A stretch of DNA of 30,107 bases from a virus (lineage: Duplodnaviria; Heunggongvirae; Uroviricota; Caudoviricetes), in the IMG/VR virus record IMGVR_UViG_2698536535_000005, positions 1 to 30,107 of that record. One strand, given 5' to 3'. Of the stretch, positions 1 through 30,107 are shown piece after piece. Under the pieces are notes generated by a model. That model had not been told where the DNA came from. It did not search any database and saw only the letters and a program-made list of their open reading frames with translations. Positions within the stretch are counted from its first letter, which is position 1. Each line of letters starts with the position of its first letter. The position numbers and the translations under genes are program-made.

Positions 1-1254
1 ATGCTGGAACAAATGGGCATTGCCGCGAAGCAAGCCTCGTATAAATTAGCGCAACTCTCCAGCCGCGAAAAAAATCGCGTACTGGAAAAAATAGCCGATG
101 AACTGGAAGCACAAAGCGAAATCATCCTCAACGCTAACGCGCAGGATGTTGCTGACGCGCGTGCCAACGGCCTTAGCGAAGCGATGCTTGACCGTCTGGC
201 ACTGACGCCCGCACGGCTGAAAGGCATTGCCGACGATGTGCGCCAGGTGTGTAACCTCGCCGATCCGGTGGGGCAGGTAATCGATGGCGGCGTACTGGAC
301 AGCGGCCTGCGTCTTGAGCGTCGTCGCGTACCGCTGGGGGTTATTGGCGTGATTTATGAAGCGCGCCCGAACGTGACGGTTGATGTCGCTTCGCTGTGCC
401 TGAAAACCGGTAATGCGGTGATCCTGCGCGGTGGCAAAGAAACGTGTCGCACTAACGCTGCAACGGTGGCGGTGATTCAGGACGCCCTGAAATCCTGCGG
501 CTTACCGGCGGGTGCCGTGCAGGCGATTGATAATCCTGACCGTGCGCTGGTCAGTGAAATGCTGCGTATGGATAAATACATCGACATGCTGATCCCGCGT
601 GGTGGCGCTGGTTTGCATAAACTGTGCCGTGAACAGTCGACAATCCCGGTGATCACAGGTGGTATAGGCGTATGCCATATTTACGTTGATGAAAGTGTAG
701 AGATCGCTGAAGCATTAAAAGTGATCGTCAACGCGAAAACTCAGCGTCCGAGCACATGTAATACGGTTGAAACGTTGCTGGTGAATAAAAACATCGCCGA
801 TAGCTTCCTGCCCGCATTAAGCAAACAAATGGCGGAAAGCGGCGTGACATTACACGCAGATGCAGCTGCACTGGCGCAGTTGCAGGCAGGCCCTGCGAAG
901 GTGGTTGCTGTTAAAGCCGAAGAGTATGACGATGAGTTTCTGTCATTAGATTTGAACGTCAAAATCGTCAGCGATCTTGACGATGCCATCGCCCATATTC
1001 GTGAACACGGCACACAACACTCCGATGCGATCCTGACCCGCGATATGCGCAACGCCCAGCGTTTTGTTAACGAAGTGGATTCGTCCGCTGTTTACGTTAA
1101 CGCCTCTACGCGTTTTACCGACGGCGGCCAGTTTGGTCTGGGTGCGGAAGTGGCGGTAAGCACACAAAAACTCCACGCGCGTGGCCCAATGGGGCTGGAA
1201 GCACTGACCACTTACAAGTGGATCGGCATTGGTGATTACACCATTCGTGCGTAA
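1..1254 (+). CDS. proA: gamma-glutamyl phosphate reductase (glutamate-5-semialdehyde dehydrogenase)
   Basis: Complete 417-aa ORF whose sequence I recognise as enterobacterial ProA; followed by thrW as in E. coli-type chromosomes; GC content by eye higher than downstream accessory DNA. Confidence 0.93.
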
Positions 1255-1368
1255 ATAAAACCGGGTGATGCAAAAGTAGCCATTTGATTCACAAGGCCAT
1301 TGACGCATCGCCCGGTTAGTTTTAACCTTGTCCACCGTGATTCACGTTCGTGAACATGTCCTTTCAGG

Positions 1369-1444
1369 GCCGATATAGCTCAGTTGGTAGAGCAGCGCAT
1401 TCGTAATGCGAAGGTCGTAGGTTCGACTCCTATTATCGGCACCA
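1369..1444 (+). tRNA. thrW: tRNA-Thr (anticodon CGU)
   Basis: 76-nt sequence GCCGATATAGCTCAGTTGGTAGAGCAGCGCATTCGTAATGCGAAGGTCGTAGGTTCGACTCCTATTATCGGCACCA; acceptor stem GCCGATA/TATCGGC pairs, anticodon loop TTCGTAA gives CGT, encoded CCA end. Confidence 0.93.
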
Positions 1445-1610
1445 TTCTAACGTCTCCCCAAGTCTACTCAAGTATTTAAAAACTTCTTATAATCCGCATG
1501 TTATCGCCCCTTTTAGTCTTTTGACGTCTACTTAAGTACCCCAAAATCTACAGTCAATTGGGGGGACTTTTGGGGGTATTTGCTGTTCGGTTTAGTGGAG
1601 GTACCCCCAA

Positions 1611-2825
1611 GTGAAACTCAATGCCCGTCAAATAGACACTGCCAAGCCAAAAGAGAAGGCTTACAAGCTGGCTGATGGTGGTGGTCTGTATCTCCTGGTA
1701 AAACCTAGTGGAGGAAAATACTGGCGCTTTAAATATCGTGTAGCTGGTAAAGAGAAGCTGTTAGCACTAGGTGTGTATCCTGAAGTTACCTTGGCTGATG
1801 CTCGTGCAAAACGTGAAGAAGCTAAAAGGGGTATCGCTGGGGGTATCGATCCGATGGAAGCGAAACGAGAGGAAAAGATTGCCCGGGAAACGCAGTTAAA
1901 CAATACCTTCAAAGATATTGCCCTTGAGTGGCACAGCAGCAAATTAAAAAAATGGTCTGCTGGTTATGCTTCAGATATCCTCGAAGCCTTCAACAAAGAT
2001 GTGTTCCCTTACATTGGCAAAAAACCAATCGCCGAAATCAAACCACTTGAACTTCTGAATGTGCTGCGACGCATCGAGGGGCGCGGTGCTACAGAAAAAG
2101 CCAAAAAAGTGAGGCAGCGGTGCGGGGAAGTTTTCCGCTATGCAATAGTCACTGGTCGCGCAGAGTATAACCCTGCCCCAGATCTTACTAGCGCGATGCA
2201 AGGCCATGAATCTAATCATTATCCTTTCCTCACAGCCAAAGAATTGCCTGATTTTTTCAAGGCATTGTCCAGTTACTCAGGAAGTGCATTGGTTGTTATG
2301 GCGGCTCGTCTACTGATTATCACTGGTTTGCGAACTGGCGAACTGCGCGGTGCATTATGGGATGAAATCGATCTCAACAAGGCTATCTGGGAGATACCTG
2401 CTTCACGGATGAAAATGCGTCGCCCTCATGTGGTGCCTTTGTCTAAGCAGGCTCTTTCTCTTATTGGGCAGATTAAAGAATTAACTGGTAATTATCCGCT
2501 TATGTTTCCCGGCCGTAATGATCCAAGGAAAACAATGAGCGAGGCTAGCATAAACCAAGTATTTAAACGCATCGGCTATAACGGAAAGGTTACTGGTCAT
2601 GGATTCCGGCACACCATGAGCACGATTTTACATGAGCAGGGCTATAACACCGCGTGGATAGAAACGCAGCTTGCACACGTTGATAAGAACTCAATTCGTG
2701 GCACGTACAATCATGCGCAATATCTGGACGGGCGGCGCGAGATGCTCCAGTGGTACGCCGACTATATGGATTCGCTCGAACATGGCGGTAACGTGGTGCA
2801 TGGCAAGTTCGGAAAATGTGGATGA
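1611..2825 (+). CDS. int: tyrosine recombinase, P4-type integrase (N-terminal arm-binding domain plus catalytic domain)
   Basis: 404-aa ORF, GTG start; N-terminus MKLNARQIDTAKPKEKAYKLADGGGLYLLVKPSGGKYWRFKYR is the typical P4-integrase N-terminal domain; C-terminal HGFRHT and trailing tyrosine region; lies directly next to the tRNA. Confidence 0.9.
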   Translation: MKLNARQIDTAKPKEKAYKLADGGGLYLLVKPSGGKYWRFKYRVAGKEKLLALGVYPEVTLADARAKREEAKRGIAGGIDPMEAKREEKIARETQLNNTFKDIALEWHSSKLKKWSAGYASDILEAFNKDVFPYIGKKPIAEIKPLELLNVLRRIEGRGATEKAKKVRQRCGEVFRYAIVTGRAEYNPAPDLTSAMQGHESNHYPFLTAKELPDFFKALSSYSGSALVVMAARLLIITGLRTGELRGALWDEIDLNKAIWEIPASRMKMRRPHVVPLSKQALSLIGQIKELTGNYPLMFPGRNDPRKTMSEASINQVFKRIGYNGKVTGHGFRHTMSTILHEQGYNTAWIETQLAHVDKNSIRGTYNHAQYLDGRREMLQWYADYMDSLEHGGNVVHGKFGKCG

Positions 2826-2953
2826 CTGGTTGCGTATACAGTAGTAGACTTTGAGCGACGAAAGAAAAGGCTGTGTCTAGGGTCGCTCCCGAAAATCCGT
2901 ACACCTCGACGGACTGGTACAGCCACTACAGTAGAGGACGCTGAGGTGTGCGT

Positions 2954-3751
2954 ATGATTGATATTCATGCCGAATTAAACGAATACAAAAAAGATTTTAT
3001 TTCTTTACGTGAATTTCTTGAGGTCGTGCTTAAGGTCGCTGGTGATGATTATGATGTTTCAGATGTCATAACTTGGATACTCAGGAGAATAAGCGGAGAA
3101 CATATCCGCCTGTACACAGTAAATGAATTTAAGCTGTTGGAATCTTTTTGTAACCCGTATCGGGATGAATTTGATTATGATGTTCTTTATAGAAATCTGA
3201 ATGCGGTTCGGAAACGTGGTTGTTTACCTGGTGAGAGGGATGAAAATGGTTTTCTGGTGTCCGGTTATTGGGAAGATCCCGAATTTGAGAACATTGGATT
3301 TATAAGGGGTGAAATTTTCGCAATTTTTCCCGATGTCCTTGACGCGTTAACGAAGCTGGAAGGCGCTAACTCTTCTGAAAATGACGAGGCACAAGGACGC
3401 GATATTGAAAAGAAAGAGTTGCGTACAGAGGATGATTTATTATCCCAAATCGCAATGCTGGAAAAAGAAAACGCAGAGTTAAGGGCAAGGATAGAGCAGT
3501 TAGAGCAAGAGCGCCCGATACACTTATATAAATACTGGGATAAAGACCCATTAGCTAAGGCTATTGAGATTAGAAACAGAGAGTGGGCCAATTACGATCC
3601 AGAAAATGATTTTGCCACTAGGGGAAATCAAGAAGCGATAACCAGGGAGCTTAAGCAGTGGGGGGCAAGTAATGCACTTGCAACGCTCATAGAGAGGACT
3701 GCCTGCCCTATTAACCGAGACAACAGCCAAAAGAACGCAAAGCCGGATTAA
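2954..3751 (+). CDS. hypothetical protein with central coiled coil (integrase-proximal cargo gene)
   Basis: ORF with GAGG Shine-Dalgarno 7 nt upstream of the ATG at 2954 (track ORF begins at GTG 2948); AT-rich; predicted coiled coil LSQIAMLEKENAELRARIEQLEQER; no recognisable catalytic motif. Confidence 0.6.
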   Translation: MIDIHAELNEYKKDFISLREFLEVVLKVAGDDYDVSDVITWILRRISGEHIRLYTVNEFKLLESFCNPYRDEFDYDVLYRNLNAVRKRGCLPGERDENGFLVSGYWEDPEFENIGFIRGEIFAIFPDVLDALTKLEGANSSENDEAQGRDIEKKELRTEDDLLSQIAMLEKENAELRARIEQLEQERPIHLYKYWDKDPLAKAIEIRNREWANYDPENDFATRGNQEAITRELKQWGASNALATLIERTACPINRDNSQKNAKPD

Positions 3752-3766
3752 CGCACCATACCGCAT

Positions 3767-3807
3767 ACCCTGAGGGTGATTTACTGTTACCCTGAGGGTA
3801 TTTTTTT
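3767..3807 (+). terminator. putative intrinsic terminator formed by two ACCCTGAGGGT boxes followed by a T7 run
   Basis: Boxes at 3767..3777 and 3789..3799 can pair as an 11-bp stem with one central mismatch and an 11-nt loop, followed by TTTTTTT (3801..3807); sits 16 nt after the stop of the 2954..3751 gene. Confidence 0.45.
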
Positions 3808-3909
3808 ATCTTCCCCGTCAATTTTACCATCACCCTTAGGGTAGATTTCCTCCCGATTACCATCACCCTTAGGGTTAATTTCCTTCCGGTAACCATTAGG
3901 CCTGAGGGT
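3767..3909. promoter_or_regulatory. array of five palindromic ACCCTnAGGGT boxes between the integrase-proximal gene and alpA
   Basis: Boxes at 3767, 3789, 3832, 3865 and 3899; spacings 22, 43, 33 and 34 bp are close to multiples of the helical repeat. Confidence 0.5.
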
Positions 3910-3978
3910 ATGAAAATATTCGTTATTTCTGTGCCAGGATTACCTCGTCAAATTGAGTAGACGTTATGAGGTAAATAT

Positions 3979-4176
3979 ATGTCAAATACGCTTATTCGTT
4001 TAACAGAAGTTCAGCGTAGAACTGGATATAGCAAGGCATGGATTTATCGCCTTATGGGGCAAGGTAAATTTCCTGCATCAGTTAAAATTGGCTCGCGAGC
4101 TATTGCTTTCGTTGAGAGTGAAATTGACGAGTGGATTAATCAGCGTATTGCGGAATCACGCGGAACAGCTACCTGA
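3979..4176 (+). CDS. alpA: AlpA-family prophage regulatory protein (excisionase-like HTH regulator)
   Basis: 65-aa protein LIRLTEVQRRTGYSKAWIYRLMGQGKFPASVKIGSRAIAFVESEIDEWINQR, the characteristic AlpA sequence pattern; GAGG Shine-Dalgarno upstream. Confidence 0.85.
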   Translation: MSNTLIRLTEVQRRTGYSKAWIYRLMGQGKFPASVKIGSRAIAFVESEIDEWINQRIAESRGTAT

Positions 4177-4253
4177 TTAAATGGCTACGGGGCTATTTCC
4201 CCCAGCTATCCACCAGCAAATAAAAGTAACTTAATTCGATAGCAGGAGTTTTT

Positions 4254-5054
4254 ATGAAATTTCCAAAAACGCCCGTACAGGGGCGGGGCTTCGTTCGGCC
4301 TGAAAACCAGAATCTGCAAAATTTCGGCGAAATTATCCCGATTATTTCCGGCGTTATTGGCGGGAGTGAAACCACTATTGTTAGCGCCAGAGCGTTACAT
4401 AAGGCGTTAGGTGTAGGGCGCGTTTTCCGTTCGTGGATCAAGGGGCGCATTGAAGAATACGGGTTCACGGAAGGCGTGGATTATGAGGTTGTTGAATATT
4501 TGAGCCGACCCGATCCGGTGAGCGCAAAATCTCGCCAGCAAACCGCTCTTGAGTACATCATCACAGTGAACATGGCGAAAGAACTGGCGATGGTCGAACG
4601 TACCGAACAGGGCCGCGCCGTTCGCCAGTACTTTATCAAATGCGAGGAGGAGCTACACAAGGTTGCGCCTGTTCGTTCCGCAGCGTTACGCCGGGAACTG
4701 AAAGCCCGTATCACAGTTGCCAGCTACTTTAAGCCAATGTGTGCCGCGCTGGAGGCGTACCGGGCTGAACTGGGTAAAAACACACTCCAGCACCACTACA
4801 CCACGGAAGCGAACATGCTGGCGCGTATCGTACTGGGTGGCATGACTGCAAAACAGTGGGCACTGGCGAACGGCATTACAGGCGAACCACGCGACCACAT
4901 GAGCACGTTGCAGCTTGAGCACCTTTCTTACCTTGAGCAGAGCAATATCACGCTGATTGAGTTAGGCCAGGACTACCACCAGCGGAAGGCTGAATTAATT
5001 CGTCTTTCGCAGCGTTGGTTAGCCCGTCGCATGGAGGAAAACAGCCATGTGTAA
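4254..5054 (+). CDS. phage antirepressor-like protein (AntA/AntB-type N-terminal domain, KilAC-like C-terminal region)
   Basis: 266-aa ORF with AGGAG Shine-Dalgarno; N-terminal segment TIVSARALHKALGVGRVFRSWIKGRIEEYGFTEGVDYEV resembles the AntA/AntB antirepressor domain; assignment by eye only. Confidence 0.5.
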   Translation: MKFPKTPVQGRGFVRPENQNLQNFGEIIPIISGVIGGSETTIVSARALHKALGVGRVFRSWIKGRIEEYGFTEGVDYEVVEYLSRPDPVSAKSRQQTALEYIITVNMAKELAMVERTEQGRAVRQYFIKCEEELHKVAPVRSAALRRELKARITVASYFKPMCAALEAYRAELGKNTLQHHYTTEANMLARIVLGGMTAKQWALANGITGEPRDHMSTLQLEHLSYLEQSNITLIELGQDYHQRKAELIRLSQRWLARRMEENSHV

Positions 5055-5771
5055 CGCTCTGACCGTTACAAAAAGAGAAAGCGCCCCGTTGCCGGAGCGC
5101 CTTTGTGAACGAATAGCCTACTGCGCCATATTGCTTACTGTCTACGAGGCAGATTATAGCGTTGTGGTCGCACAGAGTGAAGGCGCTGATCACCGTTACT
5201 ACAGCACGCCAGAAATGCAGAATATTTTGCTGCAAAATGTCGTTGGTCACACTGTCCGGAAAGCAAAAAATTTTGCTGGTGGCGCGACTGATGCGATTTT
5301 GTCAGGTCGCCAGGTGCTGATCAATCTGATGTCTGATTTCGTTCTGGATAAAACAAAGGCGACCGCAGAGGGCCGCCAGTGGGAAAGCTACATACTTGAA
5401 CGCATCGCCAACAATGCCAGATTTGCGGCTGGTGGGCAATGTGTCAGCTTTGCACCAATGACTCTATGTTTAACTGAGGGTCATTATGGTGAATATGCTG
5501 GCTTGCTGGTGGGCTATTCCTGCTCTTTAACATTGCCATGCCGCGATGTTTTCCAGGTATGCGACCCCATTTTTGTGCGCCTGTACTCTTTAAGGAATTT
5601 CTCAAGGATAAACGCACAGGGCGCGAATCTGTTTGACTCATGCTCGTACGCTATCTTTCTGCGCTGTCTTTTCCGTGCCGGTGATGGTGTATTGGTTGAT
5701 TCTTTGTTGGTCATGGCGCAGCCCTGTAAAACGATGCACCGTAGTTCCTCACACCACGGCGCTGGTGATGG

Positions 5772-5951
5772 TTACTCCTGTTCTTTGGCCTTGCGGCGCT
5801 GGCGGTATTCAACTTCTCGCTTTAATGCTGCTGTTACAAACTGCCCTGTACTTTCACCAGGCATTTTTACCGCCTCAACATTGTTCATAACTTCATGCGG
5901 AACCCTTGCCGCAACTGTTTGTGATTTTGCGTTTACTGCTTTTGTCGCCAT
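5772..5951 (-). CDS. ribbon-helix-helix (Arc/MetJ/CopG-like) DNA-binding protein, putative repressor
   Basis: 59-aa minus-strand ORF (below the ORF-track cutoff) MATKAVNAKSQTVAARVPHEVMNNVEAVKMPGESTGQFVTAALKREVEYRQRRKAKEQE; beta-strand/helix/G-x-S/T loop/helix pattern typical of RHH proteins; AAGGGG Shine-Dalgarno 8 nt upstream; palindromic boxes in its promoter region. Confidence 0.5.
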   Translation of the reverse strand: MATKAVNAKSQTVAARVPHEVMNNVEAVKMPGESTGQFVTAALKREVEYRQRRKAKEQE

Positions 5952-5999
5952 GTTGTGTACCCCTTACAAAAAACAAATGCAGTATGCAGGAAAAAAAAT

Positions 6000-6051
6000 A
6001 AGTGTTCAACACTTGACGTGTTTAACACCTAGGCTTAAATTGGTGTTCAAC
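6000..6051. promoter_or_regulatory. three palindromic GTGTTCAACAC-type operator boxes in a divergent promoter region
   Basis: GTGTTCAACAC at 6000..6010, GTGTTTAACAC at 6016..6026, GTGTTCAACAC at 6041..6051; each is a GTGTT/AACAC inverted repeat; located between the minus-strand RHH gene and the rightward early operon. Confidence 0.45.
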
Positions 6052-6150
6052 ACCTTGTTGATGCAAGGTGCAGAAACGACAACGCCCCGCAGTGGTGGCA
6101 CACATGCAGGGCGTCTAACCACCAACGATAGCAAGAGTATCGAGGTAGCT

Positions 6151-6354
6151 ATGAGAAATCATACCACACACCCGCAAGGGCGGGACTCGCACAACCTGAA
6201 TAAATACATCTGGCGTTTTATCGCCCTGAGCACGGCACAACCGCGCGTAATTCACATCGAGGCCACCAGCGAACAGGAAGCACGCCAGCAATCTCCTGAT
6301 GGCTGCGTGATGGTATTCGCAGCCCGTATTCGCCAGGAGGTGGAACATGTGTAA
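6151..6354 (+). CDS. small hypothetical protein (likely first gene of the rightward early operon)
   Basis: Internal ATG of the 435-aa track ORF, preceded by GAGGT Shine-Dalgarno; ends in the EVEHV-stop coupling motif shared with neighbouring genes. Confidence 0.35.
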   Translation: MRNHTTHPQGRDSHNLNKYIWRFIALSTAQPRVIHIEATSEQEARQQSPDGCVMVFAARIRQEVEHV

Positions 6355-6571
6355 TGCAACATGGCCTGATGCAGCGGTAGACGCTATCAAAACGCTGATG
6401 GATTCACTTATTGAGATTTCTGCTATCGCTGGTGTGGCGCATAAACACGCAGCCAGAGAATCAGAATGCATCTCCCATTATTTAGCATTTGTGCAGCTAA
6501 AAGCCGATCAGGCACTGGATAAGGCCGGAAAAATTATCATGGCTGATGTGCAGGAGGTGCACCATGCATAA
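6347..6571 (+). CDS. small hypothetical protein, early operon
   Basis: AGGAGG Shine-Dalgarno; start overlaps the upstream stop in the CATGTGTAA coupling motif. Confidence 0.5.
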   Translation: MCNATWPDAAVDAIKTLMDSLIEISAIAGVAHKHAARESECISHYLAFVQLKADQALDKAGKIIMADVQEVHHA

Positions 6572-6929
6572 CCTGTCAATTTCTGACCTTAACAGCATTC
6601 AGTTTGACGAGAAATTTACCGGGCAGTTGCTGGTCAATGTGGAGAACGGGCGCATAGTGCGTAATTACCACCTGCCGGATGGTGCAATTGCCGGAAGCGT
6701 TGAAGCATTGCTGGAACTGGCGGAACGTGCGCGACTGATTAAGCCGTCAACGAGCCATCACGATGATGATCTGCATTTTACCGGGCGTATGGTGAGTCAC
6801 TACGAAAACGGCGTTGAAGTATCCCGCGAACGGCTGCGTGATGATTGCTGTTTCGGCACACTGCCGGAATTTATCGAGTTGCTGACCAGTTGCGGTTATC
6901 AGGTCATTCAGGGGGGTAAACATGCGTGA
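6564..6929 (+). CDS. hypothetical protein, early operon
   Basis: Start moved to the ATG preceded by CAGGAGGTG (track ORF begins at 6546); overlaps neighbours by start/stop coupling. Confidence 0.5.
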   Translation: MHNLSISDLNSIQFDEKFTGQLLVNVENGRIVRNYHLPDGAIAGSVEALLELAERARLIKPSTSHHDDDLHFTGRMVSHYENGVEVSRERLRDDCCFGTLPEFIELLTSCGYQVIQGGKHA

Positions 6930-7155
6930 TGATCGTTTTAATTCCCTGAAACGGGAATTTGATGGCGCACCGGAAGATGCAGCGGGCGCATTGTTGAGCG
7001 TTGCTGACATGATGAAAGCTGCATATTTTCTTATCAATACCAGTGGCTACAAGTCAGAGGGTGAAATGATTCTTAGTATTGCGTCGGACTATGCGGAATA
7101 TGTGGCAGAGACGCGTTACAGAAGAAAATTCACGGAGGATGTAAGCCATGCATAA
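6922..7155 (+). CDS. small hypothetical protein, early operon
   Basis: GGGGGG Shine-Dalgarno; overlapping stop/start with both neighbours. Confidence 0.45.
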   Translation: MRDDRFNSLKREFDGAPEDAAGALLSVADMMKAAYFLINTSGYKSEGEMILSIASDYAEYVAETRYRRKFTEDVSHA

Positions 7156-7348
7156 TCATGAAGCGCATGTACCCGTAGTGCTTAATGTGCCAGATGATTT
7201 CACCGGACGCGTACTGGTTTACCTGGATAAAGGGAAAGTGAAATCACAATGCCGACTGAAAAGTAATGAGATTGTTGGTTCTCCTGAATTTTTTTCTGAA
7301 CTTTGTATTCGTGCGGAAATAAAACCGGAACTGCTGACAGGAAAATAA
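7148..7348 (+). CDS. small hypothetical protein, early operon
   Basis: GGAGGA Shine-Dalgarno; overlapping start/stop with the previous gene. Confidence 0.45.
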   Translation: MHNHEAHVPVVLNVPDDFTGRVLVYLDKGKVKSQCRLKSNEIVGSPEFFSELCIRAEIKPELLTGK

Positions 7349-7352
7349 AACC

Positions 7353-7643
7353 ATGAAAAAGAAAAATTCTGGCTTTACTGCCAGCGGCCTCTCTCGGCCT
7401 GAAATCCGCCCCGGTGATATTTCCCGGGACACCAGACGCGGGGGACGGGTGGTTATTCGTCACGTTACGCCAGGCAATATCACCTACCGCCGTGAGGCTT
7501 ACGAATATGACTGCGTAATGCCGCGCCGTCAGTTTGATCGTGATTTTATTCTGGTGGAAAACAAACAACAGGCAGTGGCGAGACGTGCAGCCACGAATAT
7601 TAAAAAAATCCGGGCAATGTTGGTTGCGGGAGGTAAGAAGTGA
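7353..7643 (+). CDS. hypothetical basic protein, early operon
   Basis: 96-aa ORF beginning 5 nt after the previous stop; its stop overlaps the GTG start of the primase gene. Confidence 0.5.
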   Translation: MKKKNSGFTASGLSRPEIRPGDISRDTRRGGRVVIRHVTPGNITYRREAYEYDCVMPRRQFDRDFILVENKQQAVARRAATNIKKIRAMLVAGGKK

Positions 7644-9445
7644 AAAACGCACCGAGTCTAAAATATCAGCCGAAGGATAAATTCACTGAGGTAATCATTT
7701 TTGCCGGGACGGATGCTTACGCCCATGCTCAACACTGGATTGAAAGTGAAGGACGAAAACACGGCGATAACGTGCCTCCTGTTTACCTGGGGCCAAAGCA
7801 ACTGGCAGACCTGGCGAATATCCGCATTATTGACGAGAAACGCCGTTTTGCGCGTGTCTATATCGCGGGGGAGATAGAGCCAATCCAGATCAATACTATC
7901 GCTGAAAAGCTGGCGCTGGCTGGCGTACAGGAGGCGAAATTATACAAAGGTATCACCGACCAGGAACCGGAGAACTGGCGCGACTACCTGCAACGGATCC
8001 GCGAACAGGCTGAGCACGGGGAAGTTTCAGTGATGAAATTAGCTACAAAAAATAGTGGTCTACCCAAGCCTGCATTAAATCAGATGGGAGCCAGCCAGAG
8101 AGGGGAAGTGTTACTTGAACATTATGGAGGAGCACTGGCGATAAATGATGATTCTGATGTAGTTCACCATTACAACGGAATTGTTTGGGAGCCTGTATCT
8201 GATAAGGAACTCCAGCGGTCTATGGCGAAGATTTTTATTGATGCCGAAATTAGTTATTCGCAAAACGCCATTAAATTTGCCGTAGAGACAATGAAATTGA
8301 GTCTACCTGTTATGGGGGGAGCGGACAGAAATCTTATTGGGTTCAGTAACGGTGTTTTTGATATCAGGACAGGAAATTTTCGGGAACACAACAAAAATGA
8401 CTGGTTGTTAAATGCCAGTGAATTACCGTTCAGCCCGCCAGAAGAGGGGGAAACGCTGGCAACACATGCGCCGAATTTCTGGAAGTGGTTGCGTCGTTCG
8501 GTGGCGGATAATGCTCGTAAAGCGGATCGCGTACTGGCGGCATTATTCATGGTACTGGCGAACCGGTACGACTGGCAGTTATTCCTTGAGGTAACGGGGC
8601 CGGGCGGAAGCGGTAAAAGTGTGATGGCGGAGATTTGTACCATGCTGGCGGGTAAGGCCAACACAGTATCGGCAAGCATGAAGGCTCTGGAAGACGCAAG
8701 GGAACGCGCGTTAGTAGTTGGCTTTTCGCTGATTATCATGCCGGATATGACTCGCTACGCTGGCGATGGTGCAGGAATTAAGGCAATTACTGGCGGCGAC
8801 AAGGTGGCAATTGATCCGAAACATAAAGCCCCCTACTCCACACGTATTCCGGCAGTAGTGCTTGCGGTAAACAATAACGCCATGTCATTCAGTGACCGAA
8901 GCGGGGGGATCTCGCGTCGTAGGGTGATATTTAATTTCTCTGAGGTCGTACCGGAGAACGAACGCGATCCCATGCTGGCGGAAAAGATAGAAGGCGAACT
9001 GGCGGTAGTGATTCGCCATTTGCTAACACGATTTACCGACCAGGACGAAGCTAAAAGACTACTTTATGAGCAGCAAAAATCAGAAGAAGCGCTGTTGATA
9101 AAGCGCGAAGGTGATTCACTGGTGGACTTTTGCGGCTATCTGATGTCGTTGGTTAAATGTGAAGGAATGATGGTGGGCAATGCGGAAATAGTGCCATTTA
9201 GCCCGAGGCGATACCTGTATCATGCTTATTTAGCCTATATGTCAGCGCATGGCCTGGGAAAACCAGTATCACTGACACGCTTTGGTACTGATATGCCAGG
9301 AGCTATGGCGGAATACGGAAAGGAGTATAAGCGGGCTAAATGCACTAAAGGCCCGGATAAAGGGCGAGTGATAACAAATGTTCTGTTAGATGATGATGCT
9401 GATGGCTGGTTGCCAGCAGCTACAGGGATTAACGACAGAACATAA
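7640..9445 (+). CDS. P4-family phage/plasmid primase-helicase (C-terminal P-loop NTPase domain)
   Basis: 601-aa ORF, GTG start after GGGAGG; Walker A VTGPGGSGKS and downstream Walker-B-like hydrophobic-DM stretch; overall resemblance to P4 alpha C-terminal / pri-rep proteins of satellites; iteron array immediately downstream. Confidence 0.75.
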   Translation: MKNAPSLKYQPKDKFTEVIIFAGTDAYAHAQHWIESEGRKHGDNVPPVYLGPKQLADLANIRIIDEKRRFARVYIAGEIEPIQINTIAEKLALAGVQEAKLYKGITDQEPENWRDYLQRIREQAEHGEVSVMKLATKNSGLPKPALNQMGASQRGEVLLEHYGGALAINDDSDVVHHYNGIVWEPVSDKELQRSMAKIFIDAEISYSQNAIKFAVETMKLSLPVMGGADRNLIGFSNGVFDIRTGNFREHNKNDWLLNASELPFSPPEEGETLATHAPNFWKWLRRSVADNARKADRVLAALFMVLANRYDWQLFLEVTGPGGSGKSVMAEICTMLAGKANTVSASMKALEDARERALVVGFSLIIMPDMTRYAGDGAGIKAITGGDKVAIDPKHKAPYSTRIPAVVLAVNNNAMSFSDRSGGISRRRVIFNFSEVVPENERDPMLAEKIEGELAVVIRHLLTRFTDQDEAKRLLYEQQKSEEALLIKREGDSLVDFCGYLMSLVKCEGMMVGNAEIVPFSPRRYLYHAYLAYMSAHGLGKPVSLTRFGTDMPGAMAEYGKEYKRAKCTKGPDKGRVITNVLLDDDADGWLPAATGINDRT

Positions 9446-9472
9446 TACGAAATTTATAAGCTGAAACGTAAA

Positions 9473-9811
9473 GGTAGACGGTTGGTAGACAGATTCACTT
9501 AACCCTCTACCAACCATCTACCAATTAATATTTTGAATTATAAAGATATTTTCAATGTGGTAGAGAGGTAGACAGTTATTTCTATATTCCTAAACCACGG
9601 GGGGTATATAAAAAACAGATAGTTAAGGGGGTATTTTTTAAATTTCTCTTTTAACTGTCTACACTGTCTACCATTTAGTAAAAATCATTAATTATCAATG
9701 TATTAATGCGGTAGACCGTTGGTAGACAGTTTGCAGATTGTTTTTTTGTTATGTGTTAATAACATTAAATAAATCAATCAATTATATCGGTAGACAGTTG
9801 GTAGACAGTTG
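9473..9811. repeat. iteron array, putative replication origin of the element
   Basis: At least ten copies of GGTAGAC(AGTT) in both orientations (e.g. 9473, 9484, 9567, 9708, 9721, 9788, 9800; inverted at 9504, 9515, 9655, 9664) interspersed with AT-rich stretches, directly 3' of the primase gene. Confidence 0.7.
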
Positions 9812-9816
9812 TAACG

Positions 9817-10359
9817 ATGGGGCAAAGCATGACTAAGCTGACCATTAACAGAAAACCAAAAGGTATTTACGGCACGCCACAGAAAACGACGCAGGCGGCA
9901 CAGGAGCAGGATAAAACCACATCGGCGCATAAAGTGATGCCCGGTAACCAGAAAGCGCAGCAGAAGCCTACAGGGGCGACACCGTGGCGGCATATGACCA
10001 AACGCCAGCGCAAAAACCGCAGGCGCGTTAACCGCCTCACTGAGTTGTGGCCTGACTTATTCAGCCGGGAAGCACTGAAGCCGCTTAAGGTGGGGATATT
10101 CGACGACCTGATGCAGGATCTCGCCGTCAGGGGGCTGGCATTCGGGCCAGGGGCATTGCGTGCGACGCTGGCATCTTATGCGCAGTGTCCGCGCTATTAC
10201 CGCGCCTTAATGGCTGGTGGGGTACGCTACGACCTGAAAGGCCAGCCGTGCGGCGAGGTGACACCACAGGAACAACAGGACGCAGAAACGCGGCTGGTGG
10301 CGCTGAATGAGAAGCGCAAACGCCAGCGCCGGGCAGCAAAGGAGACAATAGGCGCATGA
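9817..10359 (+). CDS. FinO/ProQ-family RNA-binding protein
   Basis: Central region ALKPLKVGIFDDLMQDL...LRATLASYAQCPRYYRALMAGGVRYDLKGQPCGEVTPQE aligns by eye with the E. coli ProQ N-terminal FinO domain (PLKIGIF, LR.AL..Y, RY, R.DL.G.PCGE). Confidence 0.6.
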   Translation: MGQSMTKLTINRKPKGIYGTPQKTTQAAQEQDKTTSAHKVMPGNQKAQQKPTGATPWRHMTKRQRKNRRRVNRLTELWPDLFSREALKPLKVGIFDDLMQDLAVRGLAFGPGALRATLASYAQCPRYYRALMAGGVRYDLKGQPCGEVTPQEQQDAETRLVALNEKRKRQRRAAKETIGA

Positions 10360-10643
10360 TTCACGACAGCAAAGCGGAAGCACTGGAAGCGCGTGGTCTG
10401 TACCGGAGAGCGGCGGCGCGGTGGGCTGAGGTCATCATGCTGGCGAATGATGACAAGGCACGGGAACAGGCGGCAAAACGTCGCGCGGAATGTATCCACA
10501 AGGCAGCATGCCCACCAGCAAGGCAGGATAATTTCGGGGAGATGCGCGAAACCATCAGCCGGGCACATGCCGGGATGGGATTACATCAGCCCAATGGTGA
10601 GGCATTCAGGAAATACCAAAAAAAGAACAATTGTAGTCAGTAA
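10356..10643 (+). CDS. PerC-like small transcriptional regulator (tentative)
   Basis: 95-aa ORF with AAGGAG Shine-Dalgarno; N-terminus MIHDSKAEALEARGLYRRAAARWAEV resembles the PerC/Pch family N-terminal pattern as I recall it. Confidence 0.4.
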   Translation: MIHDSKAEALEARGLYRRAAARWAEVIMLANDDKAREQAAKRRAECIHKAACPPARQDNFGEMRETISRAHAGMGLHQPNGEAFRKYQKKNNCSQ

Positions 10644-10777
10644 CAGAGGATGGGATTCTCTTGGTTTTTTGTTGATGCTTTCTGAGGAAATCTACTACGT
10701 TGCTGAGCAGATGAATATTCAATTGCATCTGGGTTCCTGATAAGATTAATCTGAATATTTTCATTTGGAATAGGGAT

Positions 10778-11920
10778 ATGAATAAAACTTTAATTGCAAC
10801 ATTAGTCGGTATAGTAATGTTAACCGGATGTGGGCCAGAAGAGTTAACTCCAGAACAGAAACAGGAAGTAGCGGCTCTTAAAGCTGAACTGTCGCAAACG
10901 GAAGGTGAAATATCAGCAGCTAAGGAAGTTGACCAGCAGTTTTCTGGTGGGTTGATAAAAAATCTGACAACAGCAAGACTGGAAATATTAGGAACTAATA
11001 AAGCGCTTTTGGAACAGCGTATTAATGCTATTGAATCAGGTGCCAAAATTGATGTTGTTGTATCTGGAGTAAAACCTGATCCTGAGCTTGCGGCTTCAAT
11101 TAAAACTGAAATTGACAGCTTAGATGCAAAAATCAACGAAGCCAAAGCTGATGCTCGTCAGTATAGTGGTGGTCTGATAAAGGTACTAAAATTATCTACT
11201 GTTGCCACTGAAGAGCAGACCATGGCAATGTTGCAGCAAAAGTACCTCACAGCCAAGTATGGCCTCGCTGAAGTTAAGCTGGCATCAGTACAAGCTAATG
11301 ACGCAAAAAACAGTACTGAAACGGAAGTAACAGCCAAAAATTCCCAAGAGCAACTTCCTTTACTCCCGCCAGCGGATGGTCCGTTTGGCTTAGAAGCCGG
11401 TCTTACACAGAAAAACATCGAAGATATGATCGGTGCTAAGCTCAAGCCACTACCAGACAGTGTGAATCTGTATACTTCTGATAAATTACCGAAGCAAAAC
11501 GCAGATTTTGAAATGTATGGTTTGCTGATCTCCCCGAAAGCTGGTTTATGTCAAATACGGGCTTTAGGAAAAAATATTGATACTGATAGCTATGGATTGG
11601 CTCTTAAATCCAAGTTTGAAGAATTGAGTAATTCTTTAAGTTCTCTGTATGGAAAGGCTGATACTACAGACTTTTTGCTGGCTGGTTCAATTTGGAAAGA
11701 TCCTCAGGACTGGATGAGGGGGCTAAACAAAAAAGAACGCTTCTTATCTGCCACATGGAAGGGAACAAAAGAAATACCATTAAAAAACAATATCGATACT
11801 ATCTCTATTGAGGCCAGAGCGAACAATTCCACTCAGGGATATGTCTATCTGCAGTACTCATTTACAAATGACGAAATTTGTCAGGCAGAAATTGAAGGGG
11901 CGAAAAAAAGTTCCCTTTAA
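10778..11920 (+). CDS. lipoprotein with coiled-coil region and internal repeat
   Basis: Signal peptide MNKTLIATLVGIVMLTGC with LTGC lipobox; repeated motif QFSGGLIKNL / QYSGGLIKVL; AT-rich; intrinsic terminator directly downstream. Confidence 0.7.
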   Translation: MNKTLIATLVGIVMLTGCGPEELTPEQKQEVAALKAELSQTEGEISAAKEVDQQFSGGLIKNLTTARLEILGTNKALLEQRINAIESGAKIDVVVSGVKPDPELAASIKTEIDSLDAKINEAKADARQYSGGLIKVLKLSTVATEEQTMAMLQQKYLTAKYGLAEVKLASVQANDAKNSTETEVTAKNSQEQLPLLPPADGPFGLEAGLTQKNIEDMIGAKLKPLPDSVNLYTSDKLPKQNADFEMYGLLISPKAGLCQIRALGKNIDTDSYGLALKSKFEELSNSLSSLYGKADTTDFLLAGSIWKDPQDWMRGLNKKERFLSATWKGTKEIPLKNNIDTISIEARANNSTQGYVYLQYSFTNDEICQAEIEGAKKSSL

Positions 11921-11931
11921 ACAATCCGTGC

Positions 11932-11960
11932 AAAGCCCCTTAGTAAGGGGCTTTTATATA
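11932..11960 (+). terminator. intrinsic terminator
   Basis: Perfect inverted repeat AAAGCCCCTTA/TAAGGGGCTTT (11932..11954) followed by a T-rich tail. Confidence 0.55.
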
Positions 11961-11984
11961 TTAATGTTCAACGGGGGGGATTAG

Positions 11985-12308
11985 ATGAAAGATAATCTAG
12001 AAAAACTAATTGAAAATACTTTAAAAGATATTCTATTAGCTAATGCTGCTCTAACATTCATTTTTGCAATACCAATGGCTATTATCAGTAGGCATGGGAT
12101 GGGTATCACAATCTGGTTTATAACTGTGCTCATTGCACCTGCTCTGTGTGCAGTAGGTGCATGGCTTGTATCTCGAACATTCGGTCATGCTGAGGAGTTC
12201 TTTCATCGTCGGTGGGCTAAGCGAATCTATGTTTTTTATACTCTTGCGGCTGCCGAGTTTTTGCTTGTGTACTCAATCGCGCAAATAATGAAAAATCTGA
12301 TGAAATAA
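11985..12308 (+). CDS. small integral membrane protein
   Basis: 107-aa ORF with two or three long hydrophobic segments (ALTFIFAIPMAIIS, ITIWFITVLIAPALCAVGAWLV, IYVFYTLAAAEFLLVYSI); G-rich Shine-Dalgarno. Confidence 0.5.
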   Translation: MKDNLEKLIENTLKDILLANAALTFIFAIPMAIISRHGMGITIWFITVLIAPALCAVGAWLVSRTFGHAEEFFHRRWAKRIYVFYTLAAAEFLLVYSIAQIMKNLMK

Positions 12309-12711
12309 TTAACAAGTTATTATCATGGGGTTTGTGGCTGTTAACCTGCAGTGAGGCGACAATCGTGTATTTATAAAAACTTCCCCTTTTCACTCCCCGC
12401 TGTTTCTTCTGCTATTTCCTTTATGTTTGCATGCAGCAACATCTACCATACCTTTGCAGAAAAATCAGAGCATTTAGTGCCGAAGGTTGGTTTATTGATG
12501 CTTTTTGTTTCATTTATTGCAATTATTGTCATTCAGAAGGGATCATCATGAAAAATCACGGAGTAAAGCCAGTTTTACTTTCCCGGGGGCAGATCGAAGC
12601 CCTGTAACGTATCCAGGCCGAAAAGCGTCAGAAATCTGTGCTTGGTGTGGCACCGTCGATTCATGTTATTGCCCGGCAACTGATGGATAAGGCACTTAAA
12701 GAGGTGAGGCT

Positions 12712-12984
12712 GTGAAATTAAATATCAGTGTGGATAAACGCCAGCTATGGCAGAAAAAAGAGAACAGCGAGGCATTCAGGGCTTTGCTGGTGGAAAATCT
12801 TCGGCACCGGTTCAGTGGAGAGTTGCCTGATGCACTGGGGAAGAAACTGGAATCCCTGACGGTGGAAATTGGCGATTATGGCTTTGTTGATGTTGAAAGC
12901 ACGACTGCCAACACAGAAATCGTAAAGCAGGTCGTCAATGATGTAATGAAAACCACGCTTAGCCAGCCATCCTGGCGCAACTGA
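12712..12984 (+). CDS. hypothetical protein
   Basis: 90-aa ORF with GTG start after GAGGTGAGG; no recognisable motif. Confidence 0.35.
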   Translation: MKLNISVDKRQLWQKKENSEAFRALLVENLRHRFSGELPDALGKKLESLTVEIGDYGFVDVESTTANTEIVKQVVNDVMKTTLSQPSWRN

Positions 12985-13083
12985 ATCAGTAAGGGGCGGT
13001 TATTGCCCCTTTCCTCCATACCCACAACGCATTCCCTTTTCGCATGAAATTATTTTTTATCGTATATGCATGAGGTGAGTTAC

Positions 13084-13608
13084 ATGTTGATGAGTAAAGC
13101 CGAATACGCCAAATACAAAGGCGTAAGCCGCCAGACAGTTTACGACTGGATCGAGAAAGGCGAAGTGATCATGTCTGGCAAAAAAATTGATGTGGAGGCG
13201 ACAGAGCAGCGGAACAGCCCACCGGCACAGGGGAAAGACACCGTTTCTGAAATGTGGCCAGAAAGAACGCTGGAAATGACGTGGGGCGAGTTCTGGAAAG
13301 CAGTTAAGGCCAGAGACGGTAAAATCCCTGCGCCAGTAACGGACGACGACATACAGCAACGTGTGCTGGATGCAGCCGGGGAATTAGACTGGGAAGTGCA
13401 ATTTCTTGATGATGGCGGGATTTGGATGGATGACGGCGATGCTGAGTTTTATTTCGAGCAATATGATCTCAGGCAGAATGCCGAACTGGTGATTGGTACG
13501 CTGCGACGTGAGGTCTGTTATGTGGCTGATGCTTGTCCTGACGAGCTGGATAACTGGAGCGAAGCCGGACTAAACGCCCTGGCTGCATGGGAAAAAACAG
13601 GTCATTAA
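13084..13608 (+). CDS. HTH DNA-binding protein with acidic C-terminal domain (possible small-terminase-like or regulatory protein)
   Basis: Start taken at the ATG preceded by GAGGTGA (track ORF starts 13066); N-terminal MSKAEYAKYKGVSRQTVYDWIEKGEV is a phage-type helix-turn-helix; repeat array immediately downstream. Confidence 0.55.
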   Translation: MLMSKAEYAKYKGVSRQTVYDWIEKGEVIMSGKKIDVEATEQRNSPPAQGKDTVSEMWPERTLEMTWGEFWKAVKARDGKIPAPVTDDDIQQRVLDAAGELDWEVQFLDDGGIWMDDGDAEFYFEQYDLRQNAELVIGTLRREVCYVADACPDELDNWSEAGLNALAAWEKTGH

Positions 13609-13615
13609 CGGCCGC

Positions 13616-13821
13616 AAAAAGTGTCAAGTTGAGCAGCTTGCCAGGTTGGCACTTTACACTCTGAACACGAAAAAGTGTCAACCTCGCTGTAAACCCTGCC
13701 ATTACTGGCCTTGAGCCATATTTACCACGCCAGAAACCCGTGAAAACCGCGAAAAGTGTCAAGTTGTCATGCTTAGAAATGCCAGGGTTTTTCGCGAAAA
13801 AGTGTCAAGTGTGTCAACCTG
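13616..13821. repeat. array of AAAAGTGTCAA boxes (putative protein-binding sites)
   Basis: Five GTGTCAA cores at 13621, 13675, 13756, 13803 and 13811, most preceded by an A-run, between the HTH gene and the next small ORF. Confidence 0.6.
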
Positions 13822-13850
13822 CGATATTAAGATTTCCTAAGGTGTAAACC

Positions 13851-14045
13851 ATGACCATCACCGAAGCCGATTTGCTGGATATAGTGCGCAGCGTGGCTGG
13901 AATTAGCGAATTGCCAAAGAAAGCCAGATTTGCCGATTATGCGGACGTGGTAGCTGCTGCAATGCAGCTAGAAGATCATGCTCCGAATGAAGGAGATTTG
14001 CTGCATATCCGCATCCGATCGGCGGCGATACTGGCAGCCCGTTGA
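13851..14045 (+). CDS. small hypothetical protein
   Basis: 64-aa ORF; weak support only. Confidence 0.3.
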   Translation: MTITEADLLDIVRSVAGISELPKKARFADYADVVAAAMQLEDHAPNEGDLLHIRIRSAAILAAR

Positions 14046-14399
14046 CGCCACCAGCATAGAGAGAACGCCGTGCCTTACGAGTGGAAGAAACCGGACATGC
14101 TGCGGCGATAACCCGTTGATTAAAAGACGGCTCAAAATTGAGCCGGGTAGCAGTTTGTCTGATTTATGCGTTTAGTTGTTGATATTGCCGATGACGAAAA
14201 ATTGCACTCTGTAGCTAGTGGGCGTTTATGTTGAAAACTGCCGATTCTGATAGGCTTTTATCATGCACTTGCATGAAAACTGCTCTGTGTAGCGGGCAGG
14301 CCTGCTGGGGAGAGCATTGCGCGCTTTAGTAGCAATAAAACACATCAATAAGGCTTTTTATTTTCTTGTATTATAAAATTATACTTATTATCTTGTTGA

Positions 14400-14429
14400 T
14401 TGACAGATAAAAACAAGGGATATGCATAA
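14400..14429 (+). promoter_or_regulatory. candidate sigma70 promoter for the 14433..16852 operon
   Basis: TTGACA (14400..14405), 18-bp spacer, CATAAT (14424..14429); so close to the ATG that either the transcript is near-leaderless or another promoter is used. Confidence 0.25.
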
Positions 14430-14432
14430 TAA

Positions 14433-15122
14433 ATGAACAAATCACCTACTGAGATAATTAATATGCTAAGCGATAAGTTCAATAGTAACTTTCGTGAATG
14501 GCAGGGCATACAAGATAAAAAATTAGATAAAGTAATTATCTCAATTTTCACTCTTAACACGATTGCTGAAATTTTGAATAAAAAGAAAACATCAGTTCAT
14601 CATGATGTTTGTATTAAAATTTTTAGTGAGATTATTGCTGATACGTCATCTTCTTTATATCTTTCTGCCTGTGCCATAGATAAACCAGCTAATATTGTTC
14701 TAAGGAGAGTTTTGGAACTAGGTGTCGCATCTATTTATCTTTGGGATATGCCTCATGTTGTATATTCTTGGAAAAATCATGATGAAGACTTAAGTTTCAG
14801 TGATATGTTGAAGCATATAACAAATCAAGGCTATATAGACTACTTCACAGAAAATGAGAAGATAGGAGGGAAAGTATGTGTTATTGATATGAGAAGAGCA
14901 CAGAAAATTTATGGACAATTAAGTGATATCGTTCATGGAAAAATAACCTCATTTGAAACTGATTTGCCTAATAAGTTCACTTTTGAAAGTGAAGATTGGG
15001 AGAGGTTCATAGGTCTGGCTGAGGTTGTTTTGGGTATGATAATTAATTCCAATATTGTTCGTCATAAGATAAGAAAAGAAGTGCTATCTTCATTTCCTAA
15101 ATCTAGTGAGGTAGTTTTATAA
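14433..15122 (+). CDS. hypothetical protein, component A of candidate two-gene system
   Basis: 229-aa ORF, strongly AT-rich; stop overlaps the start of the downstream ATPase gene (TAATG); no recognisable catalytic motif. Confidence 0.7.
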   Translation: MNKSPTEIINMLSDKFNSNFREWQGIQDKKLDKVIISIFTLNTIAEILNKKKTSVHHDVCIKIFSEIIADTSSSLYLSACAIDKPANIVLRRVLELGVASIYLWDMPHVVYSWKNHDEDLSFSDMLKHITNQGYIDYFTENEKIGGKVCVIDMRRAQKIYGQLSDIVHGKITSFETDLPNKFTFESEDWERFIGLAEVVLGMIINSNIVRHKIRKEVLSSFPKSSEVVL

Positions 15123-16852
15123 TGTCTATGTTAGACACTGAGTTATTACATGCAGCACGTACCGAAGATCTTGAGTTGAAACAGGTCAAACAACTGGCTG
15201 TTCTTGGTGAGTTTGAAAAAGATGTTGTAGCAAAACTAAAAATAGCGGGCTCTCATCTGATTCAGGGTGCCAGAGGAATTGGAAAGTCTATGCTTCTAAG
15301 AGCGGCAGAAGCTGAATTAGATAGTGATTTTCCTGTTAAAAAGATTGTGGGGGTATATGTTAATTTCAAAACCAGTACTTTGCTGGAAGGGGTTAAAGCT
15401 GACAATAAAAATGCATTTCAGATATGGGTAAGCGCTAAGTTACTACAAGCTTTGTACGAAAAGTTGATATTTTTAGATGTCATTCGTGACAATAATAGCA
15501 GTGATCCATTTCAAAGAATTTTTGGGATTAAAACTATAACTGGAATGAAAGATGCTCTACAATCTAAAATTCATCTGCTTCAAAGGTTATCAAGAGATCC
15601 TTCTTCAGATAAATTGTTGAATGAAATTGGAGAGGATTTTTTAGATAAGGTTAATGATATAAGTTATGTAAATGACATCATCAAGGAGATAATTCAAGAA
15701 TACCAACTTAATAGAATTGTTTTTTTATTTGATGAGGCTGCTCATACCTTTATACCAGAACAGCAGGAAATATTCTTCGAAATATTTAAATTGCTTCATG
15801 GCGGTAAAATTGCAGTTAAGGCGGCTGTATATCCGTCAATTACATCGTATGGTAAAAATTTTGAAGTTGGTCAAGATGCCATGATGATAAACCTCGGAGG
15901 ATACGAAACTGGAAATATTGGGCGGGAACGAACACGACGTTTATATCGTGATCTATTAGATAAACGGGTCACACAAGGAGCAGCAAAAAAGAGAATATTG
16001 GCTAAAGGTGATTTGCTAGATCAATGTATTCATCTTTCATCCGGAAACCCTAGAGCATTTCTCCATTTATTTAATAAAGTATATGAGAAAGGTTATACTG
16101 AAAGAGATCTTTTAACTTGCACTCAGGATTATGTCAATCAAGAATTATTACCTTATCATTTAGGGCTTTCAAAACGATTACCTAAGTATTCTCACCATGT
16201 TCGCATTGGACTTGATATTCTTAGGGAGTGTATTATCCCTGAGCTTAGATTGAAAAATAACAGAGAGAAAAAGACTCAAACCCAATCTGCTTTTTTTGTT
16301 CTTCCTCCCGTTATTTCTCCAAATCTTAGATTGTCTCTAGATTTGCTTTGTTATTCTGGTGTTCTTTCCAAGCAAGGGTCCGTGAAGATGTCTAATCGAA
16401 AATCGGGTCAGCGCTACATGGTTAATTTATCATTACTTTTCACTGAAAAAGCATTCGTATCTAATAAGTTCGGGGAGATAATAACACTATTATCTCTCGC
16501 TGATTATAAAGAATTTGGCGCAGCAGATTCTGAATTAGAGCGTTTTTTAGAAAAATTGAAAGAATCAGCTGATGAGTGTCAAACTTGTTCCGCTGAGTTA
16601 CCTGGAGATGCGAAGTTTTGTCCTAAGTGTGGGACACCTGTACCAACAAGGTCAATTGTAGGACAACTTCTTGATGATCCGGTTAGTTGCTTGTCAATTA
16701 GTAACGCAATATGCGACCGAATAAAAGAAACCTATCCTAAAGTGGGTGATATCGTTCACTGTTCGAGGGATGATCTGAAAAAAATACCGTACATTAAAAA
16801 TGTTAGGTCAAAAATAATCAAGAACGCAGCGGATGAATATATCTCAGGCTAA
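15122..16852 (+). CDS. Orc1/Cdc6-like AAA+ ATPase with C-terminal zinc ribbon and HhH (RNA polymerase alpha-CTD-like) domain, component B
   Basis: 576-aa ORF; Walker A GARGIGKS, Walker B IVFLFDEAAH, sensor-2-like SGNPRAF; C-terminal CQTC-x11-CPKC zinc ribbon; last ~60 aa resemble the RpoA alpha-CTD; GAGG Shine-Dalgarno; terminator downstream. Confidence 0.8.
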   Translation: MSMLDTELLHAARTEDLELKQVKQLAVLGEFEKDVVAKLKIAGSHLIQGARGIGKSMLLRAAEAELDSDFPVKKIVGVYVNFKTSTLLEGVKADNKNAFQIWVSAKLLQALYEKLIFLDVIRDNNSSDPFQRIFGIKTITGMKDALQSKIHLLQRLSRDPSSDKLLNEIGEDFLDKVNDISYVNDIIKEIIQEYQLNRIVFLFDEAAHTFIPEQQEIFFEIFKLLHGGKIAVKAAVYPSITSYGKNFEVGQDAMMINLGGYETGNIGRERTRRLYRDLLDKRVTQGAAKKRILAKGDLLDQCIHLSSGNPRAFLHLFNKVYEKGYTERDLLTCTQDYVNQELLPYHLGLSKRLPKYSHHVRIGLDILRECIIPELRLKNNREKKTQTQSAFFVLPPVISPNLRLSLDLLCYSGVLSKQGSVKMSNRKSGQRYMVNLSLLFTEKAFVSNKFGEIITLLSLADYKEFGAADSELERFLEKLKESADECQTCSAELPGDAKFCPKCGTPVPTRSIVGQLLDDPVSCLSISNAICDRIKETYPKVGDIVHCSRDDLKKIPYIKNVRSKIIKNAADEYISG

Positions 16853-16859
16853 AGAAAAG

Positions 16860-16883
16860 CCCCATGTAAATGGGGTTTTTTTT
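16860..16883 (+). terminator. intrinsic terminator
   Basis: CCCCAT-GTAA-ATGGGG hairpin (6-bp stem, 4-nt loop) followed by T8, 8 nt after the ATPase stop codon. Confidence 0.8.
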
Positions 16884-16892
16884 AATATGGGT

Positions 16893-17284
16893 TTATACTT
16901 TTAATGCCCGCCAATGCATTAATTCAATTCTTTGTATTAAATAATTAGATCTATTATAAGCTCTTCTGACTTCATTTCTATCAATATGAGATAATGACGT
17001 CTCTATTGCATCTGAATTAAACCCTGCTTCATTTAAAGTTTTACTCGCAATAGAACGCATCCCATGGTAACTAGCTTTCCACCGTAACCAATTCATTTAA
17101 GAGCAGCATTAGCCGTTTGACTATTCATTGGTTGCATAGGATCGTTTCTGCTAGGGAATACATATTCTCGATGACTACTAATAGGTTTCATCACATCCAG
17201 AAATTCTAATGCCTGTGGAAATAAATGAGCAATGTGTTTCCGGTTAGCCTTCATCCGTTCGGTGGGAATTGCGGAGGGCAGCAT
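16893..17284 (-). pseudogene. integrase remnant (C-terminal part of a P4-type tyrosine recombinase, frameshifted and 5'-truncated)
   Basis: Two adjacent minus-strand ORFs (16893..17096, 17093..17284) together align with the C-terminal ~130 aa of the integrase at 1611..2825 (FPSRNDP vs FPGRNDP; HIDRNEVRRAYNRSNYL vs HVDKNSIRGTYNHAQYL); no N-terminal half is present. Confidence 0.7.
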
Positions 17285-17680
17285 AAATGCAGAGGGAAAT
17301 CTGCAAATCCTAGGCTGGCCTTGCCATAAAGCGAAGACGGCGCGGGAGCATACAAGATGATAATTATTATTAGTAACAAAGGGGAGGGCGGGTCAAATCT
17401 CTGTACCCCTAGCTGTTCTGGACCGCCTGCCTCGTCAAATTTTTACACCCGCAAAATTAAAAAAAATACTTCACGCTGGTGGTTATCCTTGGGCATCCAC
17501 TAGCCTTTCATCATTGACTGCTGGTGAGGCTGAGACTCGAAGAAAAAGAGTGCTAGAGAGTCGGTTTTTGCACAGTTTGGGGTAAGGGAAAATTTATTGG
17601 GGGTACATTTGGGGGTATATATAAAAATGCAATGTAAAAATGTCATTAAATATCAATGCGATTGTTGTTTGTGTTTTGTT

Positions 17681-17696
17681 CCTATTATCGCACCAT
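17681..17696. repeat. attR core: degenerate direct repeat of the thrW 3' end
   Basis: CCTATTATCGCACCAT matches tRNA positions 1429..1445 (CCTATTATCGGCACCAT) except for one deleted G. Confidence 0.6.
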
Positions 17697-18302
17697 CAAG
17701 AAAATCAATAACTTAGCTTAACTTCTCTAAGAAATTGTATCTTCTGTTATCACTTACAAACGCCTATACGTTGTTATGGGCTTTGGTAGTGTAACACGTA
17801 TGGGCGAGTAGTTCCCAGGCTCAACCTCGTAACAAGTTCCTTTGAAGCTGGAAGACGTGCCACCGTCTCTAAACCTTCTACCAAAACTCTTAGCAAGATG
17901 TTCCACACCTGGCGCGGTGTCCAATGATGCTACACGTCGAGATGACGTCGCAGAGGATAAACAGGCTAAATGATGGGAAGAGTTTTAAGTGCAATAGTGG
18001 ATTAAAGCCCACCTCTTCAAAACCTAACTTGATCGGGAAAGAATCAAGCTCTAGCACGGTTTCGTCCACCGGAGTACAACGGGTGCCTGATAAGAGAAGA
18101 ACTGCTAAGACTTCATAGCTTTTGTGAAAAAGCCCTTTTTAGTGGATATGCCTACGGCGCTTATTTTTTGGTATAACCATCAAAGGCGCTTTATGGCTCC
18201 TATTGTCTTGAAAATGTATCTTTACTTGTATTGTGTTTTATGCGTAGTCTCCCTGTGTAGTATGTAACTTGTTAATTTTCATATGAATACAGAGGCAACA
18301 CG

Positions 18303-18455
18303 ATGAAAAACATTGCAGCTATAAAACGTAATAACCGCAAGATTCACGCTCGTAAGTTCCTGTCTACGCCAGAGGGAAAAGCCTGGCTAGAGCGTAAACA
18401 GCGAGAGAACGAAGAAAGAAAACTCCTTAGTGAGTTGAAATGGCTTAAGGATTGA
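18303..18455 (+). CDS. small basic hypothetical protein (50 aa)
   Basis: MKNIAAIKRNNRKIHARKFLSTPEGKAWLERKQRENEERKLLSELKWLKD; AGAGG Shine-Dalgarno 8 nt upstream; below the ORF-track cutoff. Confidence 0.25.
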   Translation: MKNIAAIKRNNRKIHARKFLSTPEGKAWLERKQRENEERKLLSELKWLKD

Positions 18456-19005
18456 ATCACCAGTAGGCGCATAACACATCCAGCAATCAAAGATGTGTTT
18501 GTGCGCCTGATAGTGAAATTATTAAAGTTTTTTAGTTAATGTAGCCATTGCATGAACGATGATCGCTAGTGAATCGATTTTATCTCGAGGGGTAAAATAG
18601 ATGAGGTATATGATGGTAACAATTACAGCTAAAGTAATTGTGGTTCTGCAGGTTTTTAAAATGGATAAGATAAAGCGCATAGATACCCCCTATTGATTTA
18701 ACAACAACAAGGTATCATTTATTTTTTATTGCATGCAATGTGCAAATTTTCACATATAATAGCTTACTATTCACTTTGCATGGTGTCAACAAGATGATGT
18801 GTTGTTTTGTTTGATTTGTTCAAGATAATATTTCATTTTCTCATCTATATAACTTGTGTTTTAGATAATTTCACTAATTGTAAAAGTTACGTATTGCTTA
18901 ATAGCTGCCTTTTTATCTGAAATCGGCGCAAACGTGATCAATGTTTAACGCGAAGATCAGCGGCGTCAGGTCCACGCAGCGACAATTCTCAAATATCAGG
19001 AGGCA

Positions 19006-19563
19006 TTACGCTTCCTGCTCTTTCTTGATACGTTGCACCGTCTGTGTGCTGACACTGAAATCTTTTGCTACGCTCCGAATTGATCCACCATTCGCGAGAG
19101 CGGCAACAATTCCCGCTCGATCAATTGCTTTTCCATTACCACGTTTTGCTATACGTCCAGCGGCCTTAGCTGCGGCAATCCCCTCACGTTGCCGCTCAAG
19201 CATCATTTCACGTTCCATTTGTGCCACTGCTGCAAGCACTGTGAGCATCATATTCCCTGCGGGAGAGTTCTTCCCTGTCTTAAAGTCTTCTTTATGGAAA
19301 TGCACAGACACGCCGCGCTCTGTTAATTGCTCAACCGTTGCCAGTAGGTCGGCTGTATTACGGCAAAGTCGATCAATGCTGTGAACATGCAAAACATCAC
19401 CTTCACGCACATAGTTCATCATTGCCTCAAACTGTGGGCGCTGGGTATTCTTGCCTGACGCTTTATCTTCAAAGACTTTATCAAGAGTTACTCCAGCTAA
19501 TTGACGGTCTGTGTTTTGTTGGACAGTCGATACCCTAATGTATCCAATATTAGCCATTTTCAT
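19006..19563 (-). CDS. serine recombinase (resolvase/invertase family)
   Basis: 185-aa protein; N-terminal catalytic motif GYIRVSTVQQNTDRQ with the nucleophilic Ser; small-recombinase length with C-terminal HTH-like region (GGSIRSVAKDFSVSTQTVQRI). Confidence 0.85.
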   Translation of the reverse strand: MKMANIGYIRVSTVQQNTDRQLAGVTLDKVFEDKASGKNTQRPQFEAMMNYVREGDVLHVHSIDRLCRNTADLLATVEQLTERGVSVHFHKEDFKTGKNSPAGNMMLTVLAAVAQMEREMMLERQREGIAAAKAAGRIAKRGNGKAIDRAGIVAALANGGSIRSVAKDFSVSTQTVQRIKKEQEA

Positions 19564-19584
19564 TTTCCTTCTGTGTTGATTTGT

Positions 19585-19688
19585 GTGTAGTGATTATTGA
19601 TCGTGTTGATTAGGTGTGTAAAGGACTTTTTTCACTACGAAATTCGAAGGTTTTTAGTGTGGTGATTTAGCCTGCTTTATCACTACAC
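19585..19688. promoter_or_regulatory. putative res/recombination site upstream of the serine recombinase
   Basis: Four related half-sites: GTGTAGTGA (19585..19593), TCACTAC (19632..19638, inverted), GTGTGGTGA (19657..19665), TCACTACAC (19680..19688, inverted). Confidence 0.4.
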
Positions 19689-20085
19689 GTCTTGCATGAG
19701 AATCATGTAGTTATGTTTTGGTAAAATTAGCAAGCTATTAAATAGCGTGTTTATTTTGAAAAAATTAATTTTTTCAACACGTGAAAGGAACTTGTTCGAC
19801 AAATAATAGATTGATTTTTAATCAACAATTTCTGATAGTGCTCTGTAAGCCACATTACACAAGGCGCAGCGAAAGTGATGTAAAAGTGAAGAAAGCTAAC
19901 ATTGCACTTTTAAGCTACTTTTCATTGAATTTTTAGTATGGAATTACATAGGGATTAATCATCAATTAATCTTGAATTTAAGCCTGTTTTAGATGTTTAA
20001 TTTTTGATAGCAAGAAACACTTTTAGAAGATCATTGCACAGATGTTATGTGATAAATGGATGTAACGGTAGGTCACTGTGAACTA

Positions 20086-20222
20086 CCCCCCACAGAATTC
20101 TGTTATCCTTAACTTTTAAAGAAATATGCACCCTAACAGAAAACTGTTACCCCAACCCTAACAGAATTATGTTAGACACCCCCACAGAAAACTGTTAGCC
20201 ACCCCTACAGAATTTTGTTACC
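20086..20222. repeat. five palindrome-containing iterons (consensus about CCCYAACAGAAWWCTGTTA)
   Basis: Units at about 20086, 20129, 20154, 20180 and 20203; the last four tandem with a ~24-bp period; each contains ACAGAAnnCTGT-type inverted repeat (ACAGAATTCTGT is a perfect palindrome). Confidence 0.7.
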
Positions 20223-20909
20223 TATTAGATCAACTATCAAACTACAATTAAATTATCTTTTATAAATTCTTTTATCTTTAAAGAATAATTATAGGGATAC
20301 CCGTTAGGGGAGTCTTCGACTATCCCTTAATCTATTGGCATTCGCCAGAACCTTGCACAAGTTAGAGTGTTAGTCGTTAGACTGCTTGTCATAACACATA
20401 GTTTTTTGTTTGTTGATGTTAGTTAGTAGATCTATGTTCGCTAATGCCGCTCACAACGAATATGTAATCTACTATGTGCAAATAGCCTACGGCTTGCGTA
20501 AGGCTAAATAGTCTTGCGCTGTGCGCAGAACGATAATTAACTAACTACCATCTAACGATCATCAATCTATTTAAGAGAAAATCTATTGTGCAATACTCTG
20601 ACGAGTGCAATAACCTTGTGTGCTACGCGTTAGCGATGTTAGCACATAGACACAGACAACAACCAACAACAAACAAAAAAGAATGGTTTTAGTAGTTGAA
20701 GGTTAAATAAGATTCTACCGCTTAAATCAAGCCGTAGGCGAGCTAAACAGCCATTACATAAGGGAATGTATTGTTTTTATCAAAACCTCGTTAGAACGCG
20801 TTTTAGAGCGTTTTAGACAATAATAAAGAATAGCACTACACATGAGAGCACGAATTGCTAAGAAATATCATAACTTACTGAAAATCATCAATATTTATAT
20901 GGATAGGGG

Positions 20910-20938
20910 TTGACAAAAGCTTTTAGTCGTGGTAAAGT
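20910..20938 (+). promoter_or_regulatory. candidate sigma70 promoter for the rightward small-gene operon
   Basis: TTGACA (20910..20915), 17-bp spacer, TAAAGT (20933..20938), about 120 nt upstream of the 21059 ATG, which has an AGGAGG Shine-Dalgarno. Confidence 0.4.
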
Positions 20939-21058
20939 AATATTAGGGACAGAAAACATTCTTATCCTCTAAGTAATTAAACCAATGCACCGCACTTTGA
21001 AGCCCAAGGCTTGCAAGGTGTCTTTTTCTTTTAACCAAATAGAATAGGAGGTTAATTA

Positions 21059-21259
21059 ATGAAGTATTACACTCCACAGGATGTAATCGAAGCCTGGAAA
21101 CGTGGTGAGATCAATCGTTTTAAAGTAAGGATGAACAGGAACACAGCGCGACGCTGTGGTTATCCAGAGCGTGAAAAATGCTTTGACGATGCACTAAAAA
21201 TTATTGATGAATTAAGAAAAAATGAAAAAGGATCTGAAAAAGAATCTGAAACAGAGTAA
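21059..21259 (+). CDS. small hypothetical protein
   Basis: 66-aa ORF with perfect AGGAGG Shine-Dalgarno. Confidence 0.5.
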   Translation: MKYYTPQDVIEAWKRGEINRFKVRMNRNTARRCGYPEREKCFDDALKIIDELRKNEKGSEKESETE

Positions 21260-21278
21260 AGAAGAGAAGGAGAAAACT

Positions 21279-21449
21279 ATGAGCGAAACTACAGAAAAGA
21301 AAAGACAACCACGCACTTGCTTTCATATTCCTGATGAAGTATTTCAGGTGTTGTTTAAAGAAGCCAGAAGTAAACGTATCACTGTTACAGATTACATTCT
21401 TGATATGTTGAAAAGAGAGGCTGAAACACTCTCAAACAAAAGCAAGTGA
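21279..21449 (+). CDS. ribbon-helix-helix-like small DNA-binding protein (tentative)
   Basis: Start taken at the ATG preceded by AAGGAG (track ORF starts 21222 and overlaps the upstream gene); segment RTCFHIPDEVFQVLFKEARSKRITVTDYILDMLKRE fits the RHH strand-helix-helix pattern. Confidence 0.45.
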   Translation: MSETTEKKRQPRTCFHIPDEVFQVLFKEARSKRITVTDYILDMLKREAETLSNKSK

Positions 21450-21502
21450 TTTTTATCACCATAGTAGCGCCGTAGAGCGTGATTACATCAAGGAGATTTT
21501 TA

Positions 21503-22072
21503 ATGATTAATGAAGAACAATTTGTAAAAGTTCCTATGTGGATTCTAAAAATAAGCCAAGTAAACGGGCATAAATTTACAGATAGTGCTAAAAACCTTTA
21601 CTGCTATTTGAGAGGGTTTGATCGTGCATTTCCCTCTTACGCTAAGATAGGCGATGTTTTTGGCATAACACCAAGAGCAGCAGAAGAAAGGGTTAAGAAA
21701 TTGCTCGAAATGGGATTAATTATAAAAGATGCACGACCAGGAAGCTCTAACCTTTATCGAGTGCTTGATATTCCAAAAGGAGAATCATCACTACCTGATC
21801 CTTCTGAGAAAGAAGACGAATCTAATGAAATATTGAATGTTTCCGAAATCATCGTTGAAGAAGAAACACAGGAATCAGAGTTCCCTGAGCGGCCCGAAAT
21901 TTTTACTTGGCTTCTTTCCCTTGATAAGAAGAAACCACCGCACGAAGAAACAGAAGATTTTGTAAAACGTGCATTAGATTCAAAGAATATCTATCTTGAG
22001 AAACAGGCTTTTCACGATCTGATAATATCTCTAAGAGAAAAAAGTGAAATATACGATTCAATACCATTCTAA
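21503..22072 (+). CDS. winged-helix/HTH protein with acidic C-terminal region (possible replication initiator or regulator)
   Basis: Start at the ATG preceded by AGGAG (track ORF starts 21479); N-terminal PMWILK...NLYCYLRGF...IGDVFGITPRAAEERVKKLLEMGLI is HTH-like; acidic tail. Confidence 0.5.
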   Translation: MINEEQFVKVPMWILKISQVNGHKFTDSAKNLYCYLRGFDRAFPSYAKIGDVFGITPRAAEERVKKLLEMGLIIKDARPGSSNLYRVLDIPKGESSLPDPSEKEDESNEILNVSEIIVEEETQESEFPERPEIFTWLLSLDKKKPPHEETEDFVKRALDSKNIYLEKQAFHDLIISLREKSEIYDSIPF

Positions 22073-22081
22073 GGAGAATAA

Positions 22082-22351
22082 ATGACTTATAACATCACTA
22101 TAGGAAACAAAACTATTGAAATAACTGAAAGCGGATACAACATTTTAAAAGCTATTTTGGACATAGAGTTCTCACCCCCGACAGTGGTTAGCTTTTGTAG
22201 TTTAGGCGGCTACAGCGCACAACATGTGAATCATTGGTTAAACCATTTTACATCGTTCGGTGTGCTGGATTATGAAGGGATTAACCACACTACATTTCGT
22301 CTTTTGAAATTAAACAAAGATTTTGAATTGTTTATCACAAACAATCAATAA
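22082..22351 (+). CDS. hypothetical protein
   Basis: 89-aa ORF with AAGGAG Shine-Dalgarno. Confidence 0.5.
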   Translation: MTYNITIGNKTIEITESGYNILKAILDIEFSPPTVVSFCSLGGYSAQHVNHWLNHFTSFGVLDYEGINHTTFRLLKLNKDFELFITNNQ

Positions 22352-22447
22352 CAACAGATCGGGCAATACATATGGCAAATGCATTTATGGCGATATTCAT
22401 CGTAACAATGGTATCAAGTTTTTATAATCCACATAAAAAGAAGGAAA

Positions 22448-22831
22448 ATGGGAAGAAAGAAAAAGAACAACTTAAAACGTATTGAAAAAAACAGTAACTT
22501 CAATTCAACAAGACAACGTCCACCGACACACACCAATAACGAAATTCCAGGGGAAGAGATAATATTTATTCTTGAAACAGAATCCCCTGAATTAAGCGAT
22601 GAAGAACAAGAAATAATCAAATCAATGCCAGGCGTTTACTTTCGCCCAAGAACAAGAAAACAAACAATAATTTCTGATGGCACTCTGAAACGTTGGCAGC
22701 TTTTAGGGTTTAGCTCCTATCATCATTTTTTGGGATTTAACGCTTTCAATAATTGTGTAGGTGGTGCATCGGAAGTCGATCTGATGGCTCATTTAGAAGA
22801 TACATTAGCTTCTAACAAACGCTCTAACTAA
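22448..22831 (+). CDS. hypothetical protein
   Basis: 127-aa ORF with AAGGAA Shine-Dalgarno; basic N-terminus. Confidence 0.5.
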   Translation: MGRKKKNNLKRIEKNSNFNSTRQRPPTHTNNEIPGEEIIFILETESPELSDEEQEIIKSMPGVYFRPRTRKQTIISDGTLKRWQLLGFSSYHHFLGFNAFNNCVGGASEVDLMAHLEDTLASNKRSN

Positions 22832-22846
22832 TAAAAGGATGGTCGT

Positions 22847-23092
22847 ATGTATAAGCGCCCAATGAAAATATTCGAAAAAGGAAAAATAATGATTGGCTAT
22901 ATTCAAGAAACACAATTATTTCAGATGATCCTGTCTGATGCAAAAAACTATGCTGAGTTAATCCGACTGGCAAAAGAAACAGAAGACTACGAAGCATTAG
23001 AGCGTTATCGTGATGAAGTGCTGACGCTCAAGACACCTTTTAACATCGTATTGAATATGATTAATGATGCATTACAAGGAGAAGCCGCATAA
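22847..23092 (+). CDS. hypothetical protein
   Basis: 81-aa ORF with AAGGA Shine-Dalgarno. Confidence 0.45.
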   Translation: MYKRPMKIFEKGKIMIGYIQETQLFQMILSDAKNYAELIRLAKETEDYEALERYRDEVLTLKTPFNIVLNMINDALQGEAA

Positions 23093-23403
23093 TGGAAGAA
23101 GATATTAGCAATGCAATGGAACAACTTTTAGATCTGACTATCTCACTACAAACAAGAATAAATCAAGCCTATTCAGATTTATGCGATTACACGCTCTCTC
23201 AATGCGTTATTAGCTTAATGAAGGTGAATGTAAGCCTTGACGATTTTATCTCTCTGGTGAGCGATTTAGAGCTAATTGAGGACGATGCCAAGATGTGCAC
23301 TCAAACCATCACAGACACCGCCAGCACGTTAAAGGCTGCAAGTGAAGAGATTCAGCAATTAGTAGATGATTTAGCAAAAAGTGCTATTCCCTCTAAATGG
23401 TAA
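23092..23403 (+). CDS. hypothetical acidic helical protein
   Basis: 103-aa ORF; start overlaps the previous stop (TAATG). Confidence 0.45.
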   Translation: MEEDISNAMEQLLDLTISLQTRINQAYSDLCDYTLSQCVISLMKVNVSLDDFISLVSDLELIEDDAKMCTQTITDTASTLKAASEEIQQLVDDLAKSAIPSKW

Positions 23404-24391
23404 TGAAAATCATTTGCATTTATATAATAAAAATGTTATATTAGTATTAAGGGTAGATAAAAAGGTTTTGACTGGTGTTAATCCTTCTACTGTCATAAAT
23501 CCCTGCATATGGAAGGTGATAGCCTCAAGGGTTGAGTGGCATTAACCTCTAACAAATATTACCTTCCATCTCTCAAGAAGTTTTAGAATAATCATAACTC
23601 CCTCTTTGATTGTTGATTGTTTCTACGTTGTGTTGATGAATGTTGTTAGGCATTGTGCTTAATTTTGATAAAAGCGGGTAGGTGTTATCTCCTTGCCCTT
23701 CCCGCTCTTATTTTTCATCTATGCTTATCCTAAAGCTCCTTATTTTGTCCGAAAACATTAAAGAGCCTTACACTGATAGTTATATTTTATAACTATTTAC
23801 TAACATCATTAAACTCTTATTTAATGACAGAAGTTAGTAACAGAATAATCTATTAAGTTGTTGTCAAAAAACTATCATCTGCATAGCGTTAGCCGCAAGC
23901 AGAGAGAGTTTAGCTAAGAATTGTGCAATAACCTTTGGAAATATTGATAGCAAAACGGGTTTTATAGACTGCAAATCTATAATCTTTGGTTGTAAAAACG
24001 CTTTTTCTGAAACGGTAGATTATTGTTGGTGTAGTTAATCCCTATTAAAATTTAATCTGTGAGTAGATTGGAATAGTGATTCCTTAAAATCTGACTGGTG
24101 CATCCACACCATGAAAGATAGCGGTTAGCCACCGCACCCGAATAGATATTCCTGATTGATTCCGCATGTTTTCCTAAGAGCATGTTTTCAGGAATATCTG
24201 TTCACCCTTTAAACCTATCTTTAAGCATGTTTAATAAGCATTCTTAGAGATACGTTTAAAACCTCCTCAAGGTTTTACTTATCGCTGTGTATTGCCCGAC
24301 ACGTTAATAAATCCCCCTCGCTATTCTCAGATTGAACCTCTTATAGCCTGGGGGATTTATTAAATTCCAACATAATGGAATCGTTATATAA

Positions 24392-24601
24392 ATGAAACAA
24401 GAAATTATCCTGAAATATGGCAATGAAAAGTTAACACTAACTGAAGATGTGTTGAATGCTACAGCCTACGCGCTTGGTATCACTCCCACAGAATTAAAGA
24501 AACAGTGTGAACGTCTTTATAAGGCTGAAAGCAATAAACCATCTCACCAAGATTTGATTAATGCTAAAGCTCAACAAATCAAACAATCTAAGGAAAAATA
24601 A
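24392..24601 (+). CDS. small hypothetical protein
   Basis: 69-aa ORF; stop overlaps the start of the next gene. Confidence 0.4.
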   Translation: MKQEIILKYGNEKLTLTEDVLNATAYALGITPTELKKQCERLYKAESNKPSHQDLINAKAQQIKQSKEK

Positions 24602-24975
24602 TGGCTATTTTAAAATTAAGCGATGTTTTCCTACATCGTAAAAGCATCACTGACGTAGTGAGCTATGCAACCGACCCTTACGCGGCTGTAGAAAGCAAAA
24701 AATTTGCAGCACTTGCACAAGATGTAACGTGCGGCGACCTCATTGATTCATCCGGCGCTAAATATGTTAGCGGCGCTGATGTTCTTGTCGTTGTGTCTGA
24801 CTTCGTAACTGCTGATTCAAATAAAACAGTTAACGTGCTTCGTGCTAATGCCGGACTCGTTTGCATCAAAGCTGATGCCCTGAATGCCGAAGGCGCTGTA
24901 AAAGAAGCTGCTATTGCAGCTCTCGCTGCTAAAGGCTTCCAGCTTGAAGGCTTCCACTCTGTTTTCACATCTTAA
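24601..24975 (+). CDS. hypothetical protein, possible virion decoration or scaffold-type protein (speculative)
   Basis: 124-aa ORF immediately upstream of a ~340-aa gene, the lambda D-E type arrangement; Ala/Val-rich; no direct motif evidence. Confidence 0.5.
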   Translation: MAILKLSDVFLHRKSITDVVSYATDPYAAVESKKFAALAQDVTCGDLIDSSGAKYVSGADVLVVVSDFVTADSNKTVNVLRANAGLVCIKADALNAEGAVKEAAIAALAAKGFQLEGFHSVFTS

Positions 24976-24991
24976 GAAGGAATAAATAATA

Positions 24992-26020
24992 ATGATTATC
25001 GGAAATGAAGTGGTTGATCTTGCTCCACTGTTCGAATTAAACGACTCACGCAATTACCTACTGTCTACTCTGGATTTTACTGATCCTGTGCCTGTAGAAA
25101 GTCACAAAGTGGCTGTTTCCCAGCTTATCGAGAGCAATGAATCTCTGTTCAACCATCCTACAAGCCGTTTTAGCTCTGAGCATAACGTTACTAAGCGTGA
25201 GAACGGGGAAGAATATCTTATTGAAATCCCGTACTTTTTAAGGGAAGACCTGATCAAACCGCAGGACGTGCAAGGCAAACGCAAAGCCGGAAGCTCTATT
25301 GAAGAAACACTGCCGGATCTGTATGCGGAATATATCGCTAAACACAATGTTGCATTCCAGCGCACTAAAGAAAGCATCCTCGCGGCTTCTCTGTTCTCTG
25401 GCAAGACACACACCCCGAAAACTGACGATGTTCTGATCGATTACAGCACTCTGTTCGGTGTGTCTCCAATGACTGCAACCGTTGACGCATCCAGCACCAA
25501 CACAATGACCGTATTCAAGCAATTTGATCAGATGCATACGGATATGATTGCTAAGGCACAAAGCCAGGCTGCAACCATTGAGCGTGTTGTTGTGTTCTGT
25601 AAACCTGCGGCATTCAACGCTATTCGTTACAGCGTTGGCATGGTTAATGCGTTCCAGTATGCAAGCCCTGTAGACGATGCAAACGTGGTGTTTAATGTGC
25701 GTTCTCTGCTGCCTGGTGTAACTACTTTCACCATTCCAGGAACTAACATTGACCTGATCAAAGTGACTGATCCGCTGCTGCTGGCACATATGACCGCTGA
25801 CGCTGTAGCTATTCCTAAACTTGCTAAGGGGGCAGGTGTTTACCAAGCTATTTTTGGTGCGCCTTCCAGTTCATTCGATCTGCTGTCTCAAGGCGCTAAA
25901 GAGTATTACAGCTATGCTTTCGAATCGAATCGCGGCGACGCAGTGCACGTAGTGACCGAGAATAGCTCGCTTGTGGTTAACCACGGTGTTGGCTTCTCTG
26001 TGCAGATCACAGTAGCGTAA
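24992..26020 (+). CDS. hypothetical protein, possible major capsid-like protein (speculative)
   Basis: 342-aa ORF with strong AAGGAA Shine-Dalgarno; size and position after a ~120-aa gene resemble the lambda gpD/gpE arrangement; similarity to gpE not demonstrable by eye. Confidence 0.55.
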   Translation: MIIGNEVVDLAPLFELNDSRNYLLSTLDFTDPVPVESHKVAVSQLIESNESLFNHPTSRFSSEHNVTKRENGEEYLIEIPYFLREDLIKPQDVQGKRKAGSSIEETLPDLYAEYIAKHNVAFQRTKESILAASLFSGKTHTPKTDDVLIDYSTLFGVSPMTATVDASSTNTMTVFKQFDQMHTDMIAKAQSQAATIERVVVFCKPAAFNAIRYSVGMVNAFQYASPVDDANVVFNVRSLLPGVTTFTIPGTNIDLIKVTDPLLLAHMTADAVAIPKLAKGAGVYQAIFGAPSSSFDLLSQGAKEYYSYAFESNRGDAVHVVTENSSLVVNHGVGFSVQITVA

Positions 26021-26172
26021 AAAGTGTTAAAGACGTTCCCCTACGTCTGGAAATAATCGGGGCAATAAGGGTAAGGGATAATCATATAAGCAAAATATGC
26101 GCTGTCTCTTGCCCTTTTTGTTTTTCTACTGTCTACAAACCTAAATAAAAATATATATGTGAGAGAAAACCA

Positions 26173-26370
26173 ATGAACACAGAAAATTCACAGGCATTAA
26201 TTCTTAAATCTGTAAAAGAACTGGCAGCTATTAGCGATGACTCAATAATCAATGTCAGTGCCTTATGCAGAATGCTTTCAATTGATGCAAATAATGTGCG
26301 TCAGCGTGTCTTTCAGACTGGATGTAGCACTTTCGAAGCAATCCAATATTATTGCTCTAAAAAACAATAA
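26173..26370 (+). CDS. small hypothetical protein
   Basis: 65-aa ORF between two larger genes on the same strand. Confidence 0.4.
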   Translation: MNTENSQALILKSVKELAAISDDSIINVSALCRMLSIDANNVRQRVFQTGCSTFEAIQYYCSKKQ

Positions 26371-26404
26371 CAAATAACAATCATAATACAGGGAAACAAT
26401 TAAC

Positions 26405-28246
26405 ATGTTAGAGCTAAACGTGGCACGCCTCTCGAACGTTGTCACCTTCGAAGTTAACCGACCATCATTAGAGAAAGCAAAAGCAGAAGTAGAAAAACTT
26501 CGTAAACAAATGGCGGCGGTGAAAGATATAGAATTGCGTGTTAAGACACATAAACAATCAACCGCTAAAGCAAAAAAAGACGTAGACGATATTGCTAAAA
26601 AGCAAGCACAGGCTGATAAAGCTAATGCTAAAGCACAATTAGCCGCTCAACGTGTAGTTGCAAGAGAACAAAAAGCCCTGGCAGCACGCAAAGAGAAGGC
26701 AGAATTAAAGCTTTTAGACGTTGGAGCAAGCATTAGTGCAATGCACCGTCTTTCTGTAGCGGAACAATATAAAGCTATTGCACAGGCTAGAGAAATTGCC
26801 CTCCAATATGAAAGAGGCGCTATTAGTCTGGCACGTATGAATAGCCAAATGAAACGCCTACAACAGCAACAACGTAAGATTAATGGCAATCGTAACGCTC
26901 ACGCTAAAGCCTATGCACCTGTTAAGGGTAGCGGGAGTATTGGCGGCGGTGCTGCGGCTGTTATGCTGGGTGGCTTAGGCGCTGGCGCTACGTATATGGC
27001 TATGAGCAAAGCCTCTGAATTTGTTACTAACAGCTTTGCGAATGCTGAAACGCTGGGTGAATTGTATAGCCGTGCGAAGCTGGGCGGTGTAGACGTTAAC
27101 CAGATGAACAATATTGAGCAATGGGCCTACAAAAACGGCGTTGATTCAATGATGGGCGAACAAGGTCGTAGGAAGTATCTCGATCAGATGAAAGATGTAC
27201 GGGAGAAGGCTACTAAATCTTATGATGAGGCTGAATATGTAGTTGATAAGAAAACTGGTAAAGGAGAATGGAAGGGCGGCGATAGCGGCATCAATACTTT
27301 AATGAATGAAGGATTCCTAACTAAAAAGGATCTAAAAGACTTTGCTGATAATCCGGCTGGTCTGGTTAGTAAAGCAGTTCAGGGAATGGTAGCTAAAGGC
27401 TATTCAGATGCACAAATCGGTAGTCGTCTGGAAGATCTGGCTGATGATTTGATGCTCACCTCTAAATACTGGACACGCTCCGCTAAAGAAGTGGAACAAT
27501 CAGCACGAGAACAACGAGAATCAGGGCGCTGGGTAACGCAGGCACAACAGGAAAGCGTTATTAAATTCCGTGAACTGAATAATGCACTTAGTGGGCTTTC
27601 TGACTCACAAGGGATCGCCTTTGTTGATGGCTTTATGAAATCTCTTGATCCGAAAGTGATTGAAGAGTTTAAAAAGAGCATGGTTGCAATGCTGCCAATG
27701 TTTACCAAATTAGGCGAGGCTATCGGCGGATTGGTTAACGCCGTAATGAAAACAATCAACTGGCTGATGAAAAACGACGAGAAGACGGAAGCTATTCAGA
27801 AGAATTTAGGGGATGCACCGCCACTATCTAACGAAGGAATGAAGCAGAATCTTTCTAATCTCACTCCTGATCAATATAAAGGCGCTGGCACCGGAACAAC
27901 TAAGCCAGATAACAGCAATTCCCTGGTTAACACTATTAAAAGCTGGTTTATGCCAGAAGAAACGGTAGGTGGGGCGCAGGCTGTAAATCAATACAGTCTC
28001 GAAGGACAAAATATTGCAAATCTGAAACAGAGTGCAGCACAACAAGCTTTCAAGGCTCCTTCTTACACCTTTGCACCTGTTATTAACTTCAATCCAGAAT
28101 TACAAGTAAATGCAGAAGTGCCGCTAACTATCGAATCAGACACCGGACGATTGAGCGAATTTATCGACTTCAAATCAAAGGCATCTTCCGCTGAGTTTAG
28201 CAAGCTATTAACGCTGGGTGTTATGTCAGGCGGGTCAACCTATTAA
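26405..28246 (+). CDS. large coiled-coil protein with Gly-rich hydrophobic segment (tape-measure-like or internal virion-like; function unknown)
   Basis: 613-aa ORF; N-terminal ~130 aa Lys/Ala-rich coiled coil; GSGSIGGGAAAVMLGGLGAGATYMAM hydrophobic Gly-rich segment; no enzymatic motif. Confidence 0.6.
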   Translation: MLELNVARLSNVVTFEVNRPSLEKAKAEVEKLRKQMAAVKDIELRVKTHKQSTAKAKKDVDDIAKKQAQADKANAKAQLAAQRVVAREQKALAARKEKAELKLLDVGASISAMHRLSVAEQYKAIAQAREIALQYERGAISLARMNSQMKRLQQQQRKINGNRNAHAKAYAPVKGSGSIGGGAAAVMLGGLGAGATYMAMSKASEFVTNSFANAETLGELYSRAKLGGVDVNQMNNIEQWAYKNGVDSMMGEQGRRKYLDQMKDVREKATKSYDEAEYVVDKKTGKGEWKGGDSGINTLMNEGFLTKKDLKDFADNPAGLVSKAVQGMVAKGYSDAQIGSRLEDLADDLMLTSKYWTRSAKEVEQSAREQRESGRWVTQAQQESVIKFRELNNALSGLSDSQGIAFVDGFMKSLDPKVIEEFKKSMVAMLPMFTKLGEAIGGLVNAVMKTINWLMKNDEKTEAIQKNLGDAPPLSNEGMKQNLSNLTPDQYKGAGTGTTKPDNSNSLVNTIKSWFMPEETVGGAQAVNQYSLEGQNIANLKQSAAQQAFKAPSYTFAPVINFNPELQVNAEVPLTIESDTGRLSEFIDFKSKASSAEFSKLLTLGVMSGGSTY

Positions 28247-28293
28247 TCATCACTGTGGGGCGGTTTAGCCCCCTTAAATAAGGATTACAAATT

Positions 28294-28971
28294 ATGGCAA
28301 TGGGTCCGTTAACCATTGGTCGCCCGACTGAGGCGAAAATCAACAGCACAAGCAACGATAGCAACGGTAGAACAACTAAAGGGGGTAACGGCTTTGCGAT
28401 CATTACCTCTAACCTCGGCAGTGGTGCAAATGCTGCTTACAATGACTACCAGGCATTATCATTTGATAGCGTGGAATCGACGAAAATTAGCCGAAATGCA
28501 GACGTTACAAGCTATGCCGTCGAATCAGGATCAGAAGTTAGTGATCATGTTCAAATACGGAATAACAAGTTCACATTACAGGGGCGTATCTCTGAAACAG
28601 TATTGAAGCTCAATCCCGATATGATTAAGAATGCGGGAATTAACGGCAATAGACGTATGCTTATGCTTGAATACCTAAATCAGTTGATGGACAGTCGCCA
28701 ACCTTTCCTACTTGTCACTGAGTTAAAAAATTATGACAACGTTGTGTTAGTTGGCATGTCTTACGAAGAAGAAGCAAGCGAAAGCCTATTGTTTACTCTT
28801 GATTTTGAGCAAATCCGTCTTGTCTCTAAAGCAACTACAAGCGCAATTGCGGTAAAAACAGCACCAAATAAATCTGTAGGAGGTCAGGTTAAAATGCAGG
28901 TAAATACAACAGAACAGAAAAATCAAAAAAGCCCAGGGCAAGACGTTGTAACGCCAGTATTTAAACAATAG
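28294..28971 (+). CDS. hypothetical protein
   Basis: 225-aa ORF with AAGGA Shine-Dalgarno; convergent with the downstream integrase. Confidence 0.55.
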   Translation: MAMGPLTIGRPTEAKINSTSNDSNGRTTKGGNGFAIITSNLGSGANAAYNDYQALSFDSVESTKISRNADVTSYAVESGSEVSDHVQIRNNKFTLQGRISETVLKLNPDMIKNAGINGNRRMLMLEYLNQLMDSRQPFLLVTELKNYDNVVLVGMSYEEEASESLLFTLDFEQIRLVSKATTSAIAVKTAPNKSVGGQVKMQVNTTEQKNQKSPGQDVVTPVFKQ

Positions 28972-29012
28972 CCTTAAACACCTATGAAACGCTCTGTAAC
29001 GAGATAATCATA

Positions 29013-29044
29013 AAAGAGGCATTAGTCTATATTGAAGCCTCTTT
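29013..29044. terminator. possible bidirectional terminator hairpin between convergent genes
   Basis: AAAGAGGC/GCCTCTTT 8-bp stem with a 16-nt loop; weak T tail; low support. Confidence 0.25.
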
Positions 29045-29051
29045 ATTACGT

Positions 29052-30050
29052 CTATAGCGTTGTTTTACGCCTTAAATTTGATTTTTTATTGATTGATAAG
29101 CCTTTCTCTATTTCAGGGTAGCGTAAAAGCTCAATATATTTTTTAAGCTCTACTGGAGAAGCTGCATTCTTGCTATATGTGCGGAATGTTTCTGTATTGC
29201 CGCGCTGATGGCCCAAAATTAAAGCTATGCGGTCCTCTGGAATTTGATTTCGATCAAGAAGCTGTGCTACTCCGTGTCTCAGAGAATGAAACACTTTCCT
29301 TTCTGTTCCCTTTTCCCCTAAAGCCTTTCGTTTAGCTCTTGTAAATCGTTGTGTATGCCACGTAGAGCGTTTACCGTCAGCACGTTCTGTAATGCTGGCG
29401 TGATAGAACAAAAAGCCATTGTGAGGCTTTTCACGAAGAGATAACACCAATGGAGTGATAAGGCTATGCACAGGCACAAGACGTGCCGCAGCTTTCGTTT
29501 TTCCCTGTGTGATTTCAAAACACAGCACACCTTCGATCTCTTTCACATCGTCTATTGTGAGACTTGCTATCTCATTGATCCGCATACCTGTATATAAACC
29601 GATAAGACACAAAGCCGTCATTTCTTTGTTTTCTGCTGAATTACCGGAAAATACTTGCAACACCTGCAATAGCTCTTTGTTAGAAAATGCCTCGTAGCTC
29701 TCTCTACTTTGTGCCACATCAAGCCTATGCCCTCGCCAGGGGGAGAGCGCCCTTTCTGGCGCATCGTGGTAACGTGATGAAGCTAATTCCCATAGCTGGG
29801 CCATTGGGCTGATATAATTTGCAATTGATTGTTGTGAAAGAGTTTTTTGCATATGTTCAATCCAGCCTGTAACAGTGGTGCGGCTTACATCTTGCAATGC
29901 AATATCAGGCTTTTTACGGTAGGAGAGAAACATCTCTACCGCTTTTCTTGCCTTAGCTAAAGTGGCTGGCTTCTTCTTCGTGCTGTTAATTGTCAGGTAG
30001 ATTTCAAGAATTTTAAGCAATGACGGACACGAAGACGCTGTATCTTGCAT
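29052..30050 (-). CDS. tyrosine recombinase / phage integrase (different family from the thrW-proximal integrase)
   Basis: 332-aa minus-strand ORF; C-terminal catalytic region with HSLRHGVAQLL (H-x-x-R) and a downstream tyrosine; lacks the long P4-type N-terminal arm-binding domain. Confidence 0.85.
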   Translation of the reverse strand: MQDTASSCPSLLKILEIYLTINSTKKKPATLAKARKAVEMFLSYRKKPDIALQDVSRTTVTGWIEHMQKTLSQQSIANYISPMAQLWELASSRYHDAPERALSPWRGHRLDVAQSRESYEAFSNKELLQVLQVFSGNSAENKEMTALCLIGLYTGMRINEIASLTIDDVKEIEGVLCFEITQGKTKAAARLVPVHSLITPLVLSLREKPHNGFLFYHASITERADGKRSTWHTQRFTRAKRKALGEKGTERKVFHSLRHGVAQLLDRNQIPEDRIALILGHQRGNTETFRTYSKNAASPVELKKYIELLRYPEIEKGLSINKKSNLRRKTTL

Positions 30051-30107
30051 TCTGGTAGCTGTTTTGGCGTATTTAGCCTTACTGCGTAACTGAACCGCCC
30101 CGGGTTT

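Follow-up and report, generated by a model that had tools for sequence, protein, structure and literature searches.

What is the function of the two genes that lie next to each other in the cargo region of the thrW satellite in the window, the whole stretch of 30,107 nucleotides analysed here? From the letters of the sequence, the initial annotation had described them as an AT-rich, translationally coupled operon that encodes a 229-aa protein and an Orc1/Cdc6-like AAA+ ATPase, and had suggested that they are a candidate undescribed defence system. Both open reading frames are where they had been placed (Table 1), and the operon is indeed AT-rich, with a GC fraction of 0.31–0.37 over positions 14501–17000 vs 0.42–0.61 over positions 10001–14000; GC in the island core is 45–50%. 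The TAATG overlap of the two genes, with a GAGG sequence ∼11 nt 5' of the gene B start, was read directly, and adjacency or overlap of the genes is kept at other loci. The strong terminator was found in the same way downstream of gene B; a terminator scan flags this hairpin on the minus strand only. The promoter-like element is the weak part of the initial annotation: a perfect -35 hexamer TTGACA does lie upstream of gene A (14400–14405), but there is no acceptable -10 element at a spacing of 16–18 nt from it and a consensus scan found no plus-strand promoter ahead of the gene. Because gene B has hundreds of homologues and gene A at least 78, with conserved length and order, the two are real genes and not chance open reading frames.

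Table 1. Positions of the two genes, their motifs and the surrounding landmarks in the window
Feature	Position	Strand	Remarks
tRNA-Thr(CGT) (thrW)	1369-1444		
attL core	1428-1445		
Island primase/helicase	7640-9445		followed by iterons, 9473-9811
P2/P4-type cos-like block	14262..14325	+	aligns to the psu/delta-pair interval of P4-like satellites L035-L037
Gene A	14433..15122	+	229 aa, all-helical, HEPN-like, remote DUF5677 relative; proposed effector
Gene A motif R91-R92-x-x-E95	14703..14717	+	family consensus LR[SR]xLE
Gene A motif Y160-G161-x-L-S164-D-x-x-H168-G-K170	14910..14942	+	family consensus Y-R-x-[LC]-S-x-x-V-H-G-K
TAATG stop/start overlap, genes A/B	15120..15124	+	direct read; translational coupling
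Gene B	15122..16852	+	576-aa ORC-CDC6-like AAA+ ATPase, DNA-binding-type C-terminal modules; proposed sensor/switch
Walker A GARGIGKS	15266..15289	+	residues 49-56; G49, R51, G52, G54, K55, S56 invariant
Walker B IVFLFDEAAH	15716..15745	+	residues 199-208; L202-H208 invariant
Sensor-2-like SGNPRAF	16040..16060	+	residues 307-313; G308, N309, P310, R311, F313 invariant
C4 zinc ribbon (C486, C489, C500, C503)	16577..16642	+	Pfam Zn_Ribbon_1, 27.8 bits vs cutoff 25
C-terminal helix-hairpin-helix tail	16655..16849	+	RNA polymerase alpha C-terminal domain-like; ends in conserved EYISG
Intrinsic terminator	16860..16883	+	6-bp G+C-rich hairpin CCCCATgtaaATGGGG + T8; direct read
P4-like satellite integrase 3' remnant	16896..17284	-	frameshifted; 71-79% aa identity to Citrobacter integrase residues 269-388
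attR core of thrW island	17680..17696	+	TCCTATTATCG-CACCAT; unique match to thrW 3' end minus one base

Proteins identical to both products are encoded in E. coli WWCOL-236 (NZ_CP178552.1, 1142057–1144707). The product of gene B, which is identical to WP_061352522.1, matches the Pfam family PF24389 ('ORC-CDC6-like') with 51.7 bits (E = 7.8e-14, residues 38–286; gathering cutoff 27), the match covering only the N-terminal ATPase half (profile positions 28–309 of 571). The same family is assigned to every listed gene B homologue, and its cutoff is also passed by relatives in Bacillus, in an archaeon and on plasmids. The Walker A, Walker B and sensor-2-like motifs that had been noticed are all present, and the residues by which an active AAA+ ATPase is recognised (K55, D204, E205 and the sensor-2 arginine R311) are invariant in 42 homologues, the set over which all invariance in gene B was scored. 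In a Foldseek search with a model of moderate quality (pLDDT 63, with the winged-helix region, residues 355–473, not resolved), the best solved-structure match was RdrA (8hr8; E = 4.4e-4 at a TM-score of only ∼0.3), followed by ORC4, Cdc6 and Orc1 (2qby, 2v1u, 1w5t; E ∼1e-3, TM-scores 0.3–0.45); the fold also resembles clamp loaders. The moderate quality of the model was counted against a defence reading. These matches and the PF24389 score agree with the Orc1/Cdc6-type AAA+ fold that had been proposed; Cdc6_C and the other Cdc6- or ORC-specific Pfam families gave no match to gene B.

Gene B further encodes an extra helical insert of ∼115 aa, a probable C-terminal winged helix, the zinc ribbon and the helix-hairpin-helix tail. 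All four ribbon cysteines are invariant among the 42 homologues; the ribbon is missing from the Bacillus subfamily. The tail of the Bacillus orthologue matches RNA_pol_A_CTD (E = 0.003) and HHH_5, the gene B tail resembles the C-terminal domain of Escherichia coli RpoA weakly (E = 0.009), and the terminal EYISG is kept at 28% overall identity. Apart from the ATPase, Pfam revealed no domain with a recognisable nuclease or other enzymatic activity, and a PHROGs search returned zinc-ribbon noise only. Gene B is 55–70% identical across phyla, the E. coli and Paenibacillus proteins sharing 55%, and can still be recognised in an archaeon. Its alignment columns average 73% identity, and it exceeds gene A in conservation by ∼19 points. 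Such conservation is unusually high for an immune sensor and was counted against a defence reading.

In gene A the initial annotation had seen no recognisable catalytic motif. The nearest solved folds in structure comparison are HEPN domains (e.g. 5yep, 8xdj), and the predicted all-helical product resembles them. In a wide alignment of 51 sequences, R91 is invariant and E95 nearly so, Y160 and H168 are invariant, and position 161 is an arginine in 36 sequences, which creates an R-x6-H motif in the family. The gene is thus not featureless, but the arginine is replaced by glycine in its E. coli clade, so that the conserved Rx4-6H motif of HEPN proteins is missing from the window protein. Some 20 polar or aromatic residues, H168, K170 and R91 among them, are invariant. 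No curated Pfam HEPN family matched gene A or any of its 51 relatives. The sole Pfam family they touch is DUF5677 (PF18928), with 16.3 bits (E = 0.011) for gene A, below the gathering cutoff of 27.1 bits, and with matches that are all sub-threshold (best E = 6.8e-5) for 12 of the 51 relatives. Comparison of the gene A family with a MAE_28990 HEPN nuclease by hhalign was insignificant, PDB sequence and profile searches with three family alignments (A1, A2 and A4) gave nothing informative, and a profile search of 1.84 billion representatives recovered only stand-alone proteins of ∼230 aa, with no domain fusion. The lack of a Pfam HEPN match, the sub-threshold DUF5677 score and G161 were counted against an HEPN effector. 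DUF5677 genes are enriched beside serine recombinases in defence contexts; when one such gene was assayed by itself in Enterococcus faecalis, it was not one of the candidates with activity, which counts against a defence reading.

Analysis of other genomes showed that the two-gene unit recurs across many bacterial phyla and one archaeon. A homologue of gene A lies directly upstream of gene B in all 19 of the 19 species loci, and the pairing holds at every B locus examined, down to ∼26% identity. The A–B order also occurs in a Firmicute subfamily whose B and A proteins are 26–28% and 24–30% identical, respectively, to those of E. coli, and the identities of A and B homologues to the window proteins are correlated (r = 0.96). 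The distribution of the pair is sporadic and the genes flanking it vary between genomes. Outside satellites its neighbours are mostly housekeeping genes and occasionally defence genes, which was counted against a defence reading; in Limimaricola it sits beside toxin-antitoxin systems. In one metagenome an insertion sequence interrupts gene A and leaves gene B intact, as would fit A being the costly component. Distant B homologues have a different, downstream partner family with an invariant R-x4-H and a weak RiboL-PSP-HEPN match, and an N6 DNA methyltransferase is also present at two of these three loci. Because hhalign found no significant similarity between the gene A family and these RiboL-PSP-like partners, we do not claim homology of the two partner families. 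Gene B was not found in 50,697 phage genomes, and the copies on plasmids are distant ones only.

The tRNA gene and the two att cores bear out integration at thrW. The island core is shared, up to position ∼13840, by 167 E. coli genomes, beyond which the cargo diverges, and the pair is missing from 163 of these 167 related islands. In the same slot, sister islands carry PARIS (L010; AriA 3e-43, AriB 4e-22) or a restriction-modification-like module composed of a methyltransferase, an NsnA-like protein and an HEPN nuclease, so the cargo position assigned to the pair is a variable slot of the satellite. The defence hotspot of P4 satellites adjoins cos and lies between psu/cos and int (Rousset, 2022). 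In three genera, Serratia and Citrobacter among them, a pair that is 78–83% identical occupies this canonical psu–int hotspot of P4-like satellites, between psu/delta plus cos and int, with the order Psu–pair–int in L036 and Ogr/Delta–pair–int in L035 and L037 (and an alpha-type primase in L035 and L036). The window itself keeps a cos-like block and an integrase remnant, annotated in RefSeq as an integrase pseudogene; the matching P4-like integrase of Citrobacter follows the pair there. These remnants indicate that the pair came from the hotspot of a P4-like satellite and carried parts of cos and int along into the PICI-type island. It is present in two unrelated satellite types and also at non-mobile chromosomal sites between housekeeping genes. 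We did not find it in the supplements of Rousset (2022). Six of eight randomly picked unknown loci from the P4 hotspot protected against phage.

The pair matched no named defence family, as had been supposed. PADLOC-DB v2.0 gave no match to gene A and a best E-value of 0.009 for gene B, and in NCBIfam r20, including the DS models, gene B scored 27 bits against DS41_1 (cutoff 370) and 25 against Sll1717 (cutoff 75), with nothing for gene A. A literature search on PF24389, PF18928, DUF5677, or ORC-CDC6/Cdc6 combined with HEPN, anti-phage or phage defence returned no description of the pair and no mention of the PF24389 family, membership of which is uninformative on function. The system is thus undescribed as a pair, but Table S10 of DefensePredictor already contains the very same gene B protein as a predicted novel defence gene, with log-odds of 9.56 vs a cutoff of 4. 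In that study 45% of the assayed transcription units were validated, and the rate climbed with the score.

Hotspot position, the DefensePredictor score and the domain logic together make the pair a credible candidate and probably an anti-phage defence system. The hotspot base rate, the A–B linkage, the invariant ATPase motifs and the RdrA fold match were also counted for this reading, as were the R-x4-H partners and methyltransferases of distant B homologues and the insertion sequence in A. In its full form, to which we incline only tentatively, the pair would be a self-contained, horizontally mobile cargo module of satellite hotspots, in which gene B, as an active ATPase of the ORC/Cdc6 clade, would serve as both sensor and switch. 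Its C-terminal region (the probable winged helix, the ribbon and the tail) would bind to nucleic acid, the most probable target being phage DNA that is entering the cell or being replicated, upon which the protein would oligomerise in an ATP-dependent manner. Gene A, kept in fixed stoichiometry by translational coupling, would be an HEPN-fold effector that, once licensed by B, cleaves RNA and so aborts the infection. If it is catalytic in the G161 clade, the reaction would need to rely on invariant residues other than the arginine (R91, H168, K170); alternatively, gene A may be a non-catalytic partner there. A bolder reading, which we regard as rather unlikely, is that of an ancient immune family in many phyla and at least one archaeon, whose initiator-like ATPase would recognise foreign DNA (e.g. 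intermediates of replication or packaging or, in the branch linked to methyltransferases, DNA that lacks modification) and license a non-canonical HEPN effector without the classical arginine.

The roles within a defence system could also be reversed, which we consider unlikely but the most serious of the alternatives. The effector would then be gene B: as a DNA-binding machine driven by ATP, it would either load onto phage DNA or use its alpha CTD-like tail to contact the transcription machinery, and would thereby block replication or transcription. Gene A would be HEPN-like but have no catalytic role, serving as an adaptor, a specificity factor or a brake. The missing HEPN arginine (G161) fits such a role, as does the faster evolution of A, expected of a component that contacts phage factors, and B offers three putative nucleic-acid-binding modules in addition to its invariant ATPase site; BREX components offer precedents for HEPN-like and STAND-like modules that are inactive (PMC12839542). 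Yet B has no enzymatic domain other than the ATPase, the invariant residues of A resemble an active site, the partner of distant B homologues has the canonical R-x4-H, and disruption of A is tolerated while B stays intact.

It seems improbable that the pair serves mobile elements as a toxin-antitoxin-like module for addiction or stabilisation and does not act on phage directly. Such a module would account for the compact coupled layout on satellites and plasmids, the sporadic distribution and the neighbours in Limimaricola, and HEPN proteins often serve as the toxin in such systems (5yep, 8xdj). A multidomain ATPase of 576 aa would be an atypical antitoxin, though, the loss of A alone is tolerated, the tested cargo of the hotspots is mostly anti-phage, and where the pair sits between housekeeping genes there is no mobile element for it to maintain. 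This explanation overlaps with the main one, since many toxin-antitoxin systems in themselves defend by abortive infection. A part in the satellite life cycle, with B as an ORC/Cdc6-like initiator and A as an accessory in replication, partition or helper-phage interference, is suggested by the resemblance of B to Orc1/Cdc6, ORC4 and clamp loaders and by its DNA-binding-type domains but is very improbable, as the island already has a primase/helicase and iterons, the pair is variable cargo missing from most related islands and occurs at non-mobile sites as well as in two satellite types that are unrelated, and B is absent from the phage genomes searched and matches no Cdc6- or ORC-specific Pfam family.

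If the defence reading were validated, a compact two-gene system with an unusually conserved ATPase would join the defence repertoire, and PF24389 and a DUF5677-related family would acquire a function. If the ancient-family reading were true, it would represent a new sensing logic and link origin-recognition proteins to immune NTPases. The exchange of an upstream A-type partner for a downstream RiboL-PSP-like HEPN, sometimes with a DNA methyltransferase, is a natural experiment in rewiring one ATPase chassis, and the transfer of cargo from a P4-like hotspot to a PICI-type island bears on how satellites exchange immunity.

Among known families and systems, DUF5677 has no known function and gene A falls below its cutoff; gene B is above the cutoff of PF24389, which is itself uncharacterised ('ORC-CDC6 family AAA ATPase' in UniRef). 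DS-41 (AAA2; NCBIfam NF053860), an E. coli P-loop protein tied to anti-phage defence, shows weak N-terminal similarity to gene B; membership was rejected on the 27-bit score, DS-41 being a different, validated system. None of the new P4 systems (Crouga, Bandua, Aernus, Toga, Reve and Hailong) is described in a way that fits the pair. PARIS, found in the same slot, is likewise a two-gene combination of ATPase and effector, but its AriA is an ABC-type ATPase and its AriB a Toprim nuclease, with no sequence relationship to the pair. Gene B shares with Orc1/Cdc6 initiators the AAA+ core, both Walker motifs, a GxxRxx sensor-2 lid motif and probably the winged helix; it differs from them in the helical insert, the zinc ribbon, the alpha CTD-like tail and the lack of an origin or replication context, and was not assigned to the initiators, given the island's own replication genes and the cargo nature of the pair. 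RADAR has the same two-gene layout, a ring-forming AAA+ ATPase accompanied by an effector encoded separately, and RdrA is the best fold match of gene B, but RdrB is an adenosine deaminase and the partner here a helical, HEPN-like protein. Neither RdrA nor RdrB was matched in PADLOC; with likeness to RdrA at the fold level only and no deaminase present, membership in RADAR was rejected. The BREX-related, HEPN-fused DUF499/BrxC-like STAND/ORC-Cdc6 ATPases (PMC12839542) differ from the pair, in which A and B are separate genes; neither PglZ nor any other component of BREX accompanies them, and Pfam gave no DUF499 match. In these fusions the HEPN domain is N-terminal to an ATPase that is itself followed by DNA-binding domains of the winged-helix type, an order that matches that of A and B, and some distant relatives of gene B likewise have a DNA methyltransferase next to them.

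The pair formed by gene A, encoding a 229-aa HEPN-like protein, and gene B, encoding a 576-aa ORC/Cdc6-like AAA+ ATPase, is likely to be an anti-phage system. Both open reading frames lie exactly where the initial annotation placed them, and the gene A stop and gene B start share the TAATG that had been read as translational coupling, with GAGG ~11 nt upstream of the gene B start. GC content is 0.31-0.37 across the pair versus 0.42-0.61 in the 4 kb before it, in keeping with the claimed AT-richness, and the claimed terminator is a T8 run behind a G+C-rich hairpin of 6 bp; the scanner gives this hairpin on the opposite strand only. The single weak point among these first observations is the promoter: a perfect -35 hexamer (TTGACA) is present but has no acceptable -10 at 16-18 nt, and a consensus scan found no plus-strand promoter upstream of gene A.

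Positions in the window of the features of the pair, its island and the adjoining element
Feature	Position	Strand	Remark
tRNA-Thr(CGT)	1369-1444		
thrW 3' end (left boundary core)	1428-1445		TCCTATTATCGGCACCAT
435-codon open frame	5047-6354		
Primase gene	7640-9445		
Iterons	9473-9811		four copies of GGTAGACAGTTGGTAGACAG-type; AT-rich surroundings, immediately behind the primase gene
CCGCAAAAAGTGTCAAGTTG repeats	13612-13812		copies at 13612, 13747 and 13793
P2/P4-type cos-like block	14262-14325		upstream of the pair; aligns with the P4-type cos region preceding the pair in P4-like satellites
-35 hexamer	14400-14405		
Gene A	14433-15122		
TAATG overlap	15120-15124		
Gene B	15122-16852		
EYISG	16835-16849		
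Terminator hairpin and T8	16860-16883		
3' fragment of P4-like integrase	16896-17284		frameshifted; downstream of the pair
Second copy of TCCTATTATCGGCACCAT	17680-17696		one-base deletion
Second element	17700-30107		after attR
Match to phage Mt1B1_P17	21462-21816		355 nt
Phage_cap_E major capsid gene	24992-26020		second element
Dit-like tail/baseplate gene	28294-28971		second element
ORF	29052-30050	minus	second element; close relatives annotate a tyrosine recombinase at this position

The proposed Orc1/Cdc6-type AAA+ nature of gene B is borne out by a score above the cutoff of the Pfam family PF24389, 'ORC-CDC6-like' (51.7 bits vs 27), which no paper in the literature searched mentions, and by structural comparison. 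Its AF2 model is only moderate (pLDDT 63, with residues 355-473 lacking resolved structure); among solved structures, the RADAR ATPase RdrA matches best (E = 4.4e-4), and ORC4, Cdc6, archaeal Orc1 and clamp loaders come next. The key residues of the motifs recognized initially, K55 of Walker A, D204/E205 of Walker B and R311 of the sensor-2-like GNPRAF, are invariant across 42 gene B homologues. Pfam also places a zinc ribbon at residues 486-507, and the last 65 residues resemble a helix-hairpin-helix domain such as that at the C-terminus of RNA polymerase alpha: the corresponding region of a Bacillus orthologue matches RNA_pol_A_CTD (E = 0.003) and HHH_5, and the E. coli tail aligns weakly (E = 0.009) with the RpoA C-terminal domain. 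The extreme C-terminus, EYISG (residues 572-576), is kept between the E. coli and Bacillus proteins at only 28% overall identity and may serve in docking or regulation.

The only Pfam match of gene A is to DUF5677, below threshold (16.3 bits against 27.1). Foldseek returned no significant E-value, and its highest-probability matches (0.94-0.69) were all HEPN proteins. Searched with a profile, 1.84 billion representatives yielded only 230 relatives, all stand-alone and about 230 aa long. Among 51 aligned sequences of the wide family, R91, Y160 and H168 never vary; the consensus, LR[SR]xLE ... Y-R-x-[LC]-S-x-x-V-H-G-K, has an R-x6-H arrangement that fits the HEPN Rx4-6H motif. In the E. coli clade, Gly (G161) replaces the family Arg; we therefore term gene A HEPN-like and not a demonstrated HEPN RNase.

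The pair is rare in E. coli (4 of the 5,426 complete genomes). A scan of 100,044 species, each represented by one genome, gave 19 gene B loci, from one Methanophagales archaeon and from many bacterial phyla; in 19/19, the gene directly before B, in the same orientation, matches the A profile. Paenibacillus, Desulfobacter and Vibrio likewise have gene A directly upstream of gene B, and a Firmicute subfamily with 26-28% (B) and 24-30% (A) identity to the E. coli proteins keeps this order, the genes overlapping by 4 nt. Identities of A and B to the window proteins are correlated (r = 0.96), gene B being on average 19 points more conserved; its identity is 55-70% across Proteobacteria, Nitrospirae, Campylobacterota, Spirochaetes and Paenibacillus, and column identity averages 73%. 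Neighbours flanking the pair vary between genomes. In a Desulfobacter-like metagenome contig (L006, 81-2674), an insertion sequence (DUF4277 transposase) splits gene A and leaves gene B intact; the pair is intact in L005, from the same species. The Firmicute pairs of Bacillus velezensis and Lysinibacillus (L030 and L032) share a chromosomal neighbourhood downstream of yyzF and rlmH (SPOUT methyltransferase), which suggests a variable region.

As a mechanism, the C-terminal modules of gene B would sense nucleic acid, ATP would make gene B switch or oligomerise, gene B would license gene A, and the licensed gene A, acting as a HEPN-type RNase, would abort infection; we hold this full chain tentatively, at slightly less than even confidence. 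The main rival, also a defence reading, makes gene B the effector and gene A a non-catalytic adaptor. It draws on the absence of the Arg from gene A of the E. coli clade and on the faster evolution of gene A, and we consider it rather unlikely.

The window comprises E. coli proA-thrW and then the integrated island. Integration at thrW was correctly recognized: the thrW 3' end is repeated, and the two copies bound an island of about 16.3 kb. Its genes, according to the RefSeq annotation of an identical copy, include an integrase, an HTH regulator, AntA/AntB, an Icd-like protein, DUF4222, a DUF5906 primase, ProQ/FinO and PerC, which is the layout of a PICI-type satellite. The 435-codon frame, whose final ~67 codons are the annotated Icd-like gene, lacks a Pfam match and runs over two small genes annotated on the minus strand. 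The primase gene is followed by iterons that are probably the island's replication origin; thus, the island carries a replicon of its own. The CCGCAAAAAGTGTCAAGTTG copies closely follow the HTH gene and coincide with the point where sister-island homology stops.

The island core, up to about 13840, is common to 167 E. coli genomes, and the cargo beyond it differs. One sister island, a related E. coli island with the same core, carries PARIS (AriA, 3e-43; AriB, 4e-22); another has a methyltransferase, an NsnA-like DUF262 protein (1e-55) and a MAE_28990 HEPN nuclease. The third (L008, 8405-10012, E. coli O169:H41) encodes two uncharacterised proteins of 275 and 259 aa, which we count as another candidate defence pair because they occupy the same slot and neither was matched by PADLOC. 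A pure addiction module appears improbable and a function in the life cycle of the satellite itself most improbable, since the island has its own replicon and the pair is variable cargo that also occurs outside mobile elements.

The anti-phage reading agrees with the location of the pair in other satellites. A P4-like satellite of Citrobacter freundii carries it (83% identical) with Psu on one side and the integrase on the other; in Serratia marcescens (82%) and a third contig, Enterobacterales-like (78%), Ogr/Delta takes the place of Psu. These sites are the psu-int hotspot next to cos, shown to be a reservoir of anti-phage systems (Rousset et al., 2022). The supposed defence-type location of the cargo is supported, and PARIS fills the same slot of a sister island. 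In the window, the pair is flanked by the cos-like block and by the integrase fragment, which shares 71-79% identity with the C-terminal part of the P4-like integrase behind the pair in those satellites. These flanks point to import, the cargo module having probably moved from a P4-like satellite hotspot into the PICI-type island.

The element beyond attR is also AT-rich and satellite-like and has, in addition to the genes tabulated, a 613-aa ORF. Nearly complete copies of it occur in 22 E. coli genomes, and its only match to known phages is the stretch 99% identical to Mt1B1_P17. In strain WWCOL-236, a similar element sits upstream of the PICI instead.

PADLOC v2 and NCBIfam r20 gave no significant match to gene A or gene B (NCBIfam DS41_1 scores 27 bits with gene B, cutoff 370), consistent with the claim that the pair belongs to no named defence family. 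The claim that the system is undescribed is only slightly weakened: the pair has been neither described nor tested, but gene B has been flagged computationally elsewhere. It is 100% identical to WP_061352522.1, which the DefensePredictor paper (Science 2026) enters in its Table S10 as a 'Predicted novel defense gene', with a mean log-odds of 9.56 (cutoff 4) and, as its only tie to a known defence protein, a P-loop match over 21.7% of the query. This protein was absent from the units tested in that study, of which 45% were validated, the rate climbing with score. Six of eight randomly chosen P4-hotspot loci of unknown function protected against phage in a March 2026 preprint; none of its newly named systems, compared by description only, matches the pair. 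Overall, the observation and interpretation in the initial annotation are supported: the pair is outside all named defence families, yet its logic, an NTPase with a HEPN-like partner in a satellite hotspot, is a known one.

Gene B homologues at 24-27% identity are found on plasmids in a different operon layout (loci L038, 2718-6523; L039, 2685-6624; L040, 3872-6427) and retain PF24389 and the zinc ribbon at the same relative position. On the Cupriavidus and Rhizobium plasmids, the homologue is preceded by an N6 DNA methyltransferase and followed by a partner of 282 or 349 aa; the downstream partner in Limimaricola has 274 aa. These three partners are mutually homologous, with an invariant R-H-x-x-V-H (R-x4-H), and one has a weak HEPN_RiboL-PSP match; homology to gene A was not detectable. 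The plasmid loci may represent a second, methylation-linked system on the same ATPase. An ORC/Cdc6-like ATPase chassis with alternative HEPN-type partners, with or without a methyltransferase, is a modular pattern typical of defence, and this arrangement is paralleled by the HEPN-fused DUF499/BrxC-like ATPases of BREX-related systems (PMC12839542).

Follow-up and report, generated by a model that had tools for sequence, protein, structure and literature searches.

A pseudogenised integrase end beside a candidate defence pair in a thrW island, a likely trace of cargo import from a P4-like satellite

An integrase stub sits next to the two-gene cargo of a PICI-type island at the thrW locus of Escherichia coli. 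We consider it likely that this stub is the scar of an ssrA-type integrase from a P4-like satellite and that the cargo was imported from such a satellite, with a role of the stub as a homology arm as a possible addition. The stub and the candidate defence genes next to it probably came in together. The stub is a mark of cargo exchange between two types of satellite, in a case that is ordinary in kind but informative.

The window, which is the whole stretch of 30,107 nucleotides that was analysed, opens with proA followed by thrW and is a tandem array in the order thrW, island 1, core, island 2 (Table 1). Island 1 extends from 1426/1428 to 17696 (16.3 kb) and contains genes for an integrase, AlpA, an AntA-type protein, DUF4222, a 601-aa primase, ProQ/FinO, PerC, several unknown proteins and the two-gene cargo. 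Its intact integrase is predicted to be the working thrW integrase of the island. Island 2 starts at 17697 and carries a Hin-like invertase, iterons, an O-like replication protein, a capsid protein and a Dit-like protein, with its integrase on the minus strand near the end of the window. Three core repeats delimit thrW, island 1 and island 2 in E189. The attR core of island 1 was missed by a mismatch-only repeat search with the thrW 3' end because of a 1-nt deletion in the core; it was seen by eye and by an indel-tolerant search. A dimer of island 1 would measure 32.6 kb (2 x 16.3 kb), which is close to the P2 genome length of 33.6 kb.

Table 1 Features of island 1 and its borders in the window.
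Feature	Position	Strand	Basis and remarks
thrW, tRNA-Thr(CGT)	1369..1444	+	ARAGORN
attL core of island 1, TCCTATTATCGGCACCAT	1428..1445	+	thrW 3' end; core repeat search
Island-1 integrase, intact, P4/IntA-type	1611..2825	+	PRK09692 full length, E 1.5e-91
AlpA	3979..4176		Pfam
D5_N/DUF5906/Pox_D5 primase, 601 aa	7640..9445		Pfam; followed by GGTAGAC repeats, 9473..9811
P2-type cos	14261..14325	+	left edge of the cargo hotspot; left limit of collinearity with P4-like satellites
Two-gene cargo	14433..16852	+	229-aa protein, 14433..15122; 576-aa protein, 15122..16852
Hairpin CCCCAT GTAA ATGGGG	16860..16885	both	T-runs on either strand; lies where cargo operon and stub converge
Integrase stub	16893..17270	−	codons ~269-393 (last ~125) of a ~395-aa P4-like-satellite integrase; alignments and codon-position pattern
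HNH endonuclease gene stub	17271..17360	+	last 29 codons, equal to phiP27 protein residues 88-116, then TGA
phiP27-type cos region	17361..17465	+	complete HNH-to-terS intergenic region of phiP27/ST64B/SfI-type phages, ~105 nt
Island right arm	17466..17679	+	conserved; post-cos segment 17466..17547, then arm-type repeats
Arm-type repeats TTGGGGGTA	17576..17584, 17597..17605, 17609..17617	+	resemble the repeats beside attL (1537..1610)
attR core TCCTATTATCGCACCAT	17680..17696	+	thrW 3' end lacking one G; shared with tandem island 2 as its left core

An inspection of the gene content indicated the kind of satellite to which island 1 belongs. The gene set of a whole P4-like satellite (psu, delta/ogr, sid, ash/epsilon, alpha primase, alpA, int) is not present in it. 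A Pfam scan of its ORFs returned no Psu, Ogr_Delta or Phage_ASH, which agrees with the RefSeq annotation of an identical island. Island 1 differs from P4-like satellites in the absence of Psu, Sid, Delta/Ogr and Ash and in its 601-aa D5-type primase, compared with the 777-aa alpha protein. It is also integrated at thrW by an integrase of its own, encoded at the opposite end, whereas the integrase on the hotspot side is only a stub. Its co-oriented int/alpA/primase module, its size within 10-20 kb and its att repeats at a specific site are those of a PICI, and on these sequence features we class it as a Gram-negative PICI-type satellite. Two papers on such elements (Fillol-Salom et al. 2018, PMC6092414; Tommasini et al. 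2023, PMC10111431) describe for PICIs of the EcCICFT073 type the same co-oriented integrase, AlpA, Bro/AntA-type zone and primase with downstream iterons, near the right end a cos and a ‘late’ zone that varies, a damaged tRNA copy at attR and, in EcCICFT073 itself, two cos sites as in island 1. Island 1 differs from these elements in that its right-end cos is of the phiP27/HK97 type with a phage HNH stub and not of the lambda type. A second, P2-type cos 3.1 kb upstream, with the P4-like integrase stub between the two, also sets it apart from them.

The stub was assembled from two minus-strand ORFs, 17284..17093 and 17096..16893, which join to a 129-aa integrase sequence. The joined sequence aligns with residues 262-383 of the island-1 integrase at 38% identity (E 1e-28) and with positions 269-390 of 413 of NCBIfam PRK09692 (E 7.7e-53). 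Nucleotide alignment with the closest intact E. coli relative mapped three lesions. An AGG codon of the relative is replaced by an in-frame TGA (17095..17093), one nucleotide has been deleted between 17067 and 17066, and a 5' truncation has removed all sequence upstream of about codon 267-269. The natural stop codon, 16895..16893, is intact. Like the P4/CP4-57 IntA-type integrases (PRK09692), the stub has the H-x-x-R motif (HGMRS) and the catalytic Tyr region (RRAYNRS), and its homology to the catalytic domain of these tyrosine integrases is clear. It differs from them in the loss of two thirds of the protein, including the N-terminal arm-binding domain, the core-binding domain and the first catalytic Arg, and in its internal stop and frameshift. 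A functional integrase of this type is an uninterrupted protein of ~395-413 aa with all domains and the full catalytic set, which the stub is not. RefSeq lists the identical sequence as a pseudogene (‘frameshifted; internal stop; missing N-terminus’) in four complete E. coli genomes. Judged from its lesions, the stub is a non-functional pseudogene fragment for which no recombinase activity would be possible.

The matches to PRK09692 and to the island's own integrase, the mapped lesions and the RefSeq pseudogene annotation place the observation of an integrase fragment far beyond chance. A preliminary description of this DNA had reported a frameshifted, 5'-truncated C-terminus of a P4-type integrase on the minus strand at 16893-17400. 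The fragment is real, as the PRK09692 match and the lesions attest, and careful alignment with IntA-type integrases speaks against an unrelated protein. Its extent has to be shortened, for the integrase homology stops at ~17270 and 17271..17400 is not integrase but the HNH stub and cos. The position given between the cargo terminator and the arm repeats was accurate, with the hairpin at 16860..16885 and the repeats at 17576..17617. The candidate defence operon does lie beside the scar, as 41 nt separate the cargo stop (16852) from the stub stop (16893). The remnant had also been put ‘immediately’ inside attR, which is too close, since the end of the stub lies 410 nt from the attR core. The suggested alignment with the island's own integrase (1611..2825) gave only a distant relation (38-41% aa identity overall, 41% in the clade comparison). 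The stub is therefore not a duplicated copy.

The relatives of the stub lie in P4-like satellites at ssrA. At the amino acid level it shares 78% identity with the integrase that E. coli AREA_504 carries in its P4-like satellite at ssrA, and 71-75% with three further integrases of ssrA P4-like satellites; no relatedness to the island-2 integrase was detected. The closest intact relatives in 5,426 E. coli genomes share 70-76% of their nucleotides with it; three of these were sampled, and each is the integrase of a P4-like satellite adjoining ssrA. All six of the closest intact relatives that were examined lie in P4-like satellites with the order Psu, cos, cargo on the plus strand, integrase on the minus strand and tmRNA gene. 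An integrase more than 80% identical to the stub was found nowhere among 5.8 billion proteins, where the highest identity was 78%, and phage records gave no stub relative above 61% identity.

The differences between the stub and intact integrases are distributed over the three codon positions as 23:13:52, and comparisons of intact integrases with one another gave 20:7:51 and 18:10:58. This coding-type pattern indicates that the stub descends from a working gene and was inactivated fairly recently. It appears as a distinct, once-working integrase lineage of the ssrA clade with a short decay time. The overall identity to the integrase of the Kosakonia satellite with the same cargo (75% aa) is lower than that to AREA_504 (78% aa). 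Since no donor above 80% exists in the data and the stub is not closest overall to the same-cargo satellite, either the exact donor is unsampled or the stub is a mosaic. Codons 310-393, on the cargo side, are closest to the Kosakonia integrase (80% nt). Codons 269-309, on the junction side, are closest to the E. coli ssrA-type integrases (82% nt), with the stubs of other island variants at 69-75%. Along intact ssrA integrases, the identity profile falls modestly over the last ~90 codons, a drop that is suggestive but not decisive.

The preliminary description had read the remnant as a sign of past tandem integration or recombination between two related thrW elements. A related second island would once have stood in tandem at thrW, and a deletion or recombination would have left its integrase C-terminus inside attR. 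It is true that thrW is a multi-occupancy site, that the window has two elements split by a core repeat and that integrase fragments adjoin attR in other strains. The leftover expected from a tandem partner, however, would lie outside the attR core on the plus strand and read away from the tRNA. The true scars of this kind in MS8345, APEC E19019 and K56-43-un, which resemble the stub as truncated P4-type integrase pseudogenes at thrW, are indeed N-terminal ‘Arm DNA-binding’ pieces on the plus strand, after attR, and belong to the next island. The window stub is opposite to them in strand, in the end of the gene that is retained and in the side of attR, as it lies inside the attR core and the arm repeats. 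It belongs to the ssrA P4-like clade and to neither thrW integrase. It also travels with the island in three array contexts. Island 1 occurs at 99.9% identity over 1426..17718 in WWCOL-236 behind another element, where the shared part starts at 1426, and a variant of it stands alone in TUM9757. The same island in different arrays shows that the stub lies inside the mobile unit. The cos, the cargo and the stub are moreover collinear with a P4-like hotspot. A tandem origin is thus very unlikely, and the tandem array in the window has nothing to do with the stub. The comparison with related thrW islands that had been suggested recovered a stub in all five variants, while the true tandem scars look different. 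What survives of the earlier reading is a recombination scar with a bearing on the swapping of cargo modules, as there is a breakpoint within the stub and collinearity with the P4-like hotspot.

The collinearity begins at the P2-type cos. This segment matches P2-like phages at the cos position, between gene A and the portal gene, and aligns with P2 cosL/cosR, with ENT90 and with the cos of P4-like satellites. The equivalent of the 19-nt cohesive end of P2 is GGCCTGCTGGGGAGAGCAT at 14299..14317; a search with the canonical P2 cohesive-end pattern gave no match. The cargo that follows is a candidate defence pair, judged from its sequence and setting. Its 576-aa protein is an ORC/Cdc6-like ATPase with a zinc ribbon according to Pfam. 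No PADLOC or NCBIfam family scored over threshold for the pair, which is conserved in distant phyla. A scan of species-representative genomes with the 576-aa protein returned distant taxa only, with no integrase nearby. Between cargo and stub, a terminator scan returns the minus-strand version of the hairpin. An Rfam search over 13500..21000 found no match.

The exact 576-aa protein was found only in this island, in 10 of 10 contexts among the matches listed. Its nearest relatives are in Kosakonia (94% aa), Citrobacter (83%) and Serratia (82%), and the 229-aa partner is 89% identical to the Kosakonia one. The satellites that carry these three relatives are canonical P4-like ones: all have the 777-aa alpha primase, Ash, AlpA and Ogr/Delta, and two of the three have Psu. 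In each of them the gene of the 229-aa partner lies upstream of the 576-aa homologue, and an intact integrase of 395-397 aa follows 32-51 nt downstream on the opposite strand, then the tmRNA gene. The gaps between cargo and integrase in six loci (L003, L057, L058, L077, L080 and L082) are 25-51 nt.

Positions 14261..17257 of the window and 6146..9140 of the Kosakonia satellite L077 form a single collinear alignment with 81.9% identity over 3010 nt. Beyond 14261, in the cos, and beyond 17270-17273 at the other end, the homology breaks off sharply. The identity to L077 is 75% in the cos, 84% in the gene of the 229-aa protein, 84% in that of the 576-aa protein, 75% in the terminator spacer with the hairpin and 73-79% in the integrase stub. 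The cohesive-end region of the window, where the left crossover was looked for, resembles both the E189 island and P4-like sequences. The locus has the marks of a P4-type hotspot: a P2-type cos directly upstream of variable cargo, a cargo convergent with the 3' end of a P4-like integrase tens of nucleotides away, and different cargoes at the same site in related elements (five cargoes in five variants). It follows the layout of the published P4-like hotspot (Rousset et al. 2022, PMC9122126; Moura de Sousa et al. 2026, PMC13586616), namely a P2-type cos, ~120 nt, cargo, 30-50 nt and the integrase 3' end on the other strand. The presence of the cargo pair in bona fide P4-like satellites adds to the likeness.

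To the right of the stub, the sequence is of another origin. The HNH stub encodes the peptide AEGSINAEGNLQILGWPCHKAKTAREHTR followed by a stop, which is 66% identical to residues 88-116 of the phiP27 protein. It abuts the integrase stub with an overlap of at most 6 nt (17268..17273). In the cos region beyond it, the 10-mer CGCCTGCCTC at 17424..17433 aligns with the annotated phiP27 cos site. The matches of this region reach within 2-13 nt of the record ends in the linear records of SfI, SfV, SfII and 118970_sal3, and the end of the SfI record maps to ~17433 in the window. The cos core (17386..17460) is 88% identical to phiP27, and the HNH part is 73% identical. An exact-match scan of viral contigs for the cos core of the island gave no match, and the lambda cosN pattern had one near-match only, in island 2 and at chance level. 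A derivation of the HNH-cos piece from capsid-forming PICIs next to phoQ was considered and rejected, for only 14076..14208 matches them.

The HNH stub, the phiP27-type cos and the post-cos segment occur together in 21 of the 5,426 genomes, in three sequence classes that include variants with other cargoes. Between the window and ARS-C301, with similar values for EC11, the identity is 68-69% in the HNH stub, 60-64% in the spacer, 81-84% in the cos core and 85% in both the post-cos segment and the right arm. This pattern fits a cos kept by selection beside a decaying HNH stub. The phiP27-type cos is probably the packaging site of the island, and its greater conservation compared with its neutral neighbours would be indirect support for packaging of island 1 by a helper phage. 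A helper-type cos near the right end agrees with the two PICI papers (PMC6092414, PMC10111431).

The abutting stubs could also have been neighbours from the start, if a phiP27-like prophage had taken up a satellite in its HNH gene, in the manner of a helper-embedded PICI. Satellites whose integrases target late genes of prophages do exist (PMC10111431), and the overlap of at most 6 nt would suit such an origin. The integrase, however, is cut at about codon 267, and its promoter-proximal part and an att site are missing; the cut in mid-gene without an att site makes the stub/HNH junction an illegitimate join and not an att junction. In the text of PMC10111431 consulted, HNH does not appear as a target gene of that integrase clade, and all relatives of the stub use ssrA. 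We regard integration into an HNH gene as extremely unlikely.

All five sampled variants of the thrW island, each with its own cargo, have an integrase C-terminal remnant at the same place and on the same strand (E 4e-21 to 1e-6). In the window, with the 229-aa and 576-aa pair, the remnant covers integrase residues 269-393 and is 63-80% identical to intact integrases at the amino acid level. The EC11 variant has an ATP-dependent nuclease as cargo, and its remnant covers residues 267-388 in three frames (44-62%). That of K56-43-un, with GapS1, covers residues 267-366 (~45%), and that of ARS-C301, with a DUF4747 protein and a partner, covers residues 275-326 (41-46%). E189, with a methyltransferase/DUF262/HEPN cargo, retains residues 356-379 only (50-58%). 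Half of a P2-type cos is retained upstream of the cargo in EC11, and E189 has a decayed P2-type cos. The GapS1 cargo of the K56-43-un variant was searched for in E. coli P4-like satellites and was not found.

The junction-side third of the stub is common to EC11, K56-43-un and ARS-C301 (90-95% nt), whereas the cargo-side parts of these stubs are only 62-72% alike. EC11 and K56-43-un share 97.7% identity from about codon 309 rightwards through the HNH stub, the cos and the right arm and are unrelated leftwards. This switch at about codon 309 indicates a recombination breakpoint inside the stub.

These stubs could also stem from a single ancient chimera. The P4-like cos, cargo and integrase 3' end would have been captured once, the stubs would have been inherited and left to decay, with the window copy as the least decayed of them, and later swaps would have taken place without P4-like satellites or the stub. 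Four of the five variants are truncated at a similar place (about codons 267-275), beside the HNH stub, and one ancient capture would explain this as well as repeated imports would. The additive distances are compatible with either, and so with one ancestor. The divergence between the window and EC11 is 31% in the stub and also 31% in the apparently neutral HNH stub. The window stub, however, shows coding-type substitutions and two lesions only, and on its cargo side it comes nearest to the integrase of a same-cargo satellite. Cargo and stub are also collinear with that Kosakonia satellite, and the different identities of the cargo-side (62-72%) and junction-side (90-95%) parts in EC11, K56-43-un and ARS-C301 point to breakpoints inside the stub. 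A single capture followed by inheritance alone is therefore unlikely, though more credible than either a tandem remnant or an insertion into HNH.

We propose the following course for import from a P4-like satellite. In P4-like satellites, variable defence cargo sits between the P2-type cos and the 3' end of the integrase, a gene read in the direction of the cargo. The hotspot of island 1, a PICI-type element without Psu, Sid and Delta, has P4-type flanks of this kind, with the P2-type cos on the left and the stub on the right. Recombination with a P4-like satellite that carried the same pair would have brought in the present cargo genes together with the cargo-side two thirds of the stub or more. 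We infer this import from the collinearity and from the affinity of the cargo-side codons. The stub would then be a leftover patch of homology which, together with the cos, might let cassettes be swapped with P4-like satellites and between island variants. To the right of the stub comes the island's own right end, with the decaying HNH stub, the phiP27-type cos, the arm repeats and the attR core.

The stub and the cos may thus act as homology arms for cargo swaps. This role is put forward as a proposal because the stub and cos of the island are only ~70-80% identical to present-day P4-like sequences, which is low for RecA-dependent recombination. A wider idea, that the cargo hotspot is a docking site for P4-type defence cassettes with the cos and the integrase 3' stub as its two arms, is tentative, and we rate it as rather doubtful. 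If it were true, two otherwise unrelated satellite families would draw on one cargo pool. The window variant carries two heterologous and apparently intact cos sites, one of the P2 type and one of the phiP27 type, so it could be packaged by two unrelated families of helper phages.

Part of this picture is already known. The stub is flagged as a pseudogene in RefSeq. Small pseudogene remnants in P4-like hotspot loci have been described as traces of intense recombination, and rapid cassette swapping in satellite defence hotspots has been reported as well (PMC9122126, PMC13586616). In the 2026 survey, PICIs and cfPICIs yielded no close homologues of the defence genes of P4 or P2, and homologous recombination via shared flanks was rated as unlikely between element types in P4/P2 hotspots (PMC13586616). 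The negative result in PICIs and cfPICIs means that cargo exchange from P4-like satellites to PICIs is at best uncommon. What is new is a P4-type cassette site within a PICI-type island, with a cargo pair in common with P4-like satellites of other genera.

The locus bears on the question of how defence systems pass from one mobile element to an unrelated one. It is a concrete counter-example to the view of the 2026 survey, and its footprints are kept. P4-like satellites of three genera (Kosakonia, Citrobacter and Serratia) share the cargo pair with a PICI-type island of E. coli. Both P4-type flanks are still recognisable and at least one breakpoint lies in the stub, which makes the mechanism of exchange testable. 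As a practical rule, a cassette site in an island that is not P4-like can be recognised by a minus-strand stub of an integrase C-terminus next to a cos-like sequence.

The thrW-integrated PICI-type satellite (island 1), a non-P4 element, carries its cargo beside a P2-type cos. This P2-type cos is apparently intact in the window; in variants with other cargo it is half present (strain EC11), decayed (E189) or almost lost (ARS-C301). Further upstream, a segment of 133 nt (14076..14208) shares 71-72% identity with the right-end region that capsid-forming PICIs beside phoQ carry in other strains of E. coli (loci L063 and L064). Across the variants the phiP27-type cos at the right end is conserved and the adjoining HNH stub is decaying. 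From these sequence comparisons, the phiP27-type cos region is probably the packaging site of island 1. The window's variant thus holds two cos types, P2-type and phiP27-type, with 3.1 kb between them.

Features of island 1 and of the tandem element, island 2
Feature	Position	Strand	Remarks
Tandem 33-nt repeats (n = 2), island 1	3824..3889		88% identical; between 267-aa ORF and alpA
GGTAGAC(N)GTT repeat clusters, island 1	9473..9811		just downstream of primase gene
P2-type cos, island 1	14261..14325		directly upstream of cargo
Cohesive-end equivalent within P2-type cos	14299..14317		GGCCTGCTGGGGAGAGCAT
Cargo pair, island 1	14433..16852		229-aa protein; 576-aa ORC/Cdc6-like ATPase with zinc ribbon
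Stretch with phiP27-type cos, island 1	17271..17547		HNH endonuclease gene stub, complete cos region, conserved post-cos segment
Hin-like invertase, island 2	19006..19563	-	
Iterons (n = 5), island 2	20085..20223		23-24 nt each
O-like replication protein, island 2	21479..22072		
Lambda-E-type capsid protein, island 2	24992..26020		
613-aa protein, island 2			
Dit-like tail protein, island 2	28294..28971		
Tyrosine integrase, island 2	crosses window end	-	

Two further repeat arrays are found in island 1. The GGTAGAC(N)GTT clusters are probably its replication origin, and the tandem 33-nt repeats may be a regulatory site.

Island 2 (17697..30107) is a second mobile element, which forms a tandem with island 1 and uses the same core of thrW; its length in E189 is about 12.5 kb. 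Its position relative to island 1 varies by strain, before or after. Of 5,426 complete E. coli genomes, 0 have exactly the junction seen here (16700..18200), in which island 2 comes after an island 1 that carries this cargo. The same island 1 stands in reversed order in WWCOL-236 and alone in TUM9757, and in PCP06173 it is cut off by IS1, without island 2 behind it. The attR core (17680..17696, TCCTATTATCGCACCAT) is one G shorter than the thrW 3' end (1428..1445, TCCTATTATCGGCACCAT), and most island variants lack this G at attR. Therefore excision of the island could leave thrW damaged. A damaged tRNA gene upon excision is reported to be a typical PICI feature (PMC10111431).

For intact integrases of P4-like satellites at ssrA (L003, L057 and L058), nucleotide identity is about 0.8-0.9, falling to about 0.72-0.77 in the last ~90 codons, which adjoin the hotspot, the variable cargo site between cos and the integrase 3' end. 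This drop in the alignments suggests that the integrase 3' end and the cargo recombine jointly in real P4-like satellites too.

The cargo pair gave no above-threshold match to PADLOC and NCBIfam defence families. In very distant taxa the 576-aa protein retains 65-70% amino acid identity and its 229-aa partner 41-49%, and both genes are kept as a pair in Sulfuricurvum, Nitrospirae, Electrothrix and Methylophilus. The pair is also found in defence hotspots of P4-like satellites, and it is therefore a candidate new defence system.

Follow-up and report, generated by a model that had tools for sequence, protein, structure and literature searches.

Probable arm-type integrase sites at the two ends of a 16.3-kb thrW island encoding a P4-family integrase

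The island, its gene content and its integration site

The window, by which we mean the whole 30,107-nucleotide stretch of DNA analysed, was found to be the Escherichia coli proA-thrW region, a context that is met in E. coli genomes. Two islands follow the tRNA gene thrW. The first, 16.3 kb in length, is the subject of this study, and its features are summarised in Table 1.

Table 1 Features of the thrW region, with positions given in the window.
Feature	Position	Strand	Basis or remark
tRNA-Thr(CGT) gene thrW	1369..1444	+	ARAGORN, sole tRNA found; 3′ end forms the attL core; integration target
attL core TCCTATTATCGGCACCAT	1428..1445	+	Sequence and local alignment of both ends
(G/A)TCTAC, second repeat	1462-1467, 1526-1531, 1546-1551	+	int-proximal arm only; none at attR
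Weak inverted arm copy TTTGGGGTA (minus-strand reading)	1537..1545	-	
int-proximal arm pair, TTGGGGGGA and TTGGGGGTA	1558-1566, 1570-1578	+	12-bp period; orientation as in the distal pair
Inverted arm copy	1602..1610	-	TACCCCCAA on the + strand
Integrase, 404 aa	1611..2825	+	Pfam PF13356 (E = 3.6e-29), PF22022, PF00589; GTG start
Third 12-bp-period pair AAGGGGTAtcgcTGGGGGTA	1826-1845		Within the integrase gene, encoding RGIAGGI
AlpA-family helix-turn-helix protein	3979..4176	+	Pfam PF05930, E = 2.4e-19
D5_N / DUF5906 / Pox_D5 protein (alpha-type primase-helicase)	7640-9445		Pfam
Two-gene cargo	14433-16852		Adjoins attR
Integrase fragment	16905-17269	-	Frameshifted, internal stop; matches P4-family integrase residues 262-383
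Degenerate third arm copy TTGGGGTA	17577..17584	+	One G fewer; 20 bp upstream of the start of the distal pair
int-distal arm pair, TTGGGGGTA twice	17597-17605, 17609-17617	+	12-bp period, head-to-tail; ends 62 bp before the attR core
IHF-like element TATCAATGCGATT	17651..17663	+	2 mismatches to WATCAANNNNTTR; consensus match only
attR core TCCTATTATCGCACCAT	17680..17696	+	Right boundary of the 16.3-kb island; matches in other genomes end at 17696
Second, unrelated island	17697-30107		Adjoins the first island
Convergent integrase of the second island	29052-30050	-	Apparently continuing toward the window end

The attL core, as placed in the first-pass annotation, needed a small correction to the coordinates in Table 1, with the tRNA gene ending at 1444. 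The attR core is identical to the attL/tRNA core but for one G fewer. This shorter form was also found in five related loci (L001, L002, L009, L085 and L087), and a circular relative, L086, has GG. The GG/G difference between the attR cores, attL and L086 suggests that strand exchange would take place 3′ of GG, within GCACCAT.

Near-identical islands (99.6-99.9% identity), ending exactly at the cores, were present in two other complete genomes. In strain SCU-316, the island is the sole occupant of thrW. In strain WWCOL-236, it sits behind a second, unrelated thrW island, the one which in the window follows it from position 17697. These three arrangements of near-identical copies indicate a discrete unit that was recently integrated. 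With an intact integrase, intact arms and three arrangements at thrW, the island looks mobile.

The second island of the window encodes a capsid protein, a baseplate protein and a recombinase-family protein, besides its convergent integrase. In strain EC195 it has thrW to itself, and in WWCOL-236 it precedes the first island, so that tandem arrays of either order occur at thrW.

The integrase gene of the first island starts 166 bp past the tRNA gene. Its product combines an N-terminal Arm-DNA-bind_3 domain with a central phage integrase domain and a catalytic domain. Full-length identity to P4 Int is 43%, and identity to the Sf6 / IntS group, the closest phage match, is 49%. The AlpA-family protein is likely the recombination directionality factor. 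Further products of the island, besides the primase-helicase, are an AntA-type protein, ProQ- and PerC-family proteins, and a two-gene ATPase cargo.

The cargo consists of genes for a 229-aa protein without a family match and for a 576-aa ORC/CDC6-like ATPase with a C-terminal zinc ribbon, and a PADLOC search of these genes gave no match. Sister islands (EC5, O26) have other genes at this position, which resembles a variable defence-type hotspot. The integrase fragment at 16905-17269, about 310 bp to the left of the distal arm pair, is ~40% identical to the island's own integrase. It is a relic of another element inside the cargo end of the island.

[quoted passage not shown] Here, int, alpA and an alpha-type primase-helicase were present, and no Psu, Sid or Delta/Ogr family match was obtained for 20 reading frames (10 searched against Pfam and 10 others against PHROGs, with small frames only partly covered). 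By this gene set (PMC8628076), the island therefore falls outside the definition of a P4-like satellite, and it is a carrier of a P4-type integration module. Integrase phylogeny is decoupled from the remainder of P4-like elements (PMC8628076), which fits the modular behaviour described here. When set against the Gram-negative phage-inducible chromosomal islands (int, alpA, primase/replicase, ~10-16 kb, no virion genes), the island has int, alpA and a primase within 16.3 kb, and none of the frames searched against Pfam and PHROGs was recognised as a structural gene.

Repeats in the two attachment arms

Three direct copies of a G-rich motif on the + strand next to attR had been reported in the first-pass annotation, and the sequence agrees with this reading. 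The farthest copy starts 103 bp from the core, and the nearest ends 62 bp from it. Two of the copies form the int-distal pair, and the third stands apart with one G fewer. A second tandem pair lies in the int-proximal arm, followed by an inverted copy, which occupies exactly the nine bases between the Shine-Dalgarno sequence GGAGG (1597-1601) and the GTG start of the integrase gene. As measured from the end of GCACCA, the offsets are -97/-85 for the distal pair, +115/+127 for the proximal pair and +157 for the inverted copy.

Exact TTGGGGGTA was found four times in the 30-kb window (at 1570, 1602 on the minus strand, 17597 and 17609), compared with 0.14 expected occurrences, and none of 100 shuffles reached this number. 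All four copies fall in the two ends of the island. The 12-bp-period pattern TGGGGGTANNNNTGGGGGTA, with at most two mismatches, was matched at 1559, 1826 and 17598, for a shuffle expectation of 0.01. A looser search is more favorable to chance: with one mismatch allowed in the motif, there were 12 matches across the window, a number reached by 1 of 100 shuffles. That the repeats are functionless G-rich words brought together by chance is nevertheless so improbable that it can practically be dismissed, considering the exact copies, which are confined to the att arms, and the pair pattern. In addition, elements from different genera and with different tRNA targets share the layout and show co-variation of the motif, as described below.

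The A/T-rich spacer between the distal pair and the core contains the weak IHF-like element; at the equivalent spot in relatives and in P4, an IHF-like element with 0-1 mismatch was found. A simple sigma-70 scan of positions 1440-1640 gave a single match, on the minus strand, and no + strand promoter, so that the int promoter is unplaced.

The 12-bp-period pair within the integrase gene was considered as a conserved operator and rejected, being confined to the closest relatives (integrase at least 81% identical). The annotated intragenic repeat of P4 is a single copy, at a codon position unlike that of the pair in the window. The intragenic pair may be a coincidence or an extra operator.

Conservation of the layout and the probable reader of the repeats

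The layout was compared over 79 loci from across the Enterobacterales, with integrases 61-99% identical, retrieved in one scan of species-representative genomes. The neighbouring tRNAs represented seven targets: Thr(CGT), Gly(CCC), Arg(TCT), Arg(CCT), SeC, Ser(TGA) and Phe(GAA). The gap between the tRNA and int measured 161-176 bp in 61 of the 70 loci for which a tRNA was found. A 12-bp-period pair was present within 110 bp before int in 75 of the 79 loci, and the inverted copy abuts the start codon in nearly all. Counted together with the window, L002, L086 and P4, the relatives showed the motif classes GGGGGTA (42), GGGGGCA (23), (G/T)TGTATAG (10), GGGGGCC (1) and TGGTATA (1). Within each element, the inverted copy and the direct pair share one variant.

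The right ends of the relatives were located by motif-pair and fuzzy-core searches, since the core has a 1-bp indel. A right end or attP was readable in 13 cases (12 relatives and P4), and a 12-bp-period pair was present ~60-64 bp inside the core in every one of them. In 12 of these, the pair had the element's own left-end motif, and in L027 it was mixed, with one unit of each kind. The right-end motif was GGGGGTA in L002, L009, L032, L035, L042, L085, L086 and L087, GGGGGCA in L024 and P4, GTGTATAG in L062 and TGTATAG in L070, with the calls for L032 and L070 being less certain because their cores are degenerate. Absence of the motif in related elements, which the first-pass annotation had named as counter-evidence to its reading, is not what the comparison showed, with the left-end layout kept in 75/79 and the right-end pair in 13/13.

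An alignment of 14 P arms revealed that the conserved unit at attR is the pair. The copy at 17577-17584, although present as first read, is poorly kept: it is not conserved in L002, L009, L086, L087, P4 and others. At its position, the sister island L087, whose integrase protein is identical, has GTCGGGATAGG, L085 has TTTGGGATAAG and L002 has AATGGTGGTGAG, and nothing recognisable was found in more distant relatives and in P4. The alignment rules it out as a conserved site. At best, it may be a weak, lineage-specific auxiliary site or a decaying one, and the same could apply to the weak inverted copy at 1537-1545, which is not kept in the O26 relative or in more distant ones.

The attP predicted by joining the two ends of the island has an intact counterpart in L086, and its offsets are near those of P4. 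L086 is an IMG/VR contig of 12,914 bp whose ends share a 77-bp direct repeat, as expected of a circular molecule. Although it is a relative and not this exact island, it has the complete series of pair, spacer, core, second arm and integrase. The island of the O26 strain L002 has other cargo and another replicase, and its homology to the window starts just left of the distal pair.

Arrays of related elements also give attP-like junctions in chromosomes, as in L085 (8820-9100) and L042 (17114-17330). Such a junction consists of one element's right arm, a core and the left arm of the next element, and it can mimic an excised circle. In the L085 array, the downstream element is without one unit of its pair (TTGAGGGGAT).

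The P4-family integrase pseudogene fragment just left of the attR-side repeats, on the minus strand, could mean that these repeats are what remains of the left end of a second element that has decayed, and that they have no role in the present island. We consider this very improbable. The repeats and the core are oriented as at attL and are not inverted, and the pair lies at the offset of the distal arm of P4. The pair is also present in the differently loaded L002 and L087, and in the circular attP of L086. The fragment itself is C-terminal, and the missing 260 codons would be too long to fit before the repeats. Among the 13 readable cases, there was no relative with the same integrase that had an intact attR and lacked the pair. 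An origin of the repeats in a decayed, inverted element was rejected.

The arm motif varies between elements (GGGGGTA, GGGGGCA, GTGTATAG), with both arms changing together, and it follows the N-terminal domain of the integrase. Residue 29 is L in 42 of 42 integrases of GGGGTA-type elements and E or Q in 23 of 23 of the GGGGCA type, residue 50 is L, R or M across three motif classes, and residue 53 is aliphatic (L/V/I) as opposed to F, all of these being correlations among related sequences that are partly confounded by shared ancestry. The elements L016 and L017 differ in the same way. Their attL DNA has 96% identity over the 130 bp adjoining the core, and Int residues 91-400 are ~90% identical, yet only 66% identity is left in Int residues 1-90, and here the arm motif changes from GGGGGTA to GGGGGCA. 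By sequence comparison, this pair of elements appears to be a natural module swap.

The island also encodes an AlpA-family protein, and the typical binding sites of directionality factors are direct repeats with a spacing of about one helical turn, according to the abstract of PMC7498355. This counts against the integrase as the reader of the repeats, and the 12-bp-period pairs could instead be sites for the AlpA-family factor, that is, of the excisionase type. Such an assignment is improbable. The AlpA protein is 84-87% identical to that of the window in elements with the unrelated GTGTATAG arms (L061, L065, L074), and 65-73% identical in GGGGGCA elements. The motif follows the integrase N-domain residues perfectly, and it follows the L016/L017 swap. 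Sites in both arms together with an inverted copy also make up the arm-type pattern annotated in P4.

A different repeat, found in one arm only, tracks the AlpA type. This is (G/A)TCTAC: it persists from one arm-motif class to another, and TCAAC takes its place in precisely those elements whose AlpA-like protein has just 30-36% identity. The (G/A)TCTAC repeats are thus candidate binding sites for the AlpA-family directionality factor. In the simplest reading of these patterns, the integrase would read the GGGGGTA units, because the motif follows its N-domain residues and the L016/L017 swap and not AlpA. AlpA would read the TCTAC units, because the change from TCTAC to TCAAC goes with the type of AlpA, regardless of arm-motif class.

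It is quite possible, if somewhat short of probable, that the arm repeats and the first ~90 integrase residues constitute one exchangeable specificity module, in which two or three of the residues 29, 50 and 53 would set the motif that is read, and which recombination would swap separately from the catalytic domain and the core target, as between L016 and L017. If so, P4-family elements stacked at one tRNA gene could keep separate, non-interfering intasomes.

Proposed function and comparison with known systems

The repeat statistics, the P4 geometry, the conserved layout, the co-variation with the integrase N-domain and the attP of the circular relative all argue that the TTGGGGGTA pair at 17597-17617 very probably represents the int-distal sites of arm type that are bound by the P4-family tyrosine integrase of the island itself. 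The proposal of the first-pass annotation, that the two ends are the P and P′ arms of a P4-type attP split by integration, is borne out by the P4 layout, the integrase type, the relatives and the circular attP. Three further points count against this assignment: the lack of a + strand int promoter in the scan, the two mismatches of the IHF-like element, and the difference of one G between the cores.

From these data, we infer integrase binding, IHF bending and autoregulation. In the excised circle, the core would be flanked by the distal pair at ~90 bp on one side and by the proximal pair (1558-1578) with the inverted copy (1602-1610) at ~115-160 bp on the other. The N-terminal arm-binding domain of the integrase (residues 1-90) would hold the arm sites, and the catalytic domain the core. 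By analogy with lambda, KplE1 and P4, a probable IHF-induced bend in the A/T-rich DNA between these sites would allow one protein to bridge arm and core. This bridging would assemble the intasome for integration into thrW and, together with an AlpA-type factor, for excision.

The inverted copy at 1602-1610 is a probable operator for integrase autoregulation, because it sits between the ribosome-binding site and the start codon; by binding there, the integrase probably represses its own gene. In P4, Int is reported to bind DNA directly, close to where int transcription begins, and thereby to repress its own gene (PMC2951348, citing Piazzolla et al. 2006). The arm sites of KplE1 IntS overlap its promoter and repress it (PMC2951348).

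Identifying the sites fixes the functional ends of the 16.3-kb thrW island, with an attP whose arms reach ~125 bp leftward and 165 bp rightward from the core. A literature search returned no paper describing these GGGGGTA arm sites, and text matches to the motif were unrelated primers. Sites of this kind are ordinary, having been known from P4 for decades, and the understanding of site-specific recombination is unchanged. The sole mildly new product is the comparative rule that relates integrase residues to the motif. This three-residue/motif rule could aid the prediction of att sites in P4-family islands or the design of orthogonal integration vectors.

Of the systems compared, lambda Int resembles the island's integrase in being heterobivalent, with an N-terminal arm-binding domain and with sites in both arms (P1, P2, P′1-3) (PMC2951348). 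Another shared feature is an A/T-rich spacer with an IHF-type element, IHF bending being established for lambda (PMC2951348). In contrast, the lambda arm-binding domain belongs to another family than the Arm-DNA-bind_3 of the island, and the number, spacing and orientation of the sites differ. Lambda int also differs from the case proposed here in having no autoregulation through attL.

The KplE1 (CPS-53) prophage, with IntS and TorI at argW, is similar to the island in that the tRNA gene is followed by int in the same orientation (PMC2951348). In KplE1, the part of attL upstream of int contains both arm-type and directionality-factor sites, and negative autoregulation was demonstrated (PMC2951348). 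Unlike the repeats of the island, the KplE1 arm sites share TAAA (PMC2951348), and the directionality factor, TorI, is not of the AlpA family.

Phage P4 differs from the island in its motif, GGGGGCA as read on the int strand instead of GGGGGTA, and in its target, the island having used tRNA-Thr(CGT) and not the tRNA gene targeted by P4. Integrase residues 29/50/53 are E/R/F in P4 and L/L/L in the island. The degenerate copy at 17577-17584 has no P4 counterpart, and the island gave no psu, sid or delta match among the 20 frames scanned.

In the P4 record (NC_001609), six 'attP arm sequence repeat' units are annotated around a 20-bp core (4078-4097). One tandem pair lies on one side of the core (4151-4174) and another on the other side (3942-3965), an inverted unit (3915-3926) overlaps the int start, and a further single unit lies inside int. 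P4 thus has, like the window, a 12-bp tandem pair in each arm in one orientation, with an inverted copy at the start codon of int. It also encodes a small AlpA / Vis-type helix-turn-helix protein. P4 Int has the same domain set as the island's integrase, with a near-identical N-terminus (MKLNARQ..KPK.K.YK.ADGGGLYL). From the end of the tRNA-like GCACCA, the units are offset by -95/-83, +114/+126 and, for the inverted one, +154 in P4, compared with -96/-84, +115/+127 and +157 in the circular relative L086. The offsets in P4 and in the window agree within 1-3 bp.

Follow-up and report, generated by a model that had tools for sequence, protein, structure and literature searches.

The locus raises two questions: whether the DNA that follows position 17696 of the window (the whole 30,107-nt stretch of DNA analysed here) is an element in its own right or belongs with the island to its left, and what kind of element it represents. 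Our reading, which we hold at a probability of roughly 85%, is that this DNA, region 2, is an autonomous integrative element of ~12.9 kb at the 3′ end of thrW, placed in tandem with island 1, that it belongs to the family proposed as phage satellites by Barth et al. in 2023, and that its integrase gene has been split by an insertion sequence (IS).

Two elements at the thrW attachment site

The elements and their attachment (att) sites are arranged in the window as follows:

1369..1444, + strand: thrW, tRNA-Thr(CGT) (ARAGORN), the left end of the tandem array
1445..17679, + strand: island 1, an element in its own right (P4-type integrase at 1611-2825, primase) that lies between thrW and region 2
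17680-17695, + strand: copy of the thrW core minus one base, TCCTATTATCG-CACCA, at the junction of the island 1 right end and the region 2 left end
17697..30090, + strand: region 2 in the window, a putative phage satellite of the Barth et al. 2023 family, its right side cut by an IS

Complete genomes separate the two elements. Island 1 occurs alone, from thrW to LysR, in SCU-316 (99.7% identity), the match ending exactly at window position 17696, and region 2 occurs alone directly after thrW in CAU16175 (99.9% identity); the thrW-region 2 junction was found in 393 complete genomes. The tandem exists in either order, as thrW, region 2 and island 1 in F8111-1SC3, and as thrW, an island-1-like element and region 2 in E189, which is the arrangement of the window. 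A reconstructed 600-nt query, in which thrW is joined to the DNA just right of the distal core, gave a single-piece match at 100% identity; this junction is the empty attB, present in 948 of 5426 complete genomes when counted wherever at least 80% of the query matched in one place. The region 2 family, at least in part, is carried by ~14% of complete E. coli genomes (761/5426).

The sequence-only reading had proposed that region 2 could be a separate element beside island 1, and these configurations bear it out; the opposite case, joint movement of the two in every instance through one shared pair of att sites, is contradicted by the same genomes. A co-mobile composite island of that kind could account for the two segments being neighbours here and for the two core copies visible in the window, but the four configurations and the empty site already speak against it: each element is found alone at thrW and in both orders, a core copy lies between island 1 and region 2 wherever they are adjacent, and their integrases are unrelated. 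We consider it almost certainly wrong.

A pattern search identified the core at the 3′ end of thrW (TCCTATTATCGGCACCA, 1428-1444) as the common attachment site, used by region 2 and by the unrelated island 1 in either order; over 21 nt, the thrW 3′ end is also identical to attR in intact copies of region 2. The only other core copy in the window is that at 17680-17695, which stands at the element junction because island 1 sits between thrW and region 2. The same one-base-short variant is found at the island-1 right end in two further loci (L003 and L004), core copies lie at every junction of the thrW arrays examined, and alignments to region 2 copies that abut thrW begin at 17680. Both boundaries had earlier been placed outside the window, which applies to the right one only; the left one lies inside, at a core copy that had been missed, and region-2 DNA starts at 17697, as had been set. 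It had been seen correctly that no thrW core lies beside the integrase and that the far att site is to be sought beyond 30107, where intact copies have a perfect thrW core ~145 bp past the integrase start. Both flanking cores are present in the CAU16175 copy, in F8111-1SC3 and in E189, and the window holds the left one.

Given this layout and the standard behaviour of tyrosine recombinases, the integrase, situated at the tRNA-distal end and transcribed inward, would act on thrW and on an attP core that matches its final 19-21 nt exactly, restoring the tRNA and leaving another core copy at the distal end. Either copy could then receive an element such as island 1, whose integrase is unrelated but has the same core specificity, and tandem arrays in both orders would result.

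The integrase gene at the window edge

The right edge of the window holds two features:

29052..30090, − strand: tyrosine integrase, 3′ 1039 nt only (residues ~80/81-425), with catalytic and SAM-like domains
30091..30107, unstranded: first 17 nt (TGAACCGCCCCGGGTTT) of an IS629-like IS3-family IS, an exact terminal inverted repeat of the orfB-side end

The recombinase had been described in the sequence-only reading as occupying 29052..30050, leftward and convergent with the plus-strand head/tail-like cluster. Its direction and setting hold; the coordinates were incomplete, the frame being open to the window edge, and the break by the IS had gone unseen. The judgement that it differs in type from the integrase of island 1 was sound: an intact relative of 425 aa has three domains (DUF6538, Phage_int_SAM_5 and Phage_integrase), whereas the island-1 integrase is composed of Arm-DNA-bind_3, Phage_int_M and Phage_integrase, and BLASTP between the region-2 and island-1 integrases gave no significant similarity (E 0.096). 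The window copy retains the catalytic (E 2e-17) and SAM-like (E 2e-7) domains and lacks DUF6538, because the IS interrupts the gene at 30090.

Homology to the 425-aa integrase halts abruptly at that position. The integrase gene was found in 452 genomes, and the alignments end at 30090 in 15/15 among the matches listed, as they do in 19 IMG/VR loci that reach the integrase; the window's exact IS junction occurs in no complete genome among the matches listed (15/452). The IS assignment rests on 17 nt within the window, a 17-mer that occurs there once against 0 expected by chance and that adjoins IS3-family OrfB (rve) and OrfA (HTH_Tnp_1) in locus L091. We read the window's integrase gene as a 5′-truncated, IS-disrupted copy, split after about codon 80. 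This copy of region 2 has probably lost self-excision, and the end of the window is probably a contig break arising from the repeated IS; attR and the missing 5′ portion of the gene may be situated past the IS or may have been removed by an IS-mediated rearrangement. For annotation, the locus is settled as two elements with three att copies, of which the window contains two and the third is expected past the IS; the integrase of the second element is a pseudogene.

Gene content and the link to Phapecoctavirus

The left arm and replication module of region 2 comprise:

18303..18455, + strand: conserved 50-aa ORF of the left arm
19006..19563, − strand: small serine recombinase of resolvase/invertase type, 185 aa (Pfam Resolvase, E 1e-38; PHROG 125 DNA invertase, E 2e-62)
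20084..20220, unstranded: five iteron-like repeats with a 22-24 bp period (CCCnACAGAAnnnTGTTA), candidate replication origin
21059..21449, + strand: two small ORFs, 66 and 75 aa, the second 56 aa in RefSeq, with a weak Arc-like repressor match
21479..22072, + strand: RepA-like initiator, 189 aa from the annotated start at 21503 (Pfam HTH_36; PHROG 270 replication initiation, E 1e-8)
22082..23403, + strand: four small conserved ORFs in synteny, 89, 127, 81 (or 67) and 103 aa
23404..24391, unstranded: ~1 kb without annotated gene or long ORF, upstream of the structural genes

The stretch 17680-18453 is ~98% conserved even in otherwise divergent family members. The resolvase is a variable accessory gene, absent in locus L004, and 'Resolvase' has its own column in Table S6 of Barth 2023 (PMC10448857). 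The iterons co-vary with the Rep allele: the 22-bp repeats at this position are different ones in other alleles, and alignments break at the iterons in every non-A Rep allele. The RepA-like initiator and its matching iterons would form the replicon of region 2. Synteny of the four small ORFs that follow is held in the divergent loci L021, L161 and L163, with dN/dS of 0.11-0.59 against L004. Within 23404..24391, hairpins are found at 24140-24203 and 24304-24363, and Rfam gave no match.

Virion-like genes occupy most of the remainder:

24392..24975, + strand: 69-aa ORF, then a 124-aa head-decoration-like protein (a cluster member is named 'Head decoration protein' by one source)
24992..26020, + strand: major capsid protein, 342 aa, Phage_cap_E fold family (Pfam PF03864, E 6e-18)
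26173..26370, + strand: conserved 65-aa ORF between the capsid and tape-measure-like genes
26405..28246, + strand: tape-measure-like protein, 613 aa (PHROG 16051, E 6e-31)
28294..28971, + strand: Dit-like baseplate protein, 225 aa (Pfam Dit_like, E 2e-27)

The three larger structural proteins have their best phage matches in Phapecoctavirus, and the gene order agrees. Identity to Phapecoctavirus proteins is ~25% for the capsid protein and ~30% for the tape-measure-like protein, and the Dit-like protein is 52.6% identical to gp234 of phage nieznany, whose gene lies just downstream of the nieznany tape-measure gene; the position of the decoration-like gene matches that of the decoration gene upstream of the capsid in the same phage. 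All four virion genes are under purifying selection (dN/dS 0.09-0.20; capsid 0.09 against L021, decoration-like 0.15, tape-measure-like 0.20). Scans of ORFs of at least 50 aa against Pfam and PHROG detected no portal, terminase, protease, sheath, tube, alpA, head-tail adaptor or Pri-Rep gene in region 2. Capsid and tape-measure-like matches of similar weakness are also found in Pseudomonas and Campylobacter myoviruses, the Phapecoctavirus similarity being 25-30%.

So reduced a gene set could be the functionless, decaying rest of a full-size prophage from which most structural genes were deleted; the order of decoration, capsid, tape measure and Dit is that of a myovirus module minus its neck, sheath and tube genes, the integrase is broken in the window copy, and there are gene-free stretches of ~1-1.5 kb. 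Yet the compact order is held intact, at the low dN/dS given above, in relatives at 60-72% aa identity, and it recurs in two other genera, to which the family appears to extend: in K. pneumoniae, where the element sits at tRNA-Gly(CCC), and in Serratia. No larger relative with portal or terminase genes was seen, and the replicon of Rep and iterons is modular and mirrored in phage nucleases. Decay is therefore a very unlikely account.

The reading that we favour is a satellite. Barth, Dunham and Seed (2023; NAR Genom Bioinform lqad076, PMC10448857) proposed, from sequence alone, a family of phage satellites with virulent phAPEC8-like (Phapecoctavirus) myoviruses as helpers; their Fig. 8 and Table S6 give 224 elements, including CP047378.1 (CAU16175) and AP024521.1, with E189 listed. 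The stored sequences of CP047378.1 and AP024521.1 start with AGAAAATCAATAACTTAGC, which is the window from 17700 onward, and region 2 is 99.9% identical in nucleotides to the CAU16175 element of Table S6. It holds the RepA-type initiator, decoration, capsid, tape-measure, baseplate and integrase genes of the family, together with the optional resolvase. By identity and gene content, region 2 is a member of this putative-satellite family, the satellite behaviour itself being putative; the sequence-only reading, right about a separate element, had not seen this membership. The locus is ordinary and of a known kind: the family has been published, and so has a near-identical copy. In the literature surveyed here, no experiment demonstrating excision, helper-dependent replication or packaging came up for any family member. 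What the sequences show for region 2 is its independence, its boundaries, the disruption by the IS, the gene content, the selection on its genes and the match to a phage nuclease, from which we infer induction, replication, packaging and interference. Since it is without portal, terminase, protease, sheath and tube genes, a helper phage would have to supply them.

A further link to these phages comes from the initiator, whose winged-helix domain (21503-21817) is 99.2% identical in nucleotides, and at 104/105 aa, to the start (residues 1-105) of gp053 of phage Mt1B1_P17. The C-terminal nuclease domain of gp053 matches PHROG 681 (E 2e-18), MUG113 (E 4e-4) and, weakly, T5orf172 (E 0.037), and the protein resembles Odn, the anti-satellite nuclease of phage ICP1. 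The DNA-binding domains of such Odn-like phage nucleases copy the Rep domain of the element, whose origin the nucleases presumably cut. A second DNA-binding domain of gp053, for which no detectable satellite partner was reported in 2023 (PMC10448857), has 88% aa identity to the Rep domain of the second family allele (L010-L012, L015 and L029), so that one phage nuclease may target two replicon types.

The apparent counter-measure carried by the phage would also suit a chromosomal anti-phage island, neither packaged nor transferred by phages, whose decoy capsid, tape-measure-like and baseplate proteins poison Phapecoctavirus assembly. Its structural homologues are nearest to those of virulent phages, and the capsid-plus-decoration cassette has been swapped among alleles of 20-30% identity between flanking stretches of 95-99% identity. 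Against it, region 2 and its relatives have a replicon, an integrase with att sites and a scattered, mobile occurrence at tRNA genes in several genera, all of which fit a transferable element, and no PADLOC model matched; we think an island of this sort decidedly improbable. It overlaps with the satellite reading, because satellites already known also protect their host.

The family has been little studied; its proposed helpers in E. coli, the large virulent phages of the phAPEC8-like type, are therapy candidates. Should island 1 prove to be a P4-like satellite, satellites with different helper phages would be stacked at thrW. That the arms race is broader than published, with two satellite-type elements stacked at this locus, is a tentative proposal to which we give somewhat less than an even chance.

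Comparison with known elements

Other elements share the site. CP4-6 of K-12 (IntF) has the same attachment site, thrW, and likewise carries its integrase at the far end, adjoining yagP, and Sp1 and Sp2 of O157 Sakai are, as in the window, two unrelated elements in tandem at thrW. Region 2 has no DNA similarity to either locus, and its integrase differs from IntF in the N-terminal domain, with only 25% identity over 153 aa; a relative of CP4-6 was ruled out, with no blastn match to L002 and no significant similarity for YagL.

Two known satellite classes were also rejected. Judged by an Arm-DNA-bind_3 integrase, alpha primase, psu, sid and delta, region 2 is not a P4-like satellite: its integrase architecture differs and it has no primase, psu or sid matches, the P4-type integrase and primase belonging to the neighbouring island 1. 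Like a cfPICI, it is a small integrative element with its own major capsid and decoration-type proteins. However, cfPICIs are defined by terL, head-tail adaptor and connector, protease, alpA and pri-rep and lack tail genes (PMC10085698), whereas region 2 has no terminase, portal, protease, head-tail adaptor/connector, alpA or Pri-Rep; with none of the defining genes detected, and tape-measure-like and Dit-like genes present, this class was ruled out.

The elements of Barth 2023 have att repeats on both sides and adjoin a tRNA gene, the tyrosine integrase lying next to one att. From them the window copy differs in that its integrase is split by the IS629-like element and its right att lies beyond the window; it also sits behind another island, whereas the CAU16175 copy directly follows thrW.

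A close parallel in organization is PLE of Vibrio cholerae, an integrated element of similar size that depends on a virulent myovirus, as is only proposed for region 2, and that has a modular replicon of initiator and iterons. Odn of ICP1, like gp053 of Mt1B1_P17, is a T5orf172 nuclease bearing a copy of the element's Rep DNA-binding domain; the domain identity is 42% between Odn and PLE RepA (Barth et al. 2021, eLife e68339, PMC8263062), compared with 99% between the region 2 Rep and gp053. If the family, at ~14% of complete E. coli genomes, acts like PLE, it could block phAPEC8-like phages and travel by them. The two differ in hosts and gene content; unlike PLE, region 2 has capsid, decoration, tape-measure-like and baseplate genes of its own.

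Independent insertions at thrW

The window covers the Escherichia coli proA-thrW locus, with proA ending at 1254 and G+C content dropping to 34-44% from ~14 kb onward. Two segments adjoin each other beyond thrW: island 1 (1445..17679), which carries a P4-type integrase and primase, and region 2, the segment at issue.

Features of the locus and of region 2 (window positions; strand where assigned)
1369-1444: thrW, tRNA-Thr(CGT)
1611-2825: island-1 integrase
17697-30107: segment at issue
Left end of region 2: conserved left arm with a 50-aa ORF
19006-19563, minus: small serine recombinase
20084-20220: five iteron-like repeats, 22-24 bp
Between the iterons and the RepA-like initiator: two small ORFs
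21479/21503-22072: RepA-like initiator, winged-helix domain at N-terminus
Right of the RepA-like initiator: four small ORFs
23404-24391: ~1 kb of non-coding DNA, no annotated genes, no long ORFs
Upstream of the capsid gene, plus: 69-aa ORF, then decoration-like protein (124 aa)
24992-26020, plus: major capsid protein, Phage_cap_E
Between capsid and tape-measure-like genes: 65-aa ORF
26405-28246, plus: tape-measure-like protein (PHROG 16051, E 6e-31)
28294-28971, plus: Dit-like baseplate protein (Pfam, E 2e-27)
Right end of region 2, minus: integrase
Core expected at the right att site of region 2: ACTCCTATTATCGGCACCAT
Allele-B iterons: TTCCTACCTACCTAGGAAATGAG

The sequence-only reading had placed the boundaries of region 2 outside the window, which holds for the right one but not for the left. 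Only one exact thrW 3' core (TCCTATTATCGGCACCA) is present in the window, at 1428-1444, and a copy minus one G, TCCTATTATCG-CACCA, lies at 17680-17695. In strain CAU16175, region 2 (99.9% identity, integrase intact) starts directly after thrW, and a perfect core is found ~145 bp past the integrase start, followed by a yagP remnant and paoD. This comparison and the G-less core together place the left boundary inside the window, at the island-1 junction, with 17697 as the first base of region 2. The right boundary is beyond the window, pushed farther by an IS, and neither the integrase 5' end nor the attR flank turns up elsewhere in the window.

Each element is also found alone at thrW. SCU-316 carries only island 1 (99.7% identity); window 17696 is precisely where that match ends, and the right end of the island there has the same G-less core. 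Region 2 also occurs by itself, and 393 complete genomes have the junction joining thrW to region 2. Both tandem orders exist: thrW, region 2, island 1 in F8111-1SC3, where a perfect core separates the elements, and in several IMG/VR loci; and thrW, an island-1-like element, region 2 in E189, where the integrase is intact and yagP' and paoD follow. A 600-nt empty-site query, in which thrW was joined to the DNA directly right of the region-2 attR, matched in one piece at 100% identity, and this junction (counted where at least 80% of the query lay in one place) is present in 948 of 5426 complete genomes. Megablast with 25 kb of the window retrieved no complete genome with at least 80% coverage. 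Island 1 and region 2 were inserted precisely, and independently of each other, at a single att site, as had been suspected from the sequence; the alternative that they always move as one unit with a single att pair is contradicted by the four configurations and the empty site. We propose that the integrase mediates recombination between attP and thrW, and that island 1 may have entered the thrW-proximal core copy later than region 2.

The locus is variable in other respects. Where region 2 directly adjoins thrW in CAU16175 (L001 17983-17999), the tRNA 3' end reads GGCAACA vs GGCACCA, and the gene is annotated as 73 nt vs 76. DNA right of the att site also differs among genomes (L001 31091-31429 vs L003 21644-28174, another comparison locus): some have full-length yagP/LysR, ~6.5 kb more genes and then paoD, and others a 5'-truncated yagP immediately adjoining paoD. 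E. coli KL53 (CP030919; L155) has a hybrid occupant, in which mmuP, mmuM and afuC (CP4-6-type) are fused to a region-2-type right half running from the 69-aa ORF through the integrase. Window 14433-16852, in island 1, is a low-GC (34-35%) stretch with two cargo genes, one for a 229-aa protein and the other for an ORC/CDC6-like AAA+ protein of 576 aa that has a zinc ribbon. At this position E189 has a methyltransferase, a DUF262 protein and a HEPN nuclease, and the site resembles a variable hotspot that may be related to defence. PADLOC gave no match for the island-1 cargo or for region-2 ORFs of unassigned function. Two short minus-strand ORFs at 16893-17284 are pieces of a Phage_integrase catalytic domain, and in SCU-316 the annotation of the nearly identical copy is that of a partial integrase with a frameshift; the right end of island 1 therefore holds the remnant of a second integrase.

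The integrase at the right edge

The minus-strand ORF at 29052..30050 encodes a tyrosine recombinase (Phage_integrase, E 2e-17; Phage_int_SAM_5). The earlier description of it as leftward, convergent with the structural cluster and different in type from that of island 1 (Arm-DNA-bind_3, Phage_int_M and Phage_integrase; unrelated by BLASTP, E 0.096) stands, but the gene is incomplete and its homology extends to 30090. An intact homologue has 425 aa, with a DUF6538 domain at its N-terminus, and is collinear with the window from 29052 to 30090, diverging beyond. The gene was found in 452 complete genomes, with alignments ending at 30090 in all 15 matches listed, and those of the 19 IMG/VR loci extending into the integrase end there too. 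The final 17 nt of the window, TGAACCGCCCCGGGTTT, match the inverted repeat at the terminus of an IS3-family insertion sequence. In a full IS copy (L091), the same 17-mer adjoins OrfB (rve domain) and OrfA (HTH_Tnp_1), which resemble those of IS629/IS1203. Because homology ends at 30090 and is followed by the IS repeat, the integrase is split after ~codon 80, disrupted by the IS. The window probably ends in a contig break due to this repeated element, and its copy of region 2 would be unable to excise alone.

As a full IS copy, L048 was rejected because E. coli genomes gave no match to it, and L091 was used instead. The exact IS junction was absent from species-representative genomes, no record was found for the 332-aa product of the integrase ORF, and none of the eight contexts shown for the exact Dit-like protein had an IS in the integrase. 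An IS629-like element also occupies the left arm of another family member (L091 8069-9324 / divergent copy L021 about 1940-3240); with insertions at differing positions, the family has therefore been struck by this IS more than once.

Gene content, conservation and mosaicism

Portal, terminase, protease, sheath and tube genes were found neither in region 2 nor in more than 30 relatives. Among cultured phages, the best matches to the capsid protein (25%), the tape-measure-like protein (30%) and the Dit-like protein (52.6%) are all in virulent ~150 kb myoviruses of the genus Phapecoctavirus and relatives. Phage nieznany has decoration, capsid, ~ten neck/sheath/tube genes, tape measure and Dit-like gp234 in that order; region 2 retains the same structural order but lacks the middle block.

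A decaying remnant could also lack these genes. That reading is disfavoured by the compact gene order, which persists among E. coli copies whose proteins have diverged by 28-40%, by relatives in other genera and by dN/dS ratios against the divergent copy L021 (capsid 0.09, decoration 0.15, tape-measure-like 0.20, Dit-like 0.15), which show purifying selection on the structural genes. A Klebsiella pneumoniae element at tRNA-Gly(CCC) (L161 1127-15142) has the same order, and its integrase is again the gene farthest from the tRNA. Its direct repeats of 24-27 nt are separated by 13.9 kb, its 32-bp iterons (5138-5403) form two sets, and a small tyrosine recombinase takes the place of the E. coli resolvase. 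A Serratia proteamaculans element (L163) shares the gene order. A capsid scan of contigs of representative genomes recovered only 3 loci.

The family is mosaic. In F8111-1SC3, decoration and capsid are same-length alleles with 30% and 20% amino acid identity (window 24601-26020 vs L004 14641-16070), and its tape-measure-like, Dit-like and integrase genes are 95-99% identical to those of the window, a swap that looks like cassette exchange.

The non-coding segment at 23404-24391, upstream of the structural genes, is kept among relatives. Hairpins lie in it at 24140-24203, with 16-nt arms, and at 24304-24363, where the 21-nt arms are 90% complementary. The segment gave no match in phage genomes, and Rfam gave none in 17000-30107. 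An invertible segment beside the invertase-like recombinase was considered and rejected, as no inverted alignments occurred among 30 or more relatives.

A shared replicon domain and the published family

A nucleotide search with 19500-24500 hit Phapecoctavirus Mt1B1_P17 over 355 bp (99.2% identity), within the gene for gp053, a three-part protein of 328 aa (L164 4042-5028). Residues 1-105 match the DNA-binding domain of the region-2 Rep at 104 of 105 positions, residues ~119-210 form a second such domain, and a nuclease domain of the T5orf172/MUG113 type (PHROG 681 endonuclease, E 2e-18) makes up the C-terminus. The second domain, for which Barth, Dunham and Seed (2023) reported no detectable satellite partner (PMC10448857), is 88% identical in amino acids to the Rep N-terminal domain of another family allele (L010 3270-3938), which loci L011, L012, L015 and L029 also carry. 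Rep alleles share a conserved C-terminal half, their N-terminal domains being only ~28% identical, and iteron arrays vary with the allele at the same position, where alignments break (window 20084-20220, L004 10049-10145, L010 1883-1931). A lone allele-C iteron (GGTAGGTCACTGTGAACTAC) sits at window 20068-20087, just left of the window's own five, as if marking a past replicon swap.

Several known elements were considered as identities for region 2. It fails the published criteria for cfPICIs, is not P4-like, and differs from Sakai Sp1 and Sp2, which are annotated in O157 Sakai as unrelated elements in tandem at thrW. K-12 CP4-6 likewise has its integrase at the far end but is not homologous: its right end (yagL to intF) is not similar to region 2 in DNA sequence, and the identity of IntF is only 25%. 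An undescribed satellite type was ruled out by the 2023 paper, which followed nuclease RepA_N domains to 224 putative satellites of E. coli and closely related hosts, and which describes the gene set seen here, att sites close to tRNA genes, a subset with a resolvase, and the modularity of the RepA_N domains (PMC10448857). Its Table S6 includes CP047378.1 (CAU16175) and AP024521.1 (E189) (PMC10448857), whose stored sequences start at the left end of region 2. Given the matching gene set and these copies, region 2 thus belongs to that family of putative satellites, which is known only from sequence analysis.

We suggest that region 2 may replicate from its iterons with its own Rep protein during Phapecoctavirus infection, and that portal, terminase and tail parts would be taken from the phage. 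The architecture of gp053 is that of ICP1 Odn, which joins a PLE RepA-like domain to a nuclease and cuts the iterons of the PLE origin (PMC8263062); the phage nuclease may cut the region-2 origin. Region 2 is already known in kind, and a near-identical copy is published. Beyond the 2023 paper, the present analysis provides a putative satellite partner for the second domain of gp053, capsid-plus-decoration exchange between highly divergent alleles, relatives in Klebsiella and Serratia, and both tandem orders with an unrelated P4-type-integrase island.

Follow-up and report, generated by a model that had tools for sequence, protein, structure and literature searches.

A Tn3-like recombinase and res cassette that probably resolves multimers of a small, putatively replicating thrW island of Escherichia coli

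Introduction

The best-described relatives of the cassette analyzed here are the resolvase systems of Tn3 and γδ. Site I of these systems is 28 bp long, with the centers of sites I and II about 5 helical turns apart; the central dinucleotide of Tn3 site I is AT, and in γδ site I the A/T-rich side of each half-site faces the center of the dimer. Recombinases of this type are ~180–210 aa long, cleave the central 2 bp of site I, and resolve only res sites that stand in direct repeat on a single supercoiled molecule. The tnpR genes of both are autoregulated through a promoter that lies under the accessory sites. As a whole, Tn3 res spans 114 bp and contains three dimer-binding sites, the reference length for Tn3-type systems being 114–120 bp, and according to the published rule for Tn3-like res the distance between sites I and II is usually 5 turns and ranges from 4 to 7, with helical phase kept. 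The Sin system is built otherwise: its res has only two dimer sites and a spacer bent by HU/IHF, and the two half-sites of its site II form a direct repeat that is bound by a dimer head-to-tail. DNA invertases of the Hin/Gin type act on two inverted sites and use a Fis-bound recombinational enhancer, which usually lies within the 5′ part of the invertase gene. Resolution has also been described for an integrative island. SGI1 replicates only with a helper, and a restored Tn3-like res/resolvase rapidly eliminates multimers of the island (Veress, Szabo and Kiss 2025, PMC12217951). In a recent paper, anti-phage defense loci were reported to be marked by small serine recombinases, whose role there was left open.

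Here we analyze a recombinase cassette in a 30,107-nt stretch of DNA (IMG/VR record IMGVR_UViG_2698536535_000005, positions 1 to 30,107), which in its entirety is referred to as the window. Coordinates of the features are collected in Table 1.

Table 1 Features of the cassette and its host element in the window.
Feature	Position	Strand	Description
tRNA-Thr gene thrW	1369–1444		Right after proA
Island 1	1446–17679		First of two tandem islands at thrW
Island 2, host of the cassette	17680–30107	+	~12.5 kb; left junction is a repeat of the tRNA-Thr 3′ end; continues past the window end
Small serine recombinase gene	19006–19557	−	183 aa from the MANIGY start
Half-site A	19585–19593	+	Exact match to the 9-mer
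Half-site B	19631–19639	−	7/9 match to the 9-mer
Half-site C	19657–19665	+	8/9 match to the 9-mer
Half-site D	19680–19688	−	Exact match to the 9-mer
res site I, predicted crossover site	19659–19686		Inverted pair, 28 bp by core ends; cores GTGGTGA 19659–19665 (+) and TCACTAC 19680–19686 (GTAGTGA on −)
res site II, putative accessory site	19603–19638		Inverted pair, 36 bp; cores GTGTTGA 19603–19609 (+) and TCACTAC 19632–19638 (−)
res site III, putative accessory site closest to the gene	19573–19593	+	Two direct repeats, 14 bp apart; cores GTGTTGA 19573–19579 and GTAGTGA 19587–19593
Predicted sigma-70 promoter of the recombinase gene	19593–19622	−	10/12 consensus match; −35 TTTACA 19622–19617, 18-nt spacer, −10 AATAAT 19598–19593
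Five iterons, 23–25 bp	20085–20223	+	CCCnACAGAAnnnTGTTA; repeat family D1; presumed origin
Rep-like winged-HTH, "O-like" replication initiator	21479–22072	+	PHROG 270, 678, 8540, 391
Lambda-E-type capsid protein	24992–26020		Island 2
Tyrosine integrase	29052–30107+	−	Cut by the window end

Results

The recombinase gene and its protein

The gene encodes an intact protein of 183 aa, in agreement with the first-pass annotation, which had called a small serine recombinase. Its open reading frame reaches an upstream ATG at 19563 (19006–19563, − strand); the likely start is the second ATG, at 19557, which is also the start in RefSeq, where the gene is labeled "recombinase family protein", and in all homologues. 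The protein matched Pfam Resolvase at 1.1e-38 and consists of an N-terminal catalytic domain followed by a C-terminal HTH (HTH_23). In a search of the PDB, the best solved relatives were the Tn3 and γδ resolvases (1e-27), ahead of Gin invertase (7e-25) and Sin (1e-18), and the protein resembles the former two as a small serine recombinase of ~183 aa. The catalytic-serine motif YIRVST (RVST nucleophile) aligned with that of Tn3 and γδ resolvase, as did the DRLCR (DRLxR) and ERxxEG motifs, and the catalytic residues were invariant across 9 homologues. Every match in NCBIfam fell far below the family cut-offs, with no named equivalog, and the best phage-family match was PHROG 125, labeled "DNA invertase". 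By our reading of the alignment with the PDB relatives, the γδ residues R2, K54, and E56 of the 2-3′ interface are unconserved; therefore, any synaptosome must be built differently from that of γδ.

Six half-sites upstream of the gene

Four half-sites of alternating orientation had been claimed upstream of the gene; all four are present and do alternate (A–D in Table 1, scored against a 9-mer). Two more, both with the core GTGTTGA on the + strand, had been overlooked and are listed in Table 1 under sites II and III. At one mismatch, GTGTAGTGA had 8 matches in the 30-kb window, 3 of which lie inside 104 bp at res. When the window was scanned with the 7-mer core GTRGTGA, allowing at most one mismatch, 7 cores of this type fell within a 150-bp stretch, the densest cluster in the window, which was equalled in 2 of 200 shuffles. 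A candidate seventh half-site, E (19707–19713, GTAGTTA), would give the cluster a two-fold symmetric look; it is unconserved in other loci, and we attribute it to chance.

The six half-site cores cover 114 bp (19573–19686) and stop 16 bp short of the ATG at 19557. Followed in the gene's direction, they point right, left, right, left, left, and left, with center-to-center distances of 21, 27, 29, 16, and 14 bp, and A/T-rich bases always follow the GTGA end. Because of these orientations and spacings and the position of the A/T-rich side, we divided the region into three putative subsites, I, II, and III. The pairing implied by the first-pass annotation changes accordingly: C pairs with D, B pairs with the half-site at 19603, and A stands head-to-tail with that at 19573. 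The central dinucleotide of site I is CT at 19672–19673, flanked by conserved AGC and GCT, and cleavage would be expected at this center.

Conservation of the layout in other loci

For comparison we used homologues that share the recognition helix STQTVQRIK. These are found on small plasmid-like contigs of Salmonella (L083–L085), on a 3.9-kb contig of Cronobacter (L100), and on integrative islands of an Enterobacteriaceae isolate (L102), of Pantoea (L101), and of two metagenome contigs (L092 and L094). The recombinases of the compared loci are ~67–73% identical overall to the window protein, with catalytic domains 62–68% identical in the three homologues for which these were compared. All six half-sites and their orientations are kept in the window and six diverged loci (7/7), at spacings of 21, 27–28, 28–30, 15–16, and 14 bp, save for the gap between sites I and II in L100. 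Within the subsites, the center distance of site I is 21 bp in 7/7 loci and that of site II 28–30 bp; site III, with a 14-bp spacing and the same orientation in 7/7 loci, shows the strongest conservation in the intergenic alignment. The inner AGC-NN-GCT of site I is mostly conserved across loci, and its central NN is variable and non-palindromic. Over the 42 half-sites the consensus is YGTRGTGATWW, in which G-3, T-2, and A+3 are invariant, and when four intergenic regions were aligned with MAFFT, the columns of identity fell on the cores and the spacers differed. This conservation across six loci is stronger support for the half-sites than the chance statistics given above.

The centers of sites I and II lie 52–53 bp, or ~5 helical turns, apart in six loci. 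In L100 the gap between the two sites is 38 bp rather than 27–28 bp and the centers are 62.5 bp apart, one helical turn more, such that whole-turn spacing of the kind described for Tn3-type res is found in all the compared loci. Within E. coli, the res region is almost invariant and holds too little variation for a footprint.

The binding motif changes with the recognition helix

The repeated upstream motif changes along with the recognition helix of the recombinase. Helix STQTVQRIK goes with GTRGTGA in the window and six loci, STRTVMNIK with TTGTAAT (Rahnella, Buttiauxella, and Enterobacter; L002–L004), AKSTVQRIK with TACCGAT (L005 and L086–L088), and SLNTVYRVQ with GTATCGA on plasmid L098. 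The window protein is itself a natural mosaic of two recombinase types: its residues 1–125 share 92% identity with the L002 protein and 66% with a Salmonella plasmid protein (P0017), and its residues 150–183 share 53% with the former and 85% with the latter. The DNA sites in the window (GTRGTGA) follow the C-terminal HTH, not the catalytic domain, as expected if the repeats bind the HTH domain. In the close relative of the L002 type, which has a different HTH, site III is inverted.

A predicted promoter under the accessory sites

Upstream of the recombinase gene there is a single good sigma-70 match, and it overlaps the accessory sites (Table 1): the right half-site of site II (II-R) lies within the promoter spacer, and half-site III-a abuts the −10 element, near the predicted start of transcription. 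By our reading of the alignment, TATAAT or CATAAT occurs at the equivalent position in three homologous loci. Since the promoter overlaps II-R and site III, autorepression appears probable, and occupancy of the accessory sites should shut off the recombinase gene.

The host element

The window is a stretch of the E. coli chromosome at thrW, where two islands lie in tandem; the cassette belongs to the second, island 2, which is 99.8% identical to the sole thrW island of strain CAU16175. The island of that strain terminates in a 425-aa tyrosine integrase. Island 2 begins with two tiny ORFs, the recombinase gene, and 1.5 kb without ORFs in which the iterons lie, and it continues with the Rep-like gene, small genes, and genes for the capsid protein, a 613-aa tape-measure-like protein, a Dit-like protein, and the integrase. 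The Rep-like gene matched the replication initiation families PHROG 270, 678, 8540, and 391 at 1e-8 to 1e-4, and HTH_36 weakly. The non-coding sequence at 20338–20739 contains nested long inverted repeats with fold z-scores of about −3.5 (+ strand) and −3.2 (− strand); neither the 1.5-kb non-coding region nor the small plasmids gave an Rfam match. The capsid, tape-measure-like, and Dit-like genes are the only virion-like genes of island 2, and no recognizable terminase, portal, or tail-tube gene was found in its gene content within the window. The nearest phage relatives of these virion-like proteins are virulent Phapecoctavirus/Justusliebigvirus-like (rV5-like) coliphages of ~145–150 kb. Identity to these relatives is 52% for the Dit-like protein, ~30% for the tape-measure-like protein, and ~25%, along the entire protein, for the capsid protein.

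Of 5426 complete E. coli genomes, 761 carry related islands. In ~295 genomes the recombinase gene and its upstream region are nearly complete, with some part matched in 444; other variants of the island carry regulators at the recombinase end instead, and in the syntenic relative L086 a homologous small recombinase occupies the equivalent end. Within the island family, the cassette is apparently a dispensable accessory. A full copy of island 2 is also present on an IncF plasmid, with its junction at the island end, and the element is therefore mobile. We considered fusion into this plasmid by the resolvase and set it aside: the left junction is the island end at 17680, not res, and looks integrase-mediated.

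Searches for circular or multimeric forms of the island gave only integrated copies; contigs of 10–13 kb with the gene, inspected for circular or attP forms, each proved to be integrated or partial, and none had overlapping ends. The matches in IMG/VR bear genome-style identifiers and look like prophage calls from genomes. In the literature on thrW, satellites, resolvases, and Phapecoctavirus we found no description of the island or the cassette, the sole mention being "GI-thrW" of ST131, as an unnamed genomic island.

Comparison with described recombination systems

The putative res resembles that of Tn3 in its position directly upstream of a recombinase gene of the same protein type, in its length of 114 bp, and in what we read as three subsites with six half-sites; further likenesses are a 28-bp site I, centers of sites I and II that lie ~5 turns apart, and accessory sites that overlap the predicted promoter. 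It differs in several respects. Site III is a direct repeat in 7/7 loci and is inverted in Tn3, so an inverted repeat is not found in every subsite; site II measures 36 bp versus 34 bp and site III 21 bp versus 25 bp; the two central bases of site I are non-palindromic, hence polar, and vary between loci; and the binding motif, YGTRGTGA, is unrelated to the TGTCYR of Tn3. The cassette also has no transposon context. Neither tnpA nor the 38-bp terminal repeats of a Tn3-family transposon accompany it, with no transposase ORF beside the cassette and no terminal inverted repeats of this family nearby, and its host is an integrative island; the substrate would be multimers of islands or plasmids, not transposition cointegrates.

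With Sin and β of Gram-positive plasmids the cassette shares a small serine recombinase with a presumed role in multimer resolution and an accessory site in direct repeat. It departs from them in having six half-sites, or three dimer sites, instead of two dimer sites. To our knowledge, Sin site II is the sole precedent for a head-to-tail site III. SGI1 is comparable by its description, as a resolvase and res on an integrative island with its own replicon, and island 2 may likewise depend on a helper. The two islands differ in that island 2 is a phage-like thrW island and SGI1 an integrative mobilizable element helped by IncC plasmids; moreover, res is intact in the window, whereas in most SGI1 variants it is disrupted by In104. 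Judged by these features of its sequence, we file the cassette among the serine resolvase multimer-resolution systems, as a putative member with variant accessory-site geometry.

Resolution weighed against other explanations

The first-pass annotation had read the half-sites as either a resolution site or an invertible switch. As a switch, a Hin/Gin-type invertase would flip a segment against an inverted partner site and thereby alter the expression of island genes, a reading favored by the label of PHROG 125, by the PDB score of Gin, which is nearly as good as that of Tn3 resolvase, and by the 1.5-kb non-coding stretch that adjoins the site. The protein has the fold and size of the Hin/Gin/Cin/Pin invertases. 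A partner is nevertheless missing wherever we searched. Scanning the whole window for inward-facing half-site pairs gave no second site I-like pair: the two pairs in res have good cores, and the other six are degenerate, mostly in coding sequence, and none beside the recombinase. A scan with the site I consensus gave one copy in each of 21 metagenome and 10 viral-collection contigs, all of them the same E. coli site; of the 21 metagenome contigs, 19 show the recombinase gene beginning ~130 bp downstream of where site I starts, and the other 2 end too near the site to show the gene. Replicons that carry homologues, whether complete circular plasmids (1.95, 5.7, and 5.8 kb) or contigs of plasmid size, have one half-site cluster each. 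Two inverted sites flanking a segment were thus found neither in the window nor in the metagenome contigs, viral contigs, or plasmids, and we saw no inverted 26-bp site pair, invertible segment, or alternative tail-fiber or promoter cassette of the invertase kind. Among the listed E. coli genome hits, which are unbroken and collinear through recombinase, res, and iterons, there were no inverted alleles, strand switch, or breakpoint at the site. The three subsites with six half-sites are, in addition, the layout of a res and unlike the 26-bp hix/gix. With one site in every context, the switch is therefore unsupported, and we regard it as highly improbable. The same absence of a partner within the element had been named beforehand as part of a refutation; it does not bear on a resolvase, which needs one res per monomer, because the partner of a resolvase is the second copy in a dimer. 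A resolution site, by comparison, agrees with the three subsites, six half-sites in all, that immediately precede the gene and with the Tn3-like length and distance between sites I and II, and the suggestion of a plasmid-like maintenance module gains from the same layout on plasmids of 2–6 kb, plasmid-sized contigs, and islands, and from the iterons and Rep-like gene of the host element.

Two further explanations would leave the half-sites in place and do without multimer resolution. The half-sites could be operators through which the protein represses its own promoter or the island without recombination, and the cassette might even be a relic. The predicted promoter embedded in II-R and site III would suit such a regulator, as would the dispensability of the cassette within the island family, and in the integrated island, which is single-copy, chromosomal recombination would never be visible. 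We consider it unlikely, since the catalytic residues are invariant in all homologues and site I, ~60 bp upstream of the −35 element, lies outside the promoter while keeping its 21-bp geometry, its AGC-NN-GCT center, and its phasing with site II, none of which operators need; the same cassette is also the only annotated gene of the 1.95-kb plasmid, and similar plasmids of ~2 kb were matched. Very unlikely, in our estimation, is a recombinase that moves or exchanges adjacent accessory or defense genes. The statistical link of small serine recombinases to anti-phage genes in the recent paper points in this direction, and so do the break in E. coli homology ~100 bp past the 3′ end of the gene (18905), beyond which the flank to the island end (17680–18905) varies between strains, and the large unannotated genes (618–757 aa) that follow the homologues. 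The variable segment, however, has no second flanking site, its breakpoints are away from site I, and in the window this arm holds only ORFs of ~50 aa; PADLOC matched no defense family to any tested window ORF, and the fixed three-subsite layout would act as a topological filter favoring resolution over intermolecular fusion.

Discussion

The cassette is probably a Tn3-like multimer-resolution system with autoregulation, which would yield single copies from multimeric circles of a small, putatively replicating E. coli island. This reading builds on an intact recombinase, a conserved site layout, a motif that changes together with the recognition helix, one site per replicon, and a host element with its own replicon, and it is supported by SGI1, since Res/res was shown experimentally to remove multimers of that island. 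With respect to binding, the position of cleavage, resolution activity, autoregulation, and circular replication of the island, we infer the following course. Six recombinase subunits, as three dimers, would bind the six YGTRGTGATWW half-sites. The excised ~12.5-kb island would replicate from the iteron origin, and homologous recombination or replication would produce head-to-tail dimers with two directly repeated res. [quoted passage not shown] The same binding at II-R and site III would repress transcription of the recombinase gene, and in the integrated, single-copy state the cassette would be without a partner and idle. If the island is packaged from concatemers, the resolvase could work against packaging.

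By its gene content, island 2 may be a virulent-phage satellite or, alternatively, an island that interferes with phage assembly. A wider proposal, in which the cassette is the monomer-keeping module of a widespread, apparently undescribed family of iteron-replicating satellite or parasite islands of virulent coliphages and its res is a hybrid, is speculative, and we hold it to be rather doubtful. Were it true, the resolvase would decide between concatemers and integratable monomers after replication triggered by the helper, the hybrid res would combine Tn3-like spacing with a Sin-like head-to-tail site III and a polar dinucleotide, and one catalytic domain would serve differently built res after natural HTH swaps.

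As a multimer-resolution system, the cassette enlarges the catalogue of serine resolvase systems by one delimited res with its binding motif, in itself a routine finding, and would be another case of plasmid-style multimer resolution on integrative islands that have a replicon of their own. The family provides natural experiments, in which near-identical catalytic domains are combined with different HTH domains, motifs, and orientations of site III; these bear on how far the synaptosome tolerates altered geometry of the accessory sites, and engineering could draw on them for orthogonal recombinase/site pairs. For the biology of the thrW island, an intact cassette beside iterons and a Rep gene argues for an episomal replicating phase, and such a phase would support an active satellite-like element over a dead prophage remnant.

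The recombinase as a domain mosaic

When we compared the small serine recombinase of the window (19006-19557, minus strand) with the Rahnella-type protein and the Salmonella-plasmid type, it proved to be a natural mosaic of domains: the catalytic domain is 92% identical to the former and the helix-turn-helix (HTH) 85% identical to the latter. For the Rahnella-type protein the sites are TTGTAAT and site III is inverted; for the Salmonella-plasmid type they are GTRGTGA and site III is a direct repeat.

A recombinase of 69% identity is encoded by circular 'plasmids' of ~2 kb (NZ_AP027492, 1952 bp; NZ_CP130129; NZ_CP116175), in which no Rfam RNAs, including ColE1-type replication RNAs, were detected. 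In NZ_AP027492, the one of these that was examined, the annotation lists no gene besides the recombinase, upstream of which lies a half-site cluster of the GTAGTAA type. At a separate locus in Enterobacter sp. Cy-643, site I of the homologous res is interrupted by an IS-type transposase gene, inserted ~100-110 bp upstream of the recombinase gene and leaving only the right half-site of site I; the transposase product ends at its C-terminus in a DDE-integrase-like motif, 'ERPHESLNN'.

Distribution and mobility of island 2

The recombinase cassette (gene plus res) was found in fewer than 450 of the ~760 genomes with islands related to island 2, the integrative element at thrW that carries it here. 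Among E. coli copies, homology stops at 18905, ~100 bp beyond the recombinase stop codon, and the arm from this point to the island end (17680-18905) is variable; in strain MRY15-117 (NZ_AP017617), genes for an integrase and an HNH endonuclease lie on that side instead, together with an HTH gene.

A copy of the whole of island 2, from the left end through the integrase, was identified at 28-45 kb of the record of the conjugative IncF plasmid pEND_Eco 19019-1 (NZ_CP126938), where it is riddled with IS3 elements and inserted downstream of sopB. Because its left junction corresponds to window position 17680, the insertion looks integrase-mediated, and the shared boundary indicates that island 2 is mobile.

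Features of the two islands.
Feature	Position	Island	Remarks
P4-type integrase	1611-2825	1	
int-alpA sRNA	2870-2937	1	Rfam
D5 primase-helicase	7640-9445	1	
AntA-like protein		1	
ProQ/FinO protein		1	
Low-GC (35%) gene pair	14433-16852	1	includes ORC/CDC6-like ATPase with zinc ribbon
Integrase fragments	16893-17284 (-)	1	
Five iterons, 23-25 bp	20085-20223	2	CCCnACAGAAnnnTGTTA; A/T-rich DNA on flanks
Nested long-range inverted repeats	20338-20739	2	between res/iterons and first rightward gene, in 1.5-kb ORF-free region
Capsid protein gene	24992-26020	2	nearest phage relatives 25% identity
Tape-measure-like protein gene	26405-28246	2	nearest phage relatives 30% identity
Dit-like protein gene	28294-28971	2	nearest phage relatives 52% identity

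Arranged in tandem with island 2 at thrW is a second, unrelated island (island 1, 1446-17679), in which PADLOC returned no family matches.

Putative replication region and virion-like genes

A gene for a Rep-like winged-HTH protein (21479-22072) lies ~1.2 kb downstream of the iterons of island 2, an arrangement that looks like a plasmid- or lambda-O-type origin. The nested inverted repeats, for which Rfam gave no matches, fold over 431 nt with z = -3.5 on the plus strand and -3.2 on the minus strand, and may encode a structured RNA or serve as a single-strand DNA origin. A further stretch of ~1 kb in island 2 (~23400-24390) lacks any ORF of at least 90 aa, and RefSeq annotates no CDS there in the near-identical copy of E. 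coli strain CAU16175.

The closest phage relatives of the capsid, tape-measure-like and Dit-like proteins all belong to the virulent Phapecoctavirus/Justusliebigvirus (rV5/phi92-like) coliphages, with genomes of ~145-150 kb. No terminase, portal or tail tube gene was recognisable in island 2 (17680-30107), and our literature search found no paper that describes it. Island 2 is a candidate for an undescribed satellite of virulent phages, or for an island that interferes with their assembly.

Follow-up and report, generated by a model that had tools for sequence, protein, structure and literature searches.

A 1.5-kb region without open reading frames (19564-21058) contains a cluster of five short palindromic repeats, and the question is what these repeats do and which protein reads them. 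The window analyzed here is a 30,107-nt stretch of DNA (IMG/VR record IMGVR_UViG_2698536535_000005), to which all positions refer. A preliminary description had proposed that the cluster is a replication origin or centromere of the kind found in plasmids or phage-plasmids, possibly bound by the products of two downstream genes, an RHH protein and a winged-helix protein.

A repeat search finds one family of five 24-nt direct-repeat copies (20085-20108, 20129-20152, 20154-20177, 20177-20200 and 20200-20223), in agreement with the five copies previously placed at 20086-20222. The copies are 71-100% identical to the reference copy of the family. The core pattern ACAGAANNNTGTTA has exactly five plus-strand matches, all within 20092-20220. 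When up to one mismatch is allowed, there are seven matches in the whole 30-kb window versus 0.77 expected (sd 0.80, maximum 3), and none of 100 dinucleotide shuffles gave seven. The five repeats are real and non-random. Iteron 1 (20085-20108, plus strand; core ACAGAATTCTGT at 20092-20103) is set apart from the other four copies by a spacer of 85% A+T (20109-20128). Iterons 2-5 (20129-20223, plus strand) lie head to tail at 25/23/23-bp spacing, with cores at 20136, 20161, 20184 and 20207. This layout of four tandem units and a separate one beyond an AT-rich spacer had been described correctly.

The cores of copies 1, 2 and 4 are perfect ACAG-N4-CTGT palindromes, and those of copies 3 (ATGT) and 5 (TTGT) have one arm mismatch each. 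The core palindrome extends to a 16-bp dyad, TAACAG-N4-CTGTTA. Because an invariant ACCC lies 5' of each core, the repeat unit also has a direction. The complete unit, referred to below as type A, is ACCCYN-ACAGAA-WWN-TGTTA (the 16-bp dyad plus a polar 5' extension). ACCC, ACAGAA and TGTTA are invariant in 45 units (15 distinct) from nine loci, with a single departing unit type among the 15 (ACAAAA). The five-copy layout (44, 24/25, 23 and 23 bp) is common to all nine loci with a type-A initiator (the window and eight others).

An iteron origin is expected to have at least three direct repeats at a regular spacing of about two turns, an adjoining A+T-rich unwinding tract and a matching initiator on the same element. 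The five units in the window have start-to-start spacings of 44, 25, 23 and 23 bp and are followed directly by an A+T-rich tract (20224-20295; 85% A+T over 20224-20291), a candidate DNA-unwinding element. In the intergenic region 19564-21058, A+T content over 40 bp peaks (90%) in stretches starting at 20243-20254. For comparison, 34 related loci were fetched from E. coli genomes, GTDB genomes and IMG/VR, giving 35 with the window. An A+T tract of 76-91% lies 3' of the last iteron in all 35 (16 distinct sequence versions), compared with an average of 65% A+T in the 70 bp upstream. Directly 3' of the tract is an imperfect palindrome (20284-20336; arms 20284-20299 and 20321-20336). It is conserved in the window-type backbone, and we take it to resemble, by position, the palindrome flanking the A+T-rich part of ori-lambda. 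No DnaA boxes are found at up to one mismatch over 19900-20450, and Rfam gives nothing relevant in the intergenic region, either at gathering thresholds in the window or at E-values up to 5 over 19500-21300. The preliminary description had overlooked the A+T tract, as well as the 66-aa gene that heads the downstream operon (21059-21259).

The window is a segment of the E. coli chromosome in which proA and a tRNA-Thr gene (1369-1444) are followed by two islands in tandem. The second island, which carries the repeats, starts near 17650-17668. This left attachment site is a partial direct repeat (plus strand) of the tRNA-Thr 3' end. The island matches a 12.8-kb island that stands alone at tRNA-Thr in strain CAU16175. 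Its order is a serine recombinase of the resolvase/invertase family (19006-19563, minus strand), the ORF-free 1.5 kb, a plus-strand operon, structural genes and, at the right end, a tyrosine integrase that runs off the window (29052-30107, minus strand). The operon consists of the 66-aa gene, a gene for a 56-aa RHH protein (21279-21449; phrog_582, Arc-like, E-value: 0.0018), a gene for a 189-aa winged-helix protein (21503-22072) and small genes, including one of 89 aa (22082-22351). The array does lie upstream of the RHH and winged-helix genes, as had been noted, but this pair is 1.06-1.28 kb away and not adjacent. The best sigma-70-like promoter match for the operon, a consensus match only (TTGACA-17-TAAAGT with TG; 20910-20938, plus strand), is approximately 690 bp downstream of the array.

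The structural genes (24992-28971, plus strand) are, by sequence comparison, homologues of genes of the Stephanstirmvirinae phages. They encode a major capsid protein (24992-26020), a 613-aa tape-measure-like protein (26405-28246) and a 225-aa tail/baseplate protein (28294-28971), which are 25%, 26% and 53% identical, respectively, to ORFs of the lytic phage Mt1B1_P17 (Phapecoctavirus, Stephanstirmvirinae). The order of the three genes is the same in this phage. No island ORF matched terminase, portal, helicase or primase families, and no polymerase is recognizable among them. The island thus has an integrase, a tRNA-Thr repeat, a size of approximately 12.8 kb and phage-related structural proteins with no terminase or portal match, all expected of a phage satellite. 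Because diverged Stephanstirmvirinae structural homologues are found in an integrative island, the element is probably a satellite of these lytic coliphages (phAPEC8/phi92-like), inserted at tRNA-Thr. In the searchable literature, whose coverage is incomplete, no description of this island family was found.

Sequence matching 19600-22400 is present in 731 of 5,426 complete E. coli genomes (13%), and 861 of the 862 matching places are chromosomal. Only two PLSDB records match, one of which is a 4.9-Mb record. The plasmid or phage-plasmid context first suggested for the repeats was therefore mistaken: they belong to a chromosomal island that is a probable phage satellite. The full type-A array is present in 170 genomes, in none of which it is annotated. 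Scanning a single genome per species gave only four loci, all in Escherichia, and so the family seems to be confined to this genus. Two contigs labeled "Bacillota MAG" also carry the element and are probably mis-binned.

In BLAST comparisons with E. coli genomes, some matches cover only query positions 1-106 and others start at position 257. These boundaries (106 and 257) translate to 20085 and 20236 in the window and coincide with the array edges. Matches that stop at 20085 or begin at 20236 indicate that the array is an exchangeable module with sharp edges. At this position the 35 loci carry palindromic repeats of one of five types: A (ACAGAAn3TGT), B (TTCCTAn7AGGAA), C (AGGTCAn2GTGAnCT), D (TATCAAn3TGATA) or E (GTAACGn4GTTAC). 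Ten loci have type A (window included), eight type B, 11 type C, two type D and four type E. Repeat spacing is mostly 22-24 bp, with type E less regular (22-55 bp). The N-terminal ~100 residues of the winged-helix protein likewise form five clusters with no obvious relationship to each other, and an acidic linker connects them to one of a small set of C-terminal domains. The array abutting the A+T tract matches the N-terminal cluster in 34 of the 35 loci, counting one C-array locus where the contig stops short of the initiator gene. Because many of the loci are close relatives, this count rests on about a dozen independent module combinations, not 35. The sole exception is a truncated remnant without an array.

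The other genes of the locus do not follow the repeats in this way. RHH type 1, that of the window, is found beside arrays A, C and D, and RHH type 2 beside arrays A, C and E. RHH type is therefore no guide to repeat type for A, C, D and E. The RHH protein can thus be rejected as the type-A iteron binder, and the suggestion that the 21279 product binds the repeats is contradicted for this type, in which the RHH and the initiator N-terminal domain separate cleanly. In type B, the RHH gene overlaps the initiator gene; the two are always linked and are inseparable in the covariation test. The recombinase, the first operon gene and the downstream gene were also considered as binding partners, and none co-varies with iteron type. 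The 66-aa first gene is conserved in all loci regardless of iteron type (63-100% identical to the window copy in the fetched relatives), and C-terminal domain type 1 of the winged-helix protein occurs with A, B, C and D arrays. The type of the 89-aa gene (22082-22351) follows that of the initiator C-terminal domain. Its product is a possible partner of the initiator, and as the two genes are adjacent, linkage alone could explain their co-occurrence. A matching protein on the same element is therefore identified by covariation independently of the other genes, and the N-terminal domain of the 21503 product very likely binds the repeats. As judged from these comparisons, specificity is modular: each of at least five iteron types goes with an N-terminal domain of its own, and these pairs move between backbones.

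The protein encoded by 21503-22072 has an N-terminal winged-helix domain (aa 1 to approximately 90; type A), a disordered acidic linker (aa 91-128) and a C-terminal three-helix domain (aa 130-180). A structure model of low confidence (pLDDT 59) shows the winged helix (H46-53, H57-69, E73-76 and E84-87), the disordered linker and the helical C-terminal domain. Against the PDB, Foldseek matches this model to generic winged-helix regulators (Fur, MarR and LexA; E-values of 0.02 or higher), and so the fold does not separate an initiator from a repressor. A PDB sequence search gives a single match, a hypothetical regulator (E-value: 0.19); by neither sequence nor fold is there a significant match to an initiator in the PDB. 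The reference families used for O-like and DnaD-like winged-helix initiators were PHROGs 270, 391 and 678 and Pfam HTH_36. All five protein types have phrog_270, "replication initiation protein", as their best PHROG match (E-values: 9e-6 to 4e-12; window protein: 1.2e-8, with relatives down to 4e-12). Further PHROG matches are nearly all to replication initiation O-like or DnaD-like helicase loader families, with a few families of unknown function, and none of the five types matches a transcription-regulator PHROG family. The Pfam HTH_36 match is weak (19.8 bits for the window protein, below the 25-bit gathering cut-off). Membership of RepA_N is not supported, as there is no Pfam match and the RepA N-terminal domain structure 4pql ranks only 45th (E-value: 0.12). 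Neither a helicase nor a primase domain is present in the protein.

The intact proteins examined end in EIYDSIPF (as in the window), TIYDSLPF or (D/E)DFD(I/L)PF (DDFDIPF in relatives). This tail resembles the SSB acidic tip DFDDDIPF, a motif also present in phage SSB. The SSB tip recruits many replication and repair proteins (PMC7145534). A small non-enzymatic initiator could use an SSB-like tail to recruit replication proteins of the host or helper.

The array is probably a replication origin. Dyad iterons, an A+T tract, a palindrome and a protein with an N-terminal binding and a C-terminal recruiting part together make up an origin layout of the ori-lambda/O type. The origin half of the earlier "origin or centromere" is supported by the covariation in 34 of 35 loci, the scores to replication-initiator families and the A+T tract that is always 3' of the array; the centromere half is not. 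Several observations count against an origin: the family matches of the initiator are moderate and its fold is indecisive, the iterons are 1.3 kb from the initiator gene, not inside or beside it, and the island has no recognizable helicase, primase or polymerase.

The type-A domain is also encoded by lytic coliphages. A 355-bp stretch comprising the ribosome binding site and the first 105 codons of the window initiator gene is 99% identical to a gene of Mt1B1_P17. The product of this gene (QNJ49226, 328 aa) has three parts. The first is a type-A domain with 100% identity across 100 residues, a stretch that extends into the start of the satellite linker, and the second is a type-B domain (88% identical). 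The third, C-terminal domain matches Pfam MUG113 (23.6 bits, above the 22.3-bit gathering cut-off), T5orf172 (17.1 bits, below the 20-bit cut-off) and phrog_681, "endonuclease" (E-value: 2.4e-18). In a tblastn search of phages with the nuclease domain (261 records), it is 35-51% identical to annotated homing and GIY-YIG endonucleases, including those of T5-like and Vibrio phages; a homologous-protein search with this domain alone returned none. Among 50,697 records, such chimeras are found in four lytic coliphages of the Stephanstirmvirinae (six records). The first domain is type A in Mt1B1_P17 (100%) and in the BI-EHEC ORF (93%), type D in muut (muut_154; 100% over 105 residues) and type E in inny (inny_184; 92%). 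The second domain is type B in all four, 88-89% identical to the satellite type-B domain. The three other chimeras lie at an apparently equivalent phage locus (shown for muut and inny).

There is a precedent for such proteins. Odn of Vibrio phage ICP1 joins a DNA-binding domain like that of the PLE RepA to a T5orf172 nuclease domain, and cuts the PLE origin in a manner that requires the iterons (PMC8263062). The coliphage chimeras have both parts expected of an Odn-like protein: DNA-binding domains homologous to those of the satellite initiator (first domain 92-100% identical, second 88-89%) and, through the MUG113 and phrog_681 matches, a nuclease domain of the T5orf172/GIY-YIG superfamily. 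With moderate confidence, we interpret them as origin-directed nucleases that would cut satellite origins of matching type. A less probable interpretation, to which we still give some weight, is that the array is an origin but the chimeras are ordinary homing endonucleases with acquired DNA-binding domains, or act as a signal sensed by the satellite or as an aid to its replication. The family of the nuclease domain is dominated by phage homing endonucleases, catalysis is predicted only (the catalytic residues were compared only by eye, and the chimera structure model has a pLDDT of 43), and chimeras occur in so few phages. However, the DNA-binding domains are 88-100% identical to satellite domains and retain part of the satellite linker, and at a syntenic locus of the phages the first domain alternates between types A, D and E. 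The target array is also absent from the phage genome: the first 150 kb of the 151.2-kb Mt1B1_P17 genome lack arrays of every type, with just three A cores dispersed in them and not one exact core of types B-E, and the array of the window is absent from all phages of the phage collection. Odn itself, with the same architecture (PMC8263062), also argues against these alternatives. Within the searchable literature, which is incompletely covered, no description of Odn-like proteins in coliphages was found.

With respect to the array itself, the repeats could instead be operators, with the winged-helix protein as a transcriptional repressor or activator (a master regulator like Stl of the SaPIs) through which the array controls the recombinase or the operon. 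The covariation shows who binds, not what binding does, and the sites are palindromic, as are operators of dimeric repressors. The structural matches of the model are transcription regulators (Fur/PerR, MarR and LexA), and source annotations call the protein a "transcriptional regulator", although these names are automatic. A weak minus-strand promoter-like match (20240-20212, 9 of 12) overlaps iteron 5, but it is no better than in shuffled sequence (6 found versus 6.6 expected). An operator function is improbable given that the best promoter match of the operon is ~690 bp away from the array, that the start codon of the recombinase lies ~520 bp away from it, that for all five types the PHROG matches of known function are to replication-initiator and helicase-loader families and not to regulators, and that an A+T tract lies 3' of the array in all 35 loci. 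Five phased sites next to such a tract, read by a modular protein that binds with its N-terminal domain and recruits with its C-terminal domain, have the layout of an origin.

Centromere-binding proteins that recognize arrays of short repeats include RHH proteins (ParG and omega) and some HTH proteins. With an RHH-like gene in the operon (phrog_582), the array could accordingly be a partition site bound by the RHH or winged-helix protein, as in the par systems of plasmids and phage-plasmids. A partition site would have a partner NTPase and a centromere-binding protein beside the repeats. The island has no ParA, ParM or TubZ-type gene, RHH type does not follow iteron type and the element is integrative (tyrosine integrase, tRNA-Thr attachment repeat), with nearly every copy chromosomal, making the centromere proposal of the preliminary description very improbable. 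Serine resolvases act at clustered imperfect inverted repeats upstream of their own gene, and the recombinase (19006-19563) is the nearest upstream gene, but res- or hix-like recombination or accessory sites for this enzyme are hardly credible, since arrays A, B, C and E are all found with recombinases that share at least 98% identity, 11 loci keep the array without a recombinase match, other loci combine the same array types with a recombinase only 57% identical, and all five units share one spacing and orientation, unlike res subsites.

We thus return to the origin, and consider it likely that the five type-A repeats are the origin iterons of a ~12.8-kb island, a probable satellite, which would be read by a modular initiator and cut by the phage chimeras. 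From the repeats, their covariation with the protein, the domain homologies and the chimeras, we infer a model of binding, melting, recruitment and cleavage, which is as follows. Dimers of the N-terminal winged-helix domain of the 21503-22072 protein would bind the 16-bp palindromes TAACAG-N4-CTGTTA, with the 5' ACCC giving each iteron its polarity. An initiator-DNA complex of five dimers, spaced ~23 bp apart, would melt the adjoining A+T tract (20224-20291). The C-terminal domain and SSB-like tail would then recruit replication proteins of the host or helper phage. The two-headed phage nuclease would bind and cut the iterons, disabling the satellite in the manner of ICP1 Odn. Such an attack on the iterons would explain the diversity of the origin modules and their sharp edges.

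The closest known counterpart is the PLE/Odn system of Vibrio cholerae (Barth et al. 2021, PMC8263062). As the island probably is, PLE is a satellite of a lytic myovirus. Its non-coding origin has semi-palindromic iterons, to which a modular initiator binds through its N-terminal domain, and PLE replication modules are likewise swapped between satellite variants. PLE replicons are modular, and Odn is thought to drive the exchange of their replication modules (PMC8263062). The phage protein is in both cases a chimera of an initiator-like DNA-binding domain and a T5orf172/GIY-YIG-type nuclease domain. The systems differ in host (Escherichia here), in the initiator (HTH_36/phrog_270 type here, RepA_N in PLE) and in the iterons (three of ~30 bp in PLE1, five of ~23 bp here). 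The coliphage proteins have two tandem heads that are 88-100% identical to satellite domains, compared with 42% for Odn.

Other replicons share parts of this layout. In ori-lambda, dyad iterons are bound by dimers of the O N-terminal winged-helix domain and are followed by an A+T tract and a palindrome; the N-terminal domain of O sets specificity and the C-terminal domain recruits the loader. The island has dyad iterons, an A+T tract, a palindrome and a protein of the same predicted N-binding, C-recruiting plan, with weak profile matches to "replication initiation O-like" PHROGs and to Pfam Phage_rep_O, the latter for the B-type domain only (E-value: 0.014). Unlike in lambda, where the iterons lie inside the O gene, they are here 1.3 kb upstream in non-coding DNA, and there is no P-like helicase loader gene. 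The SaPIs and other PICIs are integrative phage-dependent islands that have an iteron origin to themselves, with a cognate initiator that differs in specificity from island to island. PICI initiators, however, are helicases or primase-helicase fusions, whereas that of the island is a small protein without an NTPase domain, and PICI iterons flank an A+T tract directly downstream of rep. The island also differs in having capsid, tape-measure-like and tail genes related to those of lytic myoviruses, and no alpA or pri-rep. Iteron plasmids (RepA/pi/TrfA) similarly have ~22-bp direct repeats about two turns apart by an A+T region and a winged-helix initiator, but iterons of this class are monomer-bound and non-palindromic, and the element described here is chromosomal and integrative, with no Rep_3-type Pfam match.

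Directly 5' of the array, at 20062-20085 (plus strand), are remnants of non-cognate repeats: half a type-E unit (GTAACG..., 20062) and one type-C unit (TAGGTCACTGTGAACTA, 20069-20085), which precede the five A units. These were also overlooked in the preliminary description. The same E-C-A leader is found in relatives whose cognate array is D or C. In relatives, the cognate array is preceded by one to four non-cognate copies, whose order is invariably E-C-A-D-B-C. They may be fossils left by repeated exchange of the module, may provide homology that favors such exchange, or may be functional sites; their fixed order is not accounted for under a simple origin model. The phage chimeras suggest an arms race over the origin between phages and satellite. 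A broader picture is offered more tentatively, as one that may well prove wrong in part: a widespread, previously undescribed E. coli satellite family whose origin modules are attacked by two-headed phage nucleases, whose E-C-A-D-B-C fossils and at least five interchangeable iteron-head pairs record the arms race and whose initiator mimics the SSB tip, forming a second, independent conflict of the ICP1/PLE-Odn type.

An iteron origin alone would be ordinary, and it is the context that matters. The probable satellite family, uncharacterized and present in 13% of complete E. coli genomes, is linked to phAPEC8/phi92-like phages, which phage-therapy work employs. Natural variation alone identifies the domain-repeat pairs, and their five specificities provide a system for the study of target change in winged-helix proteins. 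Origin-directed nuclease counter-defence, known only from Vibrio phage ICP1, is suggested in coliphages, there with two heads. If this is true, the match between satellite and nuclease could predict the host range of Stephanstirmvirinae phages, and the conflict between phage and satellite over an origin would be open to E. coli genetics, in the main model bacterium.

A further feature of the intergenic region is a block 3' of the A+T tract (20296-20760) that is rich in conserved inverted repeats and has folding z-scores of -3.9 and -3.6. RNAalifold of 11 relatives gives a covariation term of +0.63 and only three compensatory pairs. A large conserved RNA structure is not supported by so few pairs and the lack of RNA covariation; one local hairpin is retained in two sequence versions.

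The thrW locus (1369-17668) contains an unrelated island between the tRNA-Thr gene and the probable satellite, and therefore holds two elements in a stack. This first island encodes an integrase (1611-2825) and an int-alpA RNA (2870-2937), which Rfam matches at 45.5 bits. On its minus strand it also carries fragments of an integrase (16893-17284). The satellite encodes homologues of three structural proteins of coliphage Mt1B1_P17: the capsid protein (24992-26020, 25% identity), a tape-measure-like protein (26405-28246, 26% identity) and the next tail protein (28294-28971, 53% identity). The gene order is identical in the island and the phage, with the island versions diverged. No match to a terminase or portal family was found among the island ORFs. 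For a satellite, capsid, tape-measure-like and tail genes without a terminase or portal match form an uncommon combination.

Non-cognate iteron copies lie 5' of the cognate array in the window (20062-20085), L007 (2640-3111), L038, L039, L014 and L031, and their order, E-C-A-D-B-C, does not vary. The number of units reaches 15 in some loci, with five types represented. The serine recombinase adjoining the origin region (19006-19563) occurs across loci in two versions (at least 98% or approximately 57% identical) or is absent, and iteron type is independent of its version or absence. The probable origin is separated from the candidate operon promoter by a region (20296-20760) in which long-range inverted repeats are nested within one another (folding z-scores of about -3.9 and -3.6). 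Covariation gives no support across this region overall; a hairpin at approximately 20617-20648 retains its two-tier stem in two differing sequence versions.

Proteins with two satellite-initiator DNA-binding domains and a T5orf172/MUG113 nuclease-like domain are encoded by four lytic Stephanstirmvirinae coliphages: Mt1B1_P17 (QNJ49226; L010:5042-6028), BI-EHEC (L011:5035-6000), muut (muut_154; L040:2504-3502) and inny (inny_184; L041:2024-3127). The first DNA-binding domain is of type A, D or E, and the second is of type B in all four. In this architecture the chimeras are similar to Odn, the ICP1 nuclease that cuts the PLE satellite origin.

The initiator ends in EIYDSIPF (22046-22069), and its relatives in DDFDIPF or EDFDIPF. 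These C-termini are similar to the SSB acidic tip, DFDDDIPF, a likeness which suggests that the initiator may recruit SSB-interacting replication proteins. The annotated SSB of Mt1B1_P17 (L043:5862-6794) contains a matching PPMDFDDDIPF. Its acidic tip is not C-terminal, however, since 15 further residues, APIGLQYGRNFLHCF, extend the protein beyond this motif.

Relatives of the island occupy several chromosomal sites (L002, L003, L006 and L009), including tRNA-Gly (L002) and positions adjoining thiM (L006 and L009), with up to four matching places per genome. Truncated remnants are found among them: L009 has an initiator without iterons, and L004 and L005 are broken by IS elements. Two contigs labelled 'MAG: Bacillota bacterium' (L013 and L015) carry an Escherichia-type island whose first-gene products are 93% and 63% identical to that of the window; these contigs are probably mis-binned E. 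coli DNA.

Follow-up and report, generated by a model that had tools for sequence, protein, structure and literature searches.

The DNA analysed here, called the window throughout, is a stretch of 30,107 nucleotides that makes up positions 1 to 30,107 of the IMG/VR virus record IMGVR_UViG_2698536535_000005. The window opens in proA, tRNA-Thr(CGU) follows at 1369–1444, and two islands lie in tandem after the tRNA. The first island (about 1.6–16.9 kb) carries a P4-type integrase, an int-alpA RNA motif, a D5-type primase-helicase and cargo genes. The second runs from ~17.65 kb to past the window end; in strain CAU16175, which carries a 99.4% identical copy, it is the only island at this tRNA and spans about 12.6 kb. 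ST131 and APEC O1/O2 strains are also among the carriers. The inverted repeats studied here lie inside this ~12.6-kb integrative phage- or satellite-like element at tRNA-Thr of E. coli. Its genes encode a small serine recombinase, small plus-strand products, a winged-helix Rep/O-like protein and a tyrosine integrase, as well as three virion-type proteins: a lambda-E-type major capsid protein, a tape-measure-like protein and a Dit-like tail protein. Family searches with the proteins of the second island recognised no terminase, portal, relaxase, primase or helicase, and for this reason the island resembles a phage satellite. No recognisable helicase loader was found by the same searches. The suggestion in the earlier note that the region might be an origin of transfer gained no support, the relaxase being absent from the element's proteins.

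The inverted-repeat region occupies a gap of 1.5 kb that separates the recombinase gene from the early operon, in an element that is ~30% non-coding, an unusual share for phage-like DNA. The recombinase gene to the left (19006–19563, minus strand) encodes a protein of 185 aa of the resolvase/invertase family (PF00239, 1e-38; phrog_125 'DNA invertase', 2e-62). It is named 'recombinase family protein' in RefSeq, and its transcription points away from the hairpin region. To the right, an early promoter (TTGACA-17 nt-TAAAGT, with TG; 20910–20938, plus strand) is kept in relatives and is directed away from the hairpin-rich stretch, hereafter the module. A leader hairpin followed by a T-run, terminator-like in its sequence, lies just 5' of the first early gene (20988–21032, plus strand); in relatives it shows a compensating loss of one base per arm, from GAAGCC/GGCTTG to GAGCC/GGCTG. 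The K-12 prophage CP4-6, which occupies the same tRNA site, was considered as a transcript reference and rejected: its gene set differs, so that the K-12 transcript annotation is unusable for this element. Literature searches on the element, on GI-thrW and on the sequences themselves returned nothing relevant, and no publication containing module sequences was found. The element appears to be undescribed, and the hairpin-rich stretch appears never to have been described.

Immediately left of the module lie the features of a putative replication origin. A repeat search identified five iterons of 23–24 bp at 20085–20223, each with an internal dyad (TAACAGAAAACTGTTA type), at spacings of 44, 25, 23 and 23 bp. 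Next to them is an A+T-rich stretch at 20224–20295 (61 of 72 bases A or T, 85%), presumed to be the DNA-unwinding element, with an imperfect palindrome at its edge (20284–20336; arms 20284–20299 and 20321–20336). This is the layout of a lambda-type origin, in which at least three dyad-bearing direct repeats adjoin an A+T-rich stretch. The earlier note, which described 20340–20740 as a structured non-coding region with long-range repeats, missed this iteron origin starting 115 bp upstream, and the origin is the decisive context for the region.

The candidate initiator is the winged-helix Rep/O-like protein (197 aa; 21479–22072, plus strand), in which an N-terminal DNA-binding domain is joined by a disordered acidic linker to a helical C-terminal domain. 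Rep matched phrog_270 ('replication initiation protein', 1e-8), O-like families (1e-5) and, weakly, Pfam PF13730 (HTH_36); an NCBIfam search gave no match. An AlphaFold model of the protein had a mean pLDDT of 62, and a fold search with this model returned nothing significant and generic winged-helix matches, the longest of these non-significant matches being to the RepA_N-type initiators 4pta, 4pql and 5kbj and to a Vibrio N-terminal domain, 4ro3. Elsewhere the protein is labelled 'transcriptional regulator' (public sources) or, on one RefSeq copy, LexA-family. Apart from its co-variation with the iterons, the identity of Rep as an initiator is weakly indicated. The iteron block is swapped for three other, unrelated families exactly where the Rep allele differs (52–63% identity), and loci that have only the N-terminal half of Rep (residues 5–103) in common have the same iteron type. 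This co-variation of iteron families with Rep alleles is the best evidence that the iterons are the binding sites of Rep. The A+T-rich stretch is kept beside all four iteron families and, together with the module, is 88–100% identical across copies with different Rep/iteron cassettes. In every relative examined the module begins where the A+T-rich stretch after the iterons ends.

The region is non-coding, as had been claimed; its largest ORF is 34 aa and has no ATG start, and its G+C content is about 36%. Both inverted pairs listed in the earlier note proved to be correctly placed and perfect: TTTTTTGTTTGTTG (20402–20415) pairs with CAACAAACAAAAAA (20667–20680) over 14 nt (I1), and GCCTACGGCTTG (20485–20496) with CAAGCCGTAGGC (20728–20739) over 12 nt (I2). 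When 20340–20740 was shuffled 300 times with its dinucleotides preserved, perfect inverted repeats reached at most 11 nt and never 12. Imperfect extension lengthens I1 to 28 nt (82% complementary) and I2 to 31 nt (71%), and additional nested inverted pairs were found at 20338–60/20586–608, 20363–81/20551–69 and 20415–27/20540–52. The 5' arm of I1 is a T/G-rich low-complexity tract (20397–20424, perfect core 20402–20415) that is confined to the E. coli subtype; its 3' arm is a C/A-rich tract (20658–20685, perfect core 20667–20680). The I2 pair consists of two copies of a small palindromic GCC-NNN-GGC hairpin. Its 5' arm is itself the small hairpin AGCC-TAC-GGCT (20484–20494), the position of which matches small G+C-rich triloop hairpins of relatives, and its 3' arm, identified in the inverted-pair search at 20709–20739, holds the second, GCC-GTA-GGC (20731–20739). 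The direct repeats that had been proposed have only CGTTAG in common and do not stand as such, but an excess of the pentamer GTTAG is real: 20296–20830 contains 9 copies on the plus strand and 2 on the minus strand against 1.55 expected, and 0 of 1000 shuffles reached 11. RNA structure prediction, the check that the earlier note had called for, placed the stretch well below its shuffles (z −3.3 on the plus and −3.9 on the minus strand). Folded as DNA, the 421-nt stretch gave z −3.7 (plus strand) relative to shuffles.

The region was present in 352 of 5426 complete E. coli genomes (~6.5%) and was unannotated in all 352; comparison of the E. coli type was based on 24 distinct copies. Positions 20300–20515 are almost invariant across copies with different Rep/iteron cassettes, in which the Rep proteins are 52–63% identical. 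A small hairpin, TTGGC-ATTC-GCCAG (20335–20348), corresponds to the GGCG-loop-CGCC hairpin that opens the module in relatives. A two-step hairpin at 20620–20645, GTGCTA-CGC-GTTA-GCG-ATGT-TAGCAC, had a DNA fold z of about −3 on both strands, and a second E. coli-type allele at this position keeps the same architecture in another sequence, GCGTTA-CCCC-TTT-GGGG-ATGC-TAACGC. A right-end motif, AGAGCGTTTTA (20805–20815), occurs in subtypes A–C and follows a stem in several relatives; in subtype D AGAGCGTT is present and TTTA is missing.

The length of the module varies from 505 nt in the window, the shortest version known, to as much as 844 nt in E. coli and ~900 nt in relatives. Two modules are missing from the window, one of 97 nt after 20549 that is present in most E. 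coli-type relatives and one of 144 nt after about 20739 that is present in most relatives; both deletions sit between short direct repeats. Comparison with relatives showed that 20536–20560 is the remnant of a conserved block (AACTAACTACCATC). Some copies of the module are interrupted by IS elements, and the conserved core of the window, folded as DNA, is no better than shuffles (z −1.0 and −0.6). On account of its length, the two missing modules and this core fold, the window copy may be degraded, and the family-level conclusion is stronger than any claim on the window's own copy. That the window copy is a decaying, non-functional remnant, its repeats being scars of duplication and deletion, would fit these features but is quite improbable. 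The near-identity of 20300–20515 despite the divergence of Rep does not suit decay, nor do the invariant motifs that persist in all subtypes to 47% identity; the same short module versions, moreover, recur in many genomes.

The long-range pairs are distributed unevenly among the copies. The 13-nt cores of I1 were found in 21 (5' arm) and 13 (3' arm) of the 24 distinct E. coli-type copies; both arms of I2 were found in 17 of the 24, and its 3' arm is replaced by AAGCCTCTGGC in 6. Neither pair is present in the diverged subtypes B–D. I1 and I2 are probably by-products of repeated hairpin content and of module gain and loss, and not conserved long-range helices.

The arms of I1 enclose a 233-bp segment, and a resolvase/invertase-family gene lies 780 bp leftward, an arrangement that could recall a segment flipped as a switch by the neighbouring serine recombinase, or the resolution site of that enzyme. 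Every block, however, is oriented alike in every relative and in each of the 24 distinct E. coli-type copies, with no inverted segment among the homologues. The arms of I1 and I2 are not dyad-symmetric recombinase sites, and they are missing in relatives that retain the recombinase. Half-sites of the hix/gix type were absent from 19564–21058, matches across the window were at chance level, and inverted repeats around the recombinase gene were likewise at chance level only. The switch reading has been largely refuted already by these observations, and we regard it as exceedingly improbable.

Diverged versions of the module were obtained from IMG/VR contigs, a Franconibacter genome and 94 metagenome contigs recruited by a conserved 24-mer. 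They form subtypes B, C and D, which together comprise 79 distinct sequences that fall into 14 clusters, with identity down to 47%; all are placed directly after the A+T-rich stretch and before the early promoter. The earlier note had staked its account on conservation among related elements, and the region is indeed kept in them. Two motifs are invariant in all subtypes: CCGCTCA (20447–20453) and TGCGCYGTGCGC (20515–20526). The conserved core of the module, delimited by a covariance model (R1, below) at 20441–20534 on the plus strand, comprises CCGCTCA, the hairpin AGCC-TAC-GGCT and the invariant TGCGCTGTGCGC (20515–20526). The invariant motifs can pair with each other (20449–20458 with 20517–20526), which would close the core; in an alternative fold the second motif pairs with itself as GCGC-TGT-GCGC. 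BLAST searches with E. coli-type and diverged versions matched, among plasmids, only two E. coli records that carry the same element. No sequence match was found among 50,697 phage records in either near or distant BLAST mode, very short sites being below the sensitivity of BLAST.

A 12-sequence alignment of distant relatives was scored against a hand-written structure. In these sequences 85% of cells were paired, compared with 26–53% when partners were slid, and the covariation score was 0.212 against 0.119 in shuffles (0 of 500 reached 0.212). Several stems change in sequence and stay complementary, among them CAGCC/GGCUG, UGACC/GGUCA and UGUCC/GGACA. A second set of compensated stems comprises UCGUGC/GCACGA, UUGUGCC/GGCACAA, GUGCAA/UUGCAC and CUUCGUG/CACGAAG, and compensated triloop hairpins were found as UUUGCC-AUC-GGCAAA, UUCGCC-GUG-GGCGAA and UUACGCC-CAC-GGCGUAA. 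These compensatory base changes in the stems of relatives show the region to be a structured nucleic acid.

Covariance model R1 was built on those 12 sequences, with no E. coli-type or B-type sequence included. It recovers B-type loci at 41.5 bits and, in a search of 874 kb, aligns from end to end with 20441–20534 of the window (25.2 bits, E 0.01); since a model free of any E. coli-type sequence matches here, the window belongs to the family. Among 55 distinct model-aligned sequences 84% of cells were paired, compared with 22–54% after sliding, in an alignment that was fitted to the model and leans its way. One hairpin in this set was 98.5% paired with double changes in 5 of 5 pairs, and the enclosing stem was 92.7% paired. 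Two further helices, in downstream blocks mostly lost from the window, showed double changes in plain MAFFT alignments. The hairpins shift register among the diverged sequences, so that RNAalifold recovered little structure from plain MAFFT alignments; the hand-written structure and the covariance model were needed to bring it out. The covariation expected in homologues was thus found for small local hairpins and one closing helix and not for either of the two long-range pairs that had been listed. As judged from aligned sequences, the comparative evidence supports predicted local hairpins and a core-closing helix, and does not support I1/I2 long-range helices.

The module may be a new large structured non-coding RNA gene (~0.5–0.9 kb) or a sense/antisense pair between origin and early operon; the role of such an RNA would be to confer immunity, control replication or interfere with a helper phage. 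We consider this possible, if on the doubtful side. Several stems with compensatory changes are separated by invariant unpaired motifs, GNRA-type loops (GAGA, GUGA, GUAA) occur in places, and the RNA folds lie far below shuffles on both strands: z-scores in 8 relatives ranged from −2.3 to −7.9 on the two strands. They were more negative on the minus strand in 7 of the 8, a bias that would also suit a leftward transcript. At the right end, several relatives, and only these, have a stem followed by GTTTT(T) on the plus strand; the conserved ...AGAGCGTTTT motif after the right-end stem could be a plus-strand terminator. The large non-coding share of the element is in keeping with an RNA gene as well.

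Against a transcript, no sigma-70-like promoter was found at the module edges on either strand in three subtypes. Rfam 15 gave no match in 19500–21100, whether at the gathering threshold or at E up to 5; five diverged relatives, searched with E as high as 0.5, were likewise without a match. The well-supported stems swap Watson-Crick for Watson-Crick pairs almost exclusively, with 11 G-U cells in about 460; in the model-based alignment overall G-U and A-C cells are equal in number (42 and 42). Strand preference varies by helix. The enclosing stem leans to the plus strand (9 G-U against 1 A-C), and another helix, in a downstream block, leans to the minus strand, having an invariant G-U and a pair that is G-C in 26 and G-U in 24 sequences. 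Consensus energies are alike on both strands, and the strand indicators (consensus energies, structure conservation index, z-scores, and G-U against A-C counts) contradict one another. Entire modules come and go among the E. coli copies, and no publication was found to contain these sequences. An RNA immunity of the P4 type was examined and rejected, complementarity of the module to the rest of the element being limited to chance-level 10–13-mers. The structured RNA suggested in the earlier note is possible in view of the compensatory stem changes, but neither Rfam nor promoters at the edges speak for it, and the strand signals are mixed.

Known structured RNAs of phages and satellites include the CI RNA of P4 (C4 antisense family), ROOL and GOLLD, and repeated complementary leader segments are possible among them. 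The module differs from these in having no Rfam match, in lying upstream of the early promoter and not in a leader, and in that a promoter of its own was not found. With hesitation, the module could be taken to define a new RNA class, which would have a core closed by CCGCUCA / UGCGCYGUGCGC and a three-way junction, would occur only in a new family of enterobacterial satellite-like elements with their own lambda-E-type capsid, tape-measure-like and Dit-like genes, and would control replication or helper exploitation. If an RNA is what is folded here, E. coli, as thoroughly studied as any bacterium, would have a new class of large structured RNA.

The region might instead be an array of double-stranded DNA sites for control or recognition, bound by an early protein, a host bending protein or, for packaging, a helper terminase; in that case the inverted repeats would represent binding sites that face opposite ways. 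GTTAG is enriched and strand-biased, TGTGCAATAACCT-like motifs recur in the region, with an extra copy in the second non-coding gap of the element (23920–23935), and ATTACAYARGG motifs stand on both flanks. An element with capsid and tail genes but no terminase or portal would be packaged by another phage, and a recognition site would be needed somewhere. Such an array leaves unexplained, however, why complementarity is kept through sequence change at many independent hairpins. The count of GTTAG and the TGTGCAATAACCT motifs come from the E. coli subtype, and the diverged subtypes differ in sequence here. The lambda cohesive-end sequence is absent from the region, and no convincing DnaA boxes or IHF consensus sites were found inside the module. 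No sequenced phage among the records searched has any part of the region, so that the packaging site suggested in the earlier note has no positive support. We judge an array of this kind unlikely.

We tentatively favour a different reading, in which the module is the Rep-independent half of the element's origin, an initiator-independent set of hairpins that would form in single-stranded DNA. The scarcity of wobble pairs, the many loops of 3 nt, the want of a promoter at the edges and of an Rfam match all favour folded single-stranded DNA, as does the position of the module, which adjoins the unwinding element independently of the initiator allele. In the proposed mechanism, Rep would bind the five iterons (20085–20223) and its binding would melt the adjoining A+T-rich stretch (20224–20295). 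As unwinding then moved rightwards, the separated strands would fold into the small G+C-rich hairpins and the CCGCTCA / TGCGCYGTGCGC core, and host replication proteins could use these folded strands for entry or priming. Single-strand initiation signals beside the iteron origins of some plasmids are entry and priming sites of this sort for host proteins. Because the module does not follow the initiator allele, it is expected to face host factors. Beside iterons that co-vary with Rep, a module that is kept whatever the Rep and has compensatory changes in its stems would, we infer, act as folded DNA and not as RNA, in priming or helicase loading. Counting against an origin module are that it has no known protein partner, that no primase or helicase loader of the element's own was recognised, that its sequence resembles no plasmid origin in the searches made, that Rep is weakly identified as an initiator, and that it extends over 500–900 nt, compared with about 50–150 nt for known single-strand initiation signals. 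Were the module to hold origin signals, it would be a constant host-replication interface in a satellite-like element with swappable initiator/iteron cassettes, and a defined target for studying replication start in elements of this kind, which bring neither a primase nor a helicase loader with them. The comparative set (~80 distinct B–D sequences in 14 clusters, 24 E. coli-type copies and the covariance model) makes the question testable.

The proposed origin can be compared with several known systems. In lambda, the N-terminal domain of the initiator O binds the iterons and co-varies with them among lambdoid phages. The element has the same succession of several dyad-bearing iterons and an A+T-rich stretch with a palindrome, and likewise a putative N-terminal domain for iteron binding. 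The lambda origin, however, is part of the O gene, and rightward transcription passes through it, whereas the proposed origin of the element precedes the early promoter and lies ~1.2 kb upstream of the Rep gene. The 0.5–0.9-kb hairpin-rich module has no equivalent in lambda, and no P-like helicase loader was recognised in the element. In the Vibrio phage satellite PLE, the iterons lie in a non-coding region of some size, and replication starts from them by means of the satellite's own winged-helix initiator, RepA. Its host is different and there is no sequence relation to the element; we know of no conserved hairpin module reported for the PLE origin.

In oriV of the IncQ plasmids (RSF1010/R1162), the ssiA and ssiB hairpins are exposed as single strands once the initiator melts the origin. 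The window resembles it in the order of iterons, A+T-rich stretch and opposite-strand hairpins that appear as an inverted repeat: its 31-nt I2 arms, separated by 193 nt, each present one copy of a small hairpin, one on either strand. The I2 arrangement does not extend beyond the E. coli subtype, and 6 of the 24 E. coli copies no longer have it. The element also differs in being without a RepB'-type primase, a RepA helicase or plasmid similarity, and its module is far longer. More generally, single-strand initiation signals and primosome assembly sites (G4-type and phiX174-type; ColE1, R1, R100) are non-coding hairpin clusters beside an origin, typically 50–150 nt long, that are active as folded single-stranded DNA on either strand and independently of the initiator. 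The module of the element is likewise a non-coding hairpin cluster beside an origin, and GAGCGG, the complement of CCGCTC in its first invariant motif, may resemble the AAGCGG motif reported for PriA sites.

The second of the two tandem islands at the tRNA-Thr gene is an integrative element of ~12.6 kb (17650-30107) that runs past the end of the window. Its phage-type genes encode a lambda-E-type capsid protein, a tape-measure-like protein and a Dit-like protein; no terminase, portal, primase or helicase was found among the element's genes, and its non-coding share is ~30%. Of 5426 complete E. coli genomes, 726 carry part of its sequence. The element looks like an undescribed phage-satellite family.

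Comparison of the iteron slot (20085-20223) with the matching blocks in three homologous loci from other genomes or contigs (L002, L012 and L016) showed that this one slot holds four unrelated iteron families: ACAGAAnnCTGTTA, AGGAAATGAGTTCC, GTAACGATnnGTTAC and GGTAGGTCACTGTGAGCTA. Each family is accompanied by a different allele of the Rep protein gene, and ~1.2 kb of sequence between the iterons and the Rep gene is conserved despite this paired swapping. The pattern is one of initiator/iteron cassette swapping.

Within the gene-free, hairpin-rich module (20296-20830), there are nine plus-strand and two minus-strand copies of GTTAG, where 1.55 would be expected. The hairpin model does not account for this oriented excess, a possible sign of protein-binding half-sites. 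The element contains a second gene-free gap of ~1 kb (23404-24391), which holds ATTGTGCAATAACCTT at 23920-23935; the same motif is also found two to three times in the region of the long-range inverted repeats.

Within 20910-21058, the early promoter is followed by a leader of ~85 nt, closing in a hairpin and T-run, directly before the first gene. In relatives, each arm of this hairpin carries a one-base deletion and the two compensate each other, which points to a genuine terminator or attenuator, or to a short RNA. The stretch that separates the recombinase gene from the iterons holds, on the plus strand, a hairpin with 17-nt arms and then a T-rich run (19872-19935). This structure is kept in the relative L010 and may be the end of a short rightward transcript.

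The module and its surroundings are tolerant of insertions. In one relative, the gap from the module to the early promoter contains a minus-strand ORF of 153 aa (L046, 3773-4234). In an element copy on an IncF plasmid, an IS3 interrupts the module near window position 20684 (L156, 9267-10480), and another genome has an IS1 to the left of the module (L034, 701-1398).

The first island (1611-16852), at the same tRNA, encodes a P4-type integrase, an AntA-like protein, a D5-type primase-helicase and a ProQ/FinO-family protein, and contains an int-alpA RNA motif (2870-2937). No PADLOC model matched its low-G+C cargo pair (14433-16852), one member of which encodes an ORC/Cdc6-like ATPase with zinc ribbons. 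Between the two islands, two short minus-strand ORFs (16893-17284) correspond to pieces of a tyrosine integrase and are a remnant.

Follow-up and report, generated by a model that had tools for sequence, protein, structure and literature searches.

In Vibrio cholerae, the iterons of the satellite PLE are bound by its initiator RepA, and the PLE origin is cut by the nuclease Odn of phage ICP1 (PMC8263062). A similar pairing of a satellite initiator, here putative, with a short array of semi-palindromic iterons was found in a 30,107-nt stretch of a Caudoviricetes record (IMG/VR IMGVR_UViG_2698536535_000005, positions 1 to 30,107; the window in the following). Seven small genes of the window seem to make up the early module for control and replication in a satellite-like island of ~12.6 kb. 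Their interpretation as an early operon, serving regulation and replication, of an integrative island built like a phage satellite is given somewhat better than even confidence. The features concerned are collected in Table 1.

Table 1. Features of the island and its surroundings (positions within the window).
Feature	Position	Strand	Description
tRNA-Thr	1369-1444		
Left att core	17680-17697	+	CCTATTATCGCACCA-like copy of tRNA-Thr 3' end; homology to L002
Serine recombinase (resolvase/invertase type)	19006-19563	-	Pfam Resolvase 1e-38; PHROG DNA invertase 2e-62
Iteron array	20067-20223	+	D-type remnant 20067-20087 and five type-A iterons CCCnnACAGAAnnnTGTTA
AT-rich stretch, candidate DNA-unwinding element	20224-20295	+	adjoins iterons
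Sigma-70-type promoter	20910-20938	+	TTGACA-17-TGgTAAAGT; -35 invariant in 10 loci
Leader hairpin and U-tract	20992-21032	+	13 bp, -15.5 kcal/mol; directly 5' of gene-1 RBS
Gene 1	21059-21259	+	66 aa; conserved, family-specific
Gene 2	21279-21449	+	56 aa; probable ribbon-helix-helix protein, type 1
Gene 3	21503-22072	+	189 aa; putative iteron-binding replication initiator
Gene 4	22082-22351	+	89 aa; winged-helix-like sequence pattern
Gene 5	22448-22831	+	127 aa; basic N-terminus
Gene 6	22847-23092 or, RefSeq start, 22889-23092	+	81 aa or 67 aa; helical orphan
Gene 7	23092-23403	+	103 aa; acidic, helical orphan
Late module	24392-28971	+	Pfam Phage_cap_E 6e-18, Dit_like 2e-27; PHROG tape measure 6e-31
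Tyrosine integrase of island, distal	29049-30107, cut by window end	-	RefSeq annotation of L002 plus offset

The island extends from position 17680 past the window end and measures ~12.6 kb between tRNA and integrase in locus L002, where it abuts tRNA-Thr directly; homology to that locus starts at 17680, overlapping the tRNA 3' end. In the window, a second, P4-like island of 16 kb (1446-17679) lies between tRNA-Thr and the operon's island, and a D5-type primase-helicase is encoded only in this neighbour. Neither the satellite-like island, nor the second island before the tRNA, nor the copies of a gene-3 domain in lytic phages had been seen in the initial annotation. Besides proteins of 69, 124 and 65 aa, the late module encodes a major capsid protein (24992-26020), a tape-measure-like protein of 613 aa and a Dit-like protein of 225 aa. 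The closest phage homologues of the capsid and tape-measure-like proteins belong to Stephanstirmvirinae, at 25-30% identity. Capsid, tape-measure-like and Dit-like genes are the only structural genes of the island according to Pfam and PHROGs, and terminase, portal, protease and lysis genes were not found in it by the same searches. The island thus has the general make-up of a phage satellite, being a small integrative element with integrase and att site and without a full virion, packaging and lysis gene set.

Among 5426 complete genomes of E. coli, 707 (~13%) contain matches to the island, the architecture of which is conserved at tRNA-Thr, tRNA-Gly and tRNA-Ser sites. The missing terminase, portal, protease and lysis genes, together with the IS insertions, deletions or frameshifts in some copies, would also suit a decaying prophage remnant whose operon is a leftover early region with no helper-dependent life cycle. 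Such decay is very improbable given that one compact order of genes, with proteins about 60-99% identical, recurs across the three tRNA sites and hundreds of genomes, that modules are shuffled instead of eroded, and that DNA was exchanged very recently with virulent phages (99-100% nt), which implies that the island is active in infected cells. Judged by pN/pS, purifying selection on most early genes likewise speaks against a remnant: from small counts throughout, the ratio is 0.0-0.6 for genes 1, 4, 5 and 6 in nearly all comparisons (0-0.37 for gene 1) and mostly 0.17-0.55 for gene 3, with one value of 0.80, while gene 7 gives a weaker signal (0.4-1.3).

No described E. coli counterpart of the island or its operon was found in the literature searched, subscription-only papers lying outside the search, and satellites were linked there nowhere with Phapecoctavirus, Stephanstirmvirinae, phAPEC8, thrW or the protein accessions concerned. 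The small cryptic prophages CP-933H and Sp1/Sp2, located at thrW in O157 strains, may belong to the island family.

The operon of seven genes proposed in the initial annotation is real, as seven plus-strand ORFs occupy 21059-23403 and the same seven are annotated by RefSeq in a 99.7% identical locus. It is also as compact as described (coding fraction 0.90), although the genes do not often overlap: the successive gaps are 19, 53, 9, 96, 57 and -1 nt, the sole overlap being that of the gene-7 start with the gene-6 stop (TAATG). The strong ribosome-binding sites ascribed to the whole set hold for genes 1-4 and 7, whose anti-SD duplex energies of -8.5 to -10.9 kcal/mol fall in the top 1-4% of window ATGs, and do not hold for gene 5 (-4.8 kcal/mol). 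For gene 6 the value depends on the start, amounting to -5.6 kcal/mol at 22889 and -8.5 kcal/mol at the alternative upstream start 22847, with which the gap after gene 5 shrinks from 57 to 15 nt. Protein similarity reaches upstream of the RefSeq start in locus L006, and natural fusions of the gene-5 N-terminal part with gene 6 join at the upstream part of the latter. Operon genes carry unsupported names in RefSeq, namely 'transporter', 'ABC transporter ATPase' and 'LexA family regulator'.

The near-consensus promoter reported upstream of the operon was confirmed, with TTGACA and TAAAGT separated by 17 nt and preceded at the -10 by TGn. Promoter-like sites are not enriched in the region (12 observed against 17.6 expected in a scan), so that the support for this promoter is its conservation: the -35 hexamer is invariant in 10 diverged loci, and the -10 occurs in two forms, TAAAGT and AATAAT. 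The leader hairpin that follows looks like a terminator or attenuator, its stem being invariant and its loop variable in 8 loci (fold z = -2.0), with no compensatory changes across these 8 loci. Non-coding RNAs were sought in the long spacers, and Rfam gave no match at E <= 1 in 17300-30107. Interleaved inverted repeats are present at 20338-20739, and the sole variation among loci there is the copy number of a ~173-bp unit. The serine recombinase gene is divergent from the operon and present in most islands, with its absence noted in L007; an invertible promoter switch operated by this adjacent enzyme was considered and dropped, inversion being seen at no locus, and the enzyme possibly acts in multimer resolution.

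The iterons also exist as stated in the initial annotation, with five copies of CCCnnACAGAAnnnTGTTA at 20085-20223, each dyad-symmetric, spaced by 44, 25, 23 and 23 nt. The initial annotation placed them next to the genes of the putative regulator/initiator pair, but the array is not adjacent to the operon: it precedes gene 1 by 0.84 kb and gene 3 by 1.3 kb. The layout of iterons beside an AT-rich stretch is shared with loci L013 and L022. Comparison of the islands revealed at least five types (A to E) of the gene-3 N-terminal domain on common C-terminal parts, and each type is accompanied by its own iteron, namely ACAGAAnnnTGTTA for type A, GGAAnTGnnTTCC for type B, GTAACGnnnCGTTAC for type C, TAGGTCAnnGTGAnCTA for type D and CCCTATCAnnnnTGATA for type E. 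In islands with other gene-3 types the iteron cassette is swapped exactly between conserved flanks, and the domain type is matched by its own cassette at the same place in 11/11 loci.

Covariation of domain and site would be expected of any specific DNA-binding protein, and the palindromic iterons could equally be operators. It is nevertheless unlikely that gene 3 encodes a transcription factor, as labelled in RefSeq, and that the repeats serve as operators or an enhancer-like array for the operon or the recombinase gene and not as an origin. The palindromic, operator-like form of the repeats, their place between two divergent transcription units, and a gene 3 in which only a winged helix is recognisable and whose Foldseek matches are MarR/ArsR repressors would all fit that assignment. 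An origin is favoured by 4-7 tandem sites that are spaced by ~23 nt next to an AT-rich stretch and lie at 0.7 kb from the promoter, by the absence of another candidate replicon from the island, by HMM similarity of gene 3 to phage replication initiators and not to repressors, and by the co-travel of recombinase, repeats and genes 1-3 in an unrelated island of 8 kb (L014), as expected of a replicon module.

Gene 3 is accordingly read as probably encoding the island's origin-binding initiator. Its product begins with a type-A winged helix (aa 1-~90); a disordered, acidic linker (aa ~90-126) leads to a three-helix domain (aa 130-180) that is followed by the tip ...EIYDSIPF. The winged helix noted initially is supported by PHROGs, by Pfam HTH_36 (6e-4, 19.9 bits, under the 25-bit gathering cut-off), by the H-H-H-beta-beta secondary structure of an AlphaFold2 model that is poor overall (pLDDT 55), and by Foldseek searches with this model, which returned generic winged-helix matches only (MarR/ArsR). 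The initiator assignment draws on phrog_270 ('replication initiation protein'; 1.2e-8) as well as on three O-like PHROGs (1e-5 to 1e-4). The shortness of the protein (189 aa) counts against it. A phmmer search with the C-terminal peptide gave no match in the PDB. Helicase, primase and loader genes were not found among the island ORFs with Pfam and PHROGs, and the lack of the first two is the reason for proposing that the gene-3 C-terminus recruits replication proteins; the IPF tip, resembling that of E. coli SSB, is a three-residue motif without statistical support, and an IPF-like tip was found in none of the phage ORFs in the first 50 kb of Mt1B1_P17.

The segment 21462-21816 (+), consisting of a 41-nt leader and gene-3 codons 1-105, is common to the phages Mt1B1_P17 (99.2% nt) and BI-EHEC (94.7% nt). 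In these and two further Stephanstirmvirinae phages, muut and inny, accessory genes encode two gene-3 domains fused to a putative GIY-YIG-clan nuclease, arranged as A-B-nuclease in Mt1B1_P17 and BI-EHEC, C-B-nuclease in inny and E-B-nuclease in muut, with 93-100% nt identity to island genes. Examination of the chimeric proteins QNJ49226 (Mt1B1_P17), muut gp094 and inny_184 showed that aa 1-105 of QNJ49226 are 99% identical to gene 3 and that its second domain is 93% identical at the nucleotide level to type-B gene 3. The N-terminal domain of muut, at one time unmatched and predicted to be island-derived, was found to be 100% identical to island gene-3 variants, and this segment matches 64 E. 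coli genomes at 95-100%. The nuclease domain matches phrog_681 'endonuclease' (2.4e-18) and approaches Pfam MUG113 (4.4e-4, 21.2 bits, just under the 22.3-bit cut-off), PF10544 gave no match, and tblastn retrieved T5 endonuclease and 'GIY-YIG nuclease' genes (1e-13 to 4e-6). Most of 86 related phage records lack the nuclease gene, which is an insertion.

The near-identity of these domains suggests an arms race between satellite and phage, of a kind otherwise known solely from ICP1 and PLE. Another account would see ordinary homing endonucleases with acquired modules, or islands that borrowed modules from phage homing endonucleases, with no bearing on antagonism or on the origin; homing endonucleases of the GIY-YIG and T5orf172 kinds have a modular build and are frequent in large lytic phages (PMC10448857), and transfer direction is not readable from the sequences. 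That account is quite unlikely, for four phages carry four different island-type domain combinations, always with the same nuclease. Two phages also took island gene 2 and the intergenic spacer, so that in these cases at least the transfer went from island to phage. In addition, the cognate sites are clustered in islands and the iteron motif is absent from the 50 kb of phage genome examined, so that no sign of a target of the phage protein's own is given by this DNA, an absence that is also uninformative.

For the remaining proteins, gene 2 is probably a small ribbon-helix-helix (RHH) protein, as suggested initially; it matches an Arc-like PHROG (E 0.011) and aligns in register with Arc residues 7-39 in hhalign (E 0.01, probability 4%), neither of which is statistically secure, and Pfam gave no RHH match and the PDB profile search no significant match. 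The regulator/initiator pair put forward in the initial annotation is consequently upheld in its initiator half, by the domain/iteron covariation at 11 loci and the initiator-like profiles, whereas an RHH regulator is plausible and weakly indicated. Gene 2 is dispensable, being absent from type-B islands, and occurs in two types of 44% identity that do not follow the gene-3 type; type 2 is also present in phages muut and inny. Gene 4, with no significant family or PDB match and a winged helix by pattern only, adjoins the gene-3 C-terminal part and switches type together with it.

Gene 1 is 36-90% identical across the island family, and its profile finds the Ku70 SAP domain in the PDB (E 0.0018, a weak match), a weak lead towards a SAP/HeH-like DNA-binding function. 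No other early protein of the family is conserved as widely as that of gene 5, which keeps 31-36% identity in distant islands and is confined to Escherichia among GTDB species genomes; an exhaustive HMM search among 1.84 billion proteins returned only 30 representatives, all unannotated small proteins, besides a repetitive tail-fibre protein dismissed as spurious, and its AlphaFold2 model has a pLDDT of 55. The 'transporter' labels of gene 7 in RefSeq have no HMM support. Remote-homology searches, as advised earlier, thus placed gene 3 as winged helix and initiator and gene 2 weakly; genes 1, 4, 5, 6 and 7 obtained no convincing match in Pfam, PHROGs, NCBIfam, PADLOC or PDB profiles. As for the anti-defence roles once considered, PADLOC and NCBIfam gave no defence or anti-defence match for any of the seven proteins.

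In the mechanism proposed, transcription would start at the sigma-70 promoter and pass the terminator-like hairpin before gene 1. The gene-3 winged helix would bind, probably as dimers, to the five iterons beside the AT-rich stretch, and the acidic C-terminal part with its SSB-like ...IPF would recruit host or helper replication proteins. Gene 2 would probably act as a small RHH regulator, the gene-3 C-terminal domain may have a winged-helix partner in gene 4, and late-gene activation or helper interference are candidate roles for genes 1, 5, 6 and 7. Virulent Stephanstirmvirinae myoviruses are the likely helpers and antagonists, to which the recent DNA exchange and the best structural homologues of the island point indirectly. 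The chimeric nuclease carried by some of them would target satellite origins for cutting, in the way that ICP1 Odn targets that of PLE. A more far-reaching interpretation, to which slightly less than an even chance is given, is that the islands are undescribed, Escherichia-restricted satellites of virulent ~150-kb Stephanstirmvirinae, that their at least five initiator/iteron specificities diversify under attack by 'double-headed' origin-directed nucleases, each with two captured initiator domains of satellites, in a second natural Odn-type system, the first outside ICP1/PLE, and that the initiator recruits the replisome by mimicry of the SSB ...IPF tip.

If this is true, satellites of a group of large lytic phages used in therapy cocktails are widespread (~13% of complete genomes) in E. 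coli, the best genetic system available, and an Odn-like arms race would be readable from sequence in the matching specificities of initiator, iteron and nuclease. It would become testable how general origin-directed nucleases are, how DNA-binding specificity evolves and how a satellite without helicase or primase is replicated.

Among described elements, P4-like satellites share tRNA integration, a size of 11-16 kb and the host E. coli with the island, which differs from them in having no alpha primase-helicase or Sid/Psu/Delta-type genes and a replication module composed of a small initiator and iterons. Capsid-forming PICIs (cf-PICIs), for example EcCIEDL933, likewise reside in the E. coli chromosome, carry an integrase and encode a major capsid protein of their own within an incomplete virion gene set. 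Different from PICIs and cf-PICIs, the island has no portal, protease, small terminase, head-tail connector, AlpA or Pri-Rep by Pfam and PHROGs; in place of the cf-PICI set it carries tape-measure-like and Dit-like tail genes, and its likely helper is a virulent myovirus. Gene 2 resembles the Arc/Mnt/CopG repressors in size (56 aa) and strand/helix/helix pattern, but this similarity is not statistically secure.

The lambda O/ori-lambda system is similar in that O-like PHROGs match the gene-3 N-terminal domain and four to five dyad-symmetric iterons stand beside an AT-rich region. However, the lambda ori is located inside the O gene and the iterons here 1.3 kb upstream of gene 3, the gene-3 C-terminal half is unrelated to that of O, acidic and ends in IPF, and a lambda-P-like loader gene is missing from the island.

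With PLE and ICP1 the comparison extends to the phage side. PLE RepA belongs to RepA_N, in contrast to the HTH_36 or lambda-O-like winged helix of gene 3, and host and phages differ as well, being E. coli and Stephanstirmvirinae here. Odn and PLE share 42% amino-acid identity, whereas phage and satellite here are 93-100% identical at the nucleotide level, and the phage proteins, unlike Odn, carry two different captured domains in tandem. In both systems the satellites, here putative, diversify their replicon types, and a sporadic chimeric gene of a lytic phage joins the DNA-binding domain of an initiator to a nuclease that belongs to the GIY-YIG superfamily in Odn and probably does so here.

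From the sequences of the operon, the island and the phage chimeras, the seven genes at 21059-23403 are best explained as the early replication and regulation operon of a satellite-like island, whose putative initiator/iteron system would be targeted by Odn-like nucleases of phages. The operon has a coding density of 90% and a GC content of 35-37%, compared with ~50% in the flanking chromosome, and RefSeq calls the same seven genes, every one a hypothetical protein, in the 99.7% identical E. coli CAU16175 chromosome. The initial annotation of seven small genes was essentially right, except for a weak RHH call and for the description of the genes as often overlapping, since intergenic distances of 19, 53, 9, 96, 57 and -1 nt leave an overlap at genes 6 and 7 only, via TAATG. 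The strong ribosome-binding sites hold for genes 1-4 and 7, with anti-Shine-Dalgarno pairing of -8.5 to -10.9 kcal/mol (top 1-4% of the 609 ATGs in the window); pairing is moderate for gene 5 (-4.8 kcal/mol) and start-dependent for gene 6 (-8.5 at 22847 versus -5.6 at the RefSeq start 22889). Two further observations back the upstream start: fusions of gene 5 to gene 6 occur in nature, and in a diverged locus protein similarity reaches upstream of the annotated start. In comparisons with diverged copies, genes 1 and 3-6 mostly have pN/pS of 0.05-0.4; gene 4 reaches 0.62 once and gene 3 reaches 0.80 once, and gene 7 gives a less certain picture (0.4-1.3, very few changes).

Features of the two islands and the operon
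Feature	Position	Details
tRNA-Thr(CGT)	1369-1444	
First island, P4-like	1446-17679	~16 kb, between tRNA-Thr and the studied island
First island, integrase	1611-2825	
First island, D5-type primase-helicase	7640-9445	
First island, 229-aa and 576-aa gene pair	14433-16852	ORC/Cdc6-like ATPase and zinc ribbons
Second island	17680 to beyond window end	~12.6 kb
50-aa ORF	18303-18455	near left att site
Serine recombinase	19006-19563	- strand
ORF-free region		1.5 kb, between recombinase and operon
Iterons	20085-20223	five copies
Interleaved inverted repeats	20338-20739	
~173-bp unit	20576-20748	one copy
Promoter	20910-20938	TTGACA-17-TAAAGT, extended -10 TG
Leader hairpin	20992-21032	13 bp, then CUUUUUCUUUU
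Gene-1 ribosome-binding site	21046-21051	AGGAGG
Gene 1	21059-21259	+ strand, 66 aa
Gene 2	21279-21449	+ strand, 56 aa
Gene 3	21503-22072	+ strand, 189 aa
Gene 4	22082-22351	+ strand, 89 aa
Gene 5	22448-22831	+ strand, 127 aa
Gene 6	22889 (or 22847)-23092	+ strand, 67 (or 81) aa
Gene 7	23092-23403	+ strand, 103 aa
ORF-free spacer	23404-24391	1 kb, gene 7 to late genes
Inverted repeat	24304-24324 / 24343-24363	21 nt, 90% complementary
Lambda-E-type major capsid protein		late block, Pfam 6e-18
Tape-measure-like protein		late block, 613 aa, PHROG 6e-31
Dit-like tail protein		late block, Pfam 2e-27
Tyrosine integrase		last element, outward-placed, cut by window end

The near-consensus promoter noted ahead of the genes was confirmed: its -35 is invariant in ten loci otherwise diverged by up to ~20%, and its -10 takes two forms there, both promoter-compatible. 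The AT-rich region holds 12 promoter-like sites against 17.6 expected, which is no enrichment. Between the promoter and the gene-1 ribosome-binding site lies a hairpin (-15.5 kcal/mol, z = -2.0) whose stem is invariant and whose loop is variable in eight loci, with no compensatory stem changes seen across them. This hairpin may be a leader terminator or attenuator, in which case the operon would depend on read-through.

The proposal that the winged-helix protein, gene 3, is an initiator gains support from PHROG matches (phrog_270 replication initiator, 1e-8, and three 'O-like' families) and from the covariation of its domains with the iterons. Pfam HTH_36 matched below threshold, and the AF2 model, poor at pLDDT 55, places a helix-helix-helix-wing unit at aa 27-87, an acidic disordered linker at aa 90-126 and a three-helix domain at aa 130-180; Foldseek with this model returned MarR/ArsR winged helices. 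In an alignment of homologues, shared C-terminal parts are joined to N-terminal domains of at least five types (A to E) that look unrelated to one another. All three C-terminal variants finish in IPF (EIYDSIPF, YEDFDIPF, QSTIPF), recalling the E. coli SSB tip DFDDDIPF; by this likeness the tip might serve as a recruiting handle, for which statistical support was sought and none obtained.

Upstream of the operon, five copies of CCCnnACAGAAnnnTGTTA, each with dyad symmetry, are spaced by 44, 25, 23 and 23 nt and followed by an AT-rich stretch. In eleven loci (those in other genomes carry L numbers), the iteron cassette at this position switches with the gene-3 domain type and the flanks stay conserved: type A goes with ACAGAAnnnTGTTA (window, L002, L003, L007), type B with GGAAnTGnnTTCC (L005, L012), type C with GTAACGnnnCGTTAC (L001, L006), type D with TAGGTCAnnGTGAnCTA (L022) and type E with CCCTATCAnnnnTGATA (L013, L014). 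The window retains one D-like copy beside its type-A array. That domain and cassette covary at a distance of 1.3 kb is the best argument for binding of the repeats by gene 3. They could instead be operators; a replication origin is the reading we infer, because gene 3 has initiator-like homology, the layout of iterons and AT-rich stretch resembles that of ori-lambda, the island is without any other replicon, and the recombinase, repeats and genes 1-3 co-travel in the unrelated island L014. The ~8-kb L014 island (NZ_CP134376.1 1783654-1803995, locus 3301-11438) has a different integrase and no late genes; its insertion site is the thiM leader, which leaves an annotated TPP riboswitch at either end. 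L007 (8432-8890) bears three arrays (seven type E, three type D, five to six type A) and a type-A gene 3 only; the extra arrays may have been left behind by cassette exchange or serve as a response to initiators of co-resident islands.

Gene-3 domains recur in lytic Stephanstirmvirinae phages of E. coli. The segment 21462-21816 (41 nt of leader and gene-3 codons 1-105) shares 99.2% identity with Escherichia phage Mt1B1_P17 and 94.7% with BI-EHEC, both Phapecoctavirus, and nothing else among 50,697 phage records matched it, protein level included. The Mt1B1_P17 protein QNJ49226 (328 aa) consists of a type-A gene-3 domain, a second winged helix with 93% nucleotide identity to the type-B domain of other islands, and a C-terminal nuclease domain (phrog_681 'endonuclease', 2e-18; Pfam MUG113 of the GIY-YIG clan, 4e-4, slightly under threshold), for which tblastn retrieved the T5 endonuclease as well as genes annotated as GIY-YIG or homing endonucleases. 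The chimeras of the Justusliebigvirus phages inny (C-B-nuclease) and muut (E-B-nuclease) are both preceded by the island's type-2 gene 2 and intergenic spacer. Type E was initially recognised from muut alone; its 307 nt, then searched against E. coli genomes, were found in 64 at 95-100% identity, within island gene-3 homologues, and island loci with type-E gene 3 carry a fifth iteron type, as the model predicts. The nuclease gene is a ~1-kb insertion absent from most of the 86 related phage records having both flanks. The best phage matches of the island capsid and tape-measure-like proteins (25% and 30% identity) fall in the same subfamily.

The RHH-like assignment of gene 2 is weak, comprising an Arc-like strand/helix/helix pattern, PHROG at 0.011 and an in-register hhalign match to Arc with E 0.01 and 4% probability. 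Its two types (44% mutual identity) do not follow the gene-3 types, type-B islands are without it, and other small RHH-looking genes fill its slot in distant relatives. Gene 1 is conserved across the whole family (36-90% identity), and a weak profile match to the Ku70 SAP domain (E 0.0018) is a lead towards possible SAP-like DNA binding. Gene 4 has a winged-helix-like pattern, and its type switches together with the gene-3 C-terminal type, which the adjacency of the two genes may explain through linkage. Of the early proteins, that of gene 5 is conserved best: it keeps 31-36% identity in islands that have 59% identity in the capsid protein, and a search of 1.84 billion representatives gave it no relative with an annotation. 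Genes 6 and 7 are helical orphans, replaced in distant islands by a single 119-121-aa helical protein. In P0161 and P0162, homologues of 22448-23092, the gene-5 N-terminal half is fused in frame to gene 6, apparently via deletion between similar ...YFRP and ...YKRP sequences. PADLOC and NCBIfam matched none of the seven proteins, and no profile supports the RefSeq names 'ABC transporter ATPase' and 'transporter' (gene-6/7 homologues in L003, L001, H11 and H20) or 'LexA family transcriptional regulator' (gene 3 in some genomes).

A P4-like island, which also encodes AntA and ProQ/FinO and whose 229-aa and 576-aa gene pair could be defence cargo, separates tRNA-Thr from the studied island; two satellite-like elements thus lie in tandem at thrW. 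Homology to genomes where the second island abuts the tRNA starts at 17680, where the tRNA 3' end is repeated in degenerate form. Terminase, portal, protease, lysis, helicase and primase genes were not found in the second island, nor any Rfam match in the island region. The same architecture, with modules reshuffled, occurs at tRNA-Thr, tRNA-Gly and tRNA-Ser; a 3.3-kb region was matched in 707 of 5426 complete E. coli genomes, and a gene-5 profile run on 185,579 species genomes confined the family to Escherichia.

Several further observations concern the island. The basic 50-aa ORF (MKNIAAIKRNNRK...), without a family match, keeps 96-100% identity throughout the E. coli islands and 78% in a distant relative, far above its neighbours. 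The ~173-bp unit with AAGCCGTAGGCGAGCTAAAC has two copies in L002 (20176-20520), L005, L006 and L001, and no inversion at the interleaved repeats was seen among loci. The inverted repeat ending the spacer, directly before the first late gene, could be a terminator, late-promoter control site or packaging site. In some islands (L005 13060-14091, L001 21155-22186) a 343-aa protein without a Pfam match stands in place of the capsid gene and the partner gene upstream of it; with an end-to-end alignment to the window capsid protein at no more than 20% identity (pairwise E 4e-4), it is a second, very divergent capsid module. Some genomes hold two or three island copies. Of the copies at 806 places, L001 alone lies on a plasmid (NZ_CP126938.1, an IncF conjugative APEC plasmid), where it is full of IS3 insertions and sits beside sopAB. 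A gene-5 protein with 98% identity to that of E. coli is also encoded on L024 (JAEWTL010000083.1), a 9.4-kb contig of a 'Bacillota bacterium' MAG, into which it was probably binned as a contaminant.

The searchable literature, outside which most subscription journals lie, yielded no account of an E. coli element of this kind or of the phage chimeras. By their membership tests, the studied island falls outside PICI, cf-PICI and P4. Gene 3 and its iterons would work like lambda O/ori. A parallel for the whole is PLE: in Odn of phage ICP1, the domain with which the PLE initiator RepA binds DNA is joined to a T5orf172 (GIY-YIG superfamily) nuclease, Odn requires PLE iterons for cutting, and the phage chimeras match its reported architecture and distribution (PMC8263062). 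The island initiator, its iterons and the phage nucleases would function in the manner of PLE RepA/Odn.
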